A DNA stretch of 64,000 bases, taken from a virus. The stretch spans positions 6,342-70,341 of IMG/VR virus record IMGVR_UViG_3300010354_011858; one strand, given 5' to 3'. Below the pieces are notes generated by a model, which was given only the letters and a program-made list of their open reading frames with translations, ran no database searches and was not told the DNA's origin. The position numbers and the translations under genes are program-made. Below are positions 1-64,000 of this stretch, one piece after another. Position 1 is the first letter of the stretch; every line of letters starts with the position of its first letter.

Positions 1-116
1 AGAATTTCTTGGGCCATCGACAAAGCATTTGAATACATTTTTTTTCTATCATTAAATATATCGATAATACTAGATGGATTTCTATTGTTTGATAATAGAC
101 GACTATCTCTAGTCAC
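1..116 (-). CDS. hypothetical protein, runs off the window edge
   Basis: GTG at 116-114 overlaps the upstream TGA (GTGA); frame open to the edge (MTRDSRLLSNNRNPSS...). Confidence 0.45.
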   Translation of the reverse strand, partial: MTRDSRLLSNNRNPSSIIDIFNDRKKMYSNALSMAQEI

Positions 117-481
117 ATTCCCATCCCTTCAAGTGCTTGGCTTATAAGACATTCATAACAGAACGCCTTTAACCATCCAGATTTTGTTTTACGAATTTCT
201 GATTTACCACCACAACTTTCACATATATTCTTAGAAAGAGTTTCTGCTTGTGCAACATATCGCTGCATAGCTTCTTTAACTGCGCTTTGTGTTACTTCTG
301 TTGTGTAATAGTATCTAAGTGATCCAAACTTTTCTTTAATTTGAATAATTTTATAATCCGGATCGAGCATTACTAATTTTTTATGTAAGTCTATAATTAA
401 GTCATGCCAACCGTTACCTGGCAGGTAGTTGTCATGTGTCATTCTATTCTTAATATCTTCTAAGTAGTTAATGCTATTCAT
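113..481 (-). CDS. conserved phage hypothetical protein with C-terminal Zn ribbon
   Basis: GW...QIKEKFGSLRYY...CESCG...C-x2-C pattern common in phage proteins. Confidence 0.7.
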   Translation of the reverse strand: MNSINYLEDIKNRMTHDNYLPGNGWHDLIIDLHKKLVMLDPDYKIIQIKEKFGSLRYYYTTEVTQSAVKEAMQRYVAQAETLSKNICESCGGKSEIRKTKSGWLKAFCYECLISQALEGMGM

Positions 482-1241
482 TAATTATCTCCATATCAAT
501 TTTTTTTTGATTCTTTTTATATAAGCCTTTAGTTTTTATAGATTTAAATAATTTACCAAAACTTTGGTGCCATAAAACTATATAAACAGAATCATCTCCA
601 AGTAAAAATTTTAAATTTTTTTTTCTTTTAAATGGAATAATTTGTATTAATGGATCTTGAAAAGATATTTTAAAATCTTCTTTTATAAGTGGATTTATTA
701 CAATATTAATGTGGTGATAAGAATCCGTATTTATTACACCTGGCATTACTTCATATTCTTTTTTAGAATTCCAACTTACAGGAAGAATCAAACACGACCA
801 GCCTTTTGGAGTTTTTATTGTCCATGGTGTAATTAATTTAATAAAGTTTGTTTTTTCTAGGTATCTTTTTTTAGTAACTGGACATGATCCTACTTGATCA
901 TAATCAAATGTTTCAATACCAAAGTTACCCTGCTGTGTGTTTAAATCATAAAAATGATTCCATGAATCACCTTCAAGAAAGAATTCAATGTCTGCCCACA
1001 TAGGCATTGTATAGCCAAGCTTTAAATAATCCAAAACACCAGAACATGTACTTAAGGTTCCTTCGCCCCTTTTTAAATTGTTCCACCATTCTGGCAGTTT
1101 TTTGTTATTGTCAATTGGGAGTACACTGTTAGATATCATAAACATTGATTGTGGTGCAAATACTATTGAATTTTTTAATTTAAAATTTTCTACGTCCATC
1201 GGAGTGGAAGCTCTAATTATTTTTTTATTTTTAAAAAACAT
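474..1241 (-). CDS. hypothetical protein (DUF6065-like, possibly dUTPase-like fold)
   Basis: PWTIKTPKGWSCL, PGVINTD, PLIQIIPFKR motifs typical of aquatic phage accessory genes; family assignment tentative. Confidence 0.55.
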   Translation of the reverse strand: MFFKNKKIIRASTPMDVENFKLKNSIVFAPQSMFMISNSVLPIDNNKKLPEWWNNLKRGEGTLSTCSGVLDYLKLGYTMPMWADIEFFLEGDSWNHFYDLNTQQGNFGIETFDYDQVGSCPVTKKRYLEKTNFIKLITPWTIKTPKGWSCLILPVSWNSKKEYEVMPGVINTDSYHHINIVINPLIKEDFKISFQDPLIQIIPFKRKKNLKFLLGDDSVYIVLWHQSFGKLFKSIKTKGLYKKNQKKIDMEIINE

Positions 1242-1243
1242 AA

Positions 1244-1981
1244 CTATAATGATCCTCCACGATCAATATTAAATATTGCACCAGTAATATTCTTACATGG
1301 ATCACTAGCAATATATAAATACATTTCAGCAACATCTTGAACTGGGATTAATTCATCTATAAATCTAGTTAAGAGATTGAAGTCGGCATTATCAGGGAGT
1401 TTTTGTTTATCAATAAAAGGAGTTTGTACTCCACCAGGCGATACTGCATTAACTCTTATATTATTCTTTTTATACTCATATGCTAGTTCTTTTGTTAATC
1501 CAACAACGCCTGCTTTACTAGCAACATACGCAGCACTCCATGGCAAAACAGTATTATATGCTAATGAAGTCGTATTGATAATACATCCATAATTTTGATT
1601 TATCATAAATGGAAGAGTATACCTAGATGTATAAAAAGAACCATTTAAGTTAGTAGATATAATATTATCAAATTCATGTGGAGTTTGAAGATGAGTGTGC
1701 TGCATGGAATTAATTCCTGCTGTATTGATGAGTACATCAACTTTACCCATCTCTGCAACTGAGAAGCGGATTGAATCTTCTACTGCAACATAGTCCTTCA
1801 CATCGCACTTTACTGCGAATGAATTGGGTCCGGCAAGTCTTACTGTTTCTTGTGCGTTCTCAATCGTTTTGCTTAAACAAGCAACGGTCGCACCAGCATT
1901 TGCAAATTTTATAGCAACCTCACGACCAATACCTGTCCCTGATCCAGAAATAATGACAGCAGATCCAGCAAAATCACGCAT
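1244..1981 (-). CDS. short-chain dehydrogenase/reductase (FabG-like SDR)
   Basis: SGSGTGIG Rossmann motif, NTAG, catalytic YVASK, IRVNAVSPG. Confidence 0.92.
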   Translation of the reverse strand: MRDFAGSAVIISGSGTGIGREVAIKFANAGATVACLSKTIENAQETVRLAGPNSFAVKCDVKDYVAVEDSIRFSVAEMGKVDVLINTAGINSMQHTHLQTPHEFDNIISTNLNGSFYTSRYTLPFMINQNYGCIINTTSLAYNTVLPWSAAYVASKAGVVGLTKELAYEYKKNNIRVNAVSPGGVQTPFIDKQKLPDNADFNLLTRFIDELIPVQDVAEMYLYIASDPCKNITGAIFNIDRGGSL

Positions 1982-2405
1982 TAAACTTTGCTTCTCTTCT
2001 CTGCTGTTGTGGATCTATAATCTCGTATGTTCCTCTGCTAACTTTCTTAAAGAAACCTCTATTTGCATTAATATAATTATACAAAGTAGGTGTAGTAATC
2101 TCACACATTTCAATTATTTCATTAGACTTAAGTGTTTTGCCAATATTCTGTTTAATAAAAGCATCAAGTTTAGATGTCTTAGCACCACGCTTCTTTTTCT
2201 CAACAGGCCTAACTTCTGAGAAGTTGAAATAGTCCCACCATTTATTGGATAATTCGTGTGAGAGGGAATAGTATGAAGTAATTTGGCTTAGAGTTTTGCC
2301 ATCTCTAACACCAATAACAATGGAGCAGGCTGTTCTACGGTCTTCTTGGCTTATTTGTTTTGGAAGATTTTGTATTAGATTTTCTGCTTGAACCGGATTT
2401 AACAT
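1974..2405 (-). CDS. putative DNA-binding protein
   Basis: 143-aa ORF with HTH-like segments (EIIEMCEITTPTLYNYI). Confidence 0.55.
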   Translation of the reverse strand: MLNPVQAENLIQNLPKQISQEDRRTACSIVIGVRDGKTLSQITSYYSLSHELSNKWWDYFNFSEVRPVEKKKRGAKTSKLDAFIKQNIGKTLKSNEIIEMCEITTPTLYNYINANRGFFKKVSRGTYEIIDPQQQRREAKFNA

Positions 2406-2712
2406 TTAATGGTTTACCTTTCGTTTTTGTTGGTCTTCTAACCTCATCAAGGATAGCGTCTGCCTCCGTATACTTACGGAAGTTTAGCACACAGTTCTTC
2501 AAAACGGCGGATCCAGCAGAATATTTTTGCGAATCTAATTCGTATGTGCAGGCGATATAATAGTAATCATCATCTTCTGCAACTAAGTATCCAACGGCAC
2601 TTAAAATACACATTGTTTGAGGCGTTCCAATATCATACCAGTCATCATCAATACTGAAATGATCTTCCCAAAAGACCTCAACAAGGGGCGGAAGCGGCGG
2701 GTATTTATTCAT
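2335..2712 (-). CDS. conserved phage hypothetical protein
   Basis: VEVFWEDH...W...SAVGYL motif; start moved to ATG 2712, which follows a GGAGG. Confidence 0.7.
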   Translation of the reverse strand: MNKYPPLPPLVEVFWEDHFSIDDDWYDIGTPQTMCILSAVGYLVAEDDDYYYIACTYELDSQKYSAGSAVLKNCVLNFRKYTEADAILDEVRRPTKTKGKPLNVKSGSSRKSNTKSSKTNKPRRP

Positions 2713-2725
2713 TATTCCTCCAATA

Positions 2726-2789
2726 AGCAGAGCAGCCCCCACACCATAAATAAACTTTCGTAATACTTACAGCCAGGAACTGCCCTGCC
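2726..2789 (-). ncRNA. candidate structured 5' leader (long hairpin with GAAA tetraloop)
   Basis: GGCAGGGCAGTTCC/GGGGCTGCTCTGCT 14 bp plus GCTGTAAGTA/TATTTATGGT 10 bp, many G-U pairs, AC-GAAA-GT apex; begins 7 nt after TG-t-TATACT. Confidence 0.5.
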
Positions 2790-2795
2790 AAAGAT

Positions 2796-2804
2796 AGTAT
2801 AACA
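2796..2804 (-). promoter_or_regulatory. extended -10 promoter TG-t-TATACT
   Basis: match to TGnTANNNT in an intergenic region. Confidence 0.6.
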
Positions 2805-2839
2805 TCAATTCTGTATTTTCATCATATATATTTATTATA

Positions 2840-4000
2840 TTATTTAATATATTGACCGTATATTGATTCAATTAGAGAGCCAGTTAAATTTCTTTCTTCT
2901 CTATATTGAATAGAATCGATACTAATATTTTTATAGTTATCAATCATATAATTTAAGAAGCAATTTAATTGTAAAATTGCTGTCTGAAAGCCGATGCATC
3001 TATACATGCCGTGACCAAATACTAAATTTGTTTTTTTATAATTTCTATATATATTAAAATCTTTAGTGTGTTTACCAAATTTTGTTTCATCAAAATTAGC
3101 ACTGCCTAATAAAAATGCAACAATATCACCCTTCTTAATATTTTTATTATGCAGTATGTGATCCGATGATGCAACTCTAATCAGATTAGTTTGTATAAAA
3201 CTATATCTAAGTGTTTCTTGTATAAAATTATTTGATAGTTTTTTATTTTTAATGACATCAAGAAAATAATTATTATATTGATATATATTATTTAAAAAAT
3301 TTGGGAATGTACCAGTTAATGAGCTTGATCCACCAAGCATCATTCCCATACAAAATGATATTGCTACATCCCTATCTCTACAGTTTGATACAAGAGGAGG
3401 AGGATTATTAATTATAAACTTATATGCGTTTTTGCATATATCTATTCTTTCTTGAATACTTGCCCGTTTCATTAAACTACTGGTAATCTGGAAAACATCG
3501 TCGGCCATCTCGTGATCGTATCCCATGAGATCGCATATTGTTAACAGTGGTATTCGATTTGTTACTGTTTTTACTAAGTCCACGGGGCCAATATTTTCTA
3601 TATTAGAAAAGATTTTATTAATATTTAAATTAATTTTTGACTCTAAATCACCGGCTATTGCGGAATGGTAGATATCTAATAATTTTTTTCTATGAATTGT
3701 ATACTCAGGTGGCAACTGTATCTGAAAGAACTGTCTGTCCTTGTCAGATAGTAGTTCCGGATTATTTGTCATACATGTTAAATCTCTTATAACAATTGAA
3801 TCGGTGGTATCATAAGTGTATAATTCATGGTTAGCCAAGCCATTAATTACATCTTGATATCTACTAATAATCCAAGCTCTGTGATGATCGCTCCAATACA
3901 CTGGCTCATATTTTCTAAGATCAGAATAAAGATTTAATAAATCTTCCTTCGGTGTTTTGTTAGTAAAGTTAAAATTTATCATATATTTACTCTTTATCAT
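2840..4000 (-). CDS. cytochrome P450 (atypical I-helix)
   Basis: ETLR K-helix ExxR, IKKGD, SANFDE, heme motif FGHGMYRCIG; alternative start at 3982. Confidence 0.9.
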   Translation of the reverse strand: MIKSKYMINFNFTNKTPKEDLLNLYSDLRKYEPVYWSDHHRAWIISRYQDVINGLANHELYTYDTTDSIVIRDLTCMTNNPELLSDKDRQFFQIQLPPEYTIHRKKLLDIYHSAIAGDLESKINLNINKIFSNIENIGPVDLVKTVTNRIPLLTICDLMGYDHEMADDVFQITSSLMKRASIQERIDICKNAYKFIINNPPPLVSNCRDRDVAISFCMGMMLGGSSSLTGTFPNFLNNIYQYNNYFLDVIKNKKLSNNFIQETLRYSFIQTNLIRVASSDHILHNKNIKKGDIVAFLLGSANFDETKFGKHTKDFNIYRNYKKTNLVFGHGMYRCIGFQTAILQLNCFLNYMIDNYKNISIDSIQYREERNLTGSLIESIYGQYIK

Positions 4001-5126
4001 TCCCTAGAAATCTCATATGTAGACTATCCCACATCATACCTGAGAGGTCGGCTTTGTTTCTTAGGACACCGGAAATTATTTCAAAGTTTGGAGATATTTC
4101 AACAATTGATTCGAGTATAGATGTCATTTCTAATCTAGCAAGCCTCTGGCCGGGACATGTGTGTGGACCGTATCCAAAAGCAAAGTTATGCTTATTAATC
4201 TCTCTATTAATTAAAAACTCATCAGGACTATCTTTTATAAATTCTTCATCAAATCCAGCAGATGCAGTTAAAAATAACACGGTATCTCCTGCTCGTATAA
4301 ATTTATTATTTAATACATGATCAACTGTTGCTGTTCTTATAACAAATTGGGATAAATATCTATGTCTTAGTGATTCTTCTACAAAAAGAGGAATAAGTTC
4401 GTTATTATTTAATATTCTATAATATTCTTCTGGATGTTTCTTGCAGTTATAGACTAGATTTGCTAGTTCAGCAGAAATAGTTTCATAGCCGGCAATTGCA
4501 ATTGATGTACAGAGTGTGCCAATAACTTTTTTTGTCAAATTTACATTTGAAAACTCTTTTTCTGCAATTTCTATAACCAAGCCTGGTGGATTCTTATAAA
4601 AAAATCCGGCCAAGTTCATTACAGCTTCTTTTTGCTCCTCCTTTGAGGAGAGATCAAATAATTTCTTTGCTTGTTCTTTTATAAACTCTAAATGATCTTT
4701 ATCTATTCCAAATATATCAAATATTACATATATAGGAAATAACATAAATAAACTATTTATTATATCAATATCTTTATTTAAAATAGATTTTAATTCATTT
4801 GAAAAATTATTTTTTATTTTTAATTTTAATTCTTCACTAACCTGGCTTGAAATAATTCTATTAATAATTTTTCTAAATTCAGTATGGGCCGGCGGGTCTA
4901 GTTCATAGAATGGTAGATTGTCATATAGTTCAGACCTTTTTGTTTCAAGGGTAGTTCCATAATTTGCAGTATATTTACTATAGTCACGCAAACAAGATAC
5001 AACATCTGTATATTTAGATACTATCCAAATTTTATGTTCATCATTCCAATGACATCCATCTAAATGTCTTAGAAGTTTGTATTTTTTATAATTATCAAAT
5101 GTAACTTCATATGGGTCGTAAATCAT
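3987..5126 (-). CDS. cytochrome P450
   Basis: DPPAHTEFR, AGYET I-helix, EESLR, heme motif FGYGPHTCPG; ATG 5126 preferred over 5168. Confidence 0.93.
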   Translation of the reverse strand: MIYDPYEVTFDNYKKYKLLRHLDGCHWNDEHKIWIVSKYTDVVSCLRDYSKYTANYGTTLETKRSELYDNLPFYELDPPAHTEFRKIINRIISSQVSEELKLKIKNNFSNELKSILNKDIDIINSLFMLFPIYVIFDIFGIDKDHLEFIKEQAKKLFDLSSKEEQKEAVMNLAGFFYKNPPGLVIEIAEKEFSNVNLTKKVIGTLCTSIAIAGYETISAELANLVYNCKKHPEEYYRILNNNELIPLFVEESLRHRYLSQFVIRTATVDHVLNNKFIRAGDTVLFLTASAGFDEEFIKDSPDEFLINREINKHNFAFGYGPHTCPGQRLARLEMTSILESIVEISPNFEIISGVLRNKADLSGMMWDSLHMRFLGNDKE

Positions 5127-6648
5127 ACAATTCTTTAATTTTTTTATAATCAATTTTACCAATTTCATTCCTTGGTATTAAATTTGATTTAATAAATTCT
5201 TTTGGAATCTTATAGTCAGCAAGATAATTTAAACAGAATTTTTTTAAACTAGCAAAGTCTATCTCTGTATCACAATTTATAACACAAGTTACTTGCTGAC
5301 CCCATCTATCGTGGTGTTTACCTATTACAACTGCATCAGTGACTCCTGGGTACGACTTTATTACTTCTTCAACTTCCTCTGGGTAAACCTTTTCTCCGCC
5401 AGTATTAATGCAATTGTTGTCTCTTCCAAGCAGAACAAGTTCACCAGATTCTGTTATATACCCAAGATCACCAGGTATACACCATCTCTTATCGTCAATT
5501 TCTTTAAATACCATATTCGTCTTTAGCGAATCACTGTAATAGCCAATTGGTAAATGACCGGTTTTAGCAATTTTACCAATAATGTTACAATCAACCTTAT
5601 TATAATTATCGTCTACAATAATAGTATCTTCTGGAGATACAAAGGATGAGTCATTCACTTTAGCAACAACACCGCCTATTTCTGATCCGCCATATACATC
5701 CATTACCGAAATATGTGGAAGCAATTCAATTAATTTCTTTTTGTTTATTTCTGATAAAAATGCTCCACCGTTATTAATAGAAAACAAATTTTTAAGATTA
5801 TATGTATTCTTGCTTAATTCATCAATTAATGTTATTGCCATTCCGTCGCCAATTATACTCATTGAGTTTGCTTCGGATTTCTCTGCAAGGGATAAGCAGT
5901 GGTAGCCAGTAAATGTTTTATTTGTATACATGATATATGTAGCACCTAATACTAAAGCACTACCCATTACCCATTGACCAGATGCATGCATCATTGGTGT
6001 TGTACACATTATTTTTGGAATAAATTGTTTGTTTAAACATTCAAGAGACAATTCTTTTACTGAGTCAATTGGAGCATTATTTCTACCCTTATTCATAGCT
6101 GCAAGAATGAGATCTTCTTGCCTCCATACAACACCCTTTGGCATGCCAGTCGTACCACCGGTATATGTTATATATATGTCATCTCCTGATCTTTTTTCAA
6201 AGTTTCTTTGGCATCCAAATGATCTGACTGAGTTTTCATAGATCGACTCAAACTTACCAACCCATTTTAATTTTGGTAAGTTTGAATATATTGAATACAC
6301 ATCATCATAAAATTCATCAGATACTAGTGTTGCAACAACATTAGCATTGTTATATAAATATAATAATTCATTTTTAGAATATCTATAATTTATATTAATG
6401 GGTACTGCTCGTATTTTCAAGCAAGCATAAAATGCATAAATCCATTCAATTCTATTTCTTGAATGAATAGCAATATGATCACCATAGCCAAATCCACAAC
6501 TTTTTAAAAAGTTTGCAAGCCTTGTTGCTTCATTATCGATATATCCATAGGTATAAACACAATCATCGGTGATAACAGCAATTCGATCACCAAATGTATC
6601 TGCATGGGATTCTAAAATATCCGCTAAATTAATTGAACCGTCACTCAT
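5107..6648 (-). CDS. acyl-CoA synthetase, FadD19-like
   Basis: NLAD, NYRY, RSGDDIYITYTGGTTGMPKGVVWRQED, GD, LLGR..CINTGGEKVYPEEVE, YKIPK. Confidence 0.9.
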   Translation of the reverse strand: MSDGSINLADILESHADTFGDRIAVITDDCVYTYGYIDNEATRLANFLKSCGFGYGDHIAIHSRNRIEWIYAFYACLKIRAVPININYRYSKNELLYLYNNANVVATLVSDEFYDDVYSIYSNLPKLKWVGKFESIYENSVRSFGCQRNFEKRSGDDIYITYTGGTTGMPKGVVWRQEDLILAAMNKGRNNAPIDSVKELSLECLNKQFIPKIMCTTPMMHASGQWVMGSALVLGATYIMYTNKTFTGYHCLSLAEKSEANSMSIIGDGMAITLIDELSKNTYNLKNLFSINNGGAFLSEINKKKLIELLPHISVMDVYGGSEIGGVVAKVNDSSFVSPEDTIIVDDNYNKVDCNIIGKIAKTGHLPIGYYSDSLKTNMVFKEIDDKRWCIPGDLGYITESGELVLLGRDNNCINTGGEKVYPEEVEEVIKSYPGVTDAVVIGKHHDRWGQQVTCVINCDTEIDFASLKKFCLNYLADYKIPKEFIKSNLIPRNEIGKIDYKKIKELYDLRPI

Positions 6649-6689
6649 CTCCCCAGTTTACACCACTGAAGAAAAGAATGACGGTTCAA
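6633..6689 (-). promoter_or_regulatory. hairpin covering the ligase start codon, with a -10 box (TAAACT) at its apex
   Basis: TTGAACCGTCATTC/GAGTGACGGTTCAA 14-bp outer stem plus inner stem; TAAACT lies 6 nt before ATG 6648. Confidence 0.65.
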
Positions 6690-6692
6690 AAA

Positions 6693-6920
6693 CTATTTTT
6701 TGTCGTTTAAATGCCAGATGATATGCTGATCAATCTTATTATCGACAGCGCTAACATCTGAGTCAAGATCATTAACTGCGTCCTTGAGGTCTTCAAGGAC
6801 AGCCATCACAGCGTCGTGATCTTTCTTATTTTCATTTTTAAATTTTTGTATAATTGCTACTATGATTCCACCAATTGTTCCAATAAATGCAACAATTATG
6901 GATGCAACAGCAGCATCCAT
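6693..6920 (-). CDS. small membrane protein (possibly holin-like)
   Basis: one N-terminal TM helix followed by a coiled coil. Confidence 0.6.
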   Translation of the reverse strand: MDAAVASIIVAFIGTIGGIIVAIIQKFKNENKKDHDAVMAVLEDLKDAVNDLDSDVSAVDNKIDQHIIWHLNDKK

Positions 6921-7288
6921 CACTCACCAAAAATCTTATCAACGAGTTCTTCAGGCGACATTCCAAGATCACCATACTCATCAATATGATCAGTAAGAAT
7001 CTGAATCAGATCGGCTTTTTTAACAGGATCCAAAGGAACCTTTGTCGGAGCCGGTGCTGCCTTATCGGGCTGGTCAGTGGAGGAACCACGGGTTCCATAT
7101 ACCTGACCCGAGCGCTCTTCGGGATTCAACGGGACTTCCTTCATAGCTTTCCCGAGTTCCTCAGACTGCTCCGCATGCCACTCAGCTGCTAACTGATGCG
7201 ACTTAGCCATGTCTTCATGCCATGCCTTCATAGCATCATGCTTTCTTTTGACAATCTGAACGTTGTCATACGGTAACTGAATAATCAT
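6920..7288 (-). CDS. hypothetical protein
   Basis: GGAG SD upstream; 122-aa ORF within the operon. Confidence 0.7.
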   Translation of the reverse strand: MIIQLPYDNVQIVKRKHDAMKAWHEDMAKSHQLAAEWHAEQSEELGKAMKEVPLNPEERSGQVYGTRGSSTDQPDKAAPAPTKVPLDPVKKADLIQILTDHIDEYGDLGMSPEELVDKIFGE

Positions 7289-7300
7289 TTTATTATCTCC

Positions 7301-8755
7301 TTATTTACTACTTTTAGGGTGACCTTTGGGTAAAAGATCATTATCGGTTGTATAATTTGGATTTGAAGGTCTTCCATTTCTCAAAAGATACAGATATGCA
7401 TTAACTCTTGCCATGGCCCACTGTCCACGAGTCATTCCTGGACGGTGTGAGGTAGAGAAAGCGCCAGCACCACGGCGATAAACTGCTTTCAAAGCAGACA
7501 TTGTTGCTTTCTTAGAGGCTGAATCTGCTTTTTTATTATGAGCTTCCATTTTTGCCTTTAAAGAAGAAGTAACTGCTTCACCAAATGTAACAGAAGCACC
7601 CGACTGTGCGGATCCTTTTGGATTTTTTCTTGATCCTCTGCGCCTCTCAGATGGCTTTGCAGGCGTTTTTCTGGGGTCGTTAGGTCCAGGACGACCATAT
7701 GTAACCTTTTCAATGTCGGATTCTCCGCCAGATAGTAAATGCTCAGGAATAATCCACAATTTACAGATTGCATTTGGATCAATTTGACCAGAAACTATCT
7801 CGCAACCTTGACCACCCTCATAAAAAACACAATTTGAACAAACTAACCCCTCATCTTTGAACGGGTTTTTATCTGCTGGGGCATAATGAGCACCGTTTCT
7901 CCCGGTCGTTTGATCAAACTTACCAAATTTTTCGACTATTGATTCATATCCTTCATATTGAGCGATCTGCATAGGGGAAAGTTCAGGATGTTCAGACATT
8001 TCTTCCTCTTCTTCACCATCCTCCTCATCCTCTTCAGCACCCTCTTCTTCATCTTCCATCTCGTCGTCCTCAGGTTCCTCCTCAGAATCAATTAACGATA
8101 TAAGAATTAAATCTGCTAAGTCAAACTTATCTAAAAACTCACTATAAGTATCCAATTCTTCCGCCATCAGCAAATCATTTAAGAAATCATAAGATGTTTC
8201 TTCTTCATAGCCCATATCTTCGTTCTCCTCATTATCGATTGAAACCACACCGTCAGGTATAACAGCAAATCGACATTTGCCTTCCGGGTCAACTGAGGCT
8301 TCTATTATTTTACAAACTGAGCCTCCAGCATAGAGAACACAATTTGAGCACTTCACCCCGATTTCCTTTTCGTCGTTCTCCTCAGGGGTTTCGTAGCCAG
8401 CCCATATGCCGGTACCATCTTCATTAAATTTACCATACTTTTCAGCAATCGCTATTAGAGCCATAGCAAGCATGGCCTCATCTTGGGTTAAATCTTCTGC
8501 AACTTTTTTTACTTTAGGCTTTCTTTTTTTAGGATAACCTTGTTGAGGATTTTTTATGCCTGAACCCATAGATGTGGTCGTAATTTCATTTGCCCTTTGA
8601 ATATCAATATCACCAATAGCGATACCCTGCGCTAGAGCTTTTCTTTTAGCAGCAGTTTTGGATTTGTTATTTCCTGGGGCATATGTATAGCACTTGCCAG
8701 CATCACCCCATTTATATCCTGGTTTGCCATTGTCTGAGCAAGAATTTACGGGCAT
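7301..8755 (-). CDS. modular protein: two HiPIP-like 4-Cys domains, acidic linker, DUF5824-like C-terminus
   Basis: CSNCVLY..C..VDPEGKC and CSNCVFY..C..IDPNAIC; LKAVYRRGAGAFSTSHRPG..QWAMARVNAYL. Confidence 0.7.
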   Translation of the reverse strand: MPVNSCSDNGKPGYKWGDAGKCYTYAPGNNKSKTAAKRKALAQGIAIGDIDIQRANEITTTSMGSGIKNPQQGYPKKRKPKVKKVAEDLTQDEAMLAMALIAIAEKYGKFNEDGTGIWAGYETPEENDEKEIGVKCSNCVLYAGGSVCKIIEASVDPEGKCRFAVIPDGVVSIDNEENEDMGYEEETSYDFLNDLLMAEELDTYSEFLDKFDLADLILISLIDSEEEPEDDEMEDEEEGAEEDEEDGEEEEEMSEHPELSPMQIAQYEGYESIVEKFGKFDQTTGRNGAHYAPADKNPFKDEGLVCSNCVFYEGGQGCEIVSGQIDPNAICKLWIIPEHLLSGGESDIEKVTYGRPGPNDPRKTPAKPSERRRGSRKNPKGSAQSGASVTFGEAVTSSLKAKMEAHNKKADSASKKATMSALKAVYRRGAGAFSTSHRPGMTRGQWAMARVNAYLYLLRNGRPSNPNYTTDNDLLPKGHPKSSK

Positions 8756-8764
8756 AGTAAGACT

Positions 8765-8775
8765 ATTTTATCATA
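8765..8775 (-). promoter_or_regulatory. extended -10 promoter TG-a-TAAAAT (near-leaderless)
   Basis: 9 nt before ATG 8755, no SD. Confidence 0.55.
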
Positions 8776-9063
8776 CTACTGATAAATTGTATAAAGATTC
8801 TCCTGTGACCATCTTTGAACGGGAATCTTTACATCACGGAAATATTCGAAAGCCTCCTCAGATGAGTAATAAACCCTGGCATAGGCTTTTCTCGCGCCCT
8901 CATCGTAGACCGGACATTTCGGATTGGGATCTAGATACAGTGCTTTAAAATGATATTTATCTTGCTCATAATGAATAGCATTAACAACTGTTAAGATTGC
9001 ATTACAGTACGGACATATCTTCTCTGGATAAGGAAAGTCTGGAATGATCCTCCCAATAAGCAT
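8776..9063 (-). CDS. hypothetical protein
   Basis: 95-aa ORF with CPYC; stop/start overlap with its neighbour. Confidence 0.7.
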   Translation of the reverse strand: MLIGRIIPDFPYPEKICPYCNAILTVVNAIHYEQDKYHFKALYLDPNPKCPVYDEGARKAYARVYYSSEEAFEYFRDVKIPVQRWSQENLYTIYQ

Positions 9064-9320
9064 CAGTCTTCACCATAAGGATTGCCGAATGTTTTGTTGT
9101 TAATAATAAAATCAATAACTTCACTAATTCTCTCTTGGGCAATTTCTATGCCATCCATCAGGGAGTGGAGCTCATCCAGAGTAAGAATATGATTATTGTC
9201 TGGTGATACGACAACAACGGCTGGTGCAAAGCCACCCTCGAAGGGGACAGACTTTACTAGGACATATAAAGAATTTATGTCCTCTAGATCATTCTTTTCT
9301 TTATATGGAATTATTCTCAC
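9063..9320 (-). CDS. hypothetical protein
   Basis: 85-aa ORF coupled to both neighbours. Confidence 0.65.
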   Translation of the reverse strand: MRIIPYKEKNDLEDINSLYVLVKSVPFEGGFAPAVVVVSPDNNHILTLDELHSLMDGIEIAQERISEVIDFIINNKTFGNPYGED

Positions 9321-9493
9321 TTTTTACTAGTTTCCTTGAACAGCATTCCAATTAAAAGAAATGAATGCCATAAAAAAATTGGACCAATATATCCTGTATC
9401 TATATTAAATGATATATTAAATCCATATCTAAATAAAGCTGAGAATAGCATTACTATCAATACATAGGTTATGATAGCGGATGTCCTGGTCAT
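9317..9493 (-). CDS. small two-TM membrane protein
   Basis: ATG 9493 overlaps the thyX stop (ATGA); two hydrophobic segments. Confidence 0.6.
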   Translation of the reverse strand: MTRTSAIITYVLIVMLFSALFRYGFNISFNIDTGYIGPIFLWHSFLLIGMLFKETSKK

Positions 9494-10185
9494 ATAGATT
9501 CCCTTCCGGTGAGCACCCACGCCTCGTAGGTAGCCGGCAGTGTAGCAGCAAACATATCTTCAATACCGGCTGCATACTTGGCGATTTCTAACTGTGCGTG
9601 CTCATCATTTCTTAAGCATAAGAAATTCATTAAACTTCTAGCATTAACTGTCCAAATAAATTCTGTGTACTGCCCAACAGGGAGAACGGACCTGGCCAAC
9701 TCCTTGGCTACTCCCATTTCTAGCATCTCTCTATAGGCCGCTTCAGCATGTTTGTAAACAACTGCAAACTGTCTTGTAACTTCTGAGTAGGCAGCTTCTG
9801 GATATTCCATCGGCTTAAAACTGTAAGCGCCTGGCTTGCCAACTTGAGTTCTTACATCTTCTTGATCCGGGAAAAAGAAGTCAATCTTCTGAGGAACGTA
9901 ATATCTCATACTCATCTCATTGAATGACGACCACCTATGCCTAAACCACTCTCTAGCAACAAATATAGGACACTTGATATGAAATTTAAAAACAACATGT
10001 TCAAACGGCGTTGCATGCTTATTTTTAATTAAATAATTAATTAATCCCTTGGATTTATCGGTTAACTCAGAATCCTGAGAGGCGAAAGAAACTCTTGCAG
10101 CATTCACAATGCTAAGATCATCGCCAATAAAATCGATAAGGTTAATCTCACCAGCGTTTAAAACTTTTTTGTTGAATTCGGTCAT
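9490..10185 (-). CDS. thyX: FAD-dependent thymidylate synthase
   Basis: AARVS, HATPFEH, RHRWSSFNEMSMRY signature, KELARSVLP, HAQLEI. Confidence 0.97.
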   Translation of the reverse strand: MTEFNKKVLNAGEINLIDFIGDDLSIVNAARVSFASQDSELTDKSKGLINYLIKNKHATPFEHVVFKFHIKCPIFVAREWFRHRWSSFNEMSMRYYVPQKIDFFFPDQEDVRTQVGKPGAYSFKPMEYPEAAYSEVTRQFAVVYKHAEAAYREMLEMGVAKELARSVLPVGQYTEFIWTVNARSLMNFLCLRNDEHAQLEIAKYAAGIEDMFAATLPATYEAWVLTGRESI

Positions 10186-10191
10186 GCTAGT

Positions 10192-10202
10192 ACTCTAGCA
10201 CA
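10192..10202 (-). promoter_or_regulatory. extended -10 promoter TGTG-c-TAGAGT, leaderless thyX
   Basis: 6 nt before ATG 10185, no SD. Confidence 0.6.
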
Positions 10203-10211
10203 TGGACCGCC

Positions 10212-10346
10212 AAAAAATTTTTTAAAAAAAATGGTTTTCTATCAGCAAGGGCGTGAAAACGGTGATACCCTCAGTACGCCAGCACGCAAGATACTCCTAG
10301 TACTCTTTAACGTATAAGCATATAAGCATGCTATGTATGCTTATTA
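10212..10346. repeat. A/T tracts, short direct repeats and a near-perfect palindrome at the strand switch (possible origin)
   Basis: AAAAAATTTTTTAAAAAAAA; AGTACGC/AGCACGC/AGTACTC; TATAAGCA x2; ATAAGCATA..AGCATGCT..TATGCTTAT. Confidence 0.45.
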
Positions 10347-10371
10347 CAGAAAGCGTAGTATAATGAAGAAT

Positions 10372-10611
10372 ATGGAAATCATCGCTTTTGCCGAGTCCGA
10401 CGATTGCGGGCCTTTTGCCATAATGGACTCCGATCTGATTTCAATCATGAAAGTAGGGGATTTATATCTCGCTGCCACCCGTTGTGCTTTTCGTAATACA
10501 CCAATAACATGTGAAATTTCGAAAGAAGACGCAATGGTTTTATTCTCTAAAGGTGTACAATGTTTGGATATCGAAAAGGAGAATATAGGCAGCTTTTATG
10601 AAGAAAATTAG
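10372..10611 (+). CDS. hypothetical protein
   Basis: ATG 10372 lies 7 nt after TATAAT (10359-64), preferred over 10333. Confidence 0.65.
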   Translation: MEIIAFAESDDCGPFAIMDSDLISIMKVGDLYLAATRCAFRNTPITCEISKEDAMVLFSKGVQCLDIEKENIGSFYEEN

Positions 10612-11608
10612 TTGGTTTAGTCTCAACAATGTTGATCTAAGCGGTGAACACTGGTTTAGCCAGGGATATCAAAATGCTGCTGTTAACTCCATTCTCGCCC
10701 TTCAGAATAAGGGCATAGGTGTTTTCTATAACAGAAAAGAAATACCTTTTCATGTTAACTTTTGCCCACCGCATTACTATCAATTAGAAAATAGTTATGC
10801 AGTTGGTTATACACCATGGGAATCAACTATTGTTCCAGATAACTGGAAATATAACATGTCAAGATGCTCAGAAATATGGGCTACATCTGAATTTGTAAAA
10901 GATATTTATATAAAAAATAATATCCACCCCAATGTTCATGTAATTCCTCATGGCATATCTGATGAATTTCAGATATATGAAAGAGAGCTAACTGGTAAGT
11001 TTAATTTCCTTCATGTTGGTGGCGACTCCAAGAGGAAGAACGCTCAGATGGTTGTAGACGCTTTCTTGGAGCTCTACGAAGATGATATGGATTATCAATT
11101 AATTCTTAAATATAATAAGTTCTGCTTCGCAGACGTATATCTTGACGGTCGAATTGTCCCCGCCTACAACCACCCACAGATTATCGGCATTCCAGATAAT
11201 TTTTCTGTTGATCAATTAGTTCGTTTATACCATAAGTGCCATTGTCTAGTTTATCCGACTAGTGGTGAAGGATTTGGAATGATTCCATTTGAAGCCATTG
11301 CAACAGGAATGCCAACAATATGTACAAACTTAACCGGGTGCGCAGACTTTGCACAAATGTCGATACCTCTGGCTGCAGAATGGGGTAAATCAGATTTTCA
11401 CGAACATTTGTACGCATGTGATGTTGGTGATTGGGCTATACCAAATTATGATGAGTTGCTTGATTTAATGGAACATGTTGTTAATGAGTATGATGACTTT
11501 AAAAAATATACTCTCAAATCAGCAAGAATAATCCATTCTGAGATGTCCTGGTCGAACGTCGCTGATAAGATGATCAGCAGACTAGACGAGTTTGAAAAAA
11601 ATCTCTAA
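10598..11608 (+). CDS. glycosyltransferase, GT-B/GT4 type
   Basis: YTPWEST, VIPHG, RKN, EGFGMIPFEAIATGMP (ExxxxxxxE). Confidence 0.92.
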   Translation: MKKISWFSLNNVDLSGEHWFSQGYQNAAVNSILALQNKGIGVFYNRKEIPFHVNFCPPHYYQLENSYAVGYTPWESTIVPDNWKYNMSRCSEIWATSEFVKDIYIKNNIHPNVHVIPHGISDEFQIYERELTGKFNFLHVGGDSKRKNAQMVVDAFLELYEDDMDYQLILKYNKFCFADVYLDGRIVPAYNHPQIIGIPDNFSVDQLVRLYHKCHCLVYPTSGEGFGMIPFEAIATGMPTICTNLTGCADFAQMSIPLAAEWGKSDFHEHLYACDVGDWAIPNYDELLDLMEHVVNEYDDFKKYTLKSARIIHSEMSWSNVADKMISRLDEFEKNL

Positions 11609-11681
11609 TTAGCCTTAGCATTGTTTCTTGTTCTAGCAAGATCCAATTGATACGATTGAATTTACCACTTTAGGAGGATCT

Positions 11682-13610
11682 ATGACTATATTATCTAATG
11701 AGTTTATAAACTCATATGCAGACAAAAAAGCCCCATGGGGTTTTAATGGACTTGGGGAAATTGTTTACAAGAGAACATACTCACGAGATATTGAAGAACT
11801 TGGAAGAAAAGAACTTTGGCATGAGACCATTGGAAGATGCATCAATGGCGCTCAAGACATCGGTGCAGGCTATACAAAAGATGAAGCCGAGAGATTGTTT
11901 GACTATATTTTTAATCTCAAGGGCATTTTTGCTGGAAGATGTTTATGGCAATTAGGAACGCCTCTTGTTGAAAAGATGAGCGGTGTTTCGCTTGTAAATT
12001 GCTGGATGACTACTATTTCATCTGTCGAAGACTTTCAATTTCTTATGGACCATTTAATGGTCGGCGGAGGTGTTGGTTTTTCGGTTGAAAGATCAACTGT
12101 TTACAAGATGCCGAAGATCAAGAAAGTTGACTTTATTAGACATGAAAGAACCAACGACGCAGACTTCATTGTGCCAGATTCACGACAAGGATGGTCTGCT
12201 TTGCTTGGCAAGGTGCTTTCAAGTTATTTTGAAACAGGAGAATCTTTCACATATAGCACAATATTAATTCGTGGATTTGGTGCACCTCTTAAGACTTTTG
12301 GTGGAACTGCATCTGGTCCTGAAGTCTTAATTGAAGGCATAAAAGATATTTGCAATATTCTTGATAAGAGAACTGGTAAAGATATTAGATCAGTTGATGC
12401 TCTTGATATTGCAAATATTATCGGAAAGATAGTTGTAGCCGGTTCAGCAAGAAGATCTGCTCAAATTGCCATCGGTGATCCAGATGACATTTTATTTTTA
12501 AGAGCAAAGAACTGGGGGCGTGGAGATATTCCTGGATGGAGAGCTAATTCAAATAACTCCATATTTGCAGACTCATATGATGAAATGATTGATGAGTTTT
12601 GGAAAGGGTATGATGGCTCTGGAGAGCCTTATGGTTTAATCAATAGAAAGTTGATTCGTAAGAATGGTCGTCTTGGTGAAAAGATAAATGATAATAAAGT
12701 AATTGGAACCAATCCGTGCGGTGAAATTGGTCTTGAAGACGGAGAGCCTTGCAATCTTGCGGAAATCTTTTTGCCAAATATCTCTTCTAAAGAAGAATTA
12801 ATTGATATTAGTCGTCTTCTTTATAAAACACAAAAGGCTATTACAACACTTTGGTATCCATACAAGAAAAGCCGTGATGTCATCTCTAGGAATCGTCGCC
12901 TTGGGCAGGGTATTACTGGCTGGCTCCAGGCAACAGAGGAGCAGTTGTCATGGGTTTCTGGCTCTTATCTTGCATTAAGAGACTTTGATAAAGAATGGTC
13001 TGAGTCAATTGGAATCAATCCATCTATTAAATTGACTACTGTGAAGCCAAGCGGAACTTTAAGTCTTCTTGCTGGCGTAACGCCAGGCATTCATCCTGCA
13101 TATGCAAAATACTATATCCGCAGGGTGAGAATGGGCAGCAATGATCCGCTAGTTCAGTACTGCCGTGATAAAGGATATACAGTTGTTTATGATGTTGGTC
13201 TTGATGGTAAGGAAAATCATATGATCTGCGTTGTAGAGTTTCCTTGTGAAACCCCCGAACATGCCACTCTTGCAAAAGATCTTACTGCTGTCCAGCAACT
13301 GGAATGGGTTGTTAAAGCTCAGTCAGAATGGGCTGATAATAATGTTAGCGTAACTGTCTATTATAGAAAAGATGAACTTGACGATATTAAACAGTGGTTG
13401 TCTAAGAACTACTCAAATAAAGTTAAGTCTGTTTCATTCTTGCTTCATAGTGAGCATGGTTTTAATCTTGCTCCATATGAGGAGATCTCAAAAGAAGAGT
13501 ATAATAAGAAAAAGAATAAAATTAAAGATATTCAATTGCTAGTTGAAAATAGTAATAATCTCTCAATTGAGAGCCTAGAGTGTGAAGGTGGAGCATGCCC
13601 GATAAAATAG
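11682..13610 (+). CDS. nrdJ: class II (adenosylcobalamin) ribonucleotide reductase, monomeric type
   Basis: NCW, GGGVGF, RRSAQI, TNPCGEI, CNLAE, TTVKPSGT, C-terminal CEGGACPIK; AGGAGG SD. Confidence 0.95.
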   Translation: MTILSNEFINSYADKKAPWGFNGLGEIVYKRTYSRDIEELGRKELWHETIGRCINGAQDIGAGYTKDEAERLFDYIFNLKGIFAGRCLWQLGTPLVEKMSGVSLVNCWMTTISSVEDFQFLMDHLMVGGGVGFSVERSTVYKMPKIKKVDFIRHERTNDADFIVPDSRQGWSALLGKVLSSYFETGESFTYSTILIRGFGAPLKTFGGTASGPEVLIEGIKDICNILDKRTGKDIRSVDALDIANIIGKIVVAGSARRSAQIAIGDPDDILFLRAKNWGRGDIPGWRANSNNSIFADSYDEMIDEFWKGYDGSGEPYGLINRKLIRKNGRLGEKINDNKVIGTNPCGEIGLEDGEPCNLAEIFLPNISSKEELIDISRLLYKTQKAITTLWYPYKKSRDVISRNRRLGQGITGWLQATEEQLSWVSGSYLALRDFDKEWSESIGINPSIKLTTVKPSGTLSLLAGVTPGIHPAYAKYYIRRVRMGSNDPLVQYCRDKGYTVVYDVGLDGKENHMICVVEFPCETPEHATLAKDLTAVQQLEWVVKAQSEWADNNVSVTVYYRKDELDDIKQWLSKNYSNKVKSVSFLLHSEHGFNLAPYEEISKEEYNKKKNKIKDIQLLVENSNNLSIESLECEGGACPIK

Positions 13611-14266
13611 ACACAATATGTTTAATAACATATCAAAGAAGTGGTAGCACAATACTTAGATATTTGTTAAATTGTTTTAATGATGTTTTTATTTCAATGG
13701 AGAATAATGGATTAGTAGTAAATTTGCTTGATTATTCATTGAATATTCAAGCAATGAATTCTATTATAAATTATAGTAATGACGGAGATTTATTAGATAC
13801 AAAAAGTTTTGGAATAAATCTAAATATAGATAACTTACAAAATGATATTAGAAATCTTTTAAATAATTCTTTTTTAAATTCTAATTATAAAATTAAAGGA
13901 TGGAAAGAATTTAATATCTCACCATTTGTAGCAAATGAAAATAAATGCAATGTTTATTTAAATGAAATTAAATCTATTTATCAAAATTGCTTAATGATCT
14001 TTAATATTAGAGATCCATTGTCTACATCAAAAAGTGGTTTTTGGAAAACAATACCTAATTCCTCAATTGTTATTGAAAAAAATAATAATTTTTTTTATGA
14101 ATACTATTCTTATAACAAGGAAAAATCAATATTTTTAGACTTTAATACTTGGTCAAATAATGAAAATGAATTAATTAATATTATGAAAAGTTATAATATT
14201 GATGTAAATTATGAATTATATAAAAAAAATTTTAATACTAAATTAAATCATTTAAAAGATTGGTGA
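13595..14266 (+). CDS. sulfotransferase-like protein
   Basis: YQRSGSTIL 5'-PSB loop, GWKE, IFNIRDP..S 3'-PB motif; very AT-rich. Confidence 0.7.
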   Translation: MPDKIDTICLITYQRSGSTILRYLLNCFNDVFISMENNGLVVNLLDYSLNIQAMNSIINYSNDGDLLDTKSFGINLNIDNLQNDIRNLLNNSFLNSNYKIKGWKEFNISPFVANENKCNVYLNEIKSIYQNCLMIFNIRDPLSTSKSGFWKTIPNSSIVIEKNNNFFYEYYSYNKEKSIFLDFNTWSNNENELINIMKSYNIDVNYELYKKNFNTKLNHLKDW

Positions 14267-14267
14267 A

Positions 14268-14477
14268 ATGAAATATAAAATAATTTTTAATATTGCAATT
14301 GAGGTTGAAAATTGTAGCTCTCCAAGAGAAGCGATGATTAAAGCAGCAGATATGTCAGAGAGGGTATACGGAGGATTTCGGCCAACGATACTACCAGCCA
14401 TAATTTATGAAAATGATATTAATGGAAACACTTACTTTTACCACCCAGGATTATCAGAGTATAAAAAAATAAAATAA
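14268..14477 (+). CDS. hypothetical protein
   Basis: 69-aa ORF directly after the sulfotransferase. Confidence 0.5.
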   Translation: MKYKIIFNIAIEVENCSSPREAMIKAADMSERVYGGFRPTILPAIIYENDINGNTYFYHPGLSEYKKIK

Positions 14478-14495
14478 TTTCAACAGTGCGATTGG

Positions 14496-14526
14496 CAAAA
14501 AGCGTACCAAGTTGGTACGCTTTTTG
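14496..14526. terminator. bidirectional intrinsic terminator / perfect palindrome
   Basis: CAAAAAGCGTACCAA-G-TTGGTACGCTTTTTG. Confidence 0.75.
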
Positions 14527-14571
14527 TTATTTATCATGCTTTTTTATCAAAATTGGTGTATGATATCTTAA

Positions 14572-14901
14572 ATGGCCGGAGATTTTGTTAAGCAGAAGAG
14601 ACTTTGGGTGCCTGAAAGGGCATTCGGTGTATGTATTTGGATCATGCCTGATGGTAAACCGCTATCTGATGGTGATGGATACTTATCGGCTGAAGGCTTT
14701 GTTGGCGATGAAAGTATTGAAAAGAGAGTCGCTGAGGCCGCAAAGTACTGGACCGGCTCCTCAGAAGGCCAGGTTGCCTGGGTTCACGGAGCCAGAAAAG
14801 TTACAAATTCTGAACTAGACGATCAGAAGGCACGCCTGGCTGACGGTCTTGTGCCCGATCCTTATGAAGATGCCATAGAATTTCAGGCTAGAGGTAGATA
14901 A
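14572..14901 (+). CDS. conserved hypothetical protein upstream of portal
   Basis: leaderless start (TATGAT 7 nt upstream); W.MPDG..D.DG..L motif. Confidence 0.8.
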   Translation: MAGDFVKQKRLWVPERAFGVCIWIMPDGKPLSDGDGYLSAEGFVGDESIEKRVAEAAKYWTGSSEGQVAWVHGARKVTNSELDDQKARLADGLVPDPYEDAIEFQARGR

Positions 14902-16506
14902 ATGTCAACATCACATATTGAAGAAGTCGAAGATGGCATTGAGATAGATGAACTTACCTATCTTCAAATAATGTCTAAAATTGAGAATAGCGATCCTTTT
15001 AAAAAGGTGAAGACTGGTAGTCTTTCGCCAAAAATGAAAAGAAAGTTCTATAACTTACAGAAAAAACTTACCGGAGAACCGGACTCAGTAGGAACTAAGT
15101 ATGTGGACCCAGAGGAAGTCGATGGTTACTCTCTGTATGATGTTGTAACACCTCCATATGATCAAGATACTCTTGCAAATTTATACGATCAAAGTGCAAT
15201 TCATAACTCATCTGTAAACGCTAGAGTTATGAACACTGTTGGTCTTGGATATGAGTTTATTGAGACAACTAAATCTAGAAGACTGCTAGAAAAGAATGCT
15301 TCAAATCCAGAAAGACTCTCAAGAACAAGAAAAACAATTCAAAATGAAAAAGAAAAGCTCGATGAAATTTTTGAAAATTTAAATGATGAGGAGACATTTC
15401 TTGAAACCATGATCAAAGTTTGGCTTGATGTCATGACTGTTGGTAATGGATATCTTGAAGTAGGTAGAAATAATGCTGGTAATATCGGCTATATTGGTCA
15501 TGTACCTGCAACACTTGTTCGTGTTAGAAGAAAAAGAGATGGCTATGTGCAGATCGCTAAAAGTAATAAAATTCAAGCAGTCTTTTTCAGAAATTTCCAG
15601 GATAGTGAAACCATTGATCCAATCAATGGAGATCCAAATCCAAATGAATTAATACATTTTAAAGTTTACTCTCCGAATAATACATACTATGGTATACCAT
15701 CTGCTGTATCAGCTGCTGCTGCAATAGTTGGAGATAAGTATGCTAAAGAGTATAATATTGATTATTTTGAAAATAAGGCGATTCCTAGATATGCAATTAT
15801 TCTTAAGGGTGCAAAACTAAGCGCCAAATCAAAACAGGAATTGGTTAATTATTTTAGAAATGAAGTCAAGGGTAGAAATCACGGAACGCTTGTTATTCCG
15901 ATTCCTTCATCTATTGGATCTGATGCCGATATTAAATTTGAAAAACTCGAAGCTAATGTTCAAGATTCTTCATTTGATAAGTATAGAAAATCAAATAGAG
16001 ATGAAATTCTCGTTGCCAACAGAGTTCCTGCACCAAAGGTTGGCGTGTATGACAATGCAAACTTAGCAGTTTCCCGTGATGCCGATAAGACATTTAAAAC
16101 CCAAGTTATCGGACCGGATCAGGCAGTTATAGAAAAAAGAATTAATAAGATTATTCAAGAGTTTACTGATCTTGTTGTATTAAGATTTAAGAGAATTGAT
16201 CTTGTTGATGAAGATATTCAATCTCGTATATATGATCGATATCTTCGTACTGAAGTCGTCAGTCCGAACGAAGTTAGAAGTGAACTTGGTCTTCCTGAAA
16301 GGGAAGATGGAGATGTGGTTCTTCCTTTCCCAACTAAAATTAAAAAAGAGGGACCGGGAGCTCCGCCAATGAATAGTAATAATCAATCCTCTGAGCCTCC
16401 TAAGGCAAGGGTTGATACGCCAGCAGGTGCAAGCGATGCTAATGCAACGGGCGATAGATCAGAAAGAGGCGAACAGCAAGATGCTGGTCGTAACGAGGAG
16501 GTTTAA
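14902..16506 (+). CDS. portal protein
   Basis: GNGYLEV, ELIHFK, YYGIP, YFENKAIP, RVP, SPNEVRSELGL; position before protease and capsid. Confidence 0.92.
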   Translation: MSTSHIEEVEDGIEIDELTYLQIMSKIENSDPFKKVKTGSLSPKMKRKFYNLQKKLTGEPDSVGTKYVDPEEVDGYSLYDVVTPPYDQDTLANLYDQSAIHNSSVNARVMNTVGLGYEFIETTKSRRLLEKNASNPERLSRTRKTIQNEKEKLDEIFENLNDEETFLETMIKVWLDVMTVGNGYLEVGRNNAGNIGYIGHVPATLVRVRRKRDGYVQIAKSNKIQAVFFRNFQDSETIDPINGDPNPNELIHFKVYSPNNTYYGIPSAVSAAAAIVGDKYAKEYNIDYFENKAIPRYAIILKGAKLSAKSKQELVNYFRNEVKGRNHGTLVIPIPSSIGSDADIKFEKLEANVQDSSFDKYRKSNRDEILVANRVPAPKVGVYDNANLAVSRDADKTFKTQVIGPDQAVIEKRINKIIQEFTDLVVLRFKRIDLVDEDIQSRIYDRYLRTEVVSPNEVRSELGLPEREDGDVVLPFPTKIKKEGPGAPPMNSNNQSSEPPKARVDTPAGASDANATGDRSERGEQQDAGRNEEV

Positions 16507-16508
16507 CA

Positions 16509-16769
16509 ATGACGATGGGAATTATTTACAGCGGTATTATTAACAGTACCAATGGAGAAATTACCTTTCCAGGGCATACATATGCTGTCTATTTGATTAA
16601 TAAAGATCACAATGATTGGGTACAGGTCAAGATGAATGGTGGACCCCATAGCATTTGGCTTGCCGATGCAAATGGTCATGCTCATGCATACACCGAGGTT
16701 CCTGGTGATTACACCAAGATTCAAGTAATGACAGCCAGTGCCAATGTTGCTGTTTATGCCATAGGCTAA
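16509..16769 (+). CDS. hypothetical protein (possible virion protein)
   Basis: beta-rich 86-aa ORF with GAGG SD. Confidence 0.65.
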   Translation: MTMGIIYSGIINSTNGEITFPGHTYAVYLINKDHNDWVQVKMNGGPHSIWLADANGHAHAYTEVPGDYTKIQVMTASANVAVYAIG

Positions 16770-16809
16770 TTTGTATTTTAAATAAAAATACATTATTATA
16801 GAGGTTTAT

Positions 16810-18342
16810 ATGGAAGATTTTAATTTATCATTTCCAATTTCTTTTATTAAGAAAGAGGAAAGAATTGTTGTTGGAATAGCAACAGCAGACAATATTGATA
16901 AATCTGGCGATATTGTAGATTTTCAAGCTTCTCTTGAGGCATTCAATGAGTGGGCTGGAAATATTCGTGAAATGCACTCACCAGTTGCAGTTGGCAAAGC
17001 TATTAAATATGAGCCTGTCAAAATAAAGGGTGATGATGGTCAAGATTATAATGCCATGAGAGTTGAGGCCTATATTTCTAAGGGCGCTCAGGACACATGG
17101 GAAAAAGTTCTTGACGGGACACTTCGTGCATTCTCTATTGGCGGTCGAATTCTTGAGAGAGAGATTGATTCAAAAAAGATGTTTAGAGGCAGACCTGCCT
17201 CAATTATTAAAAAATACATACTTGGTGAATTAAGTTTAGTTGATAACCCTGCTAATCAAAATGCAATAATTGATATTGTTAAGAGAGCAGATGATGGCAA
17301 CCTTGATTACATTCTCAAAATTGCCTGCGATGATATCAACCTAACCATTCCCGAATCGGTCCAGCGTATGGCCAGAATTGGCTTAGAACAAAGAAAAGAA
17401 CACGGTCGTGGTGGAACTAGCGTTGGCCTTGGATCTGCTCGTCGTCTTGCTGCTGGCGGAACTGCAAGCCCAGAATTTGTTAGAAAGGTAGCAAGATATT
17501 TTCCTCGTCATGCCGTTGATCTAAGAGCAACTGGCGCTGATCCCGGAGATGATGGCTATCCGTCGAACGGTAGAATTGCTTGGAACTTATGGGGTGGAAC
17601 ACCTGGTTGGGTCTGGGCAAGATCGAAAGTTCGTCAATTAGATAACTGCACTACTAAATCAGAAATAAATGAATTTGAGAAAACTTGTTCATGTGGATGC
17701 AATAATTGCGAAGAATATGATATTATAAAAGAACTCGAATTACTAGATCAGATTTTAGAAATGGATTCGCTTGACAAAGAAACTATAAACAGTTTGCAAA
17801 ATGATGATAATTATGATAGGGTGAATACTATGGATTCATCTGAAGATAGTAAACTTTCGTTGATGAAGAGATTCATCAATTGGTTGGTTCCAGATGAAGA
17901 GATTTCTAAATCTGAAGATACCGAAGTAATTGCTTCAACCGAAACCGTTGAAGCGGAAAATGACACACTGGAGGAAAATATGGATATTGACATCCTGAAG
18001 GAAGCCCTCGGTACTGTCATTGATCAGAGGCTCACCGATTTTGCCGCTTCTATTAAGGAAGAGGTTGATGCCAGTGTTGCTGCTAAGATTGATGATCTGA
18101 CCAAGGGTTTAGAAGCCAAGAATGCTGAGCTTGCTGAGAAGCTTGATTCGGCAGAAAAGGCACTTGCTGAGCAGACTGAGAAGGTTGATGCCTTCGCTAC
18201 TGCCGGCGCTATTAAGAAGAGTGTAGATCCCGAAGACGATGATGACGCTGATGGCGAAGACCTCAAGAAGTCGGACAAGTCGTTCTGGGGCAATGTTTAC
18301 CTGCCAGAGGCACTGATTAAGTCCCTTGGCTACAAGTCATGA
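16810..18342 (+). CDS. prohead protease (HK97/XkdF-like) with inserted domain and C-terminal scaffold
   Basis: ERIVVG.A, D..GD, REMH, W.KV.DG.L.AFSIGG, ELSLVDNPAN; coiled-coil C-terminus. Confidence 0.88.
   Translation: MEDFNLSFPISFIKKEERIVVGIATADNIDKSGDIVDFQASLEAFNEWAGNIREMHSPVAVGKAIKYEPVKIKGDDGQDYNAMRVEAYISKGAQDTWEKVLDGTLRAFSIGGRILEREIDSKKMFRGRPASIIKKYILGELSLVDNPANQNAIIDIVKRADDGNLDYILKIACDDINLTIPESVQRMARIGLEQRKEHGRGGTSVGLGSARRLAAGGTASPEFVRKVARYFPRHAVDLRATGADPGDDGYPSNGRIAWNLWGGTPGWVWARSKVRQLDNCTTKSEINEFEKTCSCGCNNCEEYDIIKELELLDQILEMDSLDKETINSLQNDDNYDRVNTMDSSEDSKLSLMKRFINWLVPDEEISKSEDTEVIASTETVEAENDTLEENMDIDILKEALGTVIDQRLTDFAASIKEEVDASVAAKIDDLTKGLEAKNAELAEKLDSAEKALAEQTEKVDAFATAGAIKKSVDPEDDDDADGEDLKKSDKSFWGNVYLPEALIKSLGYKS
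17794..17822 (+). promoter_or_regulatory. internal promoter TTGCAA-17-TAGGGT (with TG extension)
   Basis: 7 nt before in-frame ATG 17830; upstream of the scaffold region and capsid. Confidence 0.55.
17980..18342 (+). CDS. nested scaffolding protein (internal in-frame start)
   Basis: GGAGGAAAAT-ATG in frame with the protease; acidic coiled coil. Confidence 0.55.
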   Translation: MDIDILKEALGTVIDQRLTDFAASIKEEVDASVAAKIDDLTKGLEAKNAELAEKLDSAEKALAEQTEKVDAFATAGAIKKSVDPEDDDDADGEDLKKSDKSFWGNVYLPEALIKSLGYKS

Positions 18343-18362
18343 TTTTAGGAGGATTATAAATA

Positions 18363-19394
18363 ATGGCAACTCAAGAAGAAATTTTAGCAAAAGCTAATGA
18401 AGTTACCACCAGCGTTGTTGGCAATGCTTCTGGTGGTCTCCTGAATGCTGAGCAGGCTAATCGTTTTCTCGATTTCGTGATCGATCAGTCCGTGCTTATG
18501 CAGAACTCGCGTGTCGTTCGTATGCGCACCCCGTCGATGGATATCGACAAGCTCTCGGTTGGCACCCGCCTGTTGGCTAAGGCTACTGAGGCTACCGACA
18601 CCGGCTCGAATGCCGCTGTTACCTTTACTAAGGTTTCGCTGTCCAGCGTTAAACTGCGTCTGGATTGGGAGATCAGCACTGAGTCCCTTGAGGACAACAT
18701 TGAGGGACCGTCGCTTGAGGATCATATCGCTCAGGTGATGGCTCGTCAGACCGCTAACGACATGGATGACCTGCTTATCAACGGCAACACCTCGTCGTCT
18801 AACGCTCTGTTGAAGGCTCTTGATGGTTTCGTGAAGTTGGCCCTTGCTAACGGCACGACCGTCGATGAGGGTGGAAACAACATTTCTCGTGCAACGTTTG
18901 ATCGTGTTCTCCGTAACATGCCGACGAAGTACTTGCAGCGTCGTAATGACCTGCGCTTCTTCTCCGGCTCTGGCCTTGTGCAGGACACCATCTTCAGCCT
19001 CAGCAACCCGAACTCGGCTACTGTGGCTACCGCTGGTGCTCCGTCGCCCGGATCGACCATTGGTGATCAGGCTTTCTTGACTGGCGCTATGCGTGCAAAT
19101 GGTGGCGCTGGTTCGACTGGTATCTCGCCGTTCGGTATTCCGCTCATTGAGGTTCCGTTGATGCCTGAGACTGTCTCGGGTGACTACTCTGGTGCTGCTG
19201 GTTCGCATGGTTATGTCGAACTGACTCAGCCCAATAACAGAATTGTCGGTCTGCATCGTGACATCACGGTGTACCGCCAGTTCCAGCCGAAGACTGACAC
19301 CATTGAGTACACGCAGTTCATGCGAGTTGCTTCGAACATTGAGAATGCTGCTTCGTATGTCATTGCTAAGAACGTCAAGTTGCGTTCGCTCTGA
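18363..19394 (+). CDS. major capsid protein (HK97 fold)
   Basis: GGLLNAEQANRF, ISTESLEDNIEG, INGN; AGGAGGA SD; GC-rich codon usage; terminator follows. Confidence 0.93.
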   Translation: MATQEEILAKANEVTTSVVGNASGGLLNAEQANRFLDFVIDQSVLMQNSRVVRMRTPSMDIDKLSVGTRLLAKATEATDTGSNAAVTFTKVSLSSVKLRLDWEISTESLEDNIEGPSLEDHIAQVMARQTANDMDDLLINGNTSSSNALLKALDGFVKLALANGTTVDEGGNNISRATFDRVLRNMPTKYLQRRNDLRFFSGSGLVQDTIFSLSNPNSATVATAGAPSPGSTIGDQAFLTGAMRANGGAGSTGISPFGIPLIEVPLMPETVSGDYSGAAGSHGYVELTQPNNRIVGLHRDITVYRQFQPKTDTIEYTQFMRVASNIENAASYVIAKNVKLRSL

Positions 19395-19423
19395 TCTTAG
19401 GACTGTTATAGTTACAACTTAAG

Positions 19424-19466
19424 AACGCCAAGGGTCGGACAAAAAATCCGGCCCTTGGTGTTTTAT
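19424..19466 (+). terminator. intrinsic terminator
   Basis: ACGCCAAGGGTCGGA-loop-TCCGGCCCTTGGTGT followed by a T run. Confidence 0.85.
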
Positions 19467-19494
19467 AATTAAAATTGTGGTAGTATTTACTAAT

Positions 19495-19842
19495 ATGAGT
19501 GAAAACGTTATTAAATCAGAAGATGTAGCACCGAAAAAGCAAACAAAAACTGCTAAATCTGCTACTGAAACAGAAAAAATTAATGAAGATTCAAAAGAAG
19601 AGGTTGAGAAAAAACCTAAGAAATCTTCTTCAAATAAGAAAGTCGCACAGGCTTCGCCTGGCAAAAAGTTCGTATATTTTTCAAGCGGATCTGGATACGT
19701 CACTAGATCAGGATTTAGATTTAGCGCAGAAAAAAGAATTTATGAACTTGATATTGAAGAAGCAGATCATCTGCTGAGTCTTGATAACTTCCGACTTCCT
19801 GATCAACTTGAGTTGGAAGATTATTATAAGGAGAATAACTAA
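19495..19842 (+). CDS. hypothetical protein
   Basis: ATG 8 nt after TGTGG-TAGTAT (leaderless); Lys/Glu-rich N-terminus. Confidence 0.7.
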   Translation: MSENVIKSEDVAPKKQTKTAKSATETEKINEDSKEEVEKKPKKSSSNKKVAQASPGKKFVYFSSGSGYVTRSGFRFSAEKRIYELDIEEADHLLSLDNFRLPDQLELEDYYKENN

Positions 19843-20225
19843 TGGCCGGTAATCTTAGTGATTATTTAGAGAATAAACTTCTTGATCATTTTCTTGGCAC
19901 TACTTCATATACAATGCCAACACCTATTTATGTTGCATTGTATACTGCTGCACCTAACGATGCTGGCGGTGGAACCGAAGTTGCTGGTGGATCATACGCC
20001 CGACAGACAGCGACATTTGATGCTGCTGCAAGCGGTGCAACACAGAATGATACGGATATAGATTTTGTCAATATGCCTTCATGCACTGTTGTTGCTATTG
20101 GAATTCATGATGCTTTAAGCGGTGGCAATCTTCTTGTTCATGGAACTTTGACTGCCAATAAGAGCCTTGACGCTGGTGACACACTGAGAATTGCCACCGG
20201 TGATCTTGATATAAGTATTAACTAA
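19842..20225 (+). CDS. virion structural protein
   Basis: SDYLENKLLDH..YVALYTAAP..GTEV.GGSYARQ family seen in phage structural modules. Confidence 0.75.
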   Translation: MAGNLSDYLENKLLDHFLGTTSYTMPTPIYVALYTAAPNDAGGGTEVAGGSYARQTATFDAAASGATQNDTDIDFVNMPSCTVVAIGIHDALSGGNLLVHGTLTANKSLDAGDTLRIATGDLDISIN

Positions 20226-20234
20226 TAGGTTGAG

Positions 20235-20585
20235 ATGGAAAGAAGAGAGATACTTGGAAGCGTAGTTTTTACCTCATCGTCAGGTCCAGTTCTTTCTTCT
20301 GACATGTCAATTGTTGCTGTTGATGCGTCCACATTTCCAAGTGGATCAAGTGGAAAACCATTTGTTATTGTTTTAAATAGAGGAACACCACTTGAGGAAA
20401 AAGTTTTATGCTCTGCAAGAGCATCAAACACTTTCACTGTCTCACAAAGAGGTTATGATGGAACTATAGCAAATAATCATGCAAATGGTGTAAAAATAGA
20501 TCATGTTCTTGATGCAACAGCAATGGAGGACATGAATGATGCAGTATACGATACACAAATAATGTATTGGATGGAGGCTTCCTGA
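20235..20585 (+). CDS. putative virion protein
   Basis: E.V.C..R..NT.TV.QRGYDGT.A..H domain, also found twice in 46682-50557. Confidence 0.65.
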   Translation: MERREILGSVVFTSSSGPVLSSDMSIVAVDASTFPSGSSGKPFVIVLNRGTPLEEKVLCSARASNTFTVSQRGYDGTIANNHANGVKIDHVLDATAMEDMNDAVYDTQIMYWMEAS

Positions 20586-20917
20586 TGGCAACATTAAAAC
20601 CAAAGCTTATGTATCAAGGTAATGCTACAGCTGCAAATGCATACACTGTTGCTAATGTTTCTGGAAATTACTCTATAATAAAATCAATTAACATCTGCAA
20701 TACCAGCAACACAGCGAATGCTACCGCATCTGTTCATATTTTGAGCAATGGAGCATCTCCTAGCGCAAGTAATAAAATTATTAGCAATGCTAATGTTATT
20801 AGAGATGACGTTTTGTATTACAATACATCAATTGTTATACCGGCCAATAGCAATATATATGTATCAAGTTCATCCAATACTGTAACATTTACAATTAGCG
20901 GGGTAGAGTATGCCTAA
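20585..20917 (+). CDS. putative virion protein
   Basis: YTV..IIKSINICN..TISGVE beta-sandwich family; ATG overlaps the upstream stop. Confidence 0.7.
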   Translation: MATLKPKLMYQGNATAANAYTVANVSGNYSIIKSINICNTSNTANATASVHILSNGASPSASNKIISNANVIRDDVLYYNTSIVIPANSNIYVSSSSNTVTFTISGVEYA

Positions 20918-21317
20918 TTTAGTTAATAACGGCTCAAGTTCTGTATCTAATCCAACTTTGATTAGAACATGGGATCCTTCGGTTGAAGAGATTCAAATTG
21001 GTGATAAATTTTATGGTATAAAATACTATCAATCAAATGGAAAACTTGTTATTCAAGAAATAAATGATTCAACAGTTCCGATTGATATACCTGATTATAG
21101 AGTTGGAGATTCACTTATAACAGGAAATATTACTACATATCAAGGTGGAGAGACATTAGCTAATGCTATCTCTAACTTAGATGAAGGCGATATATTTGAG
21201 CCTTACAACGAAGAGGTCTACAAGAATTGGTTTACCAGTTATACCAGAGTATCATTTTCATGGTATACTAGTGGAGGCGGTAGCAAGCCTGGTCACTTAC
21301 TTATGGAGTTTGAATAA
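20910..21317 (+). CDS. hypothetical protein
   Basis: 135-aa ORF coupled to neighbours. Confidence 0.7.
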   Translation: MPNLVNNGSSSVSNPTLIRTWDPSVEEIQIGDKFYGIKYYQSNGKLVIQEINDSTVPIDIPDYRVGDSLITGNITTYQGGETLANAISNLDEGDIFEPYNEEVYKNWFTSYTRVSFSWYTSGGGSKPGHLLMEFE

Positions 21318-23695
21318 TGTCACAATCAATAGACTTAGGTAGAATTAGGTTCTACTATAGAGATGCATATAATGCAAATACAACTTATGAAATTAACGAT
21401 GTTGTTTCATACGGTGGTAGCGCATATGTCTACAAGTATGCTACCAATGCCTCCGGAAATTTGCCTACCGATACAACTTACTGGTCGAAACTAGCAGAAG
21501 GAACGGATTTTAGAGGAACATGGTCATCAACCACTGCTTATTATCCAAATGATATCGTTGTATATGCCAATGCTGTATATATTGCAGTAGTTGCTCACAC
21601 ATCCAATGCCTCAGCCACAGGGTTTTATGTAGATTTCGCAGCAATGAAGTGGATGCTTTTAACGTATGGATTCAAATGGGAAGGTGCCTGGGCCGCAAAT
21701 ACAATGTATCATCCATATGATATTGTTTCTTATGGTGGTAATACATATCTTGCAAATTCTCAATTTACTTCAAACTCTGTAAGTTTTGCTAATGATACAG
21801 AATGGCTCCTTTTTGCTCAGGGTTCTGCCGGTGGTGAAGTTGCTACGCAGACTTCTAACTCTGGAAAACTTCTTTCTACAAATGGCACTGTCACTGAGTG
21901 GGTTAGTAATATTTCGGTAGCAGATATATCTGCCATGCAAATCACTGGTACTGGTGATCTTAATATCGGAGCAGATGCCACATCGTTCTCCGCAAACTTG
22001 ACAAACCCCAGGGCCGTATTTCAGACAGACAATGATGACTTTGCTCAAATAGCATTTAGAAATCTTGGCACAAATGCAAATAGTTCCACAGACATAATTT
22101 GCTACTCGGATGTCGGTGATGACGATACTGGCTGGATAGATATGGGCATCACCTCTAGCAACTTCAATGATCCTGGATTCACTATTACAGGTATTCATGA
22201 TGGTTATCTATTTGTTGAAGCCCCGGCAAACTCTGCCGGTGGTGGAAATCTTGTTCTTGCAACTGGTAATAATGGAACAGATAACGCAATTATTTTTGCT
22301 GCAGGAGGTCTTCAGTCTGACAATACTCAGATGACGATCTTCCCCGATCAGAACGTTCATATTGAAATTGCTACCAACTCTACGTCGCCCACTACTGGTG
22401 CTTTGACGGTTGTTGGTGGTATCGGTACGCAGGGTAATGTCAATATCCTTGGTGATATCAGTATTCAAGGTTCTTTGACGGTCTCTGGTGGTGCTTTTGA
22501 AGCACAGACGATTCAATCAACCAGTCCGGTCTTTACAACGGGATCTGGTGCAACTGATGATCTTATTGATAGAGGATTCCTTGCTGAATATAAGAGAGGA
22601 ACAAGCTCCTCAACATTCCAAATTGGATCTGTTCAATCAAGTAATACTACTCTTACAATTAGAAGATTAGCTTATACTACATCTACTAAGGTATTAACAA
22701 GTAACGTTGCTACCATTGACTTCGGTGCAGCACACGATATTTCAACAGGGGATACAATTGTTGCAACCAATCTTGGCTCGCCCTTTGATGGAACCTTTAC
22801 TGTAACTGGCACTACTGCAAATACAATTTCATATACTGCAAACGGAACAAACGTAACACTTATTCAAGATCTTGACGGTCTTATTGCACCAAACATTAGC
22901 AACGTATCCTTCCAGAATGGAGATAGAATTACAATTGCTAACTCTAATGTTGCCACCATCAATGGAAATAGAGACTTTGTAATCACTGTTTCTGGTAATA
23001 CATTAACTGCTAACTTTGCAACTGTAATTTCAAACACCGCTGCTAATGGTACTGTTACTGTCAATACAAAGACAGCATATGCTGGTCTTGTTAGACAAGA
23101 TGGTGGAACTTGGTATCTTCTTGCCAACATTGCCCCAGTTCTTGCAAGCAATGTTTATGGACCGCCGACAGATAGTATCGATGTAACTGCTAATACACTG
23201 ACTAGACCCACACTTTATACTGGTGATCTCAATGTTGGTAATAGCAATGTTGTTGTTTATTCTAATGGAACTATCGCTGGTAATGTCACCTTCGCAGGAA
23301 GTCCGATCTTTACTGGCGGTATTAGAGTCCAGGAAATGTTTGAAGATGTTGTTGATGTTTCTATAACAGGAAATGTCGCCACACTCACTTATACTGATGG
23401 AAACATTTTCTATATCGATGCATCAGGTCAGTCTGCAAACTTCCAGGCTAATATTGCATCTGCTCCGACCGATAATGGTCGTATTTTTACAATCAACATG
23501 ATTGTAAACCAGGGTGCTACTGGCAGATTCCCGAACACTTGTAATATTAACGGAGCATCGACAACCATTAAATGGGCAGGAGGGAGCGCCCCTACGCCTA
23601 CATCCAGCAACGGTAAATTGGATATATTCAACTTTACAGTCTTAAGAAGAGCAAATGCTTATACTGTATTTGGTGCTTCAAACTTAAACTTCTAA
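21317..23695 (+). CDS. fibre/appendage protein with CBM5/12-like repeats
   Basis: repeated W/Y...T.Y..ND.V.Y.G..Y units; Thr/Asn/Gly-rich beta body; IKWAGG.AP..DIFNF C-terminal domain. Confidence 0.7.
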   Translation: MSQSIDLGRIRFYYRDAYNANTTYEINDVVSYGGSAYVYKYATNASGNLPTDTTYWSKLAEGTDFRGTWSSTTAYYPNDIVVYANAVYIAVVAHTSNASATGFYVDFAAMKWMLLTYGFKWEGAWAANTMYHPYDIVSYGGNTYLANSQFTSNSVSFANDTEWLLFAQGSAGGEVATQTSNSGKLLSTNGTVTEWVSNISVADISAMQITGTGDLNIGADATSFSANLTNPRAVFQTDNDDFAQIAFRNLGTNANSSTDIICYSDVGDDDTGWIDMGITSSNFNDPGFTITGIHDGYLFVEAPANSAGGGNLVLATGNNGTDNAIIFAAGGLQSDNTQMTIFPDQNVHIEIATNSTSPTTGALTVVGGIGTQGNVNILGDISIQGSLTVSGGAFEAQTIQSTSPVFTTGSGATDDLIDRGFLAEYKRGTSSSTFQIGSVQSSNTTLTIRRLAYTTSTKVLTSNVATIDFGAAHDISTGDTIVATNLGSPFDGTFTVTGTTANTISYTANGTNVTLIQDLDGLIAPNISNVSFQNGDRITIANSNVATINGNRDFVITVSGNTLTANFATVISNTAANGTVTVNTKTAYAGLVRQDGGTWYLLANIAPVLASNVYGPPTDSIDVTANTLTRPTLYTGDLNVGNSNVVVYSNGTIAGNVTFAGSPIFTGGIRVQEMFEDVVDVSITGNVATLTYTDGNIFYIDASGQSANFQANIASAPTDNGRIFTINMIVNQGATGRFPNTCNINGASTTIKWAGGSAPTPTSSNGKLDIFNFTVLRRANAYTVFGASNLNF

Positions 23696-23707
23696 TAGGA
23701 GATTTGC

Positions 23708-24532
23708 ATGCCCTTTGTAAACAGTGCACGAGGAGTATTCGGAGTTCAGTCTGGCGTAACTTCAGCCGGTCTGATATTAGATCTAATTACTGGTGGTACA
23801 ATTACAACTTCTGGTGACTACCGTATACATACTTTCACCACATCTGGTACTTTTAGTACATATACTACGCTTCCTGTTGAATATCTTGTTGTTGGTGGTG
23901 GTGGCAATGGATATGTACACCCAGATTATAGCGGTGGAGGGGGTGGCGGAGGTCAGGTTTCTACTGGCAATGCAAACATAACAAACACTGGCGCTACGAT
24001 CGTTGTCGGAGGGCCAGCCACACCAAGTTCGTTATCAGCACCAGGCTCCTTTCAGGTAACCGCTACTGCCGGTGGCAATGCCCCTCCCCCTGGTAGAGAT
24101 GCTCGTGCTGGTGGAACTTCTGGTAATGGCAATATTGGTAATGATTATTCAAACTCCGGTTATACAGGTGGTGGAGGAGGCGGAGCAGGCCAAGCTGTTG
24201 GGCCTTCTACGACAAATAGAGATGGTGGTCAAGGTGTACAGTCTAATATAACAGGAGCAAGTGTTTGGTATGGTGGTGGTGGTGCTTCTGGTGCTGTGAA
24301 TAGACCACCGTATAATACTGGGCCAAAGCATTCACCAACACCTGTTGCTGGTTGGACATATGGTTTTGGCATAGGCGGTCTTGGTGGTGGAGGCAATGCA
24401 CCAGATAACCCTGGCGTTTATAACGGTAAACCAAATACTGGTGGTGGAGGCGCAGGTGGGTCTGTCTATGGTTATAATACTACATACACAGGTGGACCTG
24501 GTGTAGTTATTGTGAGGTATAAGTATAAATGA
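23708..24532 (+). CDS. glycine-rich virion protein
   Basis: GGTIT...YRIHTFTTSGTF, EYLVVGGGG, NTGGGG, GG.GVVIVRY. Confidence 0.8.
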   Translation: MPFVNSARGVFGVQSGVTSAGLILDLITGGTITTSGDYRIHTFTTSGTFSTYTTLPVEYLVVGGGGNGYVHPDYSGGGGGGGQVSTGNANITNTGATIVVGGPATPSSLSAPGSFQVTATAGGNAPPPGRDARAGGTSGNGNIGNDYSNSGYTGGGGGGAGQAVGPSTTNRDGGQGVQSNITGASVWYGGGGASGAVNRPPYNTGPKHSPTPVAGWTYGFGIGGLGGGGNAPDNPGVYNGKPNTGGGGAGGSVYGYNTTYTGGPGVVIVRYKYK

Positions 24533-25476
24533 TTGTAGATGATCCTTCAAATAGACCGCCGATGAATCTGTATTTCACTGGCCATAACATCATGTCACCA
24601 TCTAGAAAAATACAAAATGCTGTCTGGAATAGTGAAAAAAAAGCATGGATGCACAGATGGTGTGTTGAAGATATTGATGGAAGCGGTAACTTTTTTGAAA
24701 AAGAAAACACTAGGAATAGTGGTATCTTTATTTTGTATAAAGCACAACCAGTCGAATCTGCATTAATGCACAGTGATTTATTTCCAAACTTTAAAGTATT
24801 ATGCAATGATTATATTGGTAAATATATAAGCGTCCATCCCGACTGGGAAGATGGATATATTGATCCGATCTTTAGACCAGGTGGATTTGGTGCACCATAT
24901 GGTGCGGAAATTCATAATGAAAATCATAATTTATCTCATCAAAAATGGAGAGTCGTATATGATGGTGCACCGTTTTTCTATATTGCATTTACTAATTTAG
25001 TAGATTTAAATAAACTGATTGAATATCCAATAAATACTGATCGATATATTCAAGAGACAGAAAAGTATGAAATATCTCTAGAACTAGAGAATCTTTATAT
25101 ATCGCAACATCCATTTTATGCCGCAAGAACACTTGGTGAACTTTTTAAGTTAATAATGGACTGGGATATCTGTTATAATGAATTTAATAATAGAGAAAAC
25201 ATTGCAGTTCTTTGTCATAATGTTATGAGAGCAGTAAATATGCCTCAAAATGTTTATGATTCAATATATAACTCACTGCCTGATACTTGTATTGCAAAAT
25301 ATTTAAAAGGAATAGAAAATTTTGATCAATATGGGGATAAGGGTGAAACACCAAACTGTGCCATAGAATGGTTTAAAGAGAAATATTGGGATCTTCAATC
25401 TACACTATCCAACTCGCCTAATATAGAAAATACTGACGAGTTCTACTACAGAAAAAGAGTTCTATTTACTAGATAA
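24529..25476 (+). CDS. hypothetical protein, paralog family member 1
   Basis: shares VHPDW, DGAP.F, QHP..AARTL.ELFKLIMDWD, NRE..A.LCH with 25478-26647 and partly with 53918-55027. Confidence 0.75.
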   Translation: MIVDDPSNRPPMNLYFTGHNIMSPSRKIQNAVWNSEKKAWMHRWCVEDIDGSGNFFEKENTRNSGIFILYKAQPVESALMHSDLFPNFKVLCNDYIGKYISVHPDWEDGYIDPIFRPGGFGAPYGAEIHNENHNLSHQKWRVVYDGAPFFYIAFTNLVDLNKLIEYPINTDRYIQETEKYEISLELENLYISQHPFYAARTLGELFKLIMDWDICYNEFNNRENIAVLCHNVMRAVNMPQNVYDSIYNSLPDTCIAKYLKGIENFDQYGDKGETPNCAIEWFKEKYWDLQSTLSNSPNIENTDEFYYRKRVLFTR

Positions 25477-25477
25477 A

Positions 25478-26647
25478 ATGTCATTAGCTGTAAGACTTGA
25501 TAGCCATAATAGAGTTGTACAATGTATTGAAATACCCGATGACCAAGATGGTGACGCATCAAATTTTATTAATTTTACTCTTAACTTGAAGGGCACATGG
25601 CTATCTGTATCTAGTTGTCATATAGAACACAATCAAAATATATCTGTTGGGTTCACATATCTCCCAGATAAAAATAAGTTTATAACTCAACAACCATTTG
25701 ATGACTGGATTCTTGATGAAAATAATTGCTGGATACCGCCAATTAAAAATAATCTTAGAAATATGAGTTATGGTTATGAAAACGAGATCTCCGATGGACC
25801 GTCATTTTTTTGGAATCAAGAAAAAAAGATGTGGGGACATTCGGGGGTTGAATATAATATTTTAAATCAAAATAATAAAGATAATGGAGTATATTTTATA
25901 TCTAAAGCAATACAGGTTACTAATCAAGAGTACGCTTCAGATTTTGTGAAAGAACTAAATGTGCAATGCAATGGTCGTGCATATAAGTATGTTGATGTAC
26001 ATCCCGACTGGGATCAGAACTTCATCTACCCAGTATTTAGAGAAACATTTGCTACTAAATATGGAGTAGTTGACTCAAATCCAGATAGATTTCATTGTTA
26101 TGAAAATTATATAATGCCATTTGATGGTGCCCCCTATTTTTTCATTCATTATTCTAACTTGTGTGATTTGACTAAAAAAAGAAATGTTAAAATTAAACAC
26201 GAAGCTGTGCAAGATCATCTTTATGAAATTTCAGTAGATTTTGAAAGAGAATTCATCTGCCAGCATCCATATATTGCTGCAAGAACTCTGAGTGAGCTTT
26301 TCAAGTTAATAATGGATTGGGACATTTGTTATCATATATTTAATAATAGAGAAAACACAGCTATTTTATGTCATAACATTATGTCAGGAATTCAGATGCC
26401 AAATGATATATGTGATCTTATATACCATTCTACGCCTCCATCAATTATAGAAAAATATTTAAGAGGAGATCCTGATTATCTTAATATTGGCGAAAGACCC
26501 ATTGAAGATGAAAGAGTAATGAGATGGTTTGCAGAGAAGTATTGGGATCTTAGATATTTAAAGTATCATGAAACAGTTAATATTATAGAATTAAATGAGG
26601 ATCACTATATTCCTTTTTCTCTTATGAATAATAATGCTTCTTTGTGA
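25478..26647 (+). CDS. hypothetical protein, paralog family member 2
   Basis: N-terminal QPFDDWILDENNCWIPP fibre-associated motif plus the shared C-terminal domain. Confidence 0.75.
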   Translation: MSLAVRLDSHNRVVQCIEIPDDQDGDASNFINFTLNLKGTWLSVSSCHIEHNQNISVGFTYLPDKNKFITQQPFDDWILDENNCWIPPIKNNLRNMSYGYENEISDGPSFFWNQEKKMWGHSGVEYNILNQNNKDNGVYFISKAIQVTNQEYASDFVKELNVQCNGRAYKYVDVHPDWDQNFIYPVFRETFATKYGVVDSNPDRFHCYENYIMPFDGAPYFFIHYSNLCDLTKKRNVKIKHEAVQDHLYEISVDFEREFICQHPYIAARTLSELFKLIMDWDICYHIFNNRENTAILCHNIMSGIQMPNDICDLIYHSTPPSIIEKYLRGDPDYLNIGERPIEDERVMRWFAEKYWDLRYLKYHETVNIIELNEDHYIPFSLMNNNASL

Positions 26648-28047
26648 GAAATAAAACTTTCTGTGCTCTCATAAATTGAATATGAATTAATTATTCGATT
26701 AGCATAATCTTGATATTGTATAGGTATTTTATTGTACTCATTTCGAATACTCTCGGTATTAAACATATCAAGGCCAGACATTATTTGTATAAAATTCCAG
26801 TCCCAAAATAAGCAATAATCACTGTTTTGATTGAAATCATCATGCCTTGGTAATCGATGGACCCAAACTTTTAACATTTCCTCTAAGTCATTTGGTAATT
26901 TAATAGATGCACTATCTATCCAAAATTTTGTGTTTTGTTTTTTAGTTAAATAATGAACTATTAAAAAATCTCGTATATTGGAGATTATATTTGAATAAAT
27001 TTTATTATAAGAATTTTGGTTCCATTTATCTGTTAATAGATTATTTGCTAAAATAAAACACTGTTGAATAGTGGAACTGATTGCAGTAGCCTCTAAAGGC
27101 TCTACAAAACTAGCACTAAGACCCACAGCACAGCAGTTATTAATCCAAACTTTATCTAATGTTCCTGGTGTAAATGTAAACTCTTTGCCAAAAGTTATTT
27201 TCCTTTTCAAATATTTTTGAATTTCTTCTTTAGCTATATCATGTGATATGTAATTCTTGTCAAAAATATAGCCATTACCATATCTACCCCATACTGGGGT
27301 TTTGAACATCCATCCGTAATCCATAGCGGTCGATAAAGTTGAGATATTATAGGTCTCTTCTTCTTCTGTTTGAAAAACAACAGCTGCATTTACCTTAAGA
27401 AAGTCCTCAAATGAAACATACTTTGCTCCCAGTTTCGAAATTAATTTTCTAGAAAATCCAGTGCAATCTATATAAAAATCGTATTTATATTCTTTTTTTT
27501 CACCTAAAATAGAGTTTATATATCCATTTGAATTTAATTTAATATCTAATATTAGATCTTCATATAGTATGATATTATTTTTAATAGCAATTTTTTTTAA
27601 AAAATCAATAAATTTAAATGTATTAAAATTATATTGATTGAAAATTATTTCTTCATTTTTTAATTTAGAATATGGAATAAGATTCTGTTTAGTCCATTTT
27701 GGATTAATATAATTTGAATCATATGAAATTTGTCTTCCATATATATAATTATATTGTCCAAGAGTATAAGTAAAAGGATCACATACATAATTAATGTAAT
27801 CTTTATTAGACCAATTTTTAAATTTAATTGATGATTTAAAAGTGGCATCGCACTCGTTTATCATATCTTCTTGGCTTATTTCTGCACACTTCATAAATTC
27901 AAAAAAATGCTCAGTTGCAGCTTCGCCAACACCAATTGTCTGTACTTGATTTGAATATACTAGGTCAACAGAATGACTAGTCATTTTTTTAATAATTATG
28001 GAGGCTACTAGTCCAGCAGTGCCTCCTCCTACTACTAATATTTTCAT
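26605..28047 (-). CDS. flavin-dependent (tryptophan) halogenase family protein
   Basis: VVGGGTAG, IGVGEA, ATFKSSIKF.NW (catalytic Lys position), IDCTGF, GWMFKTP, FVEPLEAT. Confidence 0.9.
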   Translation of the reverse strand: MKILVVGGGTAGLVASIIIKKMTSHSVDLVYSNQVQTIGVGEAATEHFFEFMKCAEISQEDMINECDATFKSSIKFKNWSNKDYINYVCDPFTYTLGQYNYIYGRQISYDSNYINPKWTKQNLIPYSKLKNEEIIFNQYNFNTFKFIDFLKKIAIKNNIILYEDLILDIKLNSNGYINSILGEKKEYKYDFYIDCTGFSRKLISKLGAKYVSFEDFLKVNAAVVFQTEEEETYNISTLSTAMDYGWMFKTPVWGRYGNGYIFDKNYISHDIAKEEIQKYLKRKITFGKEFTFTPGTLDKVWINNCCAVGLSASFVEPLEATAISSTIQQCFILANNLLTDKWNQNSYNKIYSNIISNIRDFLIVHYLTKKQNTKFWIDSASIKLPNDLEEMLKVWVHRLPRHDDFNQNSDYCLFWDWNFIQIMSGLDMFNTESIRNEYNKIPIQYQDYANRIINSYSIYESTESFISHKEALLFIREKGI

Positions 28048-28646
28048 GATGTATAAATAATATATTTTTTATCTTTTTTATTTTTCTGGGGGAATCCGAT
28101 GAACTCTCTTTCATCATATTTTAAATTTGAAAATTTACCATATTTATTGACATAGTGTAGAAATACTTGAATGTGGTATTCATTATCTAAACAGTTTAGA
28201 GTATTTCTCCAATGAGATAGTTCGCATCCCTTGTACACAGCCATATCACCGCTACATAGATATATCGGTTCCCCGTCAATGAAAAGTTCCCAGGGGTCAC
28301 CAGGGTAATTATAATCTAGAGCCAAAGTCGCAGAGATCTCACAAGATTCTCGGTCCAAGTGTCTTCTGAGATATTGCCCATTGCGGTATATCCTATAATA
28401 TGAATATGTAGGATATAATTCTAATCCAGTATGTTGTTCAATAACAGGCTGCATTTTTAATAATAATGACTCCATCAGGGGATCAGCGTAAGATGAATGC
28501 GCATCAGCTACCTGGGGGTCTCCCGGTGAAAAATTAGATAATTCATCAAAAATGGCATATTGACTAACTAACTGTACAAAATCTTTATCTAGAGCTGATT
28601 TTATAATCGTATATTTATTTTTTTCAAAGTTGTTTATTGTATCCAT
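28044..28646 (-). CDS. 2OG-Fe(II) oxygenase
   Basis: PTYSYYRIY, HLD.ESCEISAT, HWR, QVFLHYV. Confidence 0.85.
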   Translation of the reverse strand: MDTINNFEKNKYTIIKSALDKDFVQLVSQYAIFDELSNFSPGDPQVADAHSSYADPLMESLLLKMQPVIEQHTGLELYPTYSYYRIYRNGQYLRRHLDRESCEISATLALDYNYPGDPWELFIDGEPIYLCSGDMAVYKGCELSHWRNTLNCLDNEYHIQVFLHYVNKYGKFSNLKYDEREFIGFPQKNKKDKKYIIYTS

Positions 28647-29266
28647 CTATCTTTTATCCAAGTTACTATTGCATATTTTGTACCACTTACAACAGGATGC
28701 GCAATATGTCTATAAGCGTAATTAGATGGGAAAAGAAGCAACATTCCTGGCTCTGGTTTAATTTTTATACCAAAATTAACAAATTCAATTTCCCCGCCGA
28801 TATAATCATTATTTAAATATACTATTGCTGAAATTGATCTTCCATCCGATGTTGAGCCGTCATAGTGAGCGTCATATTTTTGACCGGATGAATACTTCAA
28901 AACATTGTAATATTCATGCATAAATTCGCCGTAAATGGAATACTTCTCGGTGTATGGAGTAAGTGCTGCAGTTAATAAAAAATACATTTGATTATGTAAA
29001 TTTTTTGCCAACTGATTGCCGTATATATCACCACATGTTGTTAAACATAGATCATAATTTGTTCTTACACTTTGATATTGACCATCGCCAAATGTAGATG
29101 CTTTTGACCATTTTAAATCAGATTCTATATTAGAGCACTCAAGTTCAAGAGCTTCAATTGTTTCTGCCGGATTTGGCCAAGCATTTTCAAATATATCTAT
29201 ACAACCAGCAACAGTTGTATCAGGTATTAATCTTCCTTGGAAGATGCCCATTGTAAATTTATTCAT
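28634..29266 (-). CDS. prolyl 4-hydroxylase-like 2OG-Fe(II) oxygenase
   Basis: LKY..GQ.Y..HYD, YLNNDY.GGE, FPSNY.Y.H..PV.SG.KYAIVTW. Confidence 0.88.
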   Translation of the reverse strand: MNKFTMGIFQGRLIPDTTVAGCIDIFENAWPNPAETIEALELECSNIESDLKWSKASTFGDGQYQSVRTNYDLCLTTCGDIYGNQLAKNLHNQMYFLLTAALTPYTEKYSIYGEFMHEYYNVLKYSSGQKYDAHYDGSTSDGRSISAIVYLNNDYIGGEIEFVNFGIKIKPEPGMLLLFPSNYAYRHIAHPVVSGTKYAIVTWIKDRWIQ

Positions 29267-29365
29267 AGGTCTCGCTTTCCACAGATATTATACCTCATAT
29301 GATAGAGAGTGTTGGGTTAATTCTTATCGTTTTAGCTTGAAATAACTTATAATATAGTTTGGACT

Positions 29366-30763
29366 ATGTTTAGAAACAAATTCAAACTTATAAGACTTCT
29401 TCCCGTGACTCTTTGGATTCTGATGTGGCCAATAGGCTCTACAAGAGTTCAAGCATCAGAAGTTCCTGGGCTTATGTATGAGACATATGAATCTTTTGGT
29501 GGATCACCCGAAATACCCGGCCCAGAGTCAACAGTTCTATCGTCTGGTGTTGTGTCTGGAATTGATTTCAACTGGGGAGGGGGTGTCATTCTTGATTCTG
29601 GTCGCTGGGATGGCGTGATTGTTAAGTTTGAAGGATGGATCTTACCACCCGAACAGTTGACATATTATGTATGCGCTTATACAGATGATGGTTTTCAACT
29701 ATTCATTGATGGTCAACTTGTTATTCCCGACTGGTGGGACAGGGGGCCGAGTTGTGGAAATACGGCAGATATAGACTTCTCTGACGGTCAACCAAAGCAG
29801 TTAACTGCTTACTACTACGAAAATGGCGGTGGTGCTGTCGCACAGTTGATGTACTTTACAGGTGATGGTATCTGGCAGGTTATACCAGATAGTTGGTATA
29901 CAACTACTGAGCCGGTCACAACTACGACAACCACCACAGAGCCAGAACAGACAACCACCACACAGCCAGAAGAAACAACTACTACTACGCAACCAGAAGA
30001 AACAACGACGACTACTGAACCTGAGCAAACAACTACTACAACGGAGCCTGAGACAACTACAACACCTGCCCCCGCTACAACTCAACCACCACCCCCGCCT
30101 GCACCAGAACCAGACCCAACGCCCAGCCCCGAGCCAGATCCTGAACCCGCTCCTGAACCGACACCGGAACCTGAGCCGGAGCCTACCCCTGAACCAGAAC
30201 CCACACCTGAACCTACCCCTGAACCAACACCAGAACCAGAGCCTGAACAGCCCTCAGAGACCCCTGAGGAGCCTTCTGAGCCTTCTATAGAAGAGCCAGA
30301 GCCTTCGACACCCCCTGAAGAGCCTACAGAGCCTGAAGAACCCGTGGAGGAGCCGGCTGAGGAGTTAACCCCCGAACCAGAGGCGGAACTGAGCACTGAA
30401 GAAATTGTGTCTGAAATTGAAACAATTGAAGTTAATAATTTAACAACAGAACAAATTAATCAAGTATTTAGCACTGAAGTTCTTGAGCAGTTGTCCGATG
30501 ATCAGATAGAAGAATTGATTTCCTCAATCGAAGTTGACGACCTGTCAGATGAACAGGCTGAAGCCCTGGCAGAGCAACTATCTGCTGCTCCAGAAAATGT
30601 AAAGAAGGAATTTGAAAGTCAAATAAATATCTTTGGCGGTCAATTCGATTCATATGTACCAACAGGATCTGTAATAACAGTTGGTCAAAGAAGAGTGATA
30701 GTCGCAGTAGCAGCAATCACAATGATTGCTCCTGCTCCTGTCATGTCTTCAAGGAGAAAATAA
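29366..30763 (+). CDS. secreted/membrane-anchored PA14-domain protein with Thr- and Pro/Glu-rich stalk
   Basis: signal peptide, IDFNWGGG, TDDGF, YYENGGGA, repeat stalk, C-terminal hydrophobic anchor plus SSRRK. Confidence 0.8.
   Translation: MFRNKFKLIRLLPVTLWILMWPIGSTRVQASEVPGLMYETYESFGGSPEIPGPESTVLSSGVVSGIDFNWGGGVILDSGRWDGVIVKFEGWILPPEQLTYYVCAYTDDGFQLFIDGQLVIPDWWDRGPSCGNTADIDFSDGQPKQLTAYYYENGGGAVAQLMYFTGDGIWQVIPDSWYTTTEPVTTTTTTTEPEQTTTTQPEETTTTTQPEETTTTTEPEQTTTTTEPETTTTPAPATTQPPPPPAPEPDPTPSPEPDPEPAPEPTPEPEPEPTPEPEPTPEPTPEPTPEPEPEQPSETPEEPSEPSIEEPEPSTPPEEPTEPEEPVEEPAEELTPEPEAELSTEEIVSEIETIEVNNLTTEQINQVFSTEVLEQLSDDQIEELISSIEVDDLSDEQAEALAEQLSAAPENVKKEFESQINIFGGQFDSYVPTGSVITVGQRRVIVAVAAITMIAPAPVMSSRRK
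29899..30385 (+). repeat. coding tandem repeats (TTTT-[EQ]PE[EQ], then PEPT/PE units)
   Basis: visible 27-nt and 6-12-nt periodicity. Confidence 0.85.
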
Positions 30764-30948
30764 TGAAAAAGTTACTTAAAAAGTTTTTTAAAGAATCATA
30801 TTCATTGTTATGGACAATAGCAGGGACTGCTCTTGTTTTAATCACAATGTCTGGTGATGTTTTGAAATATGCACTGTGGATTAGCGGTGCTGGATTAGCA
30901 ATACATTTCTTTGGCTTGCTGTTCATGAAGGAGGAAGAAAATGAATAA
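30763..30948 (+). CDS. small two-TM membrane protein
   Basis: WTIAGT..LITMSG motif, two hydrophobic helices. Confidence 0.7.
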   Translation: MKKLLKKFFKESYSLLWTIAGTALVLITMSGDVLKYALWISGAGLAIHFFGLLFMKEEENE

Positions 30949-31189
30949 ATTACAAACGATCTCACAGAGAATTGCCGCAGTTTTTGTGGTGTCATCGTTG
31001 CCCATTATCGGTGGGTCATCAGTTATTGGTGGTATTCCTGTTTGGAAGGCCGCACTTCTTGCTGGGTTTACGGCATGCACAGATGTTTTCATCAAACTTG
31101 CTAAGGCATCCCTTGATGGAGAGTTAACCATGGAAGAAATCAACGAGGCTTTCTTAGGAGGAAAGGCTGCTGATAAAGAGGTGAAATAG
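30941..31189 (+). CDS. small membrane protein (possible holin)
   Basis: hydrophobic segments, DGELT.EEINEAF tail; GGAGG SD. Confidence 0.7.
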   Translation: MNKLQTISQRIAAVFVVSSLPIIGGSSVIGGIPVWKAALLAGFTACTDVFIKLAKASLDGELTMEEINEAFLGGKAADKEVK

Positions 31190-32472
31190 TGAGAATAACT
31201 AAATATATTCCTCTTGTTATTTTACCGTTTCTTTTAGTTGGAAGTATTAAATCAGCTGACGCAGATACGGTCTCCAATGCAGACTTTGAGTCTGGAAACT
31301 TTACCGGATGGGAGAAAGGCGCACAGACCGGGAATATGGCTCCAACGATTACTGGAAGTGGAACCGGTGTTTCTATAATAAATGGAACTGTAACCTTTAA
31401 TGCACCGCCAGGTAACCAAGTAGGAACACCTGGTTCTCAATACTATCAACCCGCAACTCCGGCTGCAGTCTGGAAGTTCTCCCCGTATGGCTCATATGCT
31501 GCTGCTCTTCAGCCGGCTGGTCAGGCAAATTTTAATACCGCTACCTCAGCACTTGGTTTATCAAGCGCTGAAAATACATCATTAAGAGGTGTTATGACAT
31601 CTCAGGCATCAGCAAGCAAATGGGGACAAGGCAACCCGACTGATGCTGCTTGGATTACTAGAAACGTAACATTAAGTGCTGGCGTGACATACACAATGTC
31701 ATGGAACTATATTGGAACTGATTATGTTCCTTTTAATGATGGATCTATAACGTCATTGACTCCTATTGATGCAACGTCATCTGCAACTATTACTGTTAAT
31801 AATCAGGTGCAAAGGTATGCTCTTCTTGGCTTCACAAATCCCGGAACGGGCGACTATTCAACAGGAACATATGGCTCTACTGGCTGGCAGGTATCAACAT
31901 ACCAAGTTTCTGCAACAGGTGAGTACAAGCTGGGTTTTGCCGTTTTCAACTTGGATGATAACGCCCTATCTCCGGTTCTGCTTGTTGATAGCGAGCCAGG
32001 CGGTACTTTGAAGAATGATCAGCAATTTGGTGCTGTCCCACCGAACAACTCTAATGCACCGACTGTGCCACCGACCACACAGGCTACTACAACAACAGAA
32101 GCACCGACCACAACTACAACTGAACCTGAAGTTACAACAACGACAGAACCGGAAGTTTCAACAACCGTTCCTGAAACTACAACAACTGTTATAGAAACTA
32201 CAACCACAGCCCCGGCACCAACTACTGAAGCACCGAGACCGATCTACATACCCTCACCAGTAGTCACTGTTGAAACAACCACAACAACAATTCCTGATAC
32301 AACAACGACAATTATTGAAGATACTATCCCAAATGATACTATCCCGATTGATAGTATTCCAATAAGTGAATTGCCAAAAACCGGATCCAGTAGTCAATTA
32401 TTTAATATTGGGGCTGGTCTTATTATAATTGGATTATTTATATCTTACATAAGAAAATGGTTGTATTCCTGA
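31189..32472 (+). CDS. LPXTG cell-wall-anchored surface protein
   Basis: signal peptide, N.DFESG carbohydrate-binding-like domain, Thr-rich stalk, LPKTG + TM + RK tail. Confidence 0.8.
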   Translation: MRITKYIPLVILPFLLVGSIKSADADTVSNADFESGNFTGWEKGAQTGNMAPTITGSGTGVSIINGTVTFNAPPGNQVGTPGSQYYQPATPAAVWKFSPYGSYAAALQPAGQANFNTATSALGLSSAENTSLRGVMTSQASASKWGQGNPTDAAWITRNVTLSAGVTYTMSWNYIGTDYVPFNDGSITSLTPIDATSSATITVNNQVQRYALLGFTNPGTGDYSTGTYGSTGWQVSTYQVSATGEYKLGFAVFNLDDNALSPVLLVDSEPGGTLKNDQQFGAVPPNNSNAPTVPPTTQATTTTEAPTTTTTEPEVTTTTEPEVSTTVPETTTTVIETTTTAPAPTTEAPRPIYIPSPVVTVETTTTTIPDTTTTIIEDTIPNDTIPIDSIPISELPKTGSSSQLFNIGAGLIIIGLFISYIRKWLYS

Positions 32473-32526
32473 ACTTTACAAAAAACGTCAAAAGTTCTAA
32501 AATATAGTTAAAAGGAGTGTGTAAAA

Positions 32527-33339
32527 ATGACTTTACCGTATATGAAACTCGTCGTTCCGTCTGCTTTGAAGCAGTACAAGAATGGACAACTTGCCGAAAG
32601 TGTTCTCGCCAAAGTGAAGACTGGTGGAAGAATGTATGCCCCAGTTGCAGAAGAGTTTAACAAGATGTATGACGCAGCTCTTGCAGCTGGGTATAAATTA
32701 AGAAATGTTGGGGATTATAGATCATTCGAAGGTCAGCTTCAAATGTTTATGGATCGCTACACAACTACAGATCAGGGACGCAAACCGCAGGTTACCCGTC
32801 AGTATGAGGGGAAAACCTGGTATTTGAAGCCTGGCAAGGCTCCGTCTGCAGCCCCCGATCCGACCGGAGCTAAGGGTTCTAATCATGGTTGGGGTTTAGC
32901 AATAGATCTTGGCTATGAAGTTAATGGAAAACTTGTTGCTATGGGTGGCGGATGCTTTGATTGGATGTGCGTCAATGCACCCAAGTATGGTTTTTATCTT
33001 CAGACCGATAATCGCCAGTCAAAAGAATTTGAAGCATGGCACTGGCAGTATTGTCTTGGTGATAGCAAGCCTGATGGCAAGGCTTATATTCCGCCCGCAG
33101 GCACTCCGCCCGCATCTGCCTCGGCACCTTCTGGTACGCTTGAATTTAAGTATCCTGGCACTCCGGTTAAATTAGGTTCTAAGGGCACCGATGTTATGCT
33201 CGTTCAGGCCTTGCTTGGTTTGAAGTCTGATGGTGATTTTGGCCCCAAGACTGATGCTGCTGTTAAGGCATGGCAGACCGCTAATGGTTTGAAGGCTGAT
33301 GGTGTGATCGGACCCATCACATGGGACAAGATGTTCTGA
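32527..33339 (+). CDS. endolysin: M15/VanY-like peptidase plus peptidoglycan-binding domain
   Basis: YRS..Q, SNHGWGLAID, EAWHW; DGDFGPKT..AVKAWQ..GL.ADGVIGP.TW. Confidence 0.92.
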   Translation: MTLPYMKLVVPSALKQYKNGQLAESVLAKVKTGGRMYAPVAEEFNKMYDAALAAGYKLRNVGDYRSFEGQLQMFMDRYTTTDQGRKPQVTRQYEGKTWYLKPGKAPSAAPDPTGAKGSNHGWGLAIDLGYEVNGKLVAMGGGCFDWMCVNAPKYGFYLQTDNRQSKEFEAWHWQYCLGDSKPDGKAYIPPAGTPPASASAPSGTLEFKYPGTPVKLGSKGTDVMLVQALLGLKSDGDFGPKTDAAVKAWQTANGLKADGVIGPITWDKMF

Positions 33340-33701
33340 TGGATAGATTTTTCTATGAAGCCGAAGTTGTGAAAGTTATTGATGGCGACACCATAGATCT
33401 TATGATCGATCTTGGCTTCGACATCCACCATGCAGTTCGTGTGAGACTCTATGGCTTAAACACTCCTGAGTCAAAAACGTCCGATGAACTGGAGAAGGCC
33501 AGAGGCTTAGCTGCGAAATCATATACATCGGATTGGATCAAGAAAACAGATCGTATATTTATACAAACTGTAAAAGATAAAACTGAAAAATACGGTCGAA
33601 TTCTGGCCAAAGTTTACGCAGACGAAAAGTGCTCTATTTGTTTAAATGACGATCTAATTAAAAGTGGAAATGCTGTTGAGTATTTTGGGGGCAAAAGATA
33701 A
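33339..33701 (+). CDS. thermonuclease (SNase-like)
   Basis: VIDGDT, VRLYGLNTPE, EKYGRILA. Confidence 0.9.
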   Translation: MDRFFYEAEVVKVIDGDTIDLMIDLGFDIHHAVRVRLYGLNTPESKTSDELEKARGLAAKSYTSDWIKKTDRIFIQTVKDKTEKYGRILAKVYADEKCSICLNDDLIKSGNAVEYFGGKR

Positions 33702-33741
33702 ATACCTGAAAGCGTATGGTATATAATATAGTGAGGAATAT

Positions 33742-33819
33742 ATGAGAAGTAAAAGTTGTGATTGTGGTTGTGAATGTGAGGAGCATTGTACTTGCGGTTG
33801 CGAGGAATGCGACTGCTAA
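33742..33819 (+). CDS. 25-aa Cys-rich metallothionein-like peptide
   Basis: MRSKSCDCGCECEEHCTCGCEECDC; own TATAAT (33722-27) and GAGGA SD; below the ORF-track cutoff. Confidence 0.65.
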   Translation: MRSKSCDCGCECEEHCTCGCEECDC

Positions 33820-33846
33820 TTACAATTCCTCAATTGGAGAATTAAA

Positions 33847-34773
33847 ATGGATGATGTAAAAATTAATACATCAAAGACACTGACACTCACACTTCCTAGC
33901 GATGCTGATTCGAATACTGTCACTGTAAATTTGATACATGAATTTGGCGATACTGTTAAATCCAATGTTGCTGCCACGAGAACTGCTCTTGGTGTCTATG
34001 CTGTTACTTTTGGTCAAGAAGCATCTGGTATTTATGTTTTAAATTGTGCCGGGAAGCATAGGGCTGTCTTCAACTATGCTATATCAAATACTTCATACTC
34101 CCAGTCTCAGTACATGAATGTCTATACCCCGTATGTTACATCAACCGAATTCTTTGGCAACTACCCAGAACTTCAAACAGATTTTTCTGCCAAGTTTGAT
34201 ACATACGAAAAGAGGGCTAGAAATATTATAAATACATACTGCGGTCAGTCATTCGATGCCTATCCAGAGAAAAGTTTTACAATAGATGGCAATAATCATA
34301 CTAATCTGCATTTGCCATTAGCTATAAATTCTTTAACAAAAGTAACTATGAATTATGGTGATGGAGATGAAGAAGTCATACATGACTCTACTGATTCAAC
34401 CTTGAATAATATTGAAAAAGTAAGACAACCTTTTAATTTTGAATCTTCATACTTTTTGAGATTTAAAGCAACTGTAATACAATCATCGTCTAATAGATTG
34501 CTTGGAAGTAAATTTAAGAATGGATCTGATTACAAGGTTGAGGGTGATTTTGGCTGGAGATTCGTACCAGATAATGTTAGACAGGCAGCTAATTTAATCA
34601 TTGCCGATCTTATGAATGATGACTCTGAGTATAGAAGACATGCTATTACGAATATAAGCATGGACACCACATCATTCAGCATGTCTGGAAATTTCTATGA
34701 ATCGACAGGTAACATCGAAGCCGATGTGCTTTTGATGGATTATATGATGTTTATCATGGATTATGTTGTCTGA
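33847..34773 (+). CDS. head-tail adaptor
   Basis: AR.IINTYCGQ.F, G.FGW..VP..V.QAA, STGN..AD.LL..Y; position in module. Confidence 0.8.
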   Translation: MDDVKINTSKTLTLTLPSDADSNTVTVNLIHEFGDTVKSNVAATRTALGVYAVTFGQEASGIYVLNCAGKHRAVFNYAISNTSYSQSQYMNVYTPYVTSTEFFGNYPELQTDFSAKFDTYEKRARNIINTYCGQSFDAYPEKSFTIDGNNHTNLHLPLAINSLTKVTMNYGDGDEEVIHDSTDSTLNNIEKVRQPFNFESSYFLRFKATVIQSSSNRLLGSKFKNGSDYKVEGDFGWRFVPDNVRQAANLIIADLMNDDSEYRRHAITNISMDTTSFSMSGNFYESTGNIEADVLLMDYMMFIMDYVV

Positions 34774-35144
34774 TGGCACAGGGTACATTTTTAAAATTTC
34801 ATCATCGCATAGATGTTTATGCTAAAACGACGACAGTAAACGCTGCTGGTCAGAGAGCAGTGACTTTTGCTAAATCAAAGACAATCCCTGTATTTGCACA
34901 ATGGACTCAATCAGATATTGTTAATCAACCGTATATTGCTAACTTTGAACAGTTAGATATTTTTGTACCAAAAAATAACGTATCTGACATTAGTTATGAT
35001 ATTAGATTAAAAGATCTAAAAGATAGATATGGAAATACAATCGATGCCTCATATTACGAGGTCATCGGGATCCAGAAAAAAATGCAATTTAATGGGAAAG
35101 TCCACCATCTTGTTGTAGGTCTTCGAAGGGTGGTGGAAGACTAA
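34773..35144 (+). CDS. head closure/stopper protein
   Basis: N.AGQ, YEVIGI motifs; position after adaptor. Confidence 0.7.
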   Translation: MAQGTFLKFHHRIDVYAKTTTVNAAGQRAVTFAKSKTIPVFAQWTQSDIVNQPYIANFEQLDIFVPKNNVSDISYDIRLKDLKDRYGNTIDASYYEVIGIQKKMQFNGKVHHLVVGLRRVVED

Positions 35145-35731
35145 TGTTTAGAACATCAGTAGATAGAAGTCAGTTAAAAAATATTGAAAATTTAGCAATT
35201 TTTTTAGAAACATCTCCTGCGAAAATTCAAAGAGCAAATGATCGTGCCGCTAAATCTGCTAAAAAAAAGATAGAGGAAAATCTAAGAAGAAGGGGTCGCC
35301 CTGGTCGATTTATTGAAATGGACTATAAAAAGTATGGCCCATTAGGTCTGAAGTTTTCATTTGAGATAAGACCTGGGAAAGGCGGTTATCGTGGAGGGTC
35401 TGCTAGTAGAAAATATAGCGCCCTTATTGCATCAAGAATATTTCTTTTCTCCGAGCAAGGTGTGACTGGTAGAAAAGCCTTTACCTTACCTAGCAAAAAG
35501 CAAAAAAGTGGTGAGACTAAAAGATATGTTATTTCTCACTCTAGTGGTGAATGGAGAAAAGGTCAAAAACTTGTTGGGCCGCTAAGAATACCCGCAATTG
35601 GTCCGTTCTATTTTAGCTCTAAGTCTGGAATGCCCAGGAAGAAGATTCAAAAAATGGCAGCAGAAATTATTAGAGATGAATTAGATAAGCAGTATAAAAA
35701 AGAATTCGGAAAGATTATGAGGGCATCATGA
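35144..35731 (+). CDS. neck/tail completion protein (basic)
   Basis: position and basic composition. Confidence 0.55.
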   Translation: MFRTSVDRSQLKNIENLAIFLETSPAKIQRANDRAAKSAKKKIEENLRRRGRPGRFIEMDYKKYGPLGLKFSFEIRPGKGGYRGGSASRKYSALIASRIFLFSEQGVTGRKAFTLPSKKQKSGETKRYVISHSSGEWRKGQKLVGPLRIPAIGPFYFSSKSGMPRKKIQKMAAEIIRDELDKQYKKEFGKIMRAS

Positions 35732-36147
35732 CAACAGTAAGTGTATATAACATTAACTCATATATTCAGAATGACGCTACCATATCAAATATTGCTGGTA
35801 AGACAATTGATATATTTCCAACAATCGGTTACGGCAATGCCACCCCGCCGTTTATTGTTTATTACTTCTCACCGGGTATTCCTAATGTAGAGGCGTTCTG
35901 GTATAGAAGCGATGCTGTTCTTTATTCTATCTATGATACAAACGCTGTTAGAGCTCTGGATTTAACAGAAAGAATAATTGAAATGCTGGGGAAGGGCGAT
36001 CAGATATCTCAGCCCGGAGGGGTTGCCGGTACAGATTTTAGAATTCTTTCTACTGAACTGACAGATACAGCCTTGGAAGCCCCAGAGGAAAGAGATGGCT
36101 GGTATCGGGCAGATTTAGAGTTTCTTATCCATCATGTTAAAAGATAA
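35728..36147 (+). CDS. tail terminator
   Basis: IFP...PFIVY pattern; position before the major tail gene. Confidence 0.7.
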   Translation: MTTVSVYNINSYIQNDATISNIAGKTIDIFPTIGYGNATPPFIVYYFSPGIPNVEAFWYRSDAVLYSIYDTNAVRALDLTERIIEMLGKGDQISQPGGVAGTDFRILSTELTDTALEAPEERDGWYRADLEFLIHHVKR

Positions 36148-36165
36148 TGTGATATGATGTTTAAT

Positions 36166-36360
36166 ATGGATTATGTTACTATTACATATATAGGTAAAAA
36201 TTCGGGCTTTATAGCGAAAGTTGATTCTAGAATCTATGAGTTCGAATGGAATAAAGGTCTCGGCATAGGAAGGCGACTTGGAGAAGTTAGTCCCGATCAT
36301 GCTAAAAAAATTGCCAAATGGCGCGATAAGAGAGGCAAAAAGATTTTTGTCTGTGAATAG
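36166..36360 (+). CDS. hypothetical protein
   Basis: ATG 7 nt after TGTG-a-TATGAT (leaderless). Confidence 0.65.
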   Translation: MDYVTITYIGKNSGFIAKVDSRIYEFEWNKGLGIGRRLGEVSPDHAKKIAKWRDKRGKKIFVCE

Positions 36361-36371
36361 GAGGATATAAA

Positions 36372-36962
36372 ATGCCTGGTGCTAATACAGTTACTACCGC
36401 CAATATTGTTGTCGGTGAAGCAGAGGTTAAAATTGGTACGTCGAATACCGCTATGACGAATAGCGATTTCGATAACCTTACTTCCGTTGGTGGTACCCAG
36501 GGTGGAGTTGAAATCACCTGGGAACCCGATATGGTGGATATTGAAGTCGATCAGTATGGCGATGCTGCCAAAGTGATTCAGTCGAAGGTTAAAGTGATGG
36601 TTAAGACCACGCTTGCTGAGGCTACCTTAAACAACTTGGCTCTTGCTTGGAGCTATGATAGTTCGACCGGTGGTTCCGATGTTCTTGTGAACAACGATGG
36701 TGGCAACACCAAGACGTTCCTGTTCGGTGTGCAGAATGTGTACCCGTTCGAGAAGGCTATTCAGATTGTGGGTAATGCCCCTGGATCTGACGCTGCAACG
36801 ACCAAGACTCGTAAGTTCAATACTAAGCGTGCAATTTCGATGGAGTCGTCAACCATTTCGATGAAGCGTGCAGAGGCTACCGTCTTCGCCGTTTCGTTCC
36901 GTATTCTTCCCGTCAGTGCTGACGTTGGATATGAGTATGGTAAGATCATCGATCAGACCTGA
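36372..36962 (+). CDS. major tail (tube) protein
   Basis: NIVVG.A, VGGTQGGVE...P...DIEVDQ, T.LAEATL.NL; AGGAGG SD; GC-rich codons. Confidence 0.88.
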   Translation: MPGANTVTTANIVVGEAEVKIGTSNTAMTNSDFDNLTSVGGTQGGVEITWEPDMVDIEVDQYGDAAKVIQSKVKVMVKTTLAEATLNNLALAWSYDSSTGGSDVLVNNDGGNTKTFLFGVQNVYPFEKAIQIVGNAPGSDAATTKTRKFNTKRAISMESSTISMKRAEATVFAVSFRILPVSADVGYEYGKIIDQT

Positions 36963-36980
36963 TAGATATCTATAAAAATT

Positions 36981-37019
36981 AAGCCTCAGGTGTGGTAAAC
37001 TGCACCTGAGGCTTTTTTT
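36981..37019 (+). terminator. intrinsic terminator with embedded extended -10 (TG-g-TAAACT)
   Basis: AAGCCTCAGGTGTGG-TAAA-CTGCACCTGAGGCTT plus T run. Confidence 0.85.
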
Positions 37020-37766
37020 ATGATTATATTGATAATTGGATTATCTGGTTCTGGTAAGACTGCTCTTACTAAAGAATTAGCGCCAAGAATTAATGCAACT
37101 GTTCTAAACGGTGATGATGTTCGTGAATCTTTGAGCTCTGATTTAGGATTCTCACATGAAGATAGAATAGAACACGCCAGAAGAATGGGGTCTGTTGCAA
37201 AAATTTTAAGCGATCAAGGACAGACTGTGATAGCAGATTTTATATGTCCTACAAATCAAACTCGTGAAGCGTTTGGAGATCCAGATATATTAATCTGGGT
37301 TAATAGAATTGATTCTTGTAAATTTGAGGATACAAATAAATTATGGGAAAATCCAGATGCCGATTTAGAGATTGGGTCTGGTATGACTATAAAAGAAGAG
37401 GCCGACATGGTTATAAATTGCTTCAGCCTATTTGATTGGACAGCGCCAACAGCATTGATGCTCGGACGCTATCAGCCATGGCATGATGGTCATTCTGCCC
37501 TAAGAGATGCCGCCATGATGCAGTCTGACCAGGTGGTTATTGGTGTCAGGAATACACACAAAACTTCAGAAAAAGATCCTTTAAATTTTGAACAAGTTTG
37601 TGGTTATATCAAGGAAAAAATAATTAATCCTTTTATTATAAAAATGCCCAATATTACAAGAATTGTGTACGGTAGAGATGTTGGCTATTCGATAGAAAAA
37701 ATTGACTTAGACCAAGAAATTGAGGCTATTTCTGCAACAAAGCAAAGAAAAGCTATGGGGCTTTAA
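37020..37766 (+). CDS. cysC: adenylylsulfate kinase-like domain fused to an HxGH nucleotidyltransferase domain
   Basis: GLSGSGKT, NGDDVR..LSSDLGFS.EDR; LGRYQPWHDGH, YGRDVGY, ISAT. Confidence 0.8.
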   Translation: MIILIIGLSGSGKTALTKELAPRINATVLNGDDVRESLSSDLGFSHEDRIEHARRMGSVAKILSDQGQTVIADFICPTNQTREAFGDPDILIWVNRIDSCKFEDTNKLWENPDADLEIGSGMTIKEEADMVINCFSLFDWTAPTALMLGRYQPWHDGHSALRDAAMMQSDQVVIGVRNTHKTSEKDPLNFEQVCGYIKEKIINPFIIKMPNITRIVYGRDVGYSIEKIDLDQEIEAISATKQRKAMGL

Positions 37767-37833
37767 GAAAGTACATCATTGATGTGATAGAATATCCCTA
37801 GGCTTTTTGCCGTGTATACACTGGAGGAATAAA

Positions 37834-38139
37834 TTGGCTAATAAAGATATCCATGAGGGAAAGGCTATTGTCTTTGCTGATGGTAAGACGAGAGTTGTTA
37901 AGCCGTTAACAATTCGTCAACTCAGAAAGTTCATGAAGATTACAAACCAGCTTCAGGCTAAGTCTGAGGCTGACATGACTGATGATGATATTGATACGAT
38001 GGTTGAGGCAGCAAGTATTGCGCTTGCAAAGGTTGATCCCGAACTGTCGGAAGACCTAGATGCACTTGAAGACATTTTGGATTTGAAGTGCTTTGCTGAG
38101 CTCATGGCTGCAGCAATGGGTAATGACCCAAACGCCTAG
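37834..38139 (+). CDS. tail assembly chaperone (gpG-like)
   Basis: GGAGG then TTG 37834; between tail tube and TMP; ends in a slippery site. Confidence 0.8.
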   Translation: MANKDIHEGKAIVFADGKTRVVKPLTIRQLRKFMKITNQLQAKSEADMTDDDIDTMVEAASIALAKVDPELSEDLDALEDILDLKCFAELMAAAMGNDPNA

Positions 38140-38186
38140 AGGGGGGTTCTGACGAAGAAGGGATTTCTTGGTCAGACATCCCCCTT
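38127..38186 (+). promoter_or_regulatory. -1 programmed ribosomal frameshift site (C CCA AAC plus downstream hairpin)
   Basis: X XXY YYZ heptamer; -1 frame open to 38462; GGGGG-TTCTGAC..GTCAGA-CATCCCCC stem downstream. Confidence 0.8.
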
Positions 38187-38462
38187 TTAAAATATGAAGC
38201 GGAATTATTTGTTAGTTGTTCTGCTTGGAAAAGTATAGAAGAATTGGAGGAACAGTTAACCATGGAGGAACTGTTCCTCCTTTATAACGCATCTAAGCAT
38301 CAATTTACAATGACTTTGAAGGCCCAGGCTGCCGCCATGGGTGCAGACATCGACTGGGACGAAGATTGGTATGACCCAGAACCTCCAAAGAAACCTGAGG
38401 CTATAGGTGGAAGTGAAGTGAAATTCCTTCCGATAGGGCTTGGTTATGAGGCAGGTAATTAA
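38127..38462 (+). CDS. frameshift extension of tail chaperone (gpGT-like)
   Basis: -1 frame reads RLEGGSDEEGISWSDIPLLKYEAELF..W.SIEELEE.LTMEEL. Confidence 0.78.
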   Translation, partial: PKRLEGGSDEEGISWSDIPLLKYEAELFVSCSAWKSIEELEEQLTMEELFLLYNASKHQFTMTLKAQAAAMGADIDWDEDWYDPEPPKKPEAIGGSEVKFLPIGLGYEAGN

Positions 38463-38505
38463 TTGCATTTTTATTAAAAAAATGCGATAATTAACGTGGT
38501 GATCT

Positions 38506-41500
38506 ATGAACAATAATATTGATATTAATGTTATTGTAACTGGCGAAGAGCAACTAAAAAGCCTATCTGTAACGCTACGCCGAATGATCCTAGAGATCAA
38601 TAACAATGGCAAGGCAGTTGCCGCTCTAGATGCTAGACAGAGAGCCTTAAATGCAGCGCTGGGTGCAACAGGAAGATCATTCAATGATCACGCCAAAAAT
38701 CTTCGTCAAGTATCCGCAAATCAGGCAGCTTTTAGTCAAGAAATTAAAAAAACAACTCAAGAATTAAAAATGCTCAAAAGAGCGACTGCTAGTGGTGCTG
38801 GTGGAATAGGTCTTGCTAATTTAACATCAGATTTAGAAAAAACATCTAATGCATTAAAAAGAATAAAAGCTAGAGCATTTGCCTCTGATTTAAGATCAGT
38901 CGGTACGGAAATGAAGCGCCTTGGTAAGGACGCTCAATTCGTCGGTAGAAGTCTGATTATTGGTATAACTACTCCTATCATGGCATTCGGTCGCATAGGC
39001 GTACAAAACTTTTATGCTGTTGAAAAACAGGTCACAAGACTTAAGAAGTTACTTGCAGAAACTAACGTTGAACTTGGTAAATCTGGTCCTAAGTTAAAAG
39101 CGATAGAAAGTGCAACAAAGTCAATGAGTTATGAGTTTGGCATTGCTCACGAACTATTGATGGGGATAGCAGGGGATTTTGCAGAATTAGGCATTAACTC
39201 TGAAGAGGTTATTAGTGGTCTAACAAAAGTTGCTGCTCAATTCACAATTTTGGGCGATATGGATGCATCTGGTGCACAAGATCTAACGCAAACACTTTAC
39301 CTTGGTTCTTTAAGAGCATTTGAAATGACGGGCCGAATGAATGAATTCAAGACAGCTCTTGAAGCACAAACTGCTGCTCTAGCCAATGCAAGAGGTCAAT
39401 TAACAATGTTTAATGCTATTGAAAATGCAACAGCATTATCAATGCGTGAAATAGCAGAGACACTACCTGAAATTTCTGCTGCTGGTCAAACATTCGGTTT
39501 GAATTTTAATGAAATGGTTGCAATTCTTGCACCAATGAAAGCTGTGGGTATTGATGTAGGCGCTGCCGCAACTGGTATGAAAGTCTCCTTCCAGAAAGTT
39601 GTTAATCCAACAATTAAGATGCAAAAAGAGTTGGCACGACTTTCTGAAGAGGCTGAAAAATTTGGCAATGCTGGTTTAGCAGAGGCCTATCTCGGCATAC
39701 AAAATGTTGGCATGGAGTCCATTCAGTCACTTATCACAATCACAGATGAACTTGGTAAGCGTGCAACTGATGAGGAACTTTTAAGTTTTTATTCTAAACT
39801 TTTTGATGATAGACAGGCACCAAGAATGTTGGTTGCAATGCAAGATCTCGCAGCATTTCAAAATAGAATGTTTTTGGAAATGGGTGTAAATTCTAAAGTT
39901 GCAGAAAGTAGATTTACTTCAGTAATTAATGAAAGCCTGAAAGGTACTGGTTTAATGGTCAAGAATATTCAAGACCTATCGGCAATAACCGCCATTGCCA
40001 ATGCCACTCTCAAAAAAGGTGCTGATTCTGTTTTTATTGAAGCCCTTCAGAGAGAAGTTACTGCAGCAGAAATTGAGGCTGCTCAAAAAGCCAGAAAAGA
40101 TATGGTTGACTTAATTAGAGCAGAGGGGCCAGGATTAATTGAAGGTATAACATCAGAAGGTGGAAAAGTATTAGCAATAAATTTTGCTGGTGTTGCTGGT
40201 GCGATGGAGCAGGCAAACAATGAATTAGCAGTGGCTAAGGCATCTACTACAATGTCCATAGATCGCATTAAAGTCGCATTCAAAAACCTCTCCGCAGATT
40301 TTATAAGAACATTAGCCCCCACCATCGAATCCGTTTCTCAGAAATTTTTGGCGTTTGTACAAAGCATAGAAAGAATGTCGCCGGAAATGAAGAAATTAAT
40401 AGTCGGTGTTGCAGCAGCAGTTGCTGCAATAGGTCCACTCGTATTTATATTTGGTCAAGTTCGTTTGGCTGGTGGTGTTCTATTAGAATCAATTATGAAA
40501 TTGGTTCCTGGACTTAAATCACTTTCACCAACAGCAGTCGCTAGTTCCACAGGTCTTCTTCGTTTAAAGAACGGGTTAACTGTAACTGGAGATACTATTG
40601 TTAATACTAATAGTAGATTTGCTACATTTATTGCAACTATAGCAAGTGGTAATGGCCCAATTGCAAAAATGGCAAATCAATTCGGTCAGCTTACTGGTAT
40701 TTTAGATAAAACAAGAACTGCTAGCGATGATGTTATGAGAAAGATTGGGCAAGTGAGTAATACTGGCGGAACCTTGCTCAAGACAACTGCTGCATCGGCA
40801 ACACCAACGTCTTTCCAAGGGCAATCAACATCTCAAATTTTAGCACAAAAAACTGCTAAAAATATGAGAGCAATGGGAATAACTGTTGCAGAAAAACAAC
40901 TTGCTCAAGGAGTAACATTTGATCCAACTGCTGGTAGATTTAGAACGCAGTCTGGTCAGTTTGCATCAAAAGCACAAGTTGATGCAGTTACAAGAATCCA
41001 TCAAGCTCGCATGGCTGCCGAGCAACAGTATCGATCAGAACTGGCAAAAACAGCCAAGCAAAGACTCAAGGATCCGTTCTACTCAGAAAAAGGAGTCACA
41101 AGAGTTACACCACAGCGTGGTGAAAATCAGAGGCAAAAAGAATTATTTGATACTTTTTCATATAAGGATAGGCAAATATCAAGAAGAAGTGCTGACCGAA
41201 TTGCCTATGGTGGTGTGGGTGGTGCTTTTGAAAAAGCCAAGATATCAACAGTAGGTGCAGTTAAAGATGTTGGTGCTAAGGCCAAAGGGTTTGCAGCAGG
41301 CCCAATTAAGAATTATAAGAGTTCCGTCGATAGCGCTAGAAATGCAGTAGCACAATTAAGCGCTAAAAATGCTATGTTTGGCAGATCTGCCCCTGGGATG
41401 TTTGGTAAGGCATCAACGGCAGCTCTCGCTTTTACTAAGTCAATTCTTAGCGGTAGTAAAGCTTTCCAATTACTTCGAATGACTATGATGGCATCTGGAA

Positions 41501-44500
41501 TAGGCATTCTTGTTCTTGGCATAGCAGCAGCGGTTGCTCTTGTTGTGAAGAACTTCGACAAGATTAGAACAGCCGCTGCTCCAGGCATTGAGATGCTTAA
41601 GTCTGCATTTGGAACCCTTATTGAAATTGGTAAAGCATTACTCGCTCCATTTCTAGATTTCTTTGCAGCAATTGGTGGTGCAGATAAAGGAGCCAGTAAA
41701 GCAAATGATATTGCTACTGCATTTAATAAAATAGCATTAGTTGTTAAAAAAGTAGCAGAAGTTGTTCAGTCATTTGTTAATAAATATGTTGTACCTCTGC
41801 TTTATAAAGTTTTAGGGGCAGTATTCGGTGTGATTAAGGGGATAATGCAATTTATTAAAGGCATTATTAAATTAAAAGATAACTGGAAGCAAGGTCTTAA
41901 AATGATGTGGGATGGTCTCAAAAAGATTGGTGGGGCTATTCTTGGTTTCTTTGTTGGAACAGTCCTTAGAGGAATAGTTATTGGTGTATTTGAAGTTGTT
42001 AAATTAATACTTAAAGCGTTTGTCGCTGCTGCTAAGGGTGTTGTAAATATATGGAGAGAAGCTGCAAAACTAAATATTGAGATATTATTTGGTATAGCAC
42101 AGGGTGGAGTTGATGTTGTTGACTTTATTTTGTCTGCCTTCGCACTACTTCCTAGAGGAATAGGTAACGCTGTTGAGGCAGGCGCAAATATTTTTGCTGA
42201 CTTTATAGATGGAATTGTTGATGCTGTTCGTGGCACACCATTGATCGGCTGGCTTGCTGATCAAGCAGGTCTTGTTGGTGCCGCTCGTAGCGGTGCTAAC
42301 GCAATTAGAAATATTGGAAAATCAATTGGCGATGCTGGTCGTGGTGTTGCAGATTTTGTTTCTGGATTAATTGACCCACTAAGGGGAACGCTCGATGGTT
42401 TAAAGGCCGATGCAATTAGTATTGTCAATTCCGTTGCTGATGGCATCAATGGATTCCTTGATTCTATACCGGAGATGGCTGATGATCTTGGTGATTGGGT
42501 CGCTGGTGTTCTTGGAGAATTTGGTCAAGGAGAGCAAATTGGTCGTGGTGCTGGACAAGAACTAGTCGATAATACCAAAAAAGAAGTTGAAGATAATCTT
42601 GGTGATGAATTAACAGATCCATTCATTGATGCTGGAAGTTCTGCTGGTGAAGCCGGTGGTGAGGCTGCTGGCGAAAGTATGCTAGCAAAGATTGCTGAAA
42701 TAGTTAAGGAACTACAGCAGAAATTTGTTGATCTTGTTCTTGACTCTGTGAAGGGCGCTCTTGATGAGGCAACAGAGCAATTGCAGGAGGCTCTTGAGAA
42801 GCAGAAAGAGCAGGCTCTTAAAGTTTATGATACACAATTAAAGACACTTGAAGCATTAGAGAAAGCAGAAGAGTCTTTGACTAAAGAGAAAGAATATCAG
42901 GCTAATCGTCGTAGAATTATTGATGAAAGAGAACTTCAGCGTGCCAATTATCAGAGAAATCGTGCCCTGGCTATTTATGAAGGAAGAATCGATGATGCAA
43001 GAGTTCTTGGCTTAGAGGATCAAAAAAATCAAACAGATTTTCAAGAAAATCTTGCAAAAACAGATGAAGAGCGAAGAAGAGATCTTGTAAAAGAAAATCT
43101 TGATTATCTTAAGGATGCAATAAAACAGTCTCAGGAAGAGACTGAAAAAATGCTTGACGAGCAAATTAAAGCATTCCAGAATGCTGCTAAAGAGATCACC
43201 AAGTTCCCGCCTCTAACCATTGAAGAATATACATCTCAACTCGGTCAACTGAATGACGCTGCTCAAAAGATCGCTGGAGAGAATGGCGATATTTTGAAGA
43301 CAATGATGACAAAGATGAAAGACACTCTCAAGATGCCAAATGAGAATGTCGGGGTCTTTGCAACAGGTCTTGATGAACTTGTAAGGGTTGCTCAGCAAAA
43401 ATATGGATTAACTGCTACATCGGCTGATAATACTATTGTTGGTGCAACTATTGGAATGTTGGCAGGTATTAATGGTCAAATAGTTGGGAATAGAGGAGTT
43501 ATCGTAGGAGCATTCCAGGGAATCGTTGATGATGTATTTAATGTATCCACTGGGTTTGCAAATATCAAAGATCAAGTTATTAGCCCTGCTCTTGATGAGA
43601 TTGCAAAAATATTTAAAGAAAAGGATCCATTCAAAGTATTTGAAAAAGCATTCCTTGATGCCAATGAAACCATTCTCAGAGAGATGCAGGCAACCGTTGG
43701 ACATATTGCAAGCAAAGTCGGTGATATTGCCAAGCATATTGATGATGCCCTGATCAAGTTGGCAGTTGGACAGGCAAAAGCAGAAGGCGCTCTTGGTGGC
43801 ACTCCTGGTACCCCCAGTACTCCTGGTACGCCTGGTACACCTGGAACCCCTGGAACCCCTGGCACTCCGGGAACCCCTCTGCCATCAAGAACTGCTCTTA
43901 TACTTCAAGCAGTTAATCAAGCATTTGCTTCTGGAATAGGCAATATGCTTAAGATTGAAGAAAAGAATTATCTTAAGCAATTTACAATAAATTCTTTAAC
44001 ACGATCATTCACAGAGCCAGGGTTTGGCATGGCTCATGCAAATACTTTAATGAGAAAAGCAAATGCTGGCGATATTTTCTCAAAAATTTCCTTACAACTT
44101 TGGAATTTTGCATCCAAAAAACTCAATCTTCCAGTCGCCAATACTGGCTCTATTGCTGGCGCTGTTCTTGGTCCCGGAGTAACTCCCGCAATGGCTCAGG
44201 CATTAGCCAATCTTGCTCCTGGAACAGACCTCACGGCTTCACGAGGACAACACCAAATGACATCTAGTAATTACTTTGGTGGGCTTGTTAGAAGGGGCTT
44301 TGGTGGCGTAGTCCCCGGATTTACATCTCAAGGTGTTAATGCTCTTCTCCATGGTGGAGAATACGTTGTTAATGCAAAAGCAGTAAAAAATATTGGGTAT
44401 GCAACGTTAGAAGCATTAAATAATATGAAGTATGCAACTCCAGGGAAAATGTCTGCACCAGCAAGCACTATTGTCAATGAAACACAAAATGTTAATATTT

Positions 44501-44646
44501 ATGTGGATACTTTTATCGGGGAAGAACAGTGGTTTGAATCAATGATGAAAGACTATAACCTTAAAGTTGTCCCTCGAAATCAAAAAACTGCTGGGGTTCA
44601 ATCAAGGACGGTATCTTCCTATAATGGATTAAATAGAGGAATGTAA
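38506..44646 (+). CDS. tape measure protein
   Basis: 2046 aa, Ala/Gly-rich helical, follows chaperones, C-terminal GG.V...LHGGEYVV. Confidence 0.93.
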   Translation: MNNNIDINVIVTGEEQLKSLSVTLRRMILEINNNGKAVAALDARQRALNAALGATGRSFNDHAKNLRQVSANQAAFSQEIKKTTQELKMLKRATASGAGGIGLANLTSDLEKTSNALKRIKARAFASDLRSVGTEMKRLGKDAQFVGRSLIIGITTPIMAFGRIGVQNFYAVEKQVTRLKKLLAETNVELGKSGPKLKAIESATKSMSYEFGIAHELLMGIAGDFAELGINSEEVISGLTKVAAQFTILGDMDASGAQDLTQTLYLGSLRAFEMTGRMNEFKTALEAQTAALANARGQLTMFNAIENATALSMREIAETLPEISAAGQTFGLNFNEMVAILAPMKAVGIDVGAAATGMKVSFQKVVNPTIKMQKELARLSEEAEKFGNAGLAEAYLGIQNVGMESIQSLITITDELGKRATDEELLSFYSKLFDDRQAPRMLVAMQDLAAFQNRMFLEMGVNSKVAESRFTSVINESLKGTGLMVKNIQDLSAITAIANATLKKGADSVFIEALQREVTAAEIEAAQKARKDMVDLIRAEGPGLIEGITSEGGKVLAINFAGVAGAMEQANNELAVAKASTTMSIDRIKVAFKNLSADFIRTLAPTIESVSQKFLAFVQSIERMSPEMKKLIVGVAAAVAAIGPLVFIFGQVRLAGGVLLESIMKLVPGLKSLSPTAVASSTGLLRLKNGLTVTGDTIVNTNSRFATFIATIASGNGPIAKMANQFGQLTGILDKTRTASDDVMRKIGQVSNTGGTLLKTTAASATPTSFQGQSTSQILAQKTAKNMRAMGITVAEKQLAQGVTFDPTAGRFRTQSGQFASKAQVDAVTRIHQARMAAEQQYRSELAKTAKQRLKDPFYSEKGVTRVTPQRGENQRQKELFDTFSYKDRQISRRSADRIAYGGVGGAFEKAKISTVGAVKDVGAKAKGFAAGPIKNYKSSVDSARNAVAQLSAKNAMFGRSAPGMFGKASTAALAFTKSILSGSKAFQLLRMTMMASGIGILVLGIAAAVALVVKNFDKIRTAAAPGIEMLKSAFGTLIEIGKALLAPFLDFFAAIGGADKGASKANDIATAFNKIALVVKKVAEVVQSFVNKYVVPLLYKVLGAVFGVIKGIMQFIKGIIKLKDNWKQGLKMMWDGLKKIGGAILGFFVGTVLRGIVIGVFEVVKLILKAFVAAAKGVVNIWREAAKLNIEILFGIAQGGVDVVDFILSAFALLPRGIGNAVEAGANIFADFIDGIVDAVRGTPLIGWLADQAGLVGAARSGANAIRNIGKSIGDAGRGVADFVSGLIDPLRGTLDGLKADAISIVNSVADGINGFLDSIPEMADDLGDWVAGVLGEFGQGEQIGRGAGQELVDNTKKEVEDNLGDELTDPFIDAGSSAGEAGGEAAGESMLAKIAEIVKELQQKFVDLVLDSVKGALDEATEQLQEALEKQKEQALKVYDTQLKTLEALEKAEESLTKEKEYQANRRRIIDERELQRANYQRNRALAIYEGRIDDARVLGLEDQKNQTDFQENLAKTDEERRRDLVKENLDYLKDAIKQSQEETEKMLDEQIKAFQNAAKEITKFPPLTIEEYTSQLGQLNDAAQKIAGENGDILKTMMTKMKDTLKMPNENVGVFATGLDELVRVAQQKYGLTATSADNTIVGATIGMLAGINGQIVGNRGVIVGAFQGIVDDVFNVSTGFANIKDQVISPALDEIAKIFKEKDPFKVFEKAFLDANETILREMQATVGHIASKVGDIAKHIDDALIKLAVGQAKAEGALGGTPGTPSTPGTPGTPGTPGTPGTPGTPLPSRTALILQAVNQAFASGIGNMLKIEEKNYLKQFTINSLTRSFTEPGFGMAHANTLMRKANAGDIFSKISLQLWNFASKKLNLPVANTGSIAGAVLGPGVTPAMAQALANLAPGTDLTASRGQHQMTSSNYFGGLVRRGFGGVVPGFTSQGVNALLHGGEYVVNAKAVKNIGYATLEALNNMKYATPGKMSAPASTIVNETQNVNIYVDTFIGEEQWFESMMKDYNLKVVPRNQKTAGVQSRTVSSYNGLNRGM
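43798..43878 (+). repeat. 9 x 9-nt coding repeat, (G/S)TP
   Basis: GTPGTPSTPGTPGTPGTPGTPGTPGTP. Confidence 0.9.
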
Positions 44647-45065
44647 TGAGCGTCATACAAAATCAACAAACAGGATTGTTGGCGCTACTATCGATCAACT
44701 CCGCAGAGATCACCGAGGGTGCAAGAACTTATAGTAATTCATCATTTCAAGTGGTCAGCGATGTAGAAACAGTATCTGGAAGAATAAAAAGATTCTATAA
44801 AAAAAGTAAGAATGTCATGTCTATATCCTTTTCATATATAGCATCAAATAGCGATAAAACTGTGGATGGCAAGGAGGGCAGGGATTATATATATAATTTA
44901 GCTATGAATTCTCCTTATGTGTCGGTCTCATACAAAGATCAACCGGATCAGCCAATAAAAAGTTTTTATGGATATATATCAAGTTATACTGAATCAATAA
45001 AAAGAAGAGACTTGCAAAATCAATGCATATATTATGAACTTTCTTTTTCAATAGAGGAGAAGTAA
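44646..45065 (+). CDS. distal tail (Dit-like) protein
   Basis: directly after TMP; ends ELSFSIEEK. Confidence 0.65.
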   Translation: MSVIQNQQTGLLALLSINSAEITEGARTYSNSSFQVVSDVETVSGRIKRFYKKSKNVMSISFSYIASNSDKTVDGKEGRDYIYNLAMNSPYVSVSYKDQPDQPIKSFYGYISSYTESIKRRDLQNQCIYYELSFSIEEK

Positions 45066-45066
45066 T

Positions 45067-46680
45067 ATGGCAGAAGCATGGAATGATTCTTACTATTCAG
45101 TAAGTTTTAATGCTAATGGGTATAAGTTCTACGGTTTAGACGTAGAGCCATCTATTGCTCAAGCCGCCATATTCATTACATCCAATCTAACAGTAACAGC
45201 GATTGAAATTCTCCATGCTTCGGCATCCGTATCAGGTAGTGTTGTTGCTTTCGGTACAGCAAAAGAAATACAATATGCTCGGATATCTATTGATGGCCTG
45301 CTGTCTACTGCTATATTAACACTTGAAGAGCAAAGGGCTAAAGCATCTATCTCAATAGAGTCAAGCCTCATTGCTACAACTTACAAAGATGCTTATGCTG
45401 CATCATCGCTGTCTGGTGATCTTAACGTCACTCCGTCACCGATAGAGATTCAGTATGCTAGTTCATCAATGTCTGCAACAGCAGATTGCACCCCGACTGC
45501 AATTGAAATTTTGTACGCAGACCCAGAAGATCAAAGTATCGAATCTAATTTCACAGCAAATGCAATTAGAGCAAGATTGGTCTCTGTTTCGATATCAATC
45601 GAATCTAGTGTAAATGTTGGAACTTATAAGTTTGCTAGAGCATTAATTAATAATCTTGGTGATGCAGAATTAACTGTTACAACCTATAAGGATGCCTATG
45701 CAAACTTCTCTGGTAGCGCTGATGTAACAACGACACCATCCGCTATTGAAATTCTCTATGCAGATATTGATCCGATGGAGTCCAATTCAAGTGTGCTTGT
45801 TAGCGCCATAGAAATTCTTTTGGCCGGCTCCGAGATCAGTATTGACTCCAATACGACTATCACAGCGTATGAAATACTCTTTGCTAAGTCTGATTTGGCA
45901 ATTGAGGGATATGTTTTAACACTTGGCAAAGAGATTCTATATCCGACAGTATCTATTTCTGGAACACTAGATCTTAACGCAACAGCTTATAAGATTGCTA
46001 AAGCTAATAGCGCTCCGTCTTCTGATGTAAGTGTGTCATCCGCTTCTTATAAGATTGCCTATGCAAAGCAAGAAACAGCAATCACATCAGAAGTGATTGC
46101 AGAAGCAATGGAGATTTTGTTTGCAAAGATTGTCCTAGATGGTACAGCAATAAATGTCACCGTAGGAAAAGAAATCCTGTTGGCAAAGATCACCGTCAGT
46201 GCAGAAACAGCATTTCTTGTTCTATCACCGACAAGATTTAGTAGCAATATAACTGAAGATACACAAAATATTAGGACTTTGTTATTAATAAATAATAAAC
46301 CAATAACAGAGCATAATAGAACGTTCTCGTCAGGTGTTATTCAACCAATGTATGAAAATATAAACTGGAAAACAACAAGATCTAGGTATTATAAGTCAGC
46401 ATCTGGTAGAAGAACATTCTCACTATCCTGGAGTATGGTGCCAAATTCTAGAGAAAACACTGTAGACTTAAAGTTTGGTAGAGATTTAATAAGCGAGATA
46501 GGACATGACCCGGATGTTCATAGCGTAAAAATATTGAATATTGACTCGGATGGCACAACTCCACACTCAGAAGAAGAGTATAATGTAATAGTTAAAAACT
46601 ATAGTGAAACATTAAGAAGAAGAGATCTTGTTGGTAGTGAATATTGGTGGGACTGTAGTTTAGAATTGGAAGAGGTCTGA
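45067..46680 (+). CDS. minor tail protein: ~21-aa repeats plus Dit-like C-terminal domain
   Basis: repeated S.S..S...TA(IEILYA/YKDAYA); C-terminus resembles 44646-45065. Confidence 0.7.
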   Translation: MAEAWNDSYYSVSFNANGYKFYGLDVEPSIAQAAIFITSNLTVTAIEILHASASVSGSVVAFGTAKEIQYARISIDGLLSTAILTLEEQRAKASISIESSLIATTYKDAYAASSLSGDLNVTPSPIEIQYASSSMSATADCTPTAIEILYADPEDQSIESNFTANAIRARLVSVSISIESSVNVGTYKFARALINNLGDAELTVTTYKDAYANFSGSADVTTTPSAIEILYADIDPMESNSSVLVSAIEILLAGSEISIDSNTTITAYEILFAKSDLAIEGYVLTLGKEILYPTVSISGTLDLNATAYKIAKANSAPSSDVSVSSASYKIAYAKQETAITSEVIAEAMEILFAKIVLDGTAINVTVGKEILLAKITVSAETAFLVLSPTRFSSNITEDTQNIRTLLLINNKPITEHNRTFSSGVIQPMYENINWKTTRSRYYKSASGRRTFSLSWSMVPNSRENTVDLKFGRDLISEIGHDPDVHSVKILNIDSDGTTPHSEEEYNVIVKNYSETLRRRDLVGSEYWWDCSLELEEV

Positions 46681-46681
46681 T

Positions 46682-49600
46682 ATGTTAGTAAATGATATTT
46701 ACGGCAAACAATTAAGTAATGTATTCAATTCTAAAATAGTATCTGCATCACAAAGAATAAAGCCAAAAGTTTTAATAGACTGGCTAGATAGTAGACATAT
46801 TACAGGATTAACAGTCACAACAAATAGTGCACACGCAAACTCTTCTATTGGTAATATTGGATATTACTTTGCACCTCAACAGGCTGTTAATGGAATTGAA
46901 AGGCAGTCTTATACATGGGGAGTTGCGGGGGCATTAGACAAGAATGGCAAGGTTATAACACCAAATGGTCAATGGCATGCAATGCCTAAAAATTTATCTA
47001 ATAATTATGAATTTGGGTGGTGGTCTGGAACGAAGTCAACATCCAATACTCATAATACATACAGCGGATATCAGTTTACTGTAAGCCCTACGCTTACTAT
47101 GCAATTTGATGATAGAAAGTGTAATCTTATTAGAGTTGTTACATCAGAATTTTATGGTCAAATAGATACATACACTATTGTTGTAAGAACTAACGATCCT
47201 GGCGCTGCTGATCCTATCTTTACAGAAACTTCAAGAATAGAAGATGACACATATTTTTGCGAGCATTATTTACCGCCCTCTGTCGGGCATCAAACCATAG
47301 ATAGAATTGAAATAACAGTTCATACAACAAAGAATCCCCAAGACTATGCACGCATTCAAGAAGTTAATGTTGTATATCAAACAGATATATCGGATTATGT
47401 AATTTCATACGATATGACAAAAACTAGAGATCTACATGACTCCAGCCTGCCTATTGCTGGGTCATCTTCCGGCAGTGCATCCATTACGCTTGATAATACA
47501 GATAAGGATTTTAATTTGCTTGGAAGCAGCTCTCCGTATGGTCAGTATATGAAAAAGGATTTAAAAGTTAGAATAACATCAGGATGGCAGATATCAAAAG
47601 ATGACAATGAGTATATAGATAAAACTCTAAGGACACCCATAAATTCATCCGCATCGTCGCTTTCAATATCTAATACAGATGACCTACCAGCGTCTAATAA
47701 TCAATTTATTTTAACTATAGATCCAGACACATCATCTAAAGAAATTATTCTATGCTCCTCAATTTCAGGAACATATGATGTAAATGTTGAACAGAGAGGA
47801 TTTGCCAATACAATCGCAAGATCTCATAATACCGGTGCGACGGTTAGATATGAAACATTTGAATATCCGTCATTTGTTGAAATGTATGTTGATGAATGGT
47901 CGTCCACTACGGAGGGTATGACAACAACTGTTACGCTAAGTGATTGGTCAAAGTATATGTCAGAAAAAGTTATTACTGGTGGATTCTTTTTAGAGAAGTC
48001 AACGGTTTCCGATGCTTGTGAAAGTTTATTAATGATGTCAAACTTCCCTAAGGCTGATATAGATAATCTTAATAAATATAATTTGAAAGCAAAAAAAAGC
48101 GGTGCTATCCTGCATTTTGATTTTAATGAATCAACTGTTGACAGATCAGGAAACCAGATAAGCGTTCAGGATGGTCTAAGGGCGAGATTTTTTGGTATGC
48201 CAGCATCTGCTTTAAATAAAGTTACTGATATTAAAGCAGATGCCTTAGACAGGGAGTTGTCAGAACTTGAAAAAGCCCTGGGCGAACTGAGCTTTGTGTC
48301 ACCAGATTATGTGATTAATACTGCAAATATATCCACAAACTCTCTTGCTCTTGAAATTGGTGATGATTCACCATATTCTTTTACTGGTAAGAATGGAACT
48401 ACATATAGTGAATATTTTAATGCTGTCTTTGATGGATTTTATATCCCAAATGAAGATGGCGAGCAGTACATTGTTGTAGAAATTGCAAATGGCGGATGCC
48501 GTGTCTATCTAGATGATGTTCTCATTATTAATGAATGGAGGATACACCCAGTATCAACTGGTGCTTACTTTACAGCAGAATCAGTCCCTGTAATACTGGA
48601 TGCAGGTCGTCCATATAAACTTAGAATAGAAGCATTCCATAAGTCAGGTGAGTTTGCCATTAGACTGGGGTATGCTGTCGGCCTATCACCTGCTGATTAT
48701 GTTACTCCTGATATGGTTAAAACCATTGCTGTCTTAGACAAAATTGGATCGATGGATTCATCATATCAAACTGGCGTATTAAATAGAAATCATCAAAATA
48801 ACTTTGCGCTGTATCTCGGTGGTGGAAATATTGGTCTATCTGGTGGAATAGTATCGGATATTGAAAATAAATCATGTGAATTAGGTGGAACAAAATATAT
48901 TAGATTACCATATCATTCTTCGTGGGATATGAGTGATGCAAACAGTGTTAATTATACTGGGTCATGGACGATTGAGTTTATTGCTAAATTACCATCTGTT
49001 TATTCTAATAATGGTGAGTACTTGAGTACATGGATCGATTCAGGTGCAAGCTCTTCTGGCTTCGAGTTTTTCAGTAATTCGTCAAGTCATGGAGTAAAGA
49101 TAGTAACAACTTCTGGTATAGAAACACTATCTTCTAATACAAGTATATCAACATCCAATTGGACACATTTTATAGCATCATTTGATGGATCATATTTAAA
49201 ATATTATGTTAATGGTGTTCTTCTTGATACTTCTAATTCGATAGCATCTATCGATTCATGGGATGGTCTTGATCTTACATTTGGTGGGCGAGGTGCTTCC
49301 TATAACACATCAACCGGCTCTGAGGTGCCACCTGCTGTCATTAGAAATATTTATTTTGATGAATTTATTATTTATAATACATGTTTGACATCAAAACAGG
49401 CTGCCGACAGATATACAGAAATGAAGATGGAGGGGCTTAGTGTTTATCCATTTTTATATGGAGGCGAAGAATCAATTCGTCAAGTAATTGATGAAATAAC
49501 ACTTGCTGATCTTGGAAGATTCTATATAGATGAAGAAAATATTGCTAAATATGAGCATTACAATAGATTCTTTGAATCAACCATTGATCAGCATGCAAAT

Positions 49601-50557
49601 ATACAAGCAACTATAAATGATGATAGTCATATACTAGCAGCAGATTATAATGTTCAATTGCAAGCTAATAAAGTAGTGGTAAAAATAGCCGGGGTTGCAT
49701 CTAATTTAGTGGGCACACAATCCCTGTGGAGGGCTTCTGATCCAACGACACTTGCCGTTGTAAATCTAGAAAGTAATGTATCTGCCAATTCAAATACTAT
49801 ATATGTTTCAACAACTGTTGATCCGCCTTTTGCAAAGGCGGGATATTTAGTCATAGATAATGAGATTATTAAATATAATTCAAAGACACCGAATTCTTTT
49901 AATAGCATAGAAAGAGGATATTTCAATACAACTGCTGCATCTCATACTGCAAACACGGCGGTAAGAGAAGTTAGATATTGGGATCTCAAATATGATAAGG
50001 CTCCCGCATTTCAGGTTAAAAATCCATTTATAACGGGTATTCTTTTTGAAGAACCGGATCAAATTTCAATTATTAGATTTGTACCATCAAGTTATGGTGC
50101 AGAACTAATTATTGCTGCAAGTAATAATGTTTCAAAGGGTGGAATTGTATTTGCCGAAGGGACCAATCCGGTAACAGGAAAGGTTAACTATACAGCAATC
50201 GCCGGTATTCCTGTTGTTATAACAGAGCAAAGTAGCCAGGTGACTGAGCAGGTTGCTAATCTTCAAGATAATATTAGGCTTTATGGCCTAAAAGAAATTG
50301 TTATTGAAAATAAATTTATTACAGACTTTCAACACGGTCAAAAAATTGCTAATTTTATAATTAGCAAAATGAGTAATCCAGTGCCAATTATTAATATTAG
50401 TACTATTCCAACTCCAAAAGTTAAACTTGGAGATCGTATTAGAATATCTAGTCTTGATGCTTTTGATATAATAAATGGTGATTACTGGGTAGTGTCTAGA
50501 TCATACCAATATGGTGACTCGCCCTCCCAGAATATGATGTTAAGGAAGGTTGTCTGA
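46682..50557 (+). CDS. tail tip/hub protein with PA14- and LamG-like domains
   Basis: 1291 aa; GGCRVYLDD (PA14), WTHFIASFDGS.LKYYVNG..DEFIIYN (LamG), LGDRI. Confidence 0.78.
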   Translation: MLVNDIYGKQLSNVFNSKIVSASQRIKPKVLIDWLDSRHITGLTVTTNSAHANSSIGNIGYYFAPQQAVNGIERQSYTWGVAGALDKNGKVITPNGQWHAMPKNLSNNYEFGWWSGTKSTSNTHNTYSGYQFTVSPTLTMQFDDRKCNLIRVVTSEFYGQIDTYTIVVRTNDPGAADPIFTETSRIEDDTYFCEHYLPPSVGHQTIDRIEITVHTTKNPQDYARIQEVNVVYQTDISDYVISYDMTKTRDLHDSSLPIAGSSSGSASITLDNTDKDFNLLGSSSPYGQYMKKDLKVRITSGWQISKDDNEYIDKTLRTPINSSASSLSISNTDDLPASNNQFILTIDPDTSSKEIILCSSISGTYDVNVEQRGFANTIARSHNTGATVRYETFEYPSFVEMYVDEWSSTTEGMTTTVTLSDWSKYMSEKVITGGFFLEKSTVSDACESLLMMSNFPKADIDNLNKYNLKAKKSGAILHFDFNESTVDRSGNQISVQDGLRARFFGMPASALNKVTDIKADALDRELSELEKALGELSFVSPDYVINTANISTNSLALEIGDDSPYSFTGKNGTTYSEYFNAVFDGFYIPNEDGEQYIVVEIANGGCRVYLDDVLIINEWRIHPVSTGAYFTAESVPVILDAGRPYKLRIEAFHKSGEFAIRLGYAVGLSPADYVTPDMVKTIAVLDKIGSMDSSYQTGVLNRNHQNNFALYLGGGNIGLSGGIVSDIENKSCELGGTKYIRLPYHSSWDMSDANSVNYTGSWTIEFIAKLPSVYSNNGEYLSTWIDSGASSSGFEFFSNSSSHGVKIVTTSGIETLSSNTSISTSNWTHFIASFDGSYLKYYVNGVLLDTSNSIASIDSWDGLDLTFGGRGASYNTSTGSEVPPAVIRNIYFDEFIIYNTCLTSKQAADRYTEMKMEGLSVYPFLYGGEESIRQVIDEITLADLGRFYIDEENIAKYEHYNRFFESTIDQHANIQATINDDSHILAADYNVQLQANKVVVKIAGVASNLVGTQSLWRASDPTTLAVVNLESNVSANSNTIYVSTTVDPPFAKAGYLVIDNEIIKYNSKTPNSFNSIERGYFNTTAASHTANTAVREVRYWDLKYDKAPAFQVKNPFITGILFEEPDQISIIRFVPSSYGAELIIAASNNVSKGGIVFAEGTNPVTGKVNYTAIAGIPVVITEQSSQVTEQVANLQDNIRLYGLKEIVIENKFITDFQHGQKIANFIISKMSNPVPIINISTIPTPKVKLGDRIRISSLDAFDIINGDYWVVSRSYQYGDSPSQNMMLRKVV

Positions 50558-51729
50558 TGAGGGCTACAAGAACTGGTGCAATATCAGAAAGTGGTGTTGT
50601 ATTCTTTTCTGCTGGTGGTCATAATCATGATGGACAAAGTTCATCTCTTATAGACACAAGTAAATACTCTGTTTTTGATTTTAACTTTTCTTATGTAGGT
50701 AATAATCCGGATAGGACAAATAGACAGATTATTAATCAAATAGCATTTAAAAATTATTTGATTAAAACAATCAATGAATCTGTATTGGAACCTGCCGGCA
50801 TCGTTCTTCAAGATAATATCATTAATTCCAGAAATATTATCTCTGGCTCTATTACGGCAAATGAAATTGCAGCAAATACAATAACTGGCAACAATATTGC
50901 AGCTGGTACAATAACCGGCAATAATATTGCAGCAGGTACAATTACAGCAAATCTCATTGATGCGAATGCTCTTATTGTTAGTTCAATCTTATTGGATAAC
51001 GGAGATTACTGGAATGATTCAAATGGATTCCAACTAGGTGGTGCTAATGGAATTGTTTATAATGGCAATAGCATAGCAATTGGTACAAATGTTACAATTA
51101 ATGCTGAATTAAATGCAGATAGTATTACCGTTGGAGTTGGCGGTAATATTCTTGAAATCGATGACGACCTTCAGTCCGGGACAAAGGCAGGCCTAGAGAT
51201 TGGTGGTGGTACTTATAACTACTGGTATACAGATGGAACATTCCGTGTTGGTGGTGCTTATTCTTTTATGGAGTGGGATGGCACATCATTTAGAATCAGA
51301 GGCGGATTCGACTCAGGTGAAGAAGAAGATAAGATTGAATTAGAAGGAATTATCTTCTCAACAAGGCCATTGAGTGATCCAAGTTTTTCTACATATGGCG
51401 CTGTTAGACTGACACCAGCAGAATATTCTGGAACTGGCGGAAATGATGCAATAAGATTTTACTACGGCTCAGCCCTTGAAGATGATAGTAATACGGCATC
51501 TATCCGTGCACTAGATGGTGGTGAATTAAGAATATCTGGATCTGCTGCCGCTGAGTCAGTATCCTTTGCATCTGTTACCAACGGTGTATCATTTAATGGT
51601 CCAGCGTGGGCTAGTTCATATAGTAATACTTCAATAAATGAAGGTTCATATTTTAGAAATATATCATATGGCAACACAAAGCCAGCATCACCAATCGTCG
51701 GTGATATACACTTTAGTCCAACGAGTTAA
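50557..51729 (+). CDS. tail fibre/spike protein
   Basis: GHNHDG, 10-aa IT.N.IAA.T beta-helix repeats, P...GDI.F end. Confidence 0.72.
   Translation: MRATRTGAISESGVVFFSAGGHNHDGQSSSLIDTSKYSVFDFNFSYVGNNPDRTNRQIINQIAFKNYLIKTINESVLEPAGIVLQDNIINSRNIISGSITANEIAANTITGNNIAAGTITGNNIAAGTITANLIDANALIVSSILLDNGDYWNDSNGFQLGGANGIVYNGNSIAIGTNVTINAELNADSITVGVGGNILEIDDDLQSGTKAGLEIGGGTYNYWYTDGTFRVGGAYSFMEWDGTSFRIRGGFDSGEEEDKIELEGIIFSTRPLSDPSFSTYGAVRLTPAEYSGTGGNDAIRFYYGSALEDDSNTASIRALDGGELRISGSAAAESVSFASVTNGVSFNGPAWASSYSNTSINEGSYFRNISYGNTKPASPIVGDIHFSPTS
50821..50970 (+). repeat. five 30-nt coding repeats
   Basis: INSRNIISGS/ITANEIAANT/ITGNNIAAGT x2/ITANLIDANA. Confidence 0.85.
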
Positions 51730-51731
51730 TT

Positions 51732-53921
51732 ATGCCTATTGAAGTAAGAGGACCGAGCGGTTGGGATACATACTACGATCCCGAGATATACACGAGTTCA
51801 GGCTGGACTGACATAAATTTTGGTGAGATATATACTGCCGAGGGCTGGAAATATTTCTACGCTAGAATAAATGCAGTAGCCCCAGCAATAACTTTAAACT
51901 CAAGAACTACAACATCTATTACAGTTAATGTAACACACCCAAACGTCGATGCTAATATTATTCGTGTATTTATATATAGAGTTGGCGATCAAGCAAACGG
52001 TCAGTACAAGCCATCAGGCTTAGGAACAACATCTCCTGTATCATCAACGTTCCAATCTACCGGTTTGACAATGAATACATCGTACACGTTCAGGGCGTAT
52101 GCTGAATATTTTGATGGTAATGGAAATTTGATCACCACAAGTGCCGTCACAGAAGAAACATTCACTACAGTAAATATTAATACTGTTGCTCCGACATTAT
52201 CTCTGGACTCCAGATCTACATCTGCAATTACATTAAATGTAACTCACCCCGGAGCATCTGGTGCATATAATGTTAGAGTTGCTGTATACCGTGTTGGTAA
52301 TGAAATAGGAACAGAGTATAAACCAAGTACATCAGGAACAACTAGTTCTATTACATCTACATTCACACAAACTGGTCTTGCTCAAAATACATCATATACT
52401 TTTAGAGCTTATGCTGAATACAGAGATATATCAACGCTTGATTTATTAGCTACAAGTTCGACTACGCAACTTGTGCAAGCGACTTCAAACTACAATTTAT
52501 GGACTGCAAGTAATCCAACTGGTTCCACTGGCTATGAAGAGATAAGTTCTACTTACTATGGGACTCTGACTCTCACGTCAACCGCTAATCCGCAATATTC
52601 TATAAATGGTAGTACGTCACGAATTATATTTGAAATAACAAACTTTGGTATTGGAACATATACCGCAGATAGTATTGCACTCACTAATAACGACACCCTC
52701 CAGTCAAGAAGTGTTACATTTAGTAAAAATAATAATACTGGTGGTATTGGTCTTCCTCTGGGAACAACCTGGATATGTAGAGCACGAGTTTATTATCCAA
52801 CAATTGATGAATTTGGTCCGTGGTCTGGTTACTCCACGTTCACTCTTCCCAATTGGACATTAAAAACTATACCATCAAATAGCACATGGGCGCATATGAG
52901 AAATAACTCAACATATTTTGATGGATTTAGTTCGTTTGCTACAAGTATCAAAAGTGCAAATGAATCATCATTATATGCATCTGATGGCGACTCCTCTACT
53001 CAATGGATATCAGATCCTTATGAATTACAGCAGCAACAAACTAATCAAAATAGAAGTATAAATACCATCTCTACTGGGTTTGGAGTTGCCCAGTATACTA
53101 CTTCATCAAGTCATAATATTGTTACTGGAGTGAATGGCACAGTTGATATTTCTTCAATAACATATTATGGATCAAAAACCTATACTGATGCTACATTTAT
53201 AGTAATTGAGATCAGTACTACAGGTCAGCCGGCTCCTGGCGGTTCTGCCACTATATTCGGAAGCGGAATTCCTGGTGTTGATGGTGTATCAAGATCTATT
53301 CAAAATACATCTGTAAGTGGAACAACAAGATCTGTTAGATTCCTTAGAGGCAGTGCTACTGCGAATCAAATCGGCAATAGTGGGCGTTTAGTTATGTTCT
53401 CTGGCGGTACAGTTGGCGGTGTTACCGTTGGATCTCTTGGCGGTTCAGGGCAATTAACTAGAGTTGATTCAAGTACATTCTATAGGACCGAGACTAGTCA
53501 GCCATCACCTGCTTTAGGTCAAAGCGAATGTACTGGCGATGTTACTTATCCCGTAACTGAACTCGTTCAGGTGCCGAAAGGTTCCGGGTCAGAAATTCTT
53601 ACGCTATGGGCAAGCCCAAATCTTCCTGCGGGTGCTGTTAGAAATGCTAGACTATTAAACATATATTATCAACAGGGGCCATTCAGCACCCCGGCTAGGT
53701 CTATATCTGTAAACGGCGTTGTTACTACGGTCGGATCTGTATCTGCAAACGCTACAACGACTACATCAACATCTGCTATAGCACCAGACAGAAGTTCATC
53801 AAATGGTTCAGGCGATGGTTGGTATATAACTGTCAATCAAGATAGAAGTTTGAATAGTGGTCTATATTATGCTAGTGTTAAAGAAGTTCAACTAAGATAT
53901 AGTTATGAGGTTATAGAGTGA
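51732..53921 (+). CDS. receptor-binding/tail protein with tandem FN3-like domains
   Basis: two near-duplicate domains ending TGL..NTSYTFRAYAEY; ASDGDSSTQW discoidin-like motif. Confidence 0.72.
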   Translation: MPIEVRGPSGWDTYYDPEIYTSSGWTDINFGEIYTAEGWKYFYARINAVAPAITLNSRTTTSITVNVTHPNVDANIIRVFIYRVGDQANGQYKPSGLGTTSPVSSTFQSTGLTMNTSYTFRAYAEYFDGNGNLITTSAVTEETFTTVNINTVAPTLSLDSRSTSAITLNVTHPGASGAYNVRVAVYRVGNEIGTEYKPSTSGTTSSITSTFTQTGLAQNTSYTFRAYAEYRDISTLDLLATSSTTQLVQATSNYNLWTASNPTGSTGYEEISSTYYGTLTLTSTANPQYSINGSTSRIIFEITNFGIGTYTADSIALTNNDTLQSRSVTFSKNNNTGGIGLPLGTTWICRARVYYPTIDEFGPWSGYSTFTLPNWTLKTIPSNSTWAHMRNNSTYFDGFSSFATSIKSANESSLYASDGDSSTQWISDPYELQQQQTNQNRSINTISTGFGVAQYTTSSSHNIVTGVNGTVDISSITYYGSKTYTDATFIVIEISTTGQPAPGGSATIFGSGIPGVDGVSRSIQNTSVSGTTRSVRFLRGSATANQIGNSGRLVMFSGGTVGGVTVGSLGGSGQLTRVDSSTFYRTETSQPSPALGQSECTGDVTYPVTELVQVPKGSGSEILTLWASPNLPAGAVRNARLLNIYYQQGPFSTPARSISVNGVVTTVGSVSANATTTTSTSAIAPDRSSSNGSGDGWYITVNQDRSLNSGLYYASVKEVQLRYSYEVIE

Positions 53922-55027
53922 TGCTTATTTTATTTAATGCCAGTGATGAGTTTAATTATGAAGATCATATTTCATATAAAACATTTTTATTTGATATTAA
54001 TGACGGTCAGTTAATCATATGTGAACCGATTGATGATTTTGATATTAATTCAATTGAGCCATGGAAGATTAATGTATTCAATATAAGATTATTAACATTT
54101 GAAGAGGCTAGTAATATTATTTTGAATGAAACGAGAAATCTTCTTATACAAGAAGAAAGTGGTGGTTATACATTACAAAGACCGCTGTTTGATGAAGATG
54201 TTGATTATAAAGATAAATTGACGCAACCATATGAAGGCTGGGTTTGGGATAAAGATCTCTTACACTGGAAGGCACCGAAGCCAAGGCCAGACTGTGATTT
54301 GACTTTCAGGGTTAAATGGAATAATCAATGGCAAGATTGGGAGATGAGGTACGGTAGAGATGACCTACCCAGAGAAAGAAAATCTTATCAATTATGGTAT
54401 TCACAAGAGGTTGATGGTTCTTCTATGTTCCACAATGCCTGTTCTACTGTTGATTACATGATTAAACCTTTTGAGAATATTACACATAATACAAAAAATA
54501 TAGAAAATTTAATTAAATCATATAATGACCAAATAGCAAGTACAAGTGAAATAGTTAGACCTTACATGTCAATTGGTGGACATCTTGTAGTTATTGATCT
54601 ATCACCGTTTGCTCTAATCACATATTCGGAATGTCACGAAGATGCAGTAGATATGTTTAATGAACTATACTCAATGCATCCACAATTCTTATCAAGAACA
54701 CCTTGGGAACTTTTTAGATTAATAATAGAATGGGCCTACTCACACTCCGATCTAGGTAATAATGAATTAGCAGCAGTTACATGCCATAGAGTTCTACAGG
54801 CAGTACAGATGCCTAAGAGTATTCGTGATAGTCTCATAGCTATGCCAGCTCAGCAAGTCGGTAAATATCTAGAAAATAATCTTAATGCTCTTTCTGAAGA
54901 TACTGAAGGCCCAGAGGCACCGGAAGGGTTTGATAAATGGATTAATACTGTTTATTATCATTATCCTCACCTTAAAAAAGGCCAAGAACCTCATATAGAC
55001 TCACTACCAAATGAATATCCAACATGA
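53918..55027 (+). CDS. hypothetical protein, paralog family member 3
   Basis: QPYEGWVWD...W.AP motif; HPQFLSRTPWELFRLIIEW..NNE.AA.TCH..MP. Confidence 0.72.
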   Translation: MMLILFNASDEFNYEDHISYKTFLFDINDGQLIICEPIDDFDINSIEPWKINVFNIRLLTFEEASNIILNETRNLLIQEESGGYTLQRPLFDEDVDYKDKLTQPYEGWVWDKDLLHWKAPKPRPDCDLTFRVKWNNQWQDWEMRYGRDDLPRERKSYQLWYSQEVDGSSMFHNACSTVDYMIKPFENITHNTKNIENLIKSYNDQIASTSEIVRPYMSIGGHLVVIDLSPFALITYSECHEDAVDMFNELYSMHPQFLSRTPWELFRLIIEWAYSHSDLGNNELAAVTCHRVLQAVQMPKSIRDSLIAMPAQQVGKYLENNLNALSEDTEGPEAPEGFDKWINTVYYHYPHLKKGQEPHIDSLPNEYPT

Positions 55028-55039
55028 TATAATTATCAT

Positions 55040-55219
55040 ATGGAAGATTTAGATGTTGAATTGTTAATCAGTATGTATAACGATAGAGTTGGCAAATTAA
55101 TGGCCGAACTCATAGTAAAAGAGACAGTTATAAAGCAGTTAGAGAGAAAAGTGCACGCCCTCACCGCATCGCTTAAACCACATCAGGTTGAAAATGCACT
55201 TAAAGGTAATGAGGTATAA
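55040..55219 (+). CDS. 59-aa coiled-coil hypothetical protein
   Basis: MEDLDVELLISMYNDRVGKL...; ATG 6 nt after TG-a-TATAAT; below the ORF-track cutoff. Confidence 0.65.
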   Translation: MEDLDVELLISMYNDRVGKLMAELIVKETVIKQLERKVHALTASLKPHQVENALKGNEV

Positions 55220-55226
55220 TAAATAA

Positions 55227-55883
55227 ATGGCTTACGAAAATTATAGATTTATATCATGGACTGATGGGACTCCCATTACGGGCGAAAGACTTGCTCAGAT
55301 GTCTACAAATATTGAGCAAGTTAAAGATGCAACAGACGATAGACCCCAGGGTGTTATCCAATTACATCAAATAACTGCTGATGTTCCTAATGCAACTGGA
55401 TATTCAGATTTTGCTGAGTATGAGTTAATTTCTTTAAAAGAAGATCCGCCTGCTGATAGAAGAGTTAGTGTGGATGGTAATCGTTACTATAAACTCTCGC
55501 TCCACTTTCCTGGGTTCCTTGTGAAGGCTAGAGGCGCTGAGGACTCAACTTTCCTCATCAAATTCTATCAAGGAACATTTGGCAACGCTTCCACATTATT
55601 GAATACTTGGAAGGTAACACCACCAATATTTTCTTTTTATGATGTTTCTGCAAATGCATCTACGACAACTGTAAGTGTTAAATCTAATGGATATCCGACT
55701 AGATTTGGTGCTGGTGATTACTCAATCATTCTGTCATCCTCATCGTCAGGCCTGACGGTGGAATCTTTTTATGTCACTGTAAAAAGAGATCAGGGTGCTA
55801 ATACAACAAATGCTCCCGCATATTATATTCCAAGTGGTGGCACTGTTATGCAATTTTATGTTGAGGATGTCGGCGGAGTCTGA
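55227..55883 (+). CDS. putative virion protein
   Basis: W.DGTPITGERL..M N-terminus of baseplate/fibre type; leaderless (TATAAT 6 nt upstream). Confidence 0.65.
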   Translation: MAYENYRFISWTDGTPITGERLAQMSTNIEQVKDATDDRPQGVIQLHQITADVPNATGYSDFAEYELISLKEDPPADRRVSVDGNRYYKLSLHFPGFLVKARGAEDSTFLIKFYQGTFGNASTLLNTWKVTPPIFSFYDVSANASTTTVSVKSNGYPTRFGAGDYSIILSSSSSGLTVESFYVTVKRDQGANTTNAPAYYIPSGGTVMQFYVEDVGGV

Positions 55884-56323
55884 TGCGTAGACGAGAGCTT
55901 GCTTCTCAAAGAAAAGATATAAAGTGGACACCCAGGAATAACACTGGCGCTAGCAACCCTAACTTTGCTGGTGGGAAGTACATTGACGATAAAGGATATG
56001 TTCGTCTGCTCAGGCCGGAACATCCAAGAAATATTCGTGGATATGTATATGAACATCGTTTGTTAATGGAAGAGTATATGGGGCGGTATTTAGAGCCTTG
56101 GGAGACTGTTCATCATATTAATGAGATCAAAACAGATAATCGTATAGAAAATTTCTTTCTGTGTACGCATAAAGAACACAGTGCAGTTCACATGGAAGGA
56201 AGAAAATCAACAATACAGCAAAAAGATAAATTAAGAGAAAATATTAAAAATACAAAACCCCATACGAGAAAGCGTGATTTTTCAAGAAAAAGTATCTCCA
56301 GAAAAAACTATCCTAATGACTGA
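55883..56323 (+). CDS. HNH endonuclease
   Basis: GYVYEHRL.ME..GR.L...VHHINEIKTDNRIEN..H. Confidence 0.88.
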   Translation: MRRRELASQRKDIKWTPRNNTGASNPNFAGGKYIDDKGYVRLLRPEHPRNIRGYVYEHRLLMEEYMGRYLEPWETVHHINEIKTDNRIENFFLCTHKEHSAVHMEGRKSTIQQKDKLRENIKNTKPHTRKRDFSRKSISRKNYPND

Positions 56324-56372
56324 TTTTTCTCACCCAGGGTGTGGTAACATTGACCAACCACTAGGAGTGATA

Positions 56373-57545
56373 ATGAAAAAATGTGAAGGTCAGGGCTGTG
56401 ATATCGAATTCGAGCCTAATACGGCTAATCAGAGATATGCACAACCTACTTGTCGTAAGTCTATAGACTCTTTGGGCTTGTGTAAATACAGAAAAGACAA
56501 TGGCCTGTTTGACATACCAGGAGTAGATAGTATTTGCGATAGCACTTCTGAGGCAGATCTTAGAGTTGCTTATGCAAAATTGCTTTCTGAATATGAGAAG
56601 GTCAAGGGCAAACAGGATGAACTAGCATCGGCTGTTTATCGTGCCGTGAAAGATACTGTTGCATCCCAGCCCCCTGTAAAACTGGTGGATGGCTTTACGC
56701 CGGTTAAAAGCAAGAAATCATTGAAGGACCAAGAAGTTGCTGTCGCAGTCCTTGCTGACTGGCAATTAGCAAAAGTTACACCTGACTATGATTCTTCCGT
56801 GTGTGAAGAAAGAATTGATAGATACGCCGATAAGGTAATTCAGCTTACCAATATTCAACGAGCAGATCATCCTGTTAATGAAATACATATATGGTGCCTC
56901 GGTGATATTGTCGAAGGCGAACTGATATTTCCGGGCCAGAGTTTTCTTGTAGATGGCGGTCTTTATCGTCAAGTGACTGTTGATGGACCACGCATTATGC
57001 GTAAGTTTATTAACAGGATGTTGGAGAACTTTGAGAAAGTTACATTCGTTGGCGTTATAGGGAATCATGGTGCTATCGGCGGTCGTAGTAGAAGAGACCA
57101 TGACCCAGAAACAAATGCAGATAGAATGTTGTATAGAATCGTACAGTTGATGTATGAAAATGAAAAGAGGATTTCTTTTAACATACCGGATGGTAGAGGT
57201 GAAAGAAATTGGTATGCCATAGATTCGATTGGCAACTACAAGTCGCTGTTAATACACGGCGATCAGTTTGGAAGTCTATCAACACTGTATGCCTTCCAGA
57301 AAAAGGTGTATGGTTGGAAGGTTGGGGCAATCCAGGAAGAGTTCAATGATGTTTATTGTGGTCACTTCCACACTCCGACAAAGATGACGTTCAATACTGT
57401 GCAATTCAGAATCTCTGGTAGCCCAGAATCTACAAACACATATGCAATGGAGAGCCTGGCTGCAATTGGCCAGCCTTCCCAACCATTGATGTTTGTTCAT
57501 CCCGAAAAGGGAATTGTAACAGCAGAATATAACTGCTGGTTATAG
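56373..57545 (+). CDS. calcineurin-like metallophosphoesterase (Mre11-like nuclease?)
   Basis: ADWQ, GDIVEG, GNHG, HGD, GHFH; start after AGGAG and TG-g-TAACAT. Confidence 0.82.
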   Translation: MKKCEGQGCDIEFEPNTANQRYAQPTCRKSIDSLGLCKYRKDNGLFDIPGVDSICDSTSEADLRVAYAKLLSEYEKVKGKQDELASAVYRAVKDTVASQPPVKLVDGFTPVKSKKSLKDQEVAVAVLADWQLAKVTPDYDSSVCEERIDRYADKVIQLTNIQRADHPVNEIHIWCLGDIVEGELIFPGQSFLVDGGLYRQVTVDGPRIMRKFINRMLENFEKVTFVGVIGNHGAIGGRSRRDHDPETNADRMLYRIVQLMYENEKRISFNIPDGRGERNWYAIDSIGNYKSLLIHGDQFGSLSTLYAFQKKVYGWKVGAIQEEFNDVYCGHFHTPTKMTFNTVQFRISGSPESTNTYAMESLAAIGQPSQPLMFVHPEKGIVTAEYNCWL

Positions 57546-57553
57546 GAGGATAT

Positions 57554-57760
57554 ATGTTAGATAAAGGATTATTAAAAGACGTTGCTGAAAGAGCGTTGTG
57601 GACAGCGGCTCAGGCTTTTGTTGCTGTCTATACCGTTGGTGGTGTTGACGAGGCAAAGTCTGCACTTACGGCTGCAGTTGCTGCCGGAATTAGCGTTGTT
57701 AAGGGATTCATGGCCACTCAGGTTGGCAATCCTAAGTCGGCATCTACATTAAAGAATTAA
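57554..57760 (+). CDS. holin (r1t-like)
   Basis: D.AERA..T.AQ, two TM segments, GNPKSAS; AGGAGG SD. Confidence 0.75.
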   Translation: MLDKGLLKDVAERALWTAAQAFVAVYTVGGVDEAKSALTAAVAAGISVVKGFMATQVGNPKSASTLKN

Positions 57761-57761
57761 T

Positions 57762-57950
57762 ATGATTAATCACCCGAGATTCACAATGAAATGCACTAGA
57801 TGTAGTGGATTTAAATATGTAGGTGAGCCATTTCACCTCTTTGGAGAATTTTGGGTTGATGTTACATGTATTCAATGCGCCCACTCAGTAGATATTAGAG
57901 TGGAAGAGTTTAATAGGTTTGTTAACAAAGTTCATGGAAGTATGAAATGA
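57762..57950 (+). CDS. small Zn-ribbon protein
   Basis: CTRC...CIQC. Confidence 0.65.
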   Translation: MINHPRFTMKCTRCSGFKYVGEPFHLFGEFWVDVTCIQCAHSVDIRVEEFNRFVNKVHGSMK

Positions 57951-58381
57951 TTACTAATAAAATTATAGAAAATAAATTCTATTTGTATAAAGGCAAATCT
58001 GTTAAAGTCAAGAAGATTCATCGATCCTCCAACAGTGTTATTCTAAAATATCTGTTGGAGGATGATGAGGAAATAATTCCTTTTACTGGTGGTGAATTAC
58101 TGCTAAGCAGATTGTATACCATCGGTGAGTTAGCAAAGATAACATCAAAAAGATCTGATACACTTCGTAAGTATGAAAAGAATGGTCTCATACCAAAGCC
58201 ATCTTTTCTTATTGGTGAAGAATCGAGTTGTTACAAAAATTGGAGATTTTATACCGAATCAGAAGTCTACGATGTGGTAGCATTCTTTTCGGGCAGGAGT
58301 CCTGGCCGACCGGCCAGTTCTAAAAACCAAAACATTAGAAACAATATTGTTTCTTTGAGAGAAAAGGTTAATCACCTATGA
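57947..58381 (+). CDS. MerR-like HTH DNA-binding protein
   Basis: YTIGELAK....TLRKYEKNGLIP...WRFYTE. Confidence 0.85.
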   Translation: MITNKIIENKFYLYKGKSVKVKKIHRSSNSVILKYLLEDDEEIIPFTGGELLLSRLYTIGELAKITSKRSDTLRKYEKNGLIPKPSFLIGEESSCYKNWRFYTESEVYDVVAFFSGRSPGRPASSKNQNIRNNIVSLREKVNHL

Positions 58382-58572
58382 TTGAAAATGACAAAGCTGA
58401 AATTTGGGCATCGATTGGTATTACTAAGAATCTTGGTAATTATGAGTCGTTAAGACTTGATGCTGGTGCAAAAATTATGGCATCTAACCTCGAAGACGAG
58501 GGTGCTTGGAAAAGACTCTGGGAATCGCTTGATGAGCAGATCGAAGCCAAGTTAAAAGAGTTAGATAAGTGA
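58378..58572 (+). CDS. conserved phage hypothetical protein
   Basis: G.TKNLGNYESLRLD motif. Confidence 0.8.
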   Translation: MIENDKAEIWASIGITKNLGNYESLRLDAGAKIMASNLEDEGAWKRLWESLDEQIEAKLKELDK

Positions 58573-58814
58573 ATTGGCGAGATAAAGCAGTCTGTTCAAA
58601 AGATAAGCACTCAGATTACTGGTTGTCTTACAATCAGGATAAAATTAAATATGCTAAAGAAGGTTGCTCAAAGTGTTCTGTAACTCTAGAATGCTTTTTA
58701 AATTCCTTGGATTCCGAAGAGGATGTTGGCGTAATTTCAGGTATATCTGAGTTTGAAAGACTTGTTTCACGCTGGAAGGCGGTGAGTGATATAAATGGCA
58801 ATAACTGGCAATGA
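58569..58814 (+). CDS. whiB: WhiB-like Fe-S transcription regulator
   Basis: W..KA.C, AK..C..C.V..EC, GVISG..E.ER (variant of GVWGG). Confidence 0.8.
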   Translation: MNWRDKAVCSKDKHSDYWLSYNQDKIKYAKEGCSKCSVTLECFLNSLDSEEDVGVISGISEFERLVSRWKAVSDINGNNWQ

Positions 58815-59106
58815 TGTAGTTGAGGTATTCAAGGTATACTGCAAGGAAAAGGGTAAACTTTTTGTACCAGATTCACCCAGGCAAGAAGATGTAGCAAATA
58901 GTCTTGCTGACCATTATGATAGTGATACTTTACTTGATGCTATTAAATGGTATATTGAGAAAGATGAAGGCCCAATTCTTGTATTTGATTTTGCTCTGAA
59001 GTCAAGAGACTATGTGCAGAAGATACAGAAAGAGAAAGCCTCTATAGACAGGTTCAAACAGACGGTTGCGGAGACTAGAAAGCTGATAGAAAAAGATGAA
59101 CTATGA
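58795..59106 (+). CDS. hypothetical protein upstream of the helicase
   Basis: 103-aa coupled ORF. Confidence 0.7.
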   Translation: MAITGNDVVEVFKVYCKEKGKLFVPDSPRQEDVANSLADHYDSDTLLDAIKWYIEKDEGPILVFDFALKSRDYVQKIQKEKASIDRFKQTVAETRKLIEKDEL

Positions 59107-60316
59107 AATGAGGCTTATCAACTCAATTGTTGAAAGCGGTGACATGGTTACAGCGATCAATGAAGGCGTTGATGGTGTCTTCTCAGAGTACAGAGATATA
59201 TGGAACTTTGTGTTAAGTCATTATGATAAACACAGCAAGGCTCCATCTAAAGACACCATTAAATCTCACTTCTCTGATTTTGAGTTTATAAACGCATCAG
59301 AACCATTGATGTATTATGTTGATCAGGCTAAAAAGGAATCACTTGCTCTGCAAACTAGAAGAATTGTAGCGCAGGCGCATTCACTTCTTGGTGAACTTGG
59401 GCCAAAAGAAGCACTGTCATTTTTGATGGAGAATACTTCTAAATTATATAAGTACTCTAGCAATTTAAAAGATACTGATCTTGTTAGTGAATGGCGTGAT
59501 AGATTCGCTGACTTACAAGAGAGAGCCAATAATCCCGACAAGGATATTGTTGGTATTCCTAGCGGTATTTCTGTTATTGACAAAGTATTCGGTGGCTGGC
59601 AACCAGGCGATTTTATTGTGTTGCTTGGCTGGACAGGCGTTGGTAAATCTTTTATAGCAAGACTATTTGCCGTTAATGCTTGGCGTGCTGGTTATAGACC
59701 GATGATTATCTCTCTTGAAATGAATAAAATGCAAGAGGGGCAGAGGCTTGATACGCTGCTCAATAATGGTGAAGGGCACTTTACTAACACAGACTTAGTT
59801 AAGGCTAATCCTCATGTTGTTGATAGATATGGCAAGTGGGCCGAGGTCACATTTGAAGGCAAGCAACCGATATATCTGATCACCTCAGAGGGGCTTGAAA
59901 CTGCTGATCAAAATATGGTGCAGGCTAAGATAGATCAGTATCAACCAGATATGGTGATATTAGATTATCATGGTCTATTTGATGATTCTAGCGGAGCCAA
60001 GAATGAAACTGAAAAGGCAAAGAATCTTTCAAAAGCATTCAAGAGAATTGCAGTTAAGAATAACGTTCCAATCATTGACGTTGCTGCTGTAACAATGAGT
60101 GATGGGCATAGCGAAAGACCACCGGAACTTGAAGAAGTTGCATGGTCAAAGCAGTTAGCCTATGATGCCGATCTCGTTCTTGCTATTCATAGAGAATACA
60201 ACTCCGATACATTTCAGGTTGTATCTAGAAAAGTAAGAAGAGCTACACATTTTGGATTTTACTTGAAGTGGAATCTAGAAACCGGAAAGTGGAATGAAGA
60301 ATGGGACTTGGGATGA
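59096..60316 (+). CDS. dnaB: DnaB-like replicative helicase
   Basis: GIPSG, GWTGVGKS Walker A, SLEM, ILDY, YDAD. Confidence 0.93.
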   Translation: MNYEMRLINSIVESGDMVTAINEGVDGVFSEYRDIWNFVLSHYDKHSKAPSKDTIKSHFSDFEFINASEPLMYYVDQAKKESLALQTRRIVAQAHSLLGELGPKEALSFLMENTSKLYKYSSNLKDTDLVSEWRDRFADLQERANNPDKDIVGIPSGISVIDKVFGGWQPGDFIVLLGWTGVGKSFIARLFAVNAWRAGYRPMIISLEMNKMQEGQRLDTLLNNGEGHFTNTDLVKANPHVVDRYGKWAEVTFEGKQPIYLITSEGLETADQNMVQAKIDQYQPDMVILDYHGLFDDSSGAKNETEKAKNLSKAFKRIAVKNNVPIIDVAAVTMSDGHSERPPELEEVAWSKQLAYDADLVLAIHREYNSDTFQVVSRKVRRATHFGFYLKWNLETGKWNEEWDLG

Positions 60317-60510
60317 AAATTGAAACAGATGATAATGTTTTGTATGTTCTGCACGGTATCAGCCGTGATGTAGAGACAATCATCAGATTGCGCCCTTGGA
60401 TTGAAGACGAAATCAAGGATCGATATGGTGATTTTACAACAACAAAACTATACACTGATTACAAACCAAAAACTGAAACATTTGAATACAAAATTGTCTT
60501 CTACAAATAG
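60313..60510 (+). CDS. hypothetical protein
   Basis: ATGA overlap with the dnaB stop. Confidence 0.6.
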   Translation: MKIETDDNVLYVLHGISRDVETIIRLRPWIEDEIKDRYGDFTTTKLYTDYKPKTETFEYKIVFYK

Positions 60511-61408
60511 TCTTGAATCTGAGATAAGAAGTCTGTTTTCTAATTATAATATTCAGATACAGACTGAAGCCGGCAAGGAGGCAACAATTTATTGCCCCTT
60601 CCATAAGAACACGCACAGCCCTGCTTTTTATATTAATTTAAAGACCGGGCTATGGCAGTGCTTTAATCCATCTTGTGATAAAAAAGGCAACTTTAGACAA
60701 CTTTACAAGCATTTGACTGGTAAATCATACGGTCGTGAAAAAAAGATTGACCCTGTGAATCTCCAGCGTGAACTTGAAATGGCACTTGATTTCAAGAAAA
60801 AAGAAGAATTGTCCATTGACTCAATAGAAGTTGATTACAATTCAGAAGAAATAAAGTTGCTTCAAACAATGTTAGACAGAGGATTGTCTAAAGAAACATT
60901 GCAATTTCTAGAGATCGGATTCTCAAGAGTAAAAGAACGTGTTGTTATACCTGTGCGTGATAGTCAATATAATATTGTAGGCCTGATTGGTCGTGCCATT
61001 CATGACTGGCAGGATCCTAGATATTTGTATAACAAGGGGTTTAAGAGAGCAGAAATTCTATTCAATATACAAAATGCAAAGAAATTTGATGAGTGTATTG
61101 TAGTTGAAGGTAGTCTTGACTGTGCAAAGGTTGTACAATCTGGCTATAAAAATTCTGTAGCAACACTAGGCGCTCAAGTGTCGGAGCAACAAGCATCGAT
61201 GCTCAGAAAATATTTTGACAAAATCATAATATTTTCTGACAACGACAGCGCCGGCAATGCCATGTGTGATGCTATAATCAGATCTTGCGAGGGCAAGGAC
61301 TTGTATCGGATGCTCATTACTGATGGGCTGAAAGATCCTGGTGAAATGTCCGAGCAGGAAATACAACAATCATATCAAAATAAAATTTCCATTATAGGAG
61401 GAAGGTAG
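60401..61408 (+). CDS. dnaG: DNA primase (CHC2 Zn finger plus TOPRIM)
   Basis: CPFH..CFN..C, VVEG..D, FSDNDSAG, KDPGE; true start probably near 60482-60494. Confidence 0.9.
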   Translation: MKTKSRIDMVILQQQNYTLITNQKLKHLNTKLSSTNSLESEIRSLFSNYNIQIQTEAGKEATIYCPFHKNTHSPAFYINLKTGLWQCFNPSCDKKGNFRQLYKHLTGKSYGREKKIDPVNLQRELEMALDFKKKEELSIDSIEVDYNSEEIKLLQTMLDRGLSKETLQFLEIGFSRVKERVVIPVRDSQYNIVGLIGRAIHDWQDPRYLYNKGFKRAEILFNIQNAKKFDECIVVEGSLDCAKVVQSGYKNSVATLGAQVSEQQASMLRKYFDKIIIFSDNDSAGNAMCDAIIRSCEGKDLYRMLITDGLKDPGEMSEQEIQQSYQNKISIIGGR

Positions 61409-61413
61409 GAAAC

Positions 61414-62052
61414 ATGTTTGAATCATTAAAGACACTTAAAGACTTAGAAAAGAATATTCCGACTCAGAGCGGTGGTGGGGCAAAGAAGTTCTTCACCATC
61501 TCTTCGGGAGAGACTTTCAAGATTAGATTCCGTCAGGAACTTACTGAGGATTCTAAGTATTATGATGAGACATCTGGGACTGCAATCACTGTTCCGGTTG
61601 TTACATCGCCCATCAATTGGAAGTGGCGTGCCGCTTCTACTGCTGGTCTTGAGAAGTTTAATTACCGTTGCTGGGCTAGCGAGCAAATTTCTAAGGACAC
61701 TAGATGGAGACCGAAGCCCCACTTGCTTATTAACGTAGCAGTTGAGGTTGAGCCTGGAACTTGGGAGCCTCGTATCATTGATACGACCTTCAACCAGCGT
61801 CATATTGGTCTTATTCTTATTGAATACGCTAAGGAATTTGGCACGATCACTGATCGTTACTACAAGTATTCAAGAACAGGTTCTGGAGCACAGGATACGA
61901 ATTACACTCTTATCCCGCTTGATCAGTCACCGATGCCGAGTAATATTTCTTCATTGCCGATGCATGATCTTAACAATGTTTACATGACATTGCCTTATGC
62001 AAAGCAGGAAGCATTCTTTACTACTGGTGAATTAGTAAAAGACACTTGGTGA
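61414..62052 (+). CDS. single-stranded DNA-binding protein (gp32-like)
   Basis: KIRF, YKYSRTG.G..DTNYTLIP; after primase; GC-rich codons. Confidence 0.7.
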   Translation: MFESLKTLKDLEKNIPTQSGGGAKKFFTISSGETFKIRFRQELTEDSKYYDETSGTAITVPVVTSPINWKWRAASTAGLEKFNYRCWASEQISKDTRWRPKPHLLINVAVEVEPGTWEPRIIDTTFNQRHIGLILIEYAKEFGTITDRYYKYSRTGSGAQDTNYTLIPLDQSPMPSNISSLPMHDLNNVYMTLPYAKQEAFFTTGELVKDTW

Positions 62053-62058
62053 AAGGTG

Positions 62059-62090
62059 TGTGCCGGCAGGGATGAAACCCTGCCGGCACA
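62059..62090 (+). terminator. GC-rich hairpin (terminator or processing site)
   Basis: TGTGCCGGCAGGG-ATGAAA-CCCTGCCGGCACA; weak U tail. Confidence 0.65.
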
Positions 62091-62097
62091 AATATTT

Positions 62098-62637
62098 ATG
62101 GCTAAAAGAATATGTCTTGACCTTGATGGTATTATTACCGACATTGGTTCTCGTTTAAAAGAGTATGCTGAATTAGGCTCTCTTGAATTTGATGCAGAGC
62201 ATATAGGCGAGGCTCTGCTGACACCAGACGGTGTGGATTATCTTGAATATATATTTGAAGATCCATTGTTTTGGCGAAACTTAATGCCTATTAAAGACTC
62301 ATGGCATGCCATTAATGAATGGTTTATGATGGGCTATGATGTTACTTTTGTGACCGCAAGAAGATCAGAAACATCAATATCAGAAATTGAACCTTGGCTT
62401 GATGGCTGGCGTGTCATGTACTCTGATATCGTAATCTGCGAGATGAATCATAAGTATGAGCATCTATCAAAGCTCAATCCTATCTTCTACATTGATGATA
62501 ATCCTACAGAGATAAGGAAAATTATGTCTGAGCTCTCAGTCCCATGCTATGTCATCAAAACATGGTACAATGAGCATCTTATTGGTAAAGATATCCCGAC
62601 AATCGATAAAATTTCTACCCTGCAGGTTTCTAAATAG
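62098..62637 (+). CDS. HAD-family 5'(3')-nucleotidase
   Basis: DLDGIITD, VTAR, K, IDDNP; ATG 62098 lies after the hairpin. Confidence 0.82.
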   Translation: MAKRICLDLDGIITDIGSRLKEYAELGSLEFDAEHIGEALLTPDGVDYLEYIFEDPLFWRNLMPIKDSWHAINEWFMMGYDVTFVTARRSETSISEIEPWLDGWRVMYSDIVICEMNHKYEHLSKLNPIFYIDDNPTEIRKIMSELSVPCYVIKTWYNEHLIGKDIPTIDKISTLQVSK

Positions 62638-64000
62638 TGACTGACTTTGTTCATCTCCACTGCCATTCGGAGTATTCTCTTCTTGATGGCATGTCAACGC
62701 CCTACGATATAGCCCGTGTAGCATCTACAAATGGACAATATGCTGCATCAATTACAGATCATGGCACAATGGGCGGTGTTTTAAAGTTTCAAGAAGCATG
62801 TAGAAAATCAGGAGTCAAACCACTCTTTGGTGTAGAGGCTTACTTTGTTGATTCTGTTGCCAATGATGGCGATGGTCGCCATGAAAGATTCCATCTTATT
62901 CTATTAGCAAAGAATAACGAGGGTCTGCAAAAGCTATTTAAAGCCAGTCAGGTCGGCTGGACAGATAATTTCTACTACAAGCCTAGAATTGACTTTGATC
63001 TGTTAGAGCAAATTGTCGATAATGACATTATTGCCCTATCTGGTTGCCTTGGCGGTGCAATCTGTAAGGCTATTGAAGCAGGCAACACATCACGAGCAGA
63101 ACAGTTATCTGAACGTTTTATAAAGATATTCAAGGATGACTTCTACTATGAAGTTCAGGCTTGGAATCCTGCTCATATTAACAAGGGTCTCTTCGATTTG
63201 GCGGCTTCTTTTGGTAGAAAGCCTGTCGCTACTGCTGACTGTCATTTTCCCACACATGATGATCGTGGTCACGAAGAAGTACTGCTGATGATATCTCAGT
63301 ATCCTTCACTAAACTCCGGCGACCTTCGTAAGGCTAGAGAGAATATTCGCCATGAAGGTAGCATCATTGAAAAAATGAATGCTATGTATCCAGATAGATT
63401 CTTACGGTTTGACGAAATAAATCCATACATTGCCTCTGCATCAGAGATTCAATCGTGGTTCAATACTGTTGGCATAGACAGAACTGATATCTTGGAAAAC
63501 ACCATTGAGGTGGCGCAAAAATGCACTGCGGAGATTCCGACTAAGAGAAAACTCTTGCCTAAATTCATGAAGTCGCTAGACTCAAATGAATACTTGCGTG
63601 AAGTGTCTACATTTGAGTTAGAGCGCCGTGGTTTTGGTGATGAATACAGGGAAAGACTTGAAGAGGAATTGTCGATCATTTCTCGCCTTGGTTTTGCTGA
63701 CTATTTCTTGATGGTATGGGACTTGGTGAAATGGGCTGATAATAATAATGTTGGTCGTGGTCCTGGCCGTGGTTCTGTCGGTGGAAGTTTGCTGGCGTTC
63801 TTGCTTGATATCTCGAAAGTAGATCCCATAAAGTATGGGTTGCTGTTCTCACGCTTTTTGAATCCTGAAAGAAACGACTATCCTGATATCGATCTTGACT
63901 TTGAAGATAAGCGTCGTGATGAGATCAAGAAGTATTTGAGAAGTCGGTGGGGTGAGGACAACGTAGCAGCAATTTCTATCTATGGTACGTTCAAGGCAAA
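62637..64000 (+). CDS. dnaE: DNA polymerase III alpha subunit, truncated by the window end
   Basis: GTG start, FVHLHCHSEYSLLDG, ITDHG, GVEAY, KPRID, GRGS.GGSL, FSRFLNPER..YPDIDLDF; absent from the ORF track. Confidence 0.96.
   Translation, partial: MTDFVHLHCHSEYSLLDGMSTPYDIARVASTNGQYAASITDHGTMGGVLKFQEACRKSGVKPLFGVEAYFVDSVANDGDGRHERFHLILLAKNNEGLQKLFKASQVGWTDNFYYKPRIDFDLLEQIVDNDIIALSGCLGGAICKAIEAGNTSRAEQLSERFIKIFKDDFYYEVQAWNPAHINKGLFDLAASFGRKPVATADCHFPTHDDRGHEEVLLMISQYPSLNSGDLRKARENIRHEGSIIEKMNAMYPDRFLRFDEINPYIASASEIQSWFNTVGIDRTDILENTIEVAQKCTAEIPTKRKLLPKFMKSLDSNEYLREVSTFELERRGFGDEYRERLEEELSIISRLGFADYFLMVWDLVKWADNNNVGRGPGRGSVGGSLLAFLLDISKVDPIKYGLLFSRFLNPERNDYPDIDLDFEDKRRDEIKKYLRSRWGEDNVAAISIYGTFKA

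What the first reader, a model, noticed from the sequence alone, without database searches (positions are those of the whole stretch)
2840..6648. Phage-borne P450-P450-FadD19-like cassette: a possible sterol/lipid side-chain oxidation module
Seen: three overlapping, co-oriented, intact genes (acyl-CoA ligase, then two P450s with heme Cys and ExxR) with their own promoter, inserted among ordinary phage genes and markedly AT-rich; an SDR lies two genes downstream. Known: the ligase motifs (NLAD, RSGDD.Y..YTGGTTG.PKGV.WR.ED) resemble actinobacterial FadD19, which activates sterol side-chain acids made by CYP125/CYP142, and fadD19 lies near cyp142 in M. tuberculosis. Viral P450s are rare (giant viruses, mycobacteriophage Adler). 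Inference: an oxidise-then-activate pathway encoded by a phage, for lipid catabolism, membrane/receptor remodelling, or making or destroying a small signal or anti-phage molecule. No ferredoxin or reductase is present, so host partners would be needed.
Basis: partly seen in the sequence, partly recalled or inferred. Interest (0 to 1): 0.9.

Follow-up and report, generated by a model that had tools for sequence, protein, structure and literature searches.

The report
Freshwater phage island: CoA ligase, P450s
A freshwater phage related to Streptomyces phages carries an optional gene island with an acyl-CoA ligase and two cytochrome P450s of a type seen only on similar contigs; it probably oxidises and CoA-activates a greasy host molecule, but nothing ties it to sterols.

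Summary
The three genes are real, intact and phage-borne: ligase 5107-6648, P450-A 3987-5168, P450-B 2840-4000, all on the minus strand. The island recurs between the same flanking genes in two other contigs. A related phage, seen in two near-identical contigs, lacks it, so it is an accessory island and not an assembly chimera. NG86 dN/dS is 0.12-0.21, with dS saturated. All ANL and P450 catalytic motifs are kept.

The ligase fits NCBIfam PRK07798 best (506 bits, cut-off 543). Its closest cellular relatives are actinobacterial, at 40-45% identity. FadD19 orthology could not be shown, because mycolata genomes carry 4-6 paralogues.

P450-A and P450-B are each other's nearest kin. With about ten metagenomic clusters they form a clade apart from the other P450s sampled, which are at most 31% identical. 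A third P450 lies just left of the window and is 45% identical to P450s of aquatic Actinomycetota.

A sister phage has three tandem P450s and no ligase. No steroid genes and no redox partner are present. The "own promoter" is at chance level.

Best reading: a host-dependent oxidation module with optional CoA activation of a hydrophobic substrate. The sterol reading is unsupported. This is a new variant of viral P450 / auxiliary-gene islands.

The parts
5107..6648 (-). ANL-superfamily acyl-CoA synthetase (513 aa), PRK07798 / FadD19-containing family
   Evidence: Pfam AMP-binding 2.5e-43 plus AMP-binding_C. NCBIfam NF005863 scores 506 bits against a cut-off of 543; the next family scores 240 bits. 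The P-loop TGGTTGxPKG, E323, D394, R409 and K498 are invariant in 15 aligned sequences. It is 60% identical to the syntenic gene in L006.
3987..5168 (-). P450-A (393 aa from the first ATG; the start may be M15 at 5126), canonical class-I-like P450
   Evidence: PF00067 1.9e-21. EESLR, FGYGPHTCPG and the I-helix AGYET are conserved. AF2 model: pLDDT 87.4, pTM 0.89, TM about 0.8 to solved P450s. It is 77% identical to the L006 copy and 34% to the L005 copy.
2840..4000 (-). P450-B (386 aa), paralogue of P450-A with a non-canonical I-helix (GGSSS)
   Evidence: PF00067 5.3e-12. It has ETLR and FGHGMYRCIG. The I-helix lacks the acid residue in all three phage copies. It is 59% identical to the L006 copy and 46% to the L005 copy. 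Only 8 library representatives score E<=1e-30.
6693..6923 (-). Upstream flank: 76-aa membrane/coiled-coil phage protein, conserved also in the phage that lacks the island
   Evidence: phrog_32850 1e-11. Homologues precede the island in L005/L087 and stand directly before the p135 homologue in the island-less L091/L092.
2335..2742 (-). Downstream flank: conserved 124/135-aa phage protein (likely start ATG 2712)
   Evidence: 89% identical in L006 and L005, and 49% in island-less L091. SD plus ATG are seen in the alignments.
2727..2788 (-). Conserved long hairpin with a GAAA loop between the island and p135; it marks the downstream border
   Evidence: RNAalifold predicts 25 pairs, 6 of them with compensatory changes, across 4 phages including island-less L091. 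No Rfam match.
1244..1981 (-). Classical SDR (245 aa, FabG / 3-hydroxybutyrate-dehydrogenase-like); present in all 3 island-bearing contigs and absent from L091/L092
   Evidence: adh_short 3.6e-49. phrog_3142. The best NCBIfam hits are all below their cut-offs. Synteny.

Best explanation
This is an accessory (moron / auxiliary-metabolic) island of a freshwater phage lineage. The lineage is probably siphovirus-like and related to Streptomyces phages, and probably infects a low-GC aquatic actinobacterium.

The island encodes a PRK07798-type acyl-CoA synthetase followed by two paralogous P450 monooxygenases. These P450s belong to a clade seen so far only on contigs of this kind. An SDR lies two genes further on.

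Shown: the genes are intact, phage-embedded, syntenic in independent contigs, optional among relatives, and under purifying selection.

Inferred: during infection the P450s draw electrons from host ferredoxin/reductase and oxidise a hydrophobic host-derived substrate, an alkyl, isoprenoid or other lipid-like chain. Where the ligase is present, a resulting carboxylate is adenylated and thioesterified to CoA. That would feed host beta-oxidation or acyl transfer. The substrate is unknown, and sterols are not indicated.
For: - Phage context. The major capsid protein and portal are 45-51% identical to large Streptomyces phages.
- Synteny: the order ligase, P450-A, P450-B, p124, p143, SDR recurs in L006. 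The P450 pair and SDR also recur in L005. The island is absent between the same flanks in L091/L092.
- Assembly: contigs of two other DNA runs bridge the ligase/P450-A and P450-A/P450-B junctions.
- Selection: NG86 dN/dS is 0.12-0.21 for island genes. Catalytic motifs are kept.
- Ligase family: PRK07798, 506 bits. Relatives are actinobacterial at 40-45% identity.
- Recurrent pairing in cells: a P450 lies within +-1.5 kb of the ligase paralogue in 5 of 15 paralogue loci from 3 mycolata genomes. One such locus also holds a CaiB-type CoA-transferase, an Ltp-type thiolase and an acyl-CoA dehydrogenase.
- Fold neighbours of the P450-A model include steroid, fatty-acid and alkane hydroxylases.
- No phage redox partner is present.
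- The stretch is held by 20 runs of 16 studies. All but one carry aquatic, freshwater or riverine labels; the exception is a small share in a wastewater run.
Against: - The sister phage L005 has no ligase but a third P450 in its place, so the conserved core is the P450 pair, not P450 plus ligase.
- Only 13 of 80 cellular loci of the ligase family have any P450 within +-10 kb, and some of those flanks are short.
- The phage P450s are at most 30% identical to the ligase-adjacent cellular P450s.
- The fold search does not discriminate: all top hits have E about 1e-19.
- P450-B lacks the canonical I-helix acid/alcohol pair, so it may not be an ordinary hydroxylase.
- The ligase scores below the curated cut-off.
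- dS is saturated, so the dN/dS values are rough.
- Expression is not shown. Only contigs from RNA libraries were laid, and these may contain DNA.
Confidence: 0.45

Rival explanations
1. Small-molecule editing for phage-host or phage-competitor conflict. The diversifying P450s would inactivate, modify or make a diffusible or envelope-bound small molecule, such as a chemical anti-phage defence, a signal or a receptor lipid. The ligase would be only one of several exchangeable tailoring partners.
For: - The P450 pair is the conserved core, while the third slot holds either a ligase or P450-D.
- A, B and D types form one clade with metagenomic relatives only. That points to duplication and divergence within this lineage.
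- Island dN is 0.14-0.31, against 0.05-0.11 in the flanking genes.
- The same record carries more oxidoreductase morons: a third P450, an AhpD-like protein, an FAD halogenase-like protein and a 2OG-Fe dioxygenase-like protein.
- The island shows presence/absence polymorphism.
Against: - No core biosynthetic enzyme (NRPS, PKS, CDPS or terpene synthase) was found in the ORFs I scanned. Not every ORF of the window was scanned.
- No target molecule is known for freshwater actinobacteria.
- dN/dS is well below 1, with no sign of positive selection at the gene level.
- The tree's phage clade may be inflated by shared AT-rich composition, which the tool flagged.
Confidence: 0.3
2. One reading: a sterol or steroid side-chain module. 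CYP125/CYP142-like 26-oxidation would be followed by FadD19-like CoA activation.
For: - The ligase's best family is the one that JGI labels 3-oxocholest-4-en-26-oate-CoA ligase for 2 of the 120 listed relatives.
- The family's taxa resemble known steroid degraders: Actinomycetota, some marine Gammaproteobacteria and Myxococcota. That these are steroid degraders is recalled, not tested.
- CYP125MRCA with sitosterol, and steroid-binding CYP109/CYP106, are among the top fold hits.
Against: - P450-A and P450-B are at most 31% identical to any cellular P450.
- No other steroid-pathway gene is in the 70-kb record.
- The phage ligases sit on a long separate branch with weak sister support of 65.
- Each mycolata genome has 4-6 paralogues, so family membership does not imply FadD19 function.
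- The ligase is dispensable in L005.
- Fold hits to alkane, benzoate and peptide P450s score equally well.
Confidence: 0.08
3. Peptide-modifying (RiPP-type) P450s. They would cross-link a small phage- or host-encoded peptide, with the ligase unrelated.
For: The best NCBIfam hits of both P450s are to the cyclodipeptide-synthase-associated P450 subfamily, at about 110 bits against a cut-off of 500. P450sky is among the fold hits. Tandem P450s with atypical I-helices occur in such pathways; this last point is recalled.
Against: - Scores are far below the cut-off. An ordinary Mycobacterium P450 gets the same top hit, so the match is generic.
- The only conserved intergenic element I examined is an RNA hairpin, not a small ORF.
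- No CDPS or precursor gene was seen.
Confidence: 0.05
4. Assembly chimera, or decaying hitch-hiker DNA without function.
For: The island is AT-rich relative to the rest of the record, and the record is compositionally mosaic, with GC from 24% to 64%.
Against: - The same junctions occur in L006 and L005, and contigs of runs X2 and X3 bridge the gene borders.
- Frames are intact and motifs conserved at 34-77% identity.
- dN/dS is 0.12-0.21.
- The high-GC left end is also seen in relative L091.
Confidence: 0.03

Closest known systems
Viral cytochromes P450 (giant viruses, Ranid herpesvirus 3, Mycobacterium phage Adler), as summarised in PMC9405906 (passages read)
   Same: These are virus-encoded P450s without a virus-encoded redox partner. 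The implied mechanism is that host ferredoxin/reductase drives them.
   Different: Here one phage record holds three P450 genes, and a sister contig holds three in tandem. Two of them come from a clade not found among named cellular proteins, and they are coupled to an acyl-CoA ligase and an SDR. tblastn of P450-A and P450-C against 50,697 GenBank phage records found nothing.
FadD19 / NCBIfam PRK07798 acyl-CoA synthetases of Actinomycetota (role of fadD19 in sterol side-chain degradation: PMC6273163, listing and abstract seen)
   Same: It has the ANL fold and motifs. It makes a full-length match to the PRK07798 model, and is 40-45% identical to actinobacterial members.
   Different: It scores 506 bits against a cut-off of 543. 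It sits on a long separate branch with three metagenomic relatives. It has no echA19 or other steroid neighbours. Orthology to FadD19 itself is untested.
CYP125/CYP142 with FadD19: the cholesterol side-chain 'oxidise then activate' logic of mycobacteria (recalled)
   Same: A P450 and a CoA ligase of the same family are neighbours. This adjacency also recurs in 5 of 15 mycolata paralogue loci.
   Different: The phage P450s are not CYP125 or CYP142 (at most 31% identity). The ligase is replaceable by another P450. There is no downstream beta-oxidation set.
Class-I bacterial P450s CYP109, CYP106, CYP153, CYP199 and BioI (solved structures)
   Same: The predicted fold of P450-A superposes at TM about 0.75-0.82. 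It has the canonical ExxR, heme loop and I-helix.
   Different: Sequence identity is 18-26%. No family assignment or substrate can be transferred.
Phage morons / auxiliary metabolic gene islands
   Same: The island is AT-rich and optional, sits between conserved core genes, and runs in the same direction as its neighbours.
   Different: The cargo, a ligase plus multiple P450s, is not in the papers I could search.

Membership tests
Cytochrome P450 (PF00067) | Heme-thiolate loop FxxGxxxCxG with the invariant Cys | tested here: met
   P450-A has FGYGPHTCPG and P450-B has FGHGMYRCIG. The Cys is invariant in all 8 phage P450s aligned.
Cytochrome P450 (PF00067) | K-helix ExxR | tested here: met
   EESLR in A and ETLR in B; invariant E and R.
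Cytochrome P450 (PF00067) | I-helix acid/alcohol pair (A/G-G-x-D/E-T) | tested here: inconclusive
   P450-A has AGYET and P450-C has GSIDTT, so both meet it. P450-B has GGSSS or GGSNS in all three phages, so it does not. L005 A' has SGAKT and D has KETQS.
Cytochrome P450 (PF00067) | P450 fold | tested here: met
   AF2 model of P450-A: pLDDT 87.4. Foldseek gives TM about 0.8 to many P450 structures. P450-B was not modelled.
Cytochrome P450 (PF00067) | Heme incorporation and 450-nm CO spectrum | not testable with these tools
   Needs expression.
CYP125 / CYP142 (cholest-4-en-3-one 26-monooxygenases) | More than 40% identity to family members (nomenclature rule, recalled) | tested here: not met
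   The best cellular hits are at most 31% identical for P450-A and score E>=1e-22 for P450-B. Foldseek reports 24-26% identity to the CYP125MRCA entries.
ANL superfamily acyl-CoA synthetase | AMP-binding N- and C-domains with P-loop, A5 Glu, A7 Asp, A8 Arg and A10 Lys | tested here: met
   Pfam. These columns are invariant in A2.
NCBIfam NF005863 (PRK07798 acyl-CoA synthetase subfamily) | Score at or above the curated cut-off (543 bits) | tested here: not met
   506 bits over positions 4-530 of 540. This is a narrow miss; the next family scores 240 bits.
FadD19 (3-oxocholest-4-en-26-oate-CoA ligase) | Orthology to characterised FadD19 rather than to paralogues | tested here: inconclusive
   No named reference was available: the control genomes lack mycobacteria. 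There are 4-6 paralogues per mycolata genome. The phage clade is unresolved inside a 118-row clade.
FadD19 (3-oxocholest-4-en-26-oate-CoA ligase) | Linkage to steroid catabolic genes (echA19, cyp142, fadE, ltp, ...) | tested here: not met
   None was found among the ORFs I scanned around the island.
Phage accessory (moron/AMG) island | Phage genes on both sides, the same junctions in independent assemblies, and absence in close relatives | tested here: met

The most novel reading that the evidence does not exclude
A P450 clade restricted to phages has duplicated and diversified inside a freshwater actinophage lineage into A, B and D types, with two to three such genes per contig, plus a host-like P450-C in this record. 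It forms an exchangeable oxidative island in which the third slot holds either a ligase or another P450. The island would edit host or competitor small molecules or envelope lipids during infection. This would be the first multi-P450 enzyme system of a bacteriophage, and possibly a chemical counter-defence.
Probability: 0.3. Interest if true: 0.8.

Novelty: new variant of a known kind. Interest (0 to 1): 0.62.

Why it matters
According to the passages I read, phage-encoded P450s have so far been reported from a single mycobacteriophage (PMC9405906). This is a whole lineage of uncultured freshwater phages with two to three P450 genes per contig.

Most of these P450s belong to a clade with no named cellular member. 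They are under purifying selection, combine with a CoA ligase and an SDR, and are present or absent between fixed flanks.

That gives a concrete, expressible enzyme set for asking what oxidative chemistry a phage needs inside an aquatic actinobacterium. It also widens the catalogue of auxiliary genes beyond photosynthesis, nucleotide and sulfur metabolism. The new CYP families may also be useful as small biocatalysts (364-393 aa).

Tried and rejected
Searches of public phage and viral collections:
- Megablast of the cassette against GenBank phages found no match.
- tblastn of P450-A and P450-C against the same 50,697 records found no match.
- tblastn of the ligase gave only hits of 27% identity or less. 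Most were in unannotated records, or lay under genes annotated as fadD or NRPS.
- An IMG/VR scan with the single ligase sequence found none.
- An IMG/VR scan with the P450-A alignment found one locus, L005.

Regulatory and RNA features:
- The promoter/terminator scan was at chance level: 48 promoter-like sites against 47.9 expected, and 5 terminator-like sites against 5.0.
- There are no tRNAs in the window.
- The Rfam E-value search of 1-10400 gave only a chance miRNA hit at E 0.58.

Host markers and redox partners:
- Regex searches for WhiB-like and ferredoxin-like motifs in the whole record flagged only two antisense-looking ORFs, which I discounted.
- Pfam Fer4_15, Fer2 and Flavodoxin_1 had no match. 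Pyr_redox_2 gave only a 12.9-bit match at the N-terminus of the halogenase-like gene.

Identifying the true FadD19 orthologue (failed):
- The 14 control genomes include no mycobacterium.
- The Mycobacterium region I annotated (L189) is a ligase / P450 / CoA-transferase / Ltp / acyl-CoA-dehydrogenase cluster. I could not show that it is the cholesterol cluster.

Other analyses:
- The P450s next to cellular ligases are not close to the phage P450s, at 30% identity or less.
- YN00 failed on saturated pairs, so only NG86 values are given; one flank gene (p95) gave no dS.
- The 255-aa 'dUTPase-like' neighbour is a common phage DUF6065-type protein and is not pathway-specific.
- RiPP idea: I inspected only the intergenic stretch after P450-B, and it holds a hairpin, not a short ORF.

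Read laying:
- A joint 663>5122 appeared in run X2. Its shorter side is 21 letters, below the tool's bar of 30, so I treated it as an artefact.
- Stretches without RNA-library cover are not evidence of silence.
- RNA-library contigs lie on 680-856, 1793-2477 and 6667-7375, with low depth in 4859-5899. They are not proof of transcription.

Not done:
- Supplementary files of papers were not consulted (closed).
- Lamb et al. 2019 on viral P450s was not read; it is recalled and cited only through PMC9405906.

Full report
**What is there.** On the minus strand lie three intact, co-oriented ORFs: 5107-6648 (513 aa), 3987-5168 (393 aa) and 2840-4000 (386 aa).
- Pfam calls the first AMP-binding plus AMP-binding_C. 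It calls the other two cytochrome P450.
- With the first ATGs they overlap by 62 and 14 nt. Homologues and a library representative suggest slightly later starts.
- The window is bases 6342-70341 of a 70,341-b IMG/VR virus record that CheckV rates about 55% complete.
- The surroundings are plainly phage: ThyX, a glycosyltransferase, ribonucleotide reductase, portal, maturation protease and major capsid protein.
- The capsid protein and portal are 45-51% identical to those of about 130-kb Streptomyces phages such as Jay2Jay. That is my basis for calling this an actinophage-like lineage.
- The cassette is AT-rich. Its 500-b windows have GC 0.24-0.36, and its 2-kb bins 0.31-0.32. Most other 2-kb bins are 0.34-0.47.
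- A classical SDR lies at 1244-1981.
- The claimed promoter is not above chance: 48 sites found, 47.9 expected.

**It is a true, optional phage island.**
- Metagenome contig L006 (11.6 kb) has the same order: ThyX ... p151, ligase (60% identity), P450-A (77%), P450-B (59%), p124 (89%), p143 (81%), SDR (64%), DUF6065-like protein (59%).
- An IMG/VR contig (L005/L087/L090) has the same flanks and SDR. Between them it has P450-A' (34%), P450-B' (46%) and a further P450-D (381 aa), and no ligase.
- Two near-identical IMG/VR contigs of a related phage (L091/L092; portal 89%, RNR 85%) go straight from the 67-aa homologue of the upstream flank to the p135 and p143 homologues. They have no ligase, P450 or SDR.
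- Three further related loci (L088, L089, L093) end before the island.
- Short contigs of two other DNA runs from different studies bridge the ligase/P450-A border (4877-5294) and the P450-A/P450-B border (3465-4737).
- The stretch is held by 20 runs of 16 studies. All but one are labelled aquatic, freshwater or riverine; one small share is in a wastewater run.
- RNA-library contigs touch neighbouring genes, and at low depth the ligase region. This does not prove transcription.

**Selection.** All values compare the window with L006 by NG86.

| Gene | dN/dS |
|---|---|
| Ligase | 0.21 |
| P450-A | 0.12 |
| P450-B | 0.20 |
| SDR | 0.19 |
| DUF6065-like protein | 0.22 |
| Four flanking genes | 0.05-0.06 |

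dS is saturated (0.9-2.4), so these are rough upper-side estimates. Island genes have dN of 0.14-0.31, against 0.05-0.11 in the flanks. They are constrained, but evolve several-fold faster than the core genes.

**The ligase.**
- Its best NCBIfam model by far is NF005863 (PRK07798 acyl-CoA synthetase): 506 bits against a cut-off of 543. The next family scores 240 bits, and the steroid-24-oyl-CoA synthetase CasG model scores 181 of 750.
- Three relatives at 60-64% identity sit on short metagenome contigs. Everything else listed is 39-45% identical. The listed hits that carry a name are mostly Actinomycetota, and JGI names two of the 120 as 3-oxocholest-4-en-26-oate-CoA ligase.
- The ANL catalytic columns are invariant in the 15-sequence alignment.
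- A scan of species-representative genomes found 581 relatives. The best 80 are Acidimicrobiia, Streptomyces, Nocardia, Mycobacterium, Rhodococcus and Nocardioides, plus a few Gammaproteobacteria, Myxococcota and one Cryomorphaceae bin. The best is a 41% match in an Acidimicrobiales bin.
- In a FastTree of 200 sequences the four phage-type ligases form one clade (100) on a long branch. Their sister has weak support (65), and they sit inside a 118-row clade. No specific cellular origin is resolved, and the tool flags their composition as deviant.
- Three mycolata genomes each hold 4-6 paralogues at 32-38% identity, so family membership does not equal FadD19.
- I could not obtain a named FadD19.
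- Association with P450s: a P450 lies within +-10 kb in 13 of 80 family loci, though some flanks are short. A P450 lies within +-1.5 kb in 5 of 15 mycolata paralogue loci.
- One Mycobacterium region reads ligase, P450, CaiB-type CoA-transferase, Ltp-type thiolase ... acyl-CoA dehydrogenase, second ligase.
- The 'P450 next to this ligase family' logic therefore recurs in lipid-catabolic contexts. The adjacent cellular P450s are at most 30% identical to the phage ones.

**The P450s.**
- P450-A has five relatives at 36-78% identity, all unnamed or generically named metagenome proteins. The next hits are at most 31% identical.
- P450-B was scored against 1.84 billion representatives. Only 8 reach E<=1e-30: its own cluster, six unnamed clusters at 26-39%, and the P450-A cluster representative at 31%. 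Every other listed hit scores 1.3e-22 or weaker.
- In a quick IQ-TREE of 40 sequences, all A, B and D types and their metagenomic kin form one clade (SH-aLRT 100), apart from the other 21 sequences.
- Tree caveats: my 'cell_' labels were for convenience, and only a few of those rows carry organism names. One row that I had labelled cellular (P0214) falls inside the phage-type clade. The tool also flags deviant composition, which could inflate the grouping.
- All eight phage P450s keep ExxR and the heme Cys.
- I-helix motifs: AGYET in A, GSIDTT in C, and GGSSS or GGSNS in B in all three phages, so B lacks the usual acid.
- An AF2 model of P450-A has pLDDT 87.4 and pTM 0.89. It superposes at TM about 0.8 on CYP109B4-testosterone, CYP125MRCA-sitosterol, CYP109E1, P450sky, CYP153A, CYP199A, BioI and CYP106. 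All have E about 1e-19, which does not discriminate between them. The PDB sequence search agrees.
- The top NCBIfam hit, the cyclodipeptide-synthase-associated P450 subfamily, is far below its cut-off. An ordinary Mycobacterium P450 gets the same top hit.

**A third P450 outside the window.** P450-C (364 aa; G000 4215-5309) lies about 1 kb left of the window, at GC 41-46%. It has two near relatives at 99% and 81% identity. It is 41-47% identical to a large family of 400-455-aa P450s, some of them named Actinomycetota, Ilumatobacter or Ilumatobacteraceae. This supports an aquatic actinobacterial host, and a more host-like origin for P450-C than for A and B.

**Redox partners.** None is present in the 70 kb. 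Motif regexes, Fer4_15, Fer2 and Flavodoxin_1 found nothing. Pyr_redox_2 gave only a sub-threshold match inside the halogenase-like gene. About 45% of the genome is unseen.

**Interpretation.**
- Shown: a conserved, selected and optional phage island encoding a CoA ligase and paralogous P450s.
- Inferred: host-driven oxidation of a hydrophobic substrate, with CoA activation of an acid product where the ligase is present.
- The sister phage has three P450s and no ligase, so the P450 pair is the core. This keeps open a rival reading, small-molecule editing for conflict.
- The sterol-specific reading has no positive support beyond ligase family resemblance.

**Literature.**
- The passages of PMC9405906 that I read list viral P450s only from giant viruses, Ranid herpesvirus 3 and Mycobacterium phage Adler, and say no viral redox partner is known.
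- Four full-text searches combining phage, AMG, actinophage or freshwater with P450 returned nothing that describes such a cassette.
- Subscription papers and supplementary files were not searchable.

Noticed in passing
L004:4215-5309 (- strand; G000 coordinates, about 1 kb left of window base 1): A third P450 (P450-C, 364 aa, canonical motifs, GC 41-46%). It is 41-47% identical to a large P450 family that includes Ilumatobacter and Actinomycetota bins. It is shortened relative to them (364 aa against 400-455 aa).
   Followed up: partly
L005:9956-13325 (IMG/VR contig): A sister phage carries three tandem P450 genes (A', B', D) in the slot where the window has ligase, A and B. It has no ligase.
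   Followed up: partly
window 2727-2788 (-): A conserved hairpin of about 60 nt with a GAAA loop lies just upstream of the p135 SD/ATG. Six of 25 pairs show compensatory changes across four phages, including the island-less one. It has no Rfam family.
   Followed up: partly
window 7301-8755 (-): A 484-aa protein with an internal duplication carries two HiPIP-like Cys motifs (weak Pfam HIPIP hit), an acidic linker and a C-terminal DUF5824. It is present in all related phages, including the island-less one, so it is not a dedicated P450 partner.
   Followed up: partly
window 26605-29266 (-): A second AT-rich island (GC 0.28) sits on the opposite strand inside the structural region. It holds an FAD halogenase-like protein (480 aa; phrog 'tryptophan halogenase' 4.8e-92), a 200-aa unknown, and a 2OG-Fe(II) dioxygenase-like protein (210 aa).
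   Followed up: no
L004:5936-6457 (-), overlapping window 1-116: An AhpD/CMD-family 'peroxidase-related' protein (173 aa) lies between P450-C and the SDR region. It is absent from L005, L006 and L091 at that position.
   Followed up: no
L004:1-3000 (G000 left end): GC rises to 0.50-0.64, against 0.24-0.36 in the P450 island only a few kb away. Relative L091 shows the same rise after its dCMP deaminase and shares a weak homologue there, so this looks like lineage mosaicism and not a chimera.
   Followed up: partly
window 474-1241 (-): The 255-aa 'dUTPase-like' neighbour resembles virus-dominated DUF6065 clusters in the ESM Atlas. It co-occurs with the SDR in the three island-bearing contigs.
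   Followed up: partly
window 1974-2405 (-): A 143-aa protein, 81% conserved across phages, has a C-terminal stretch that looks by eye like a helix-turn-helix. It is possibly a regulator. Pfam and PHROGs gave no hit.
   Followed up: no
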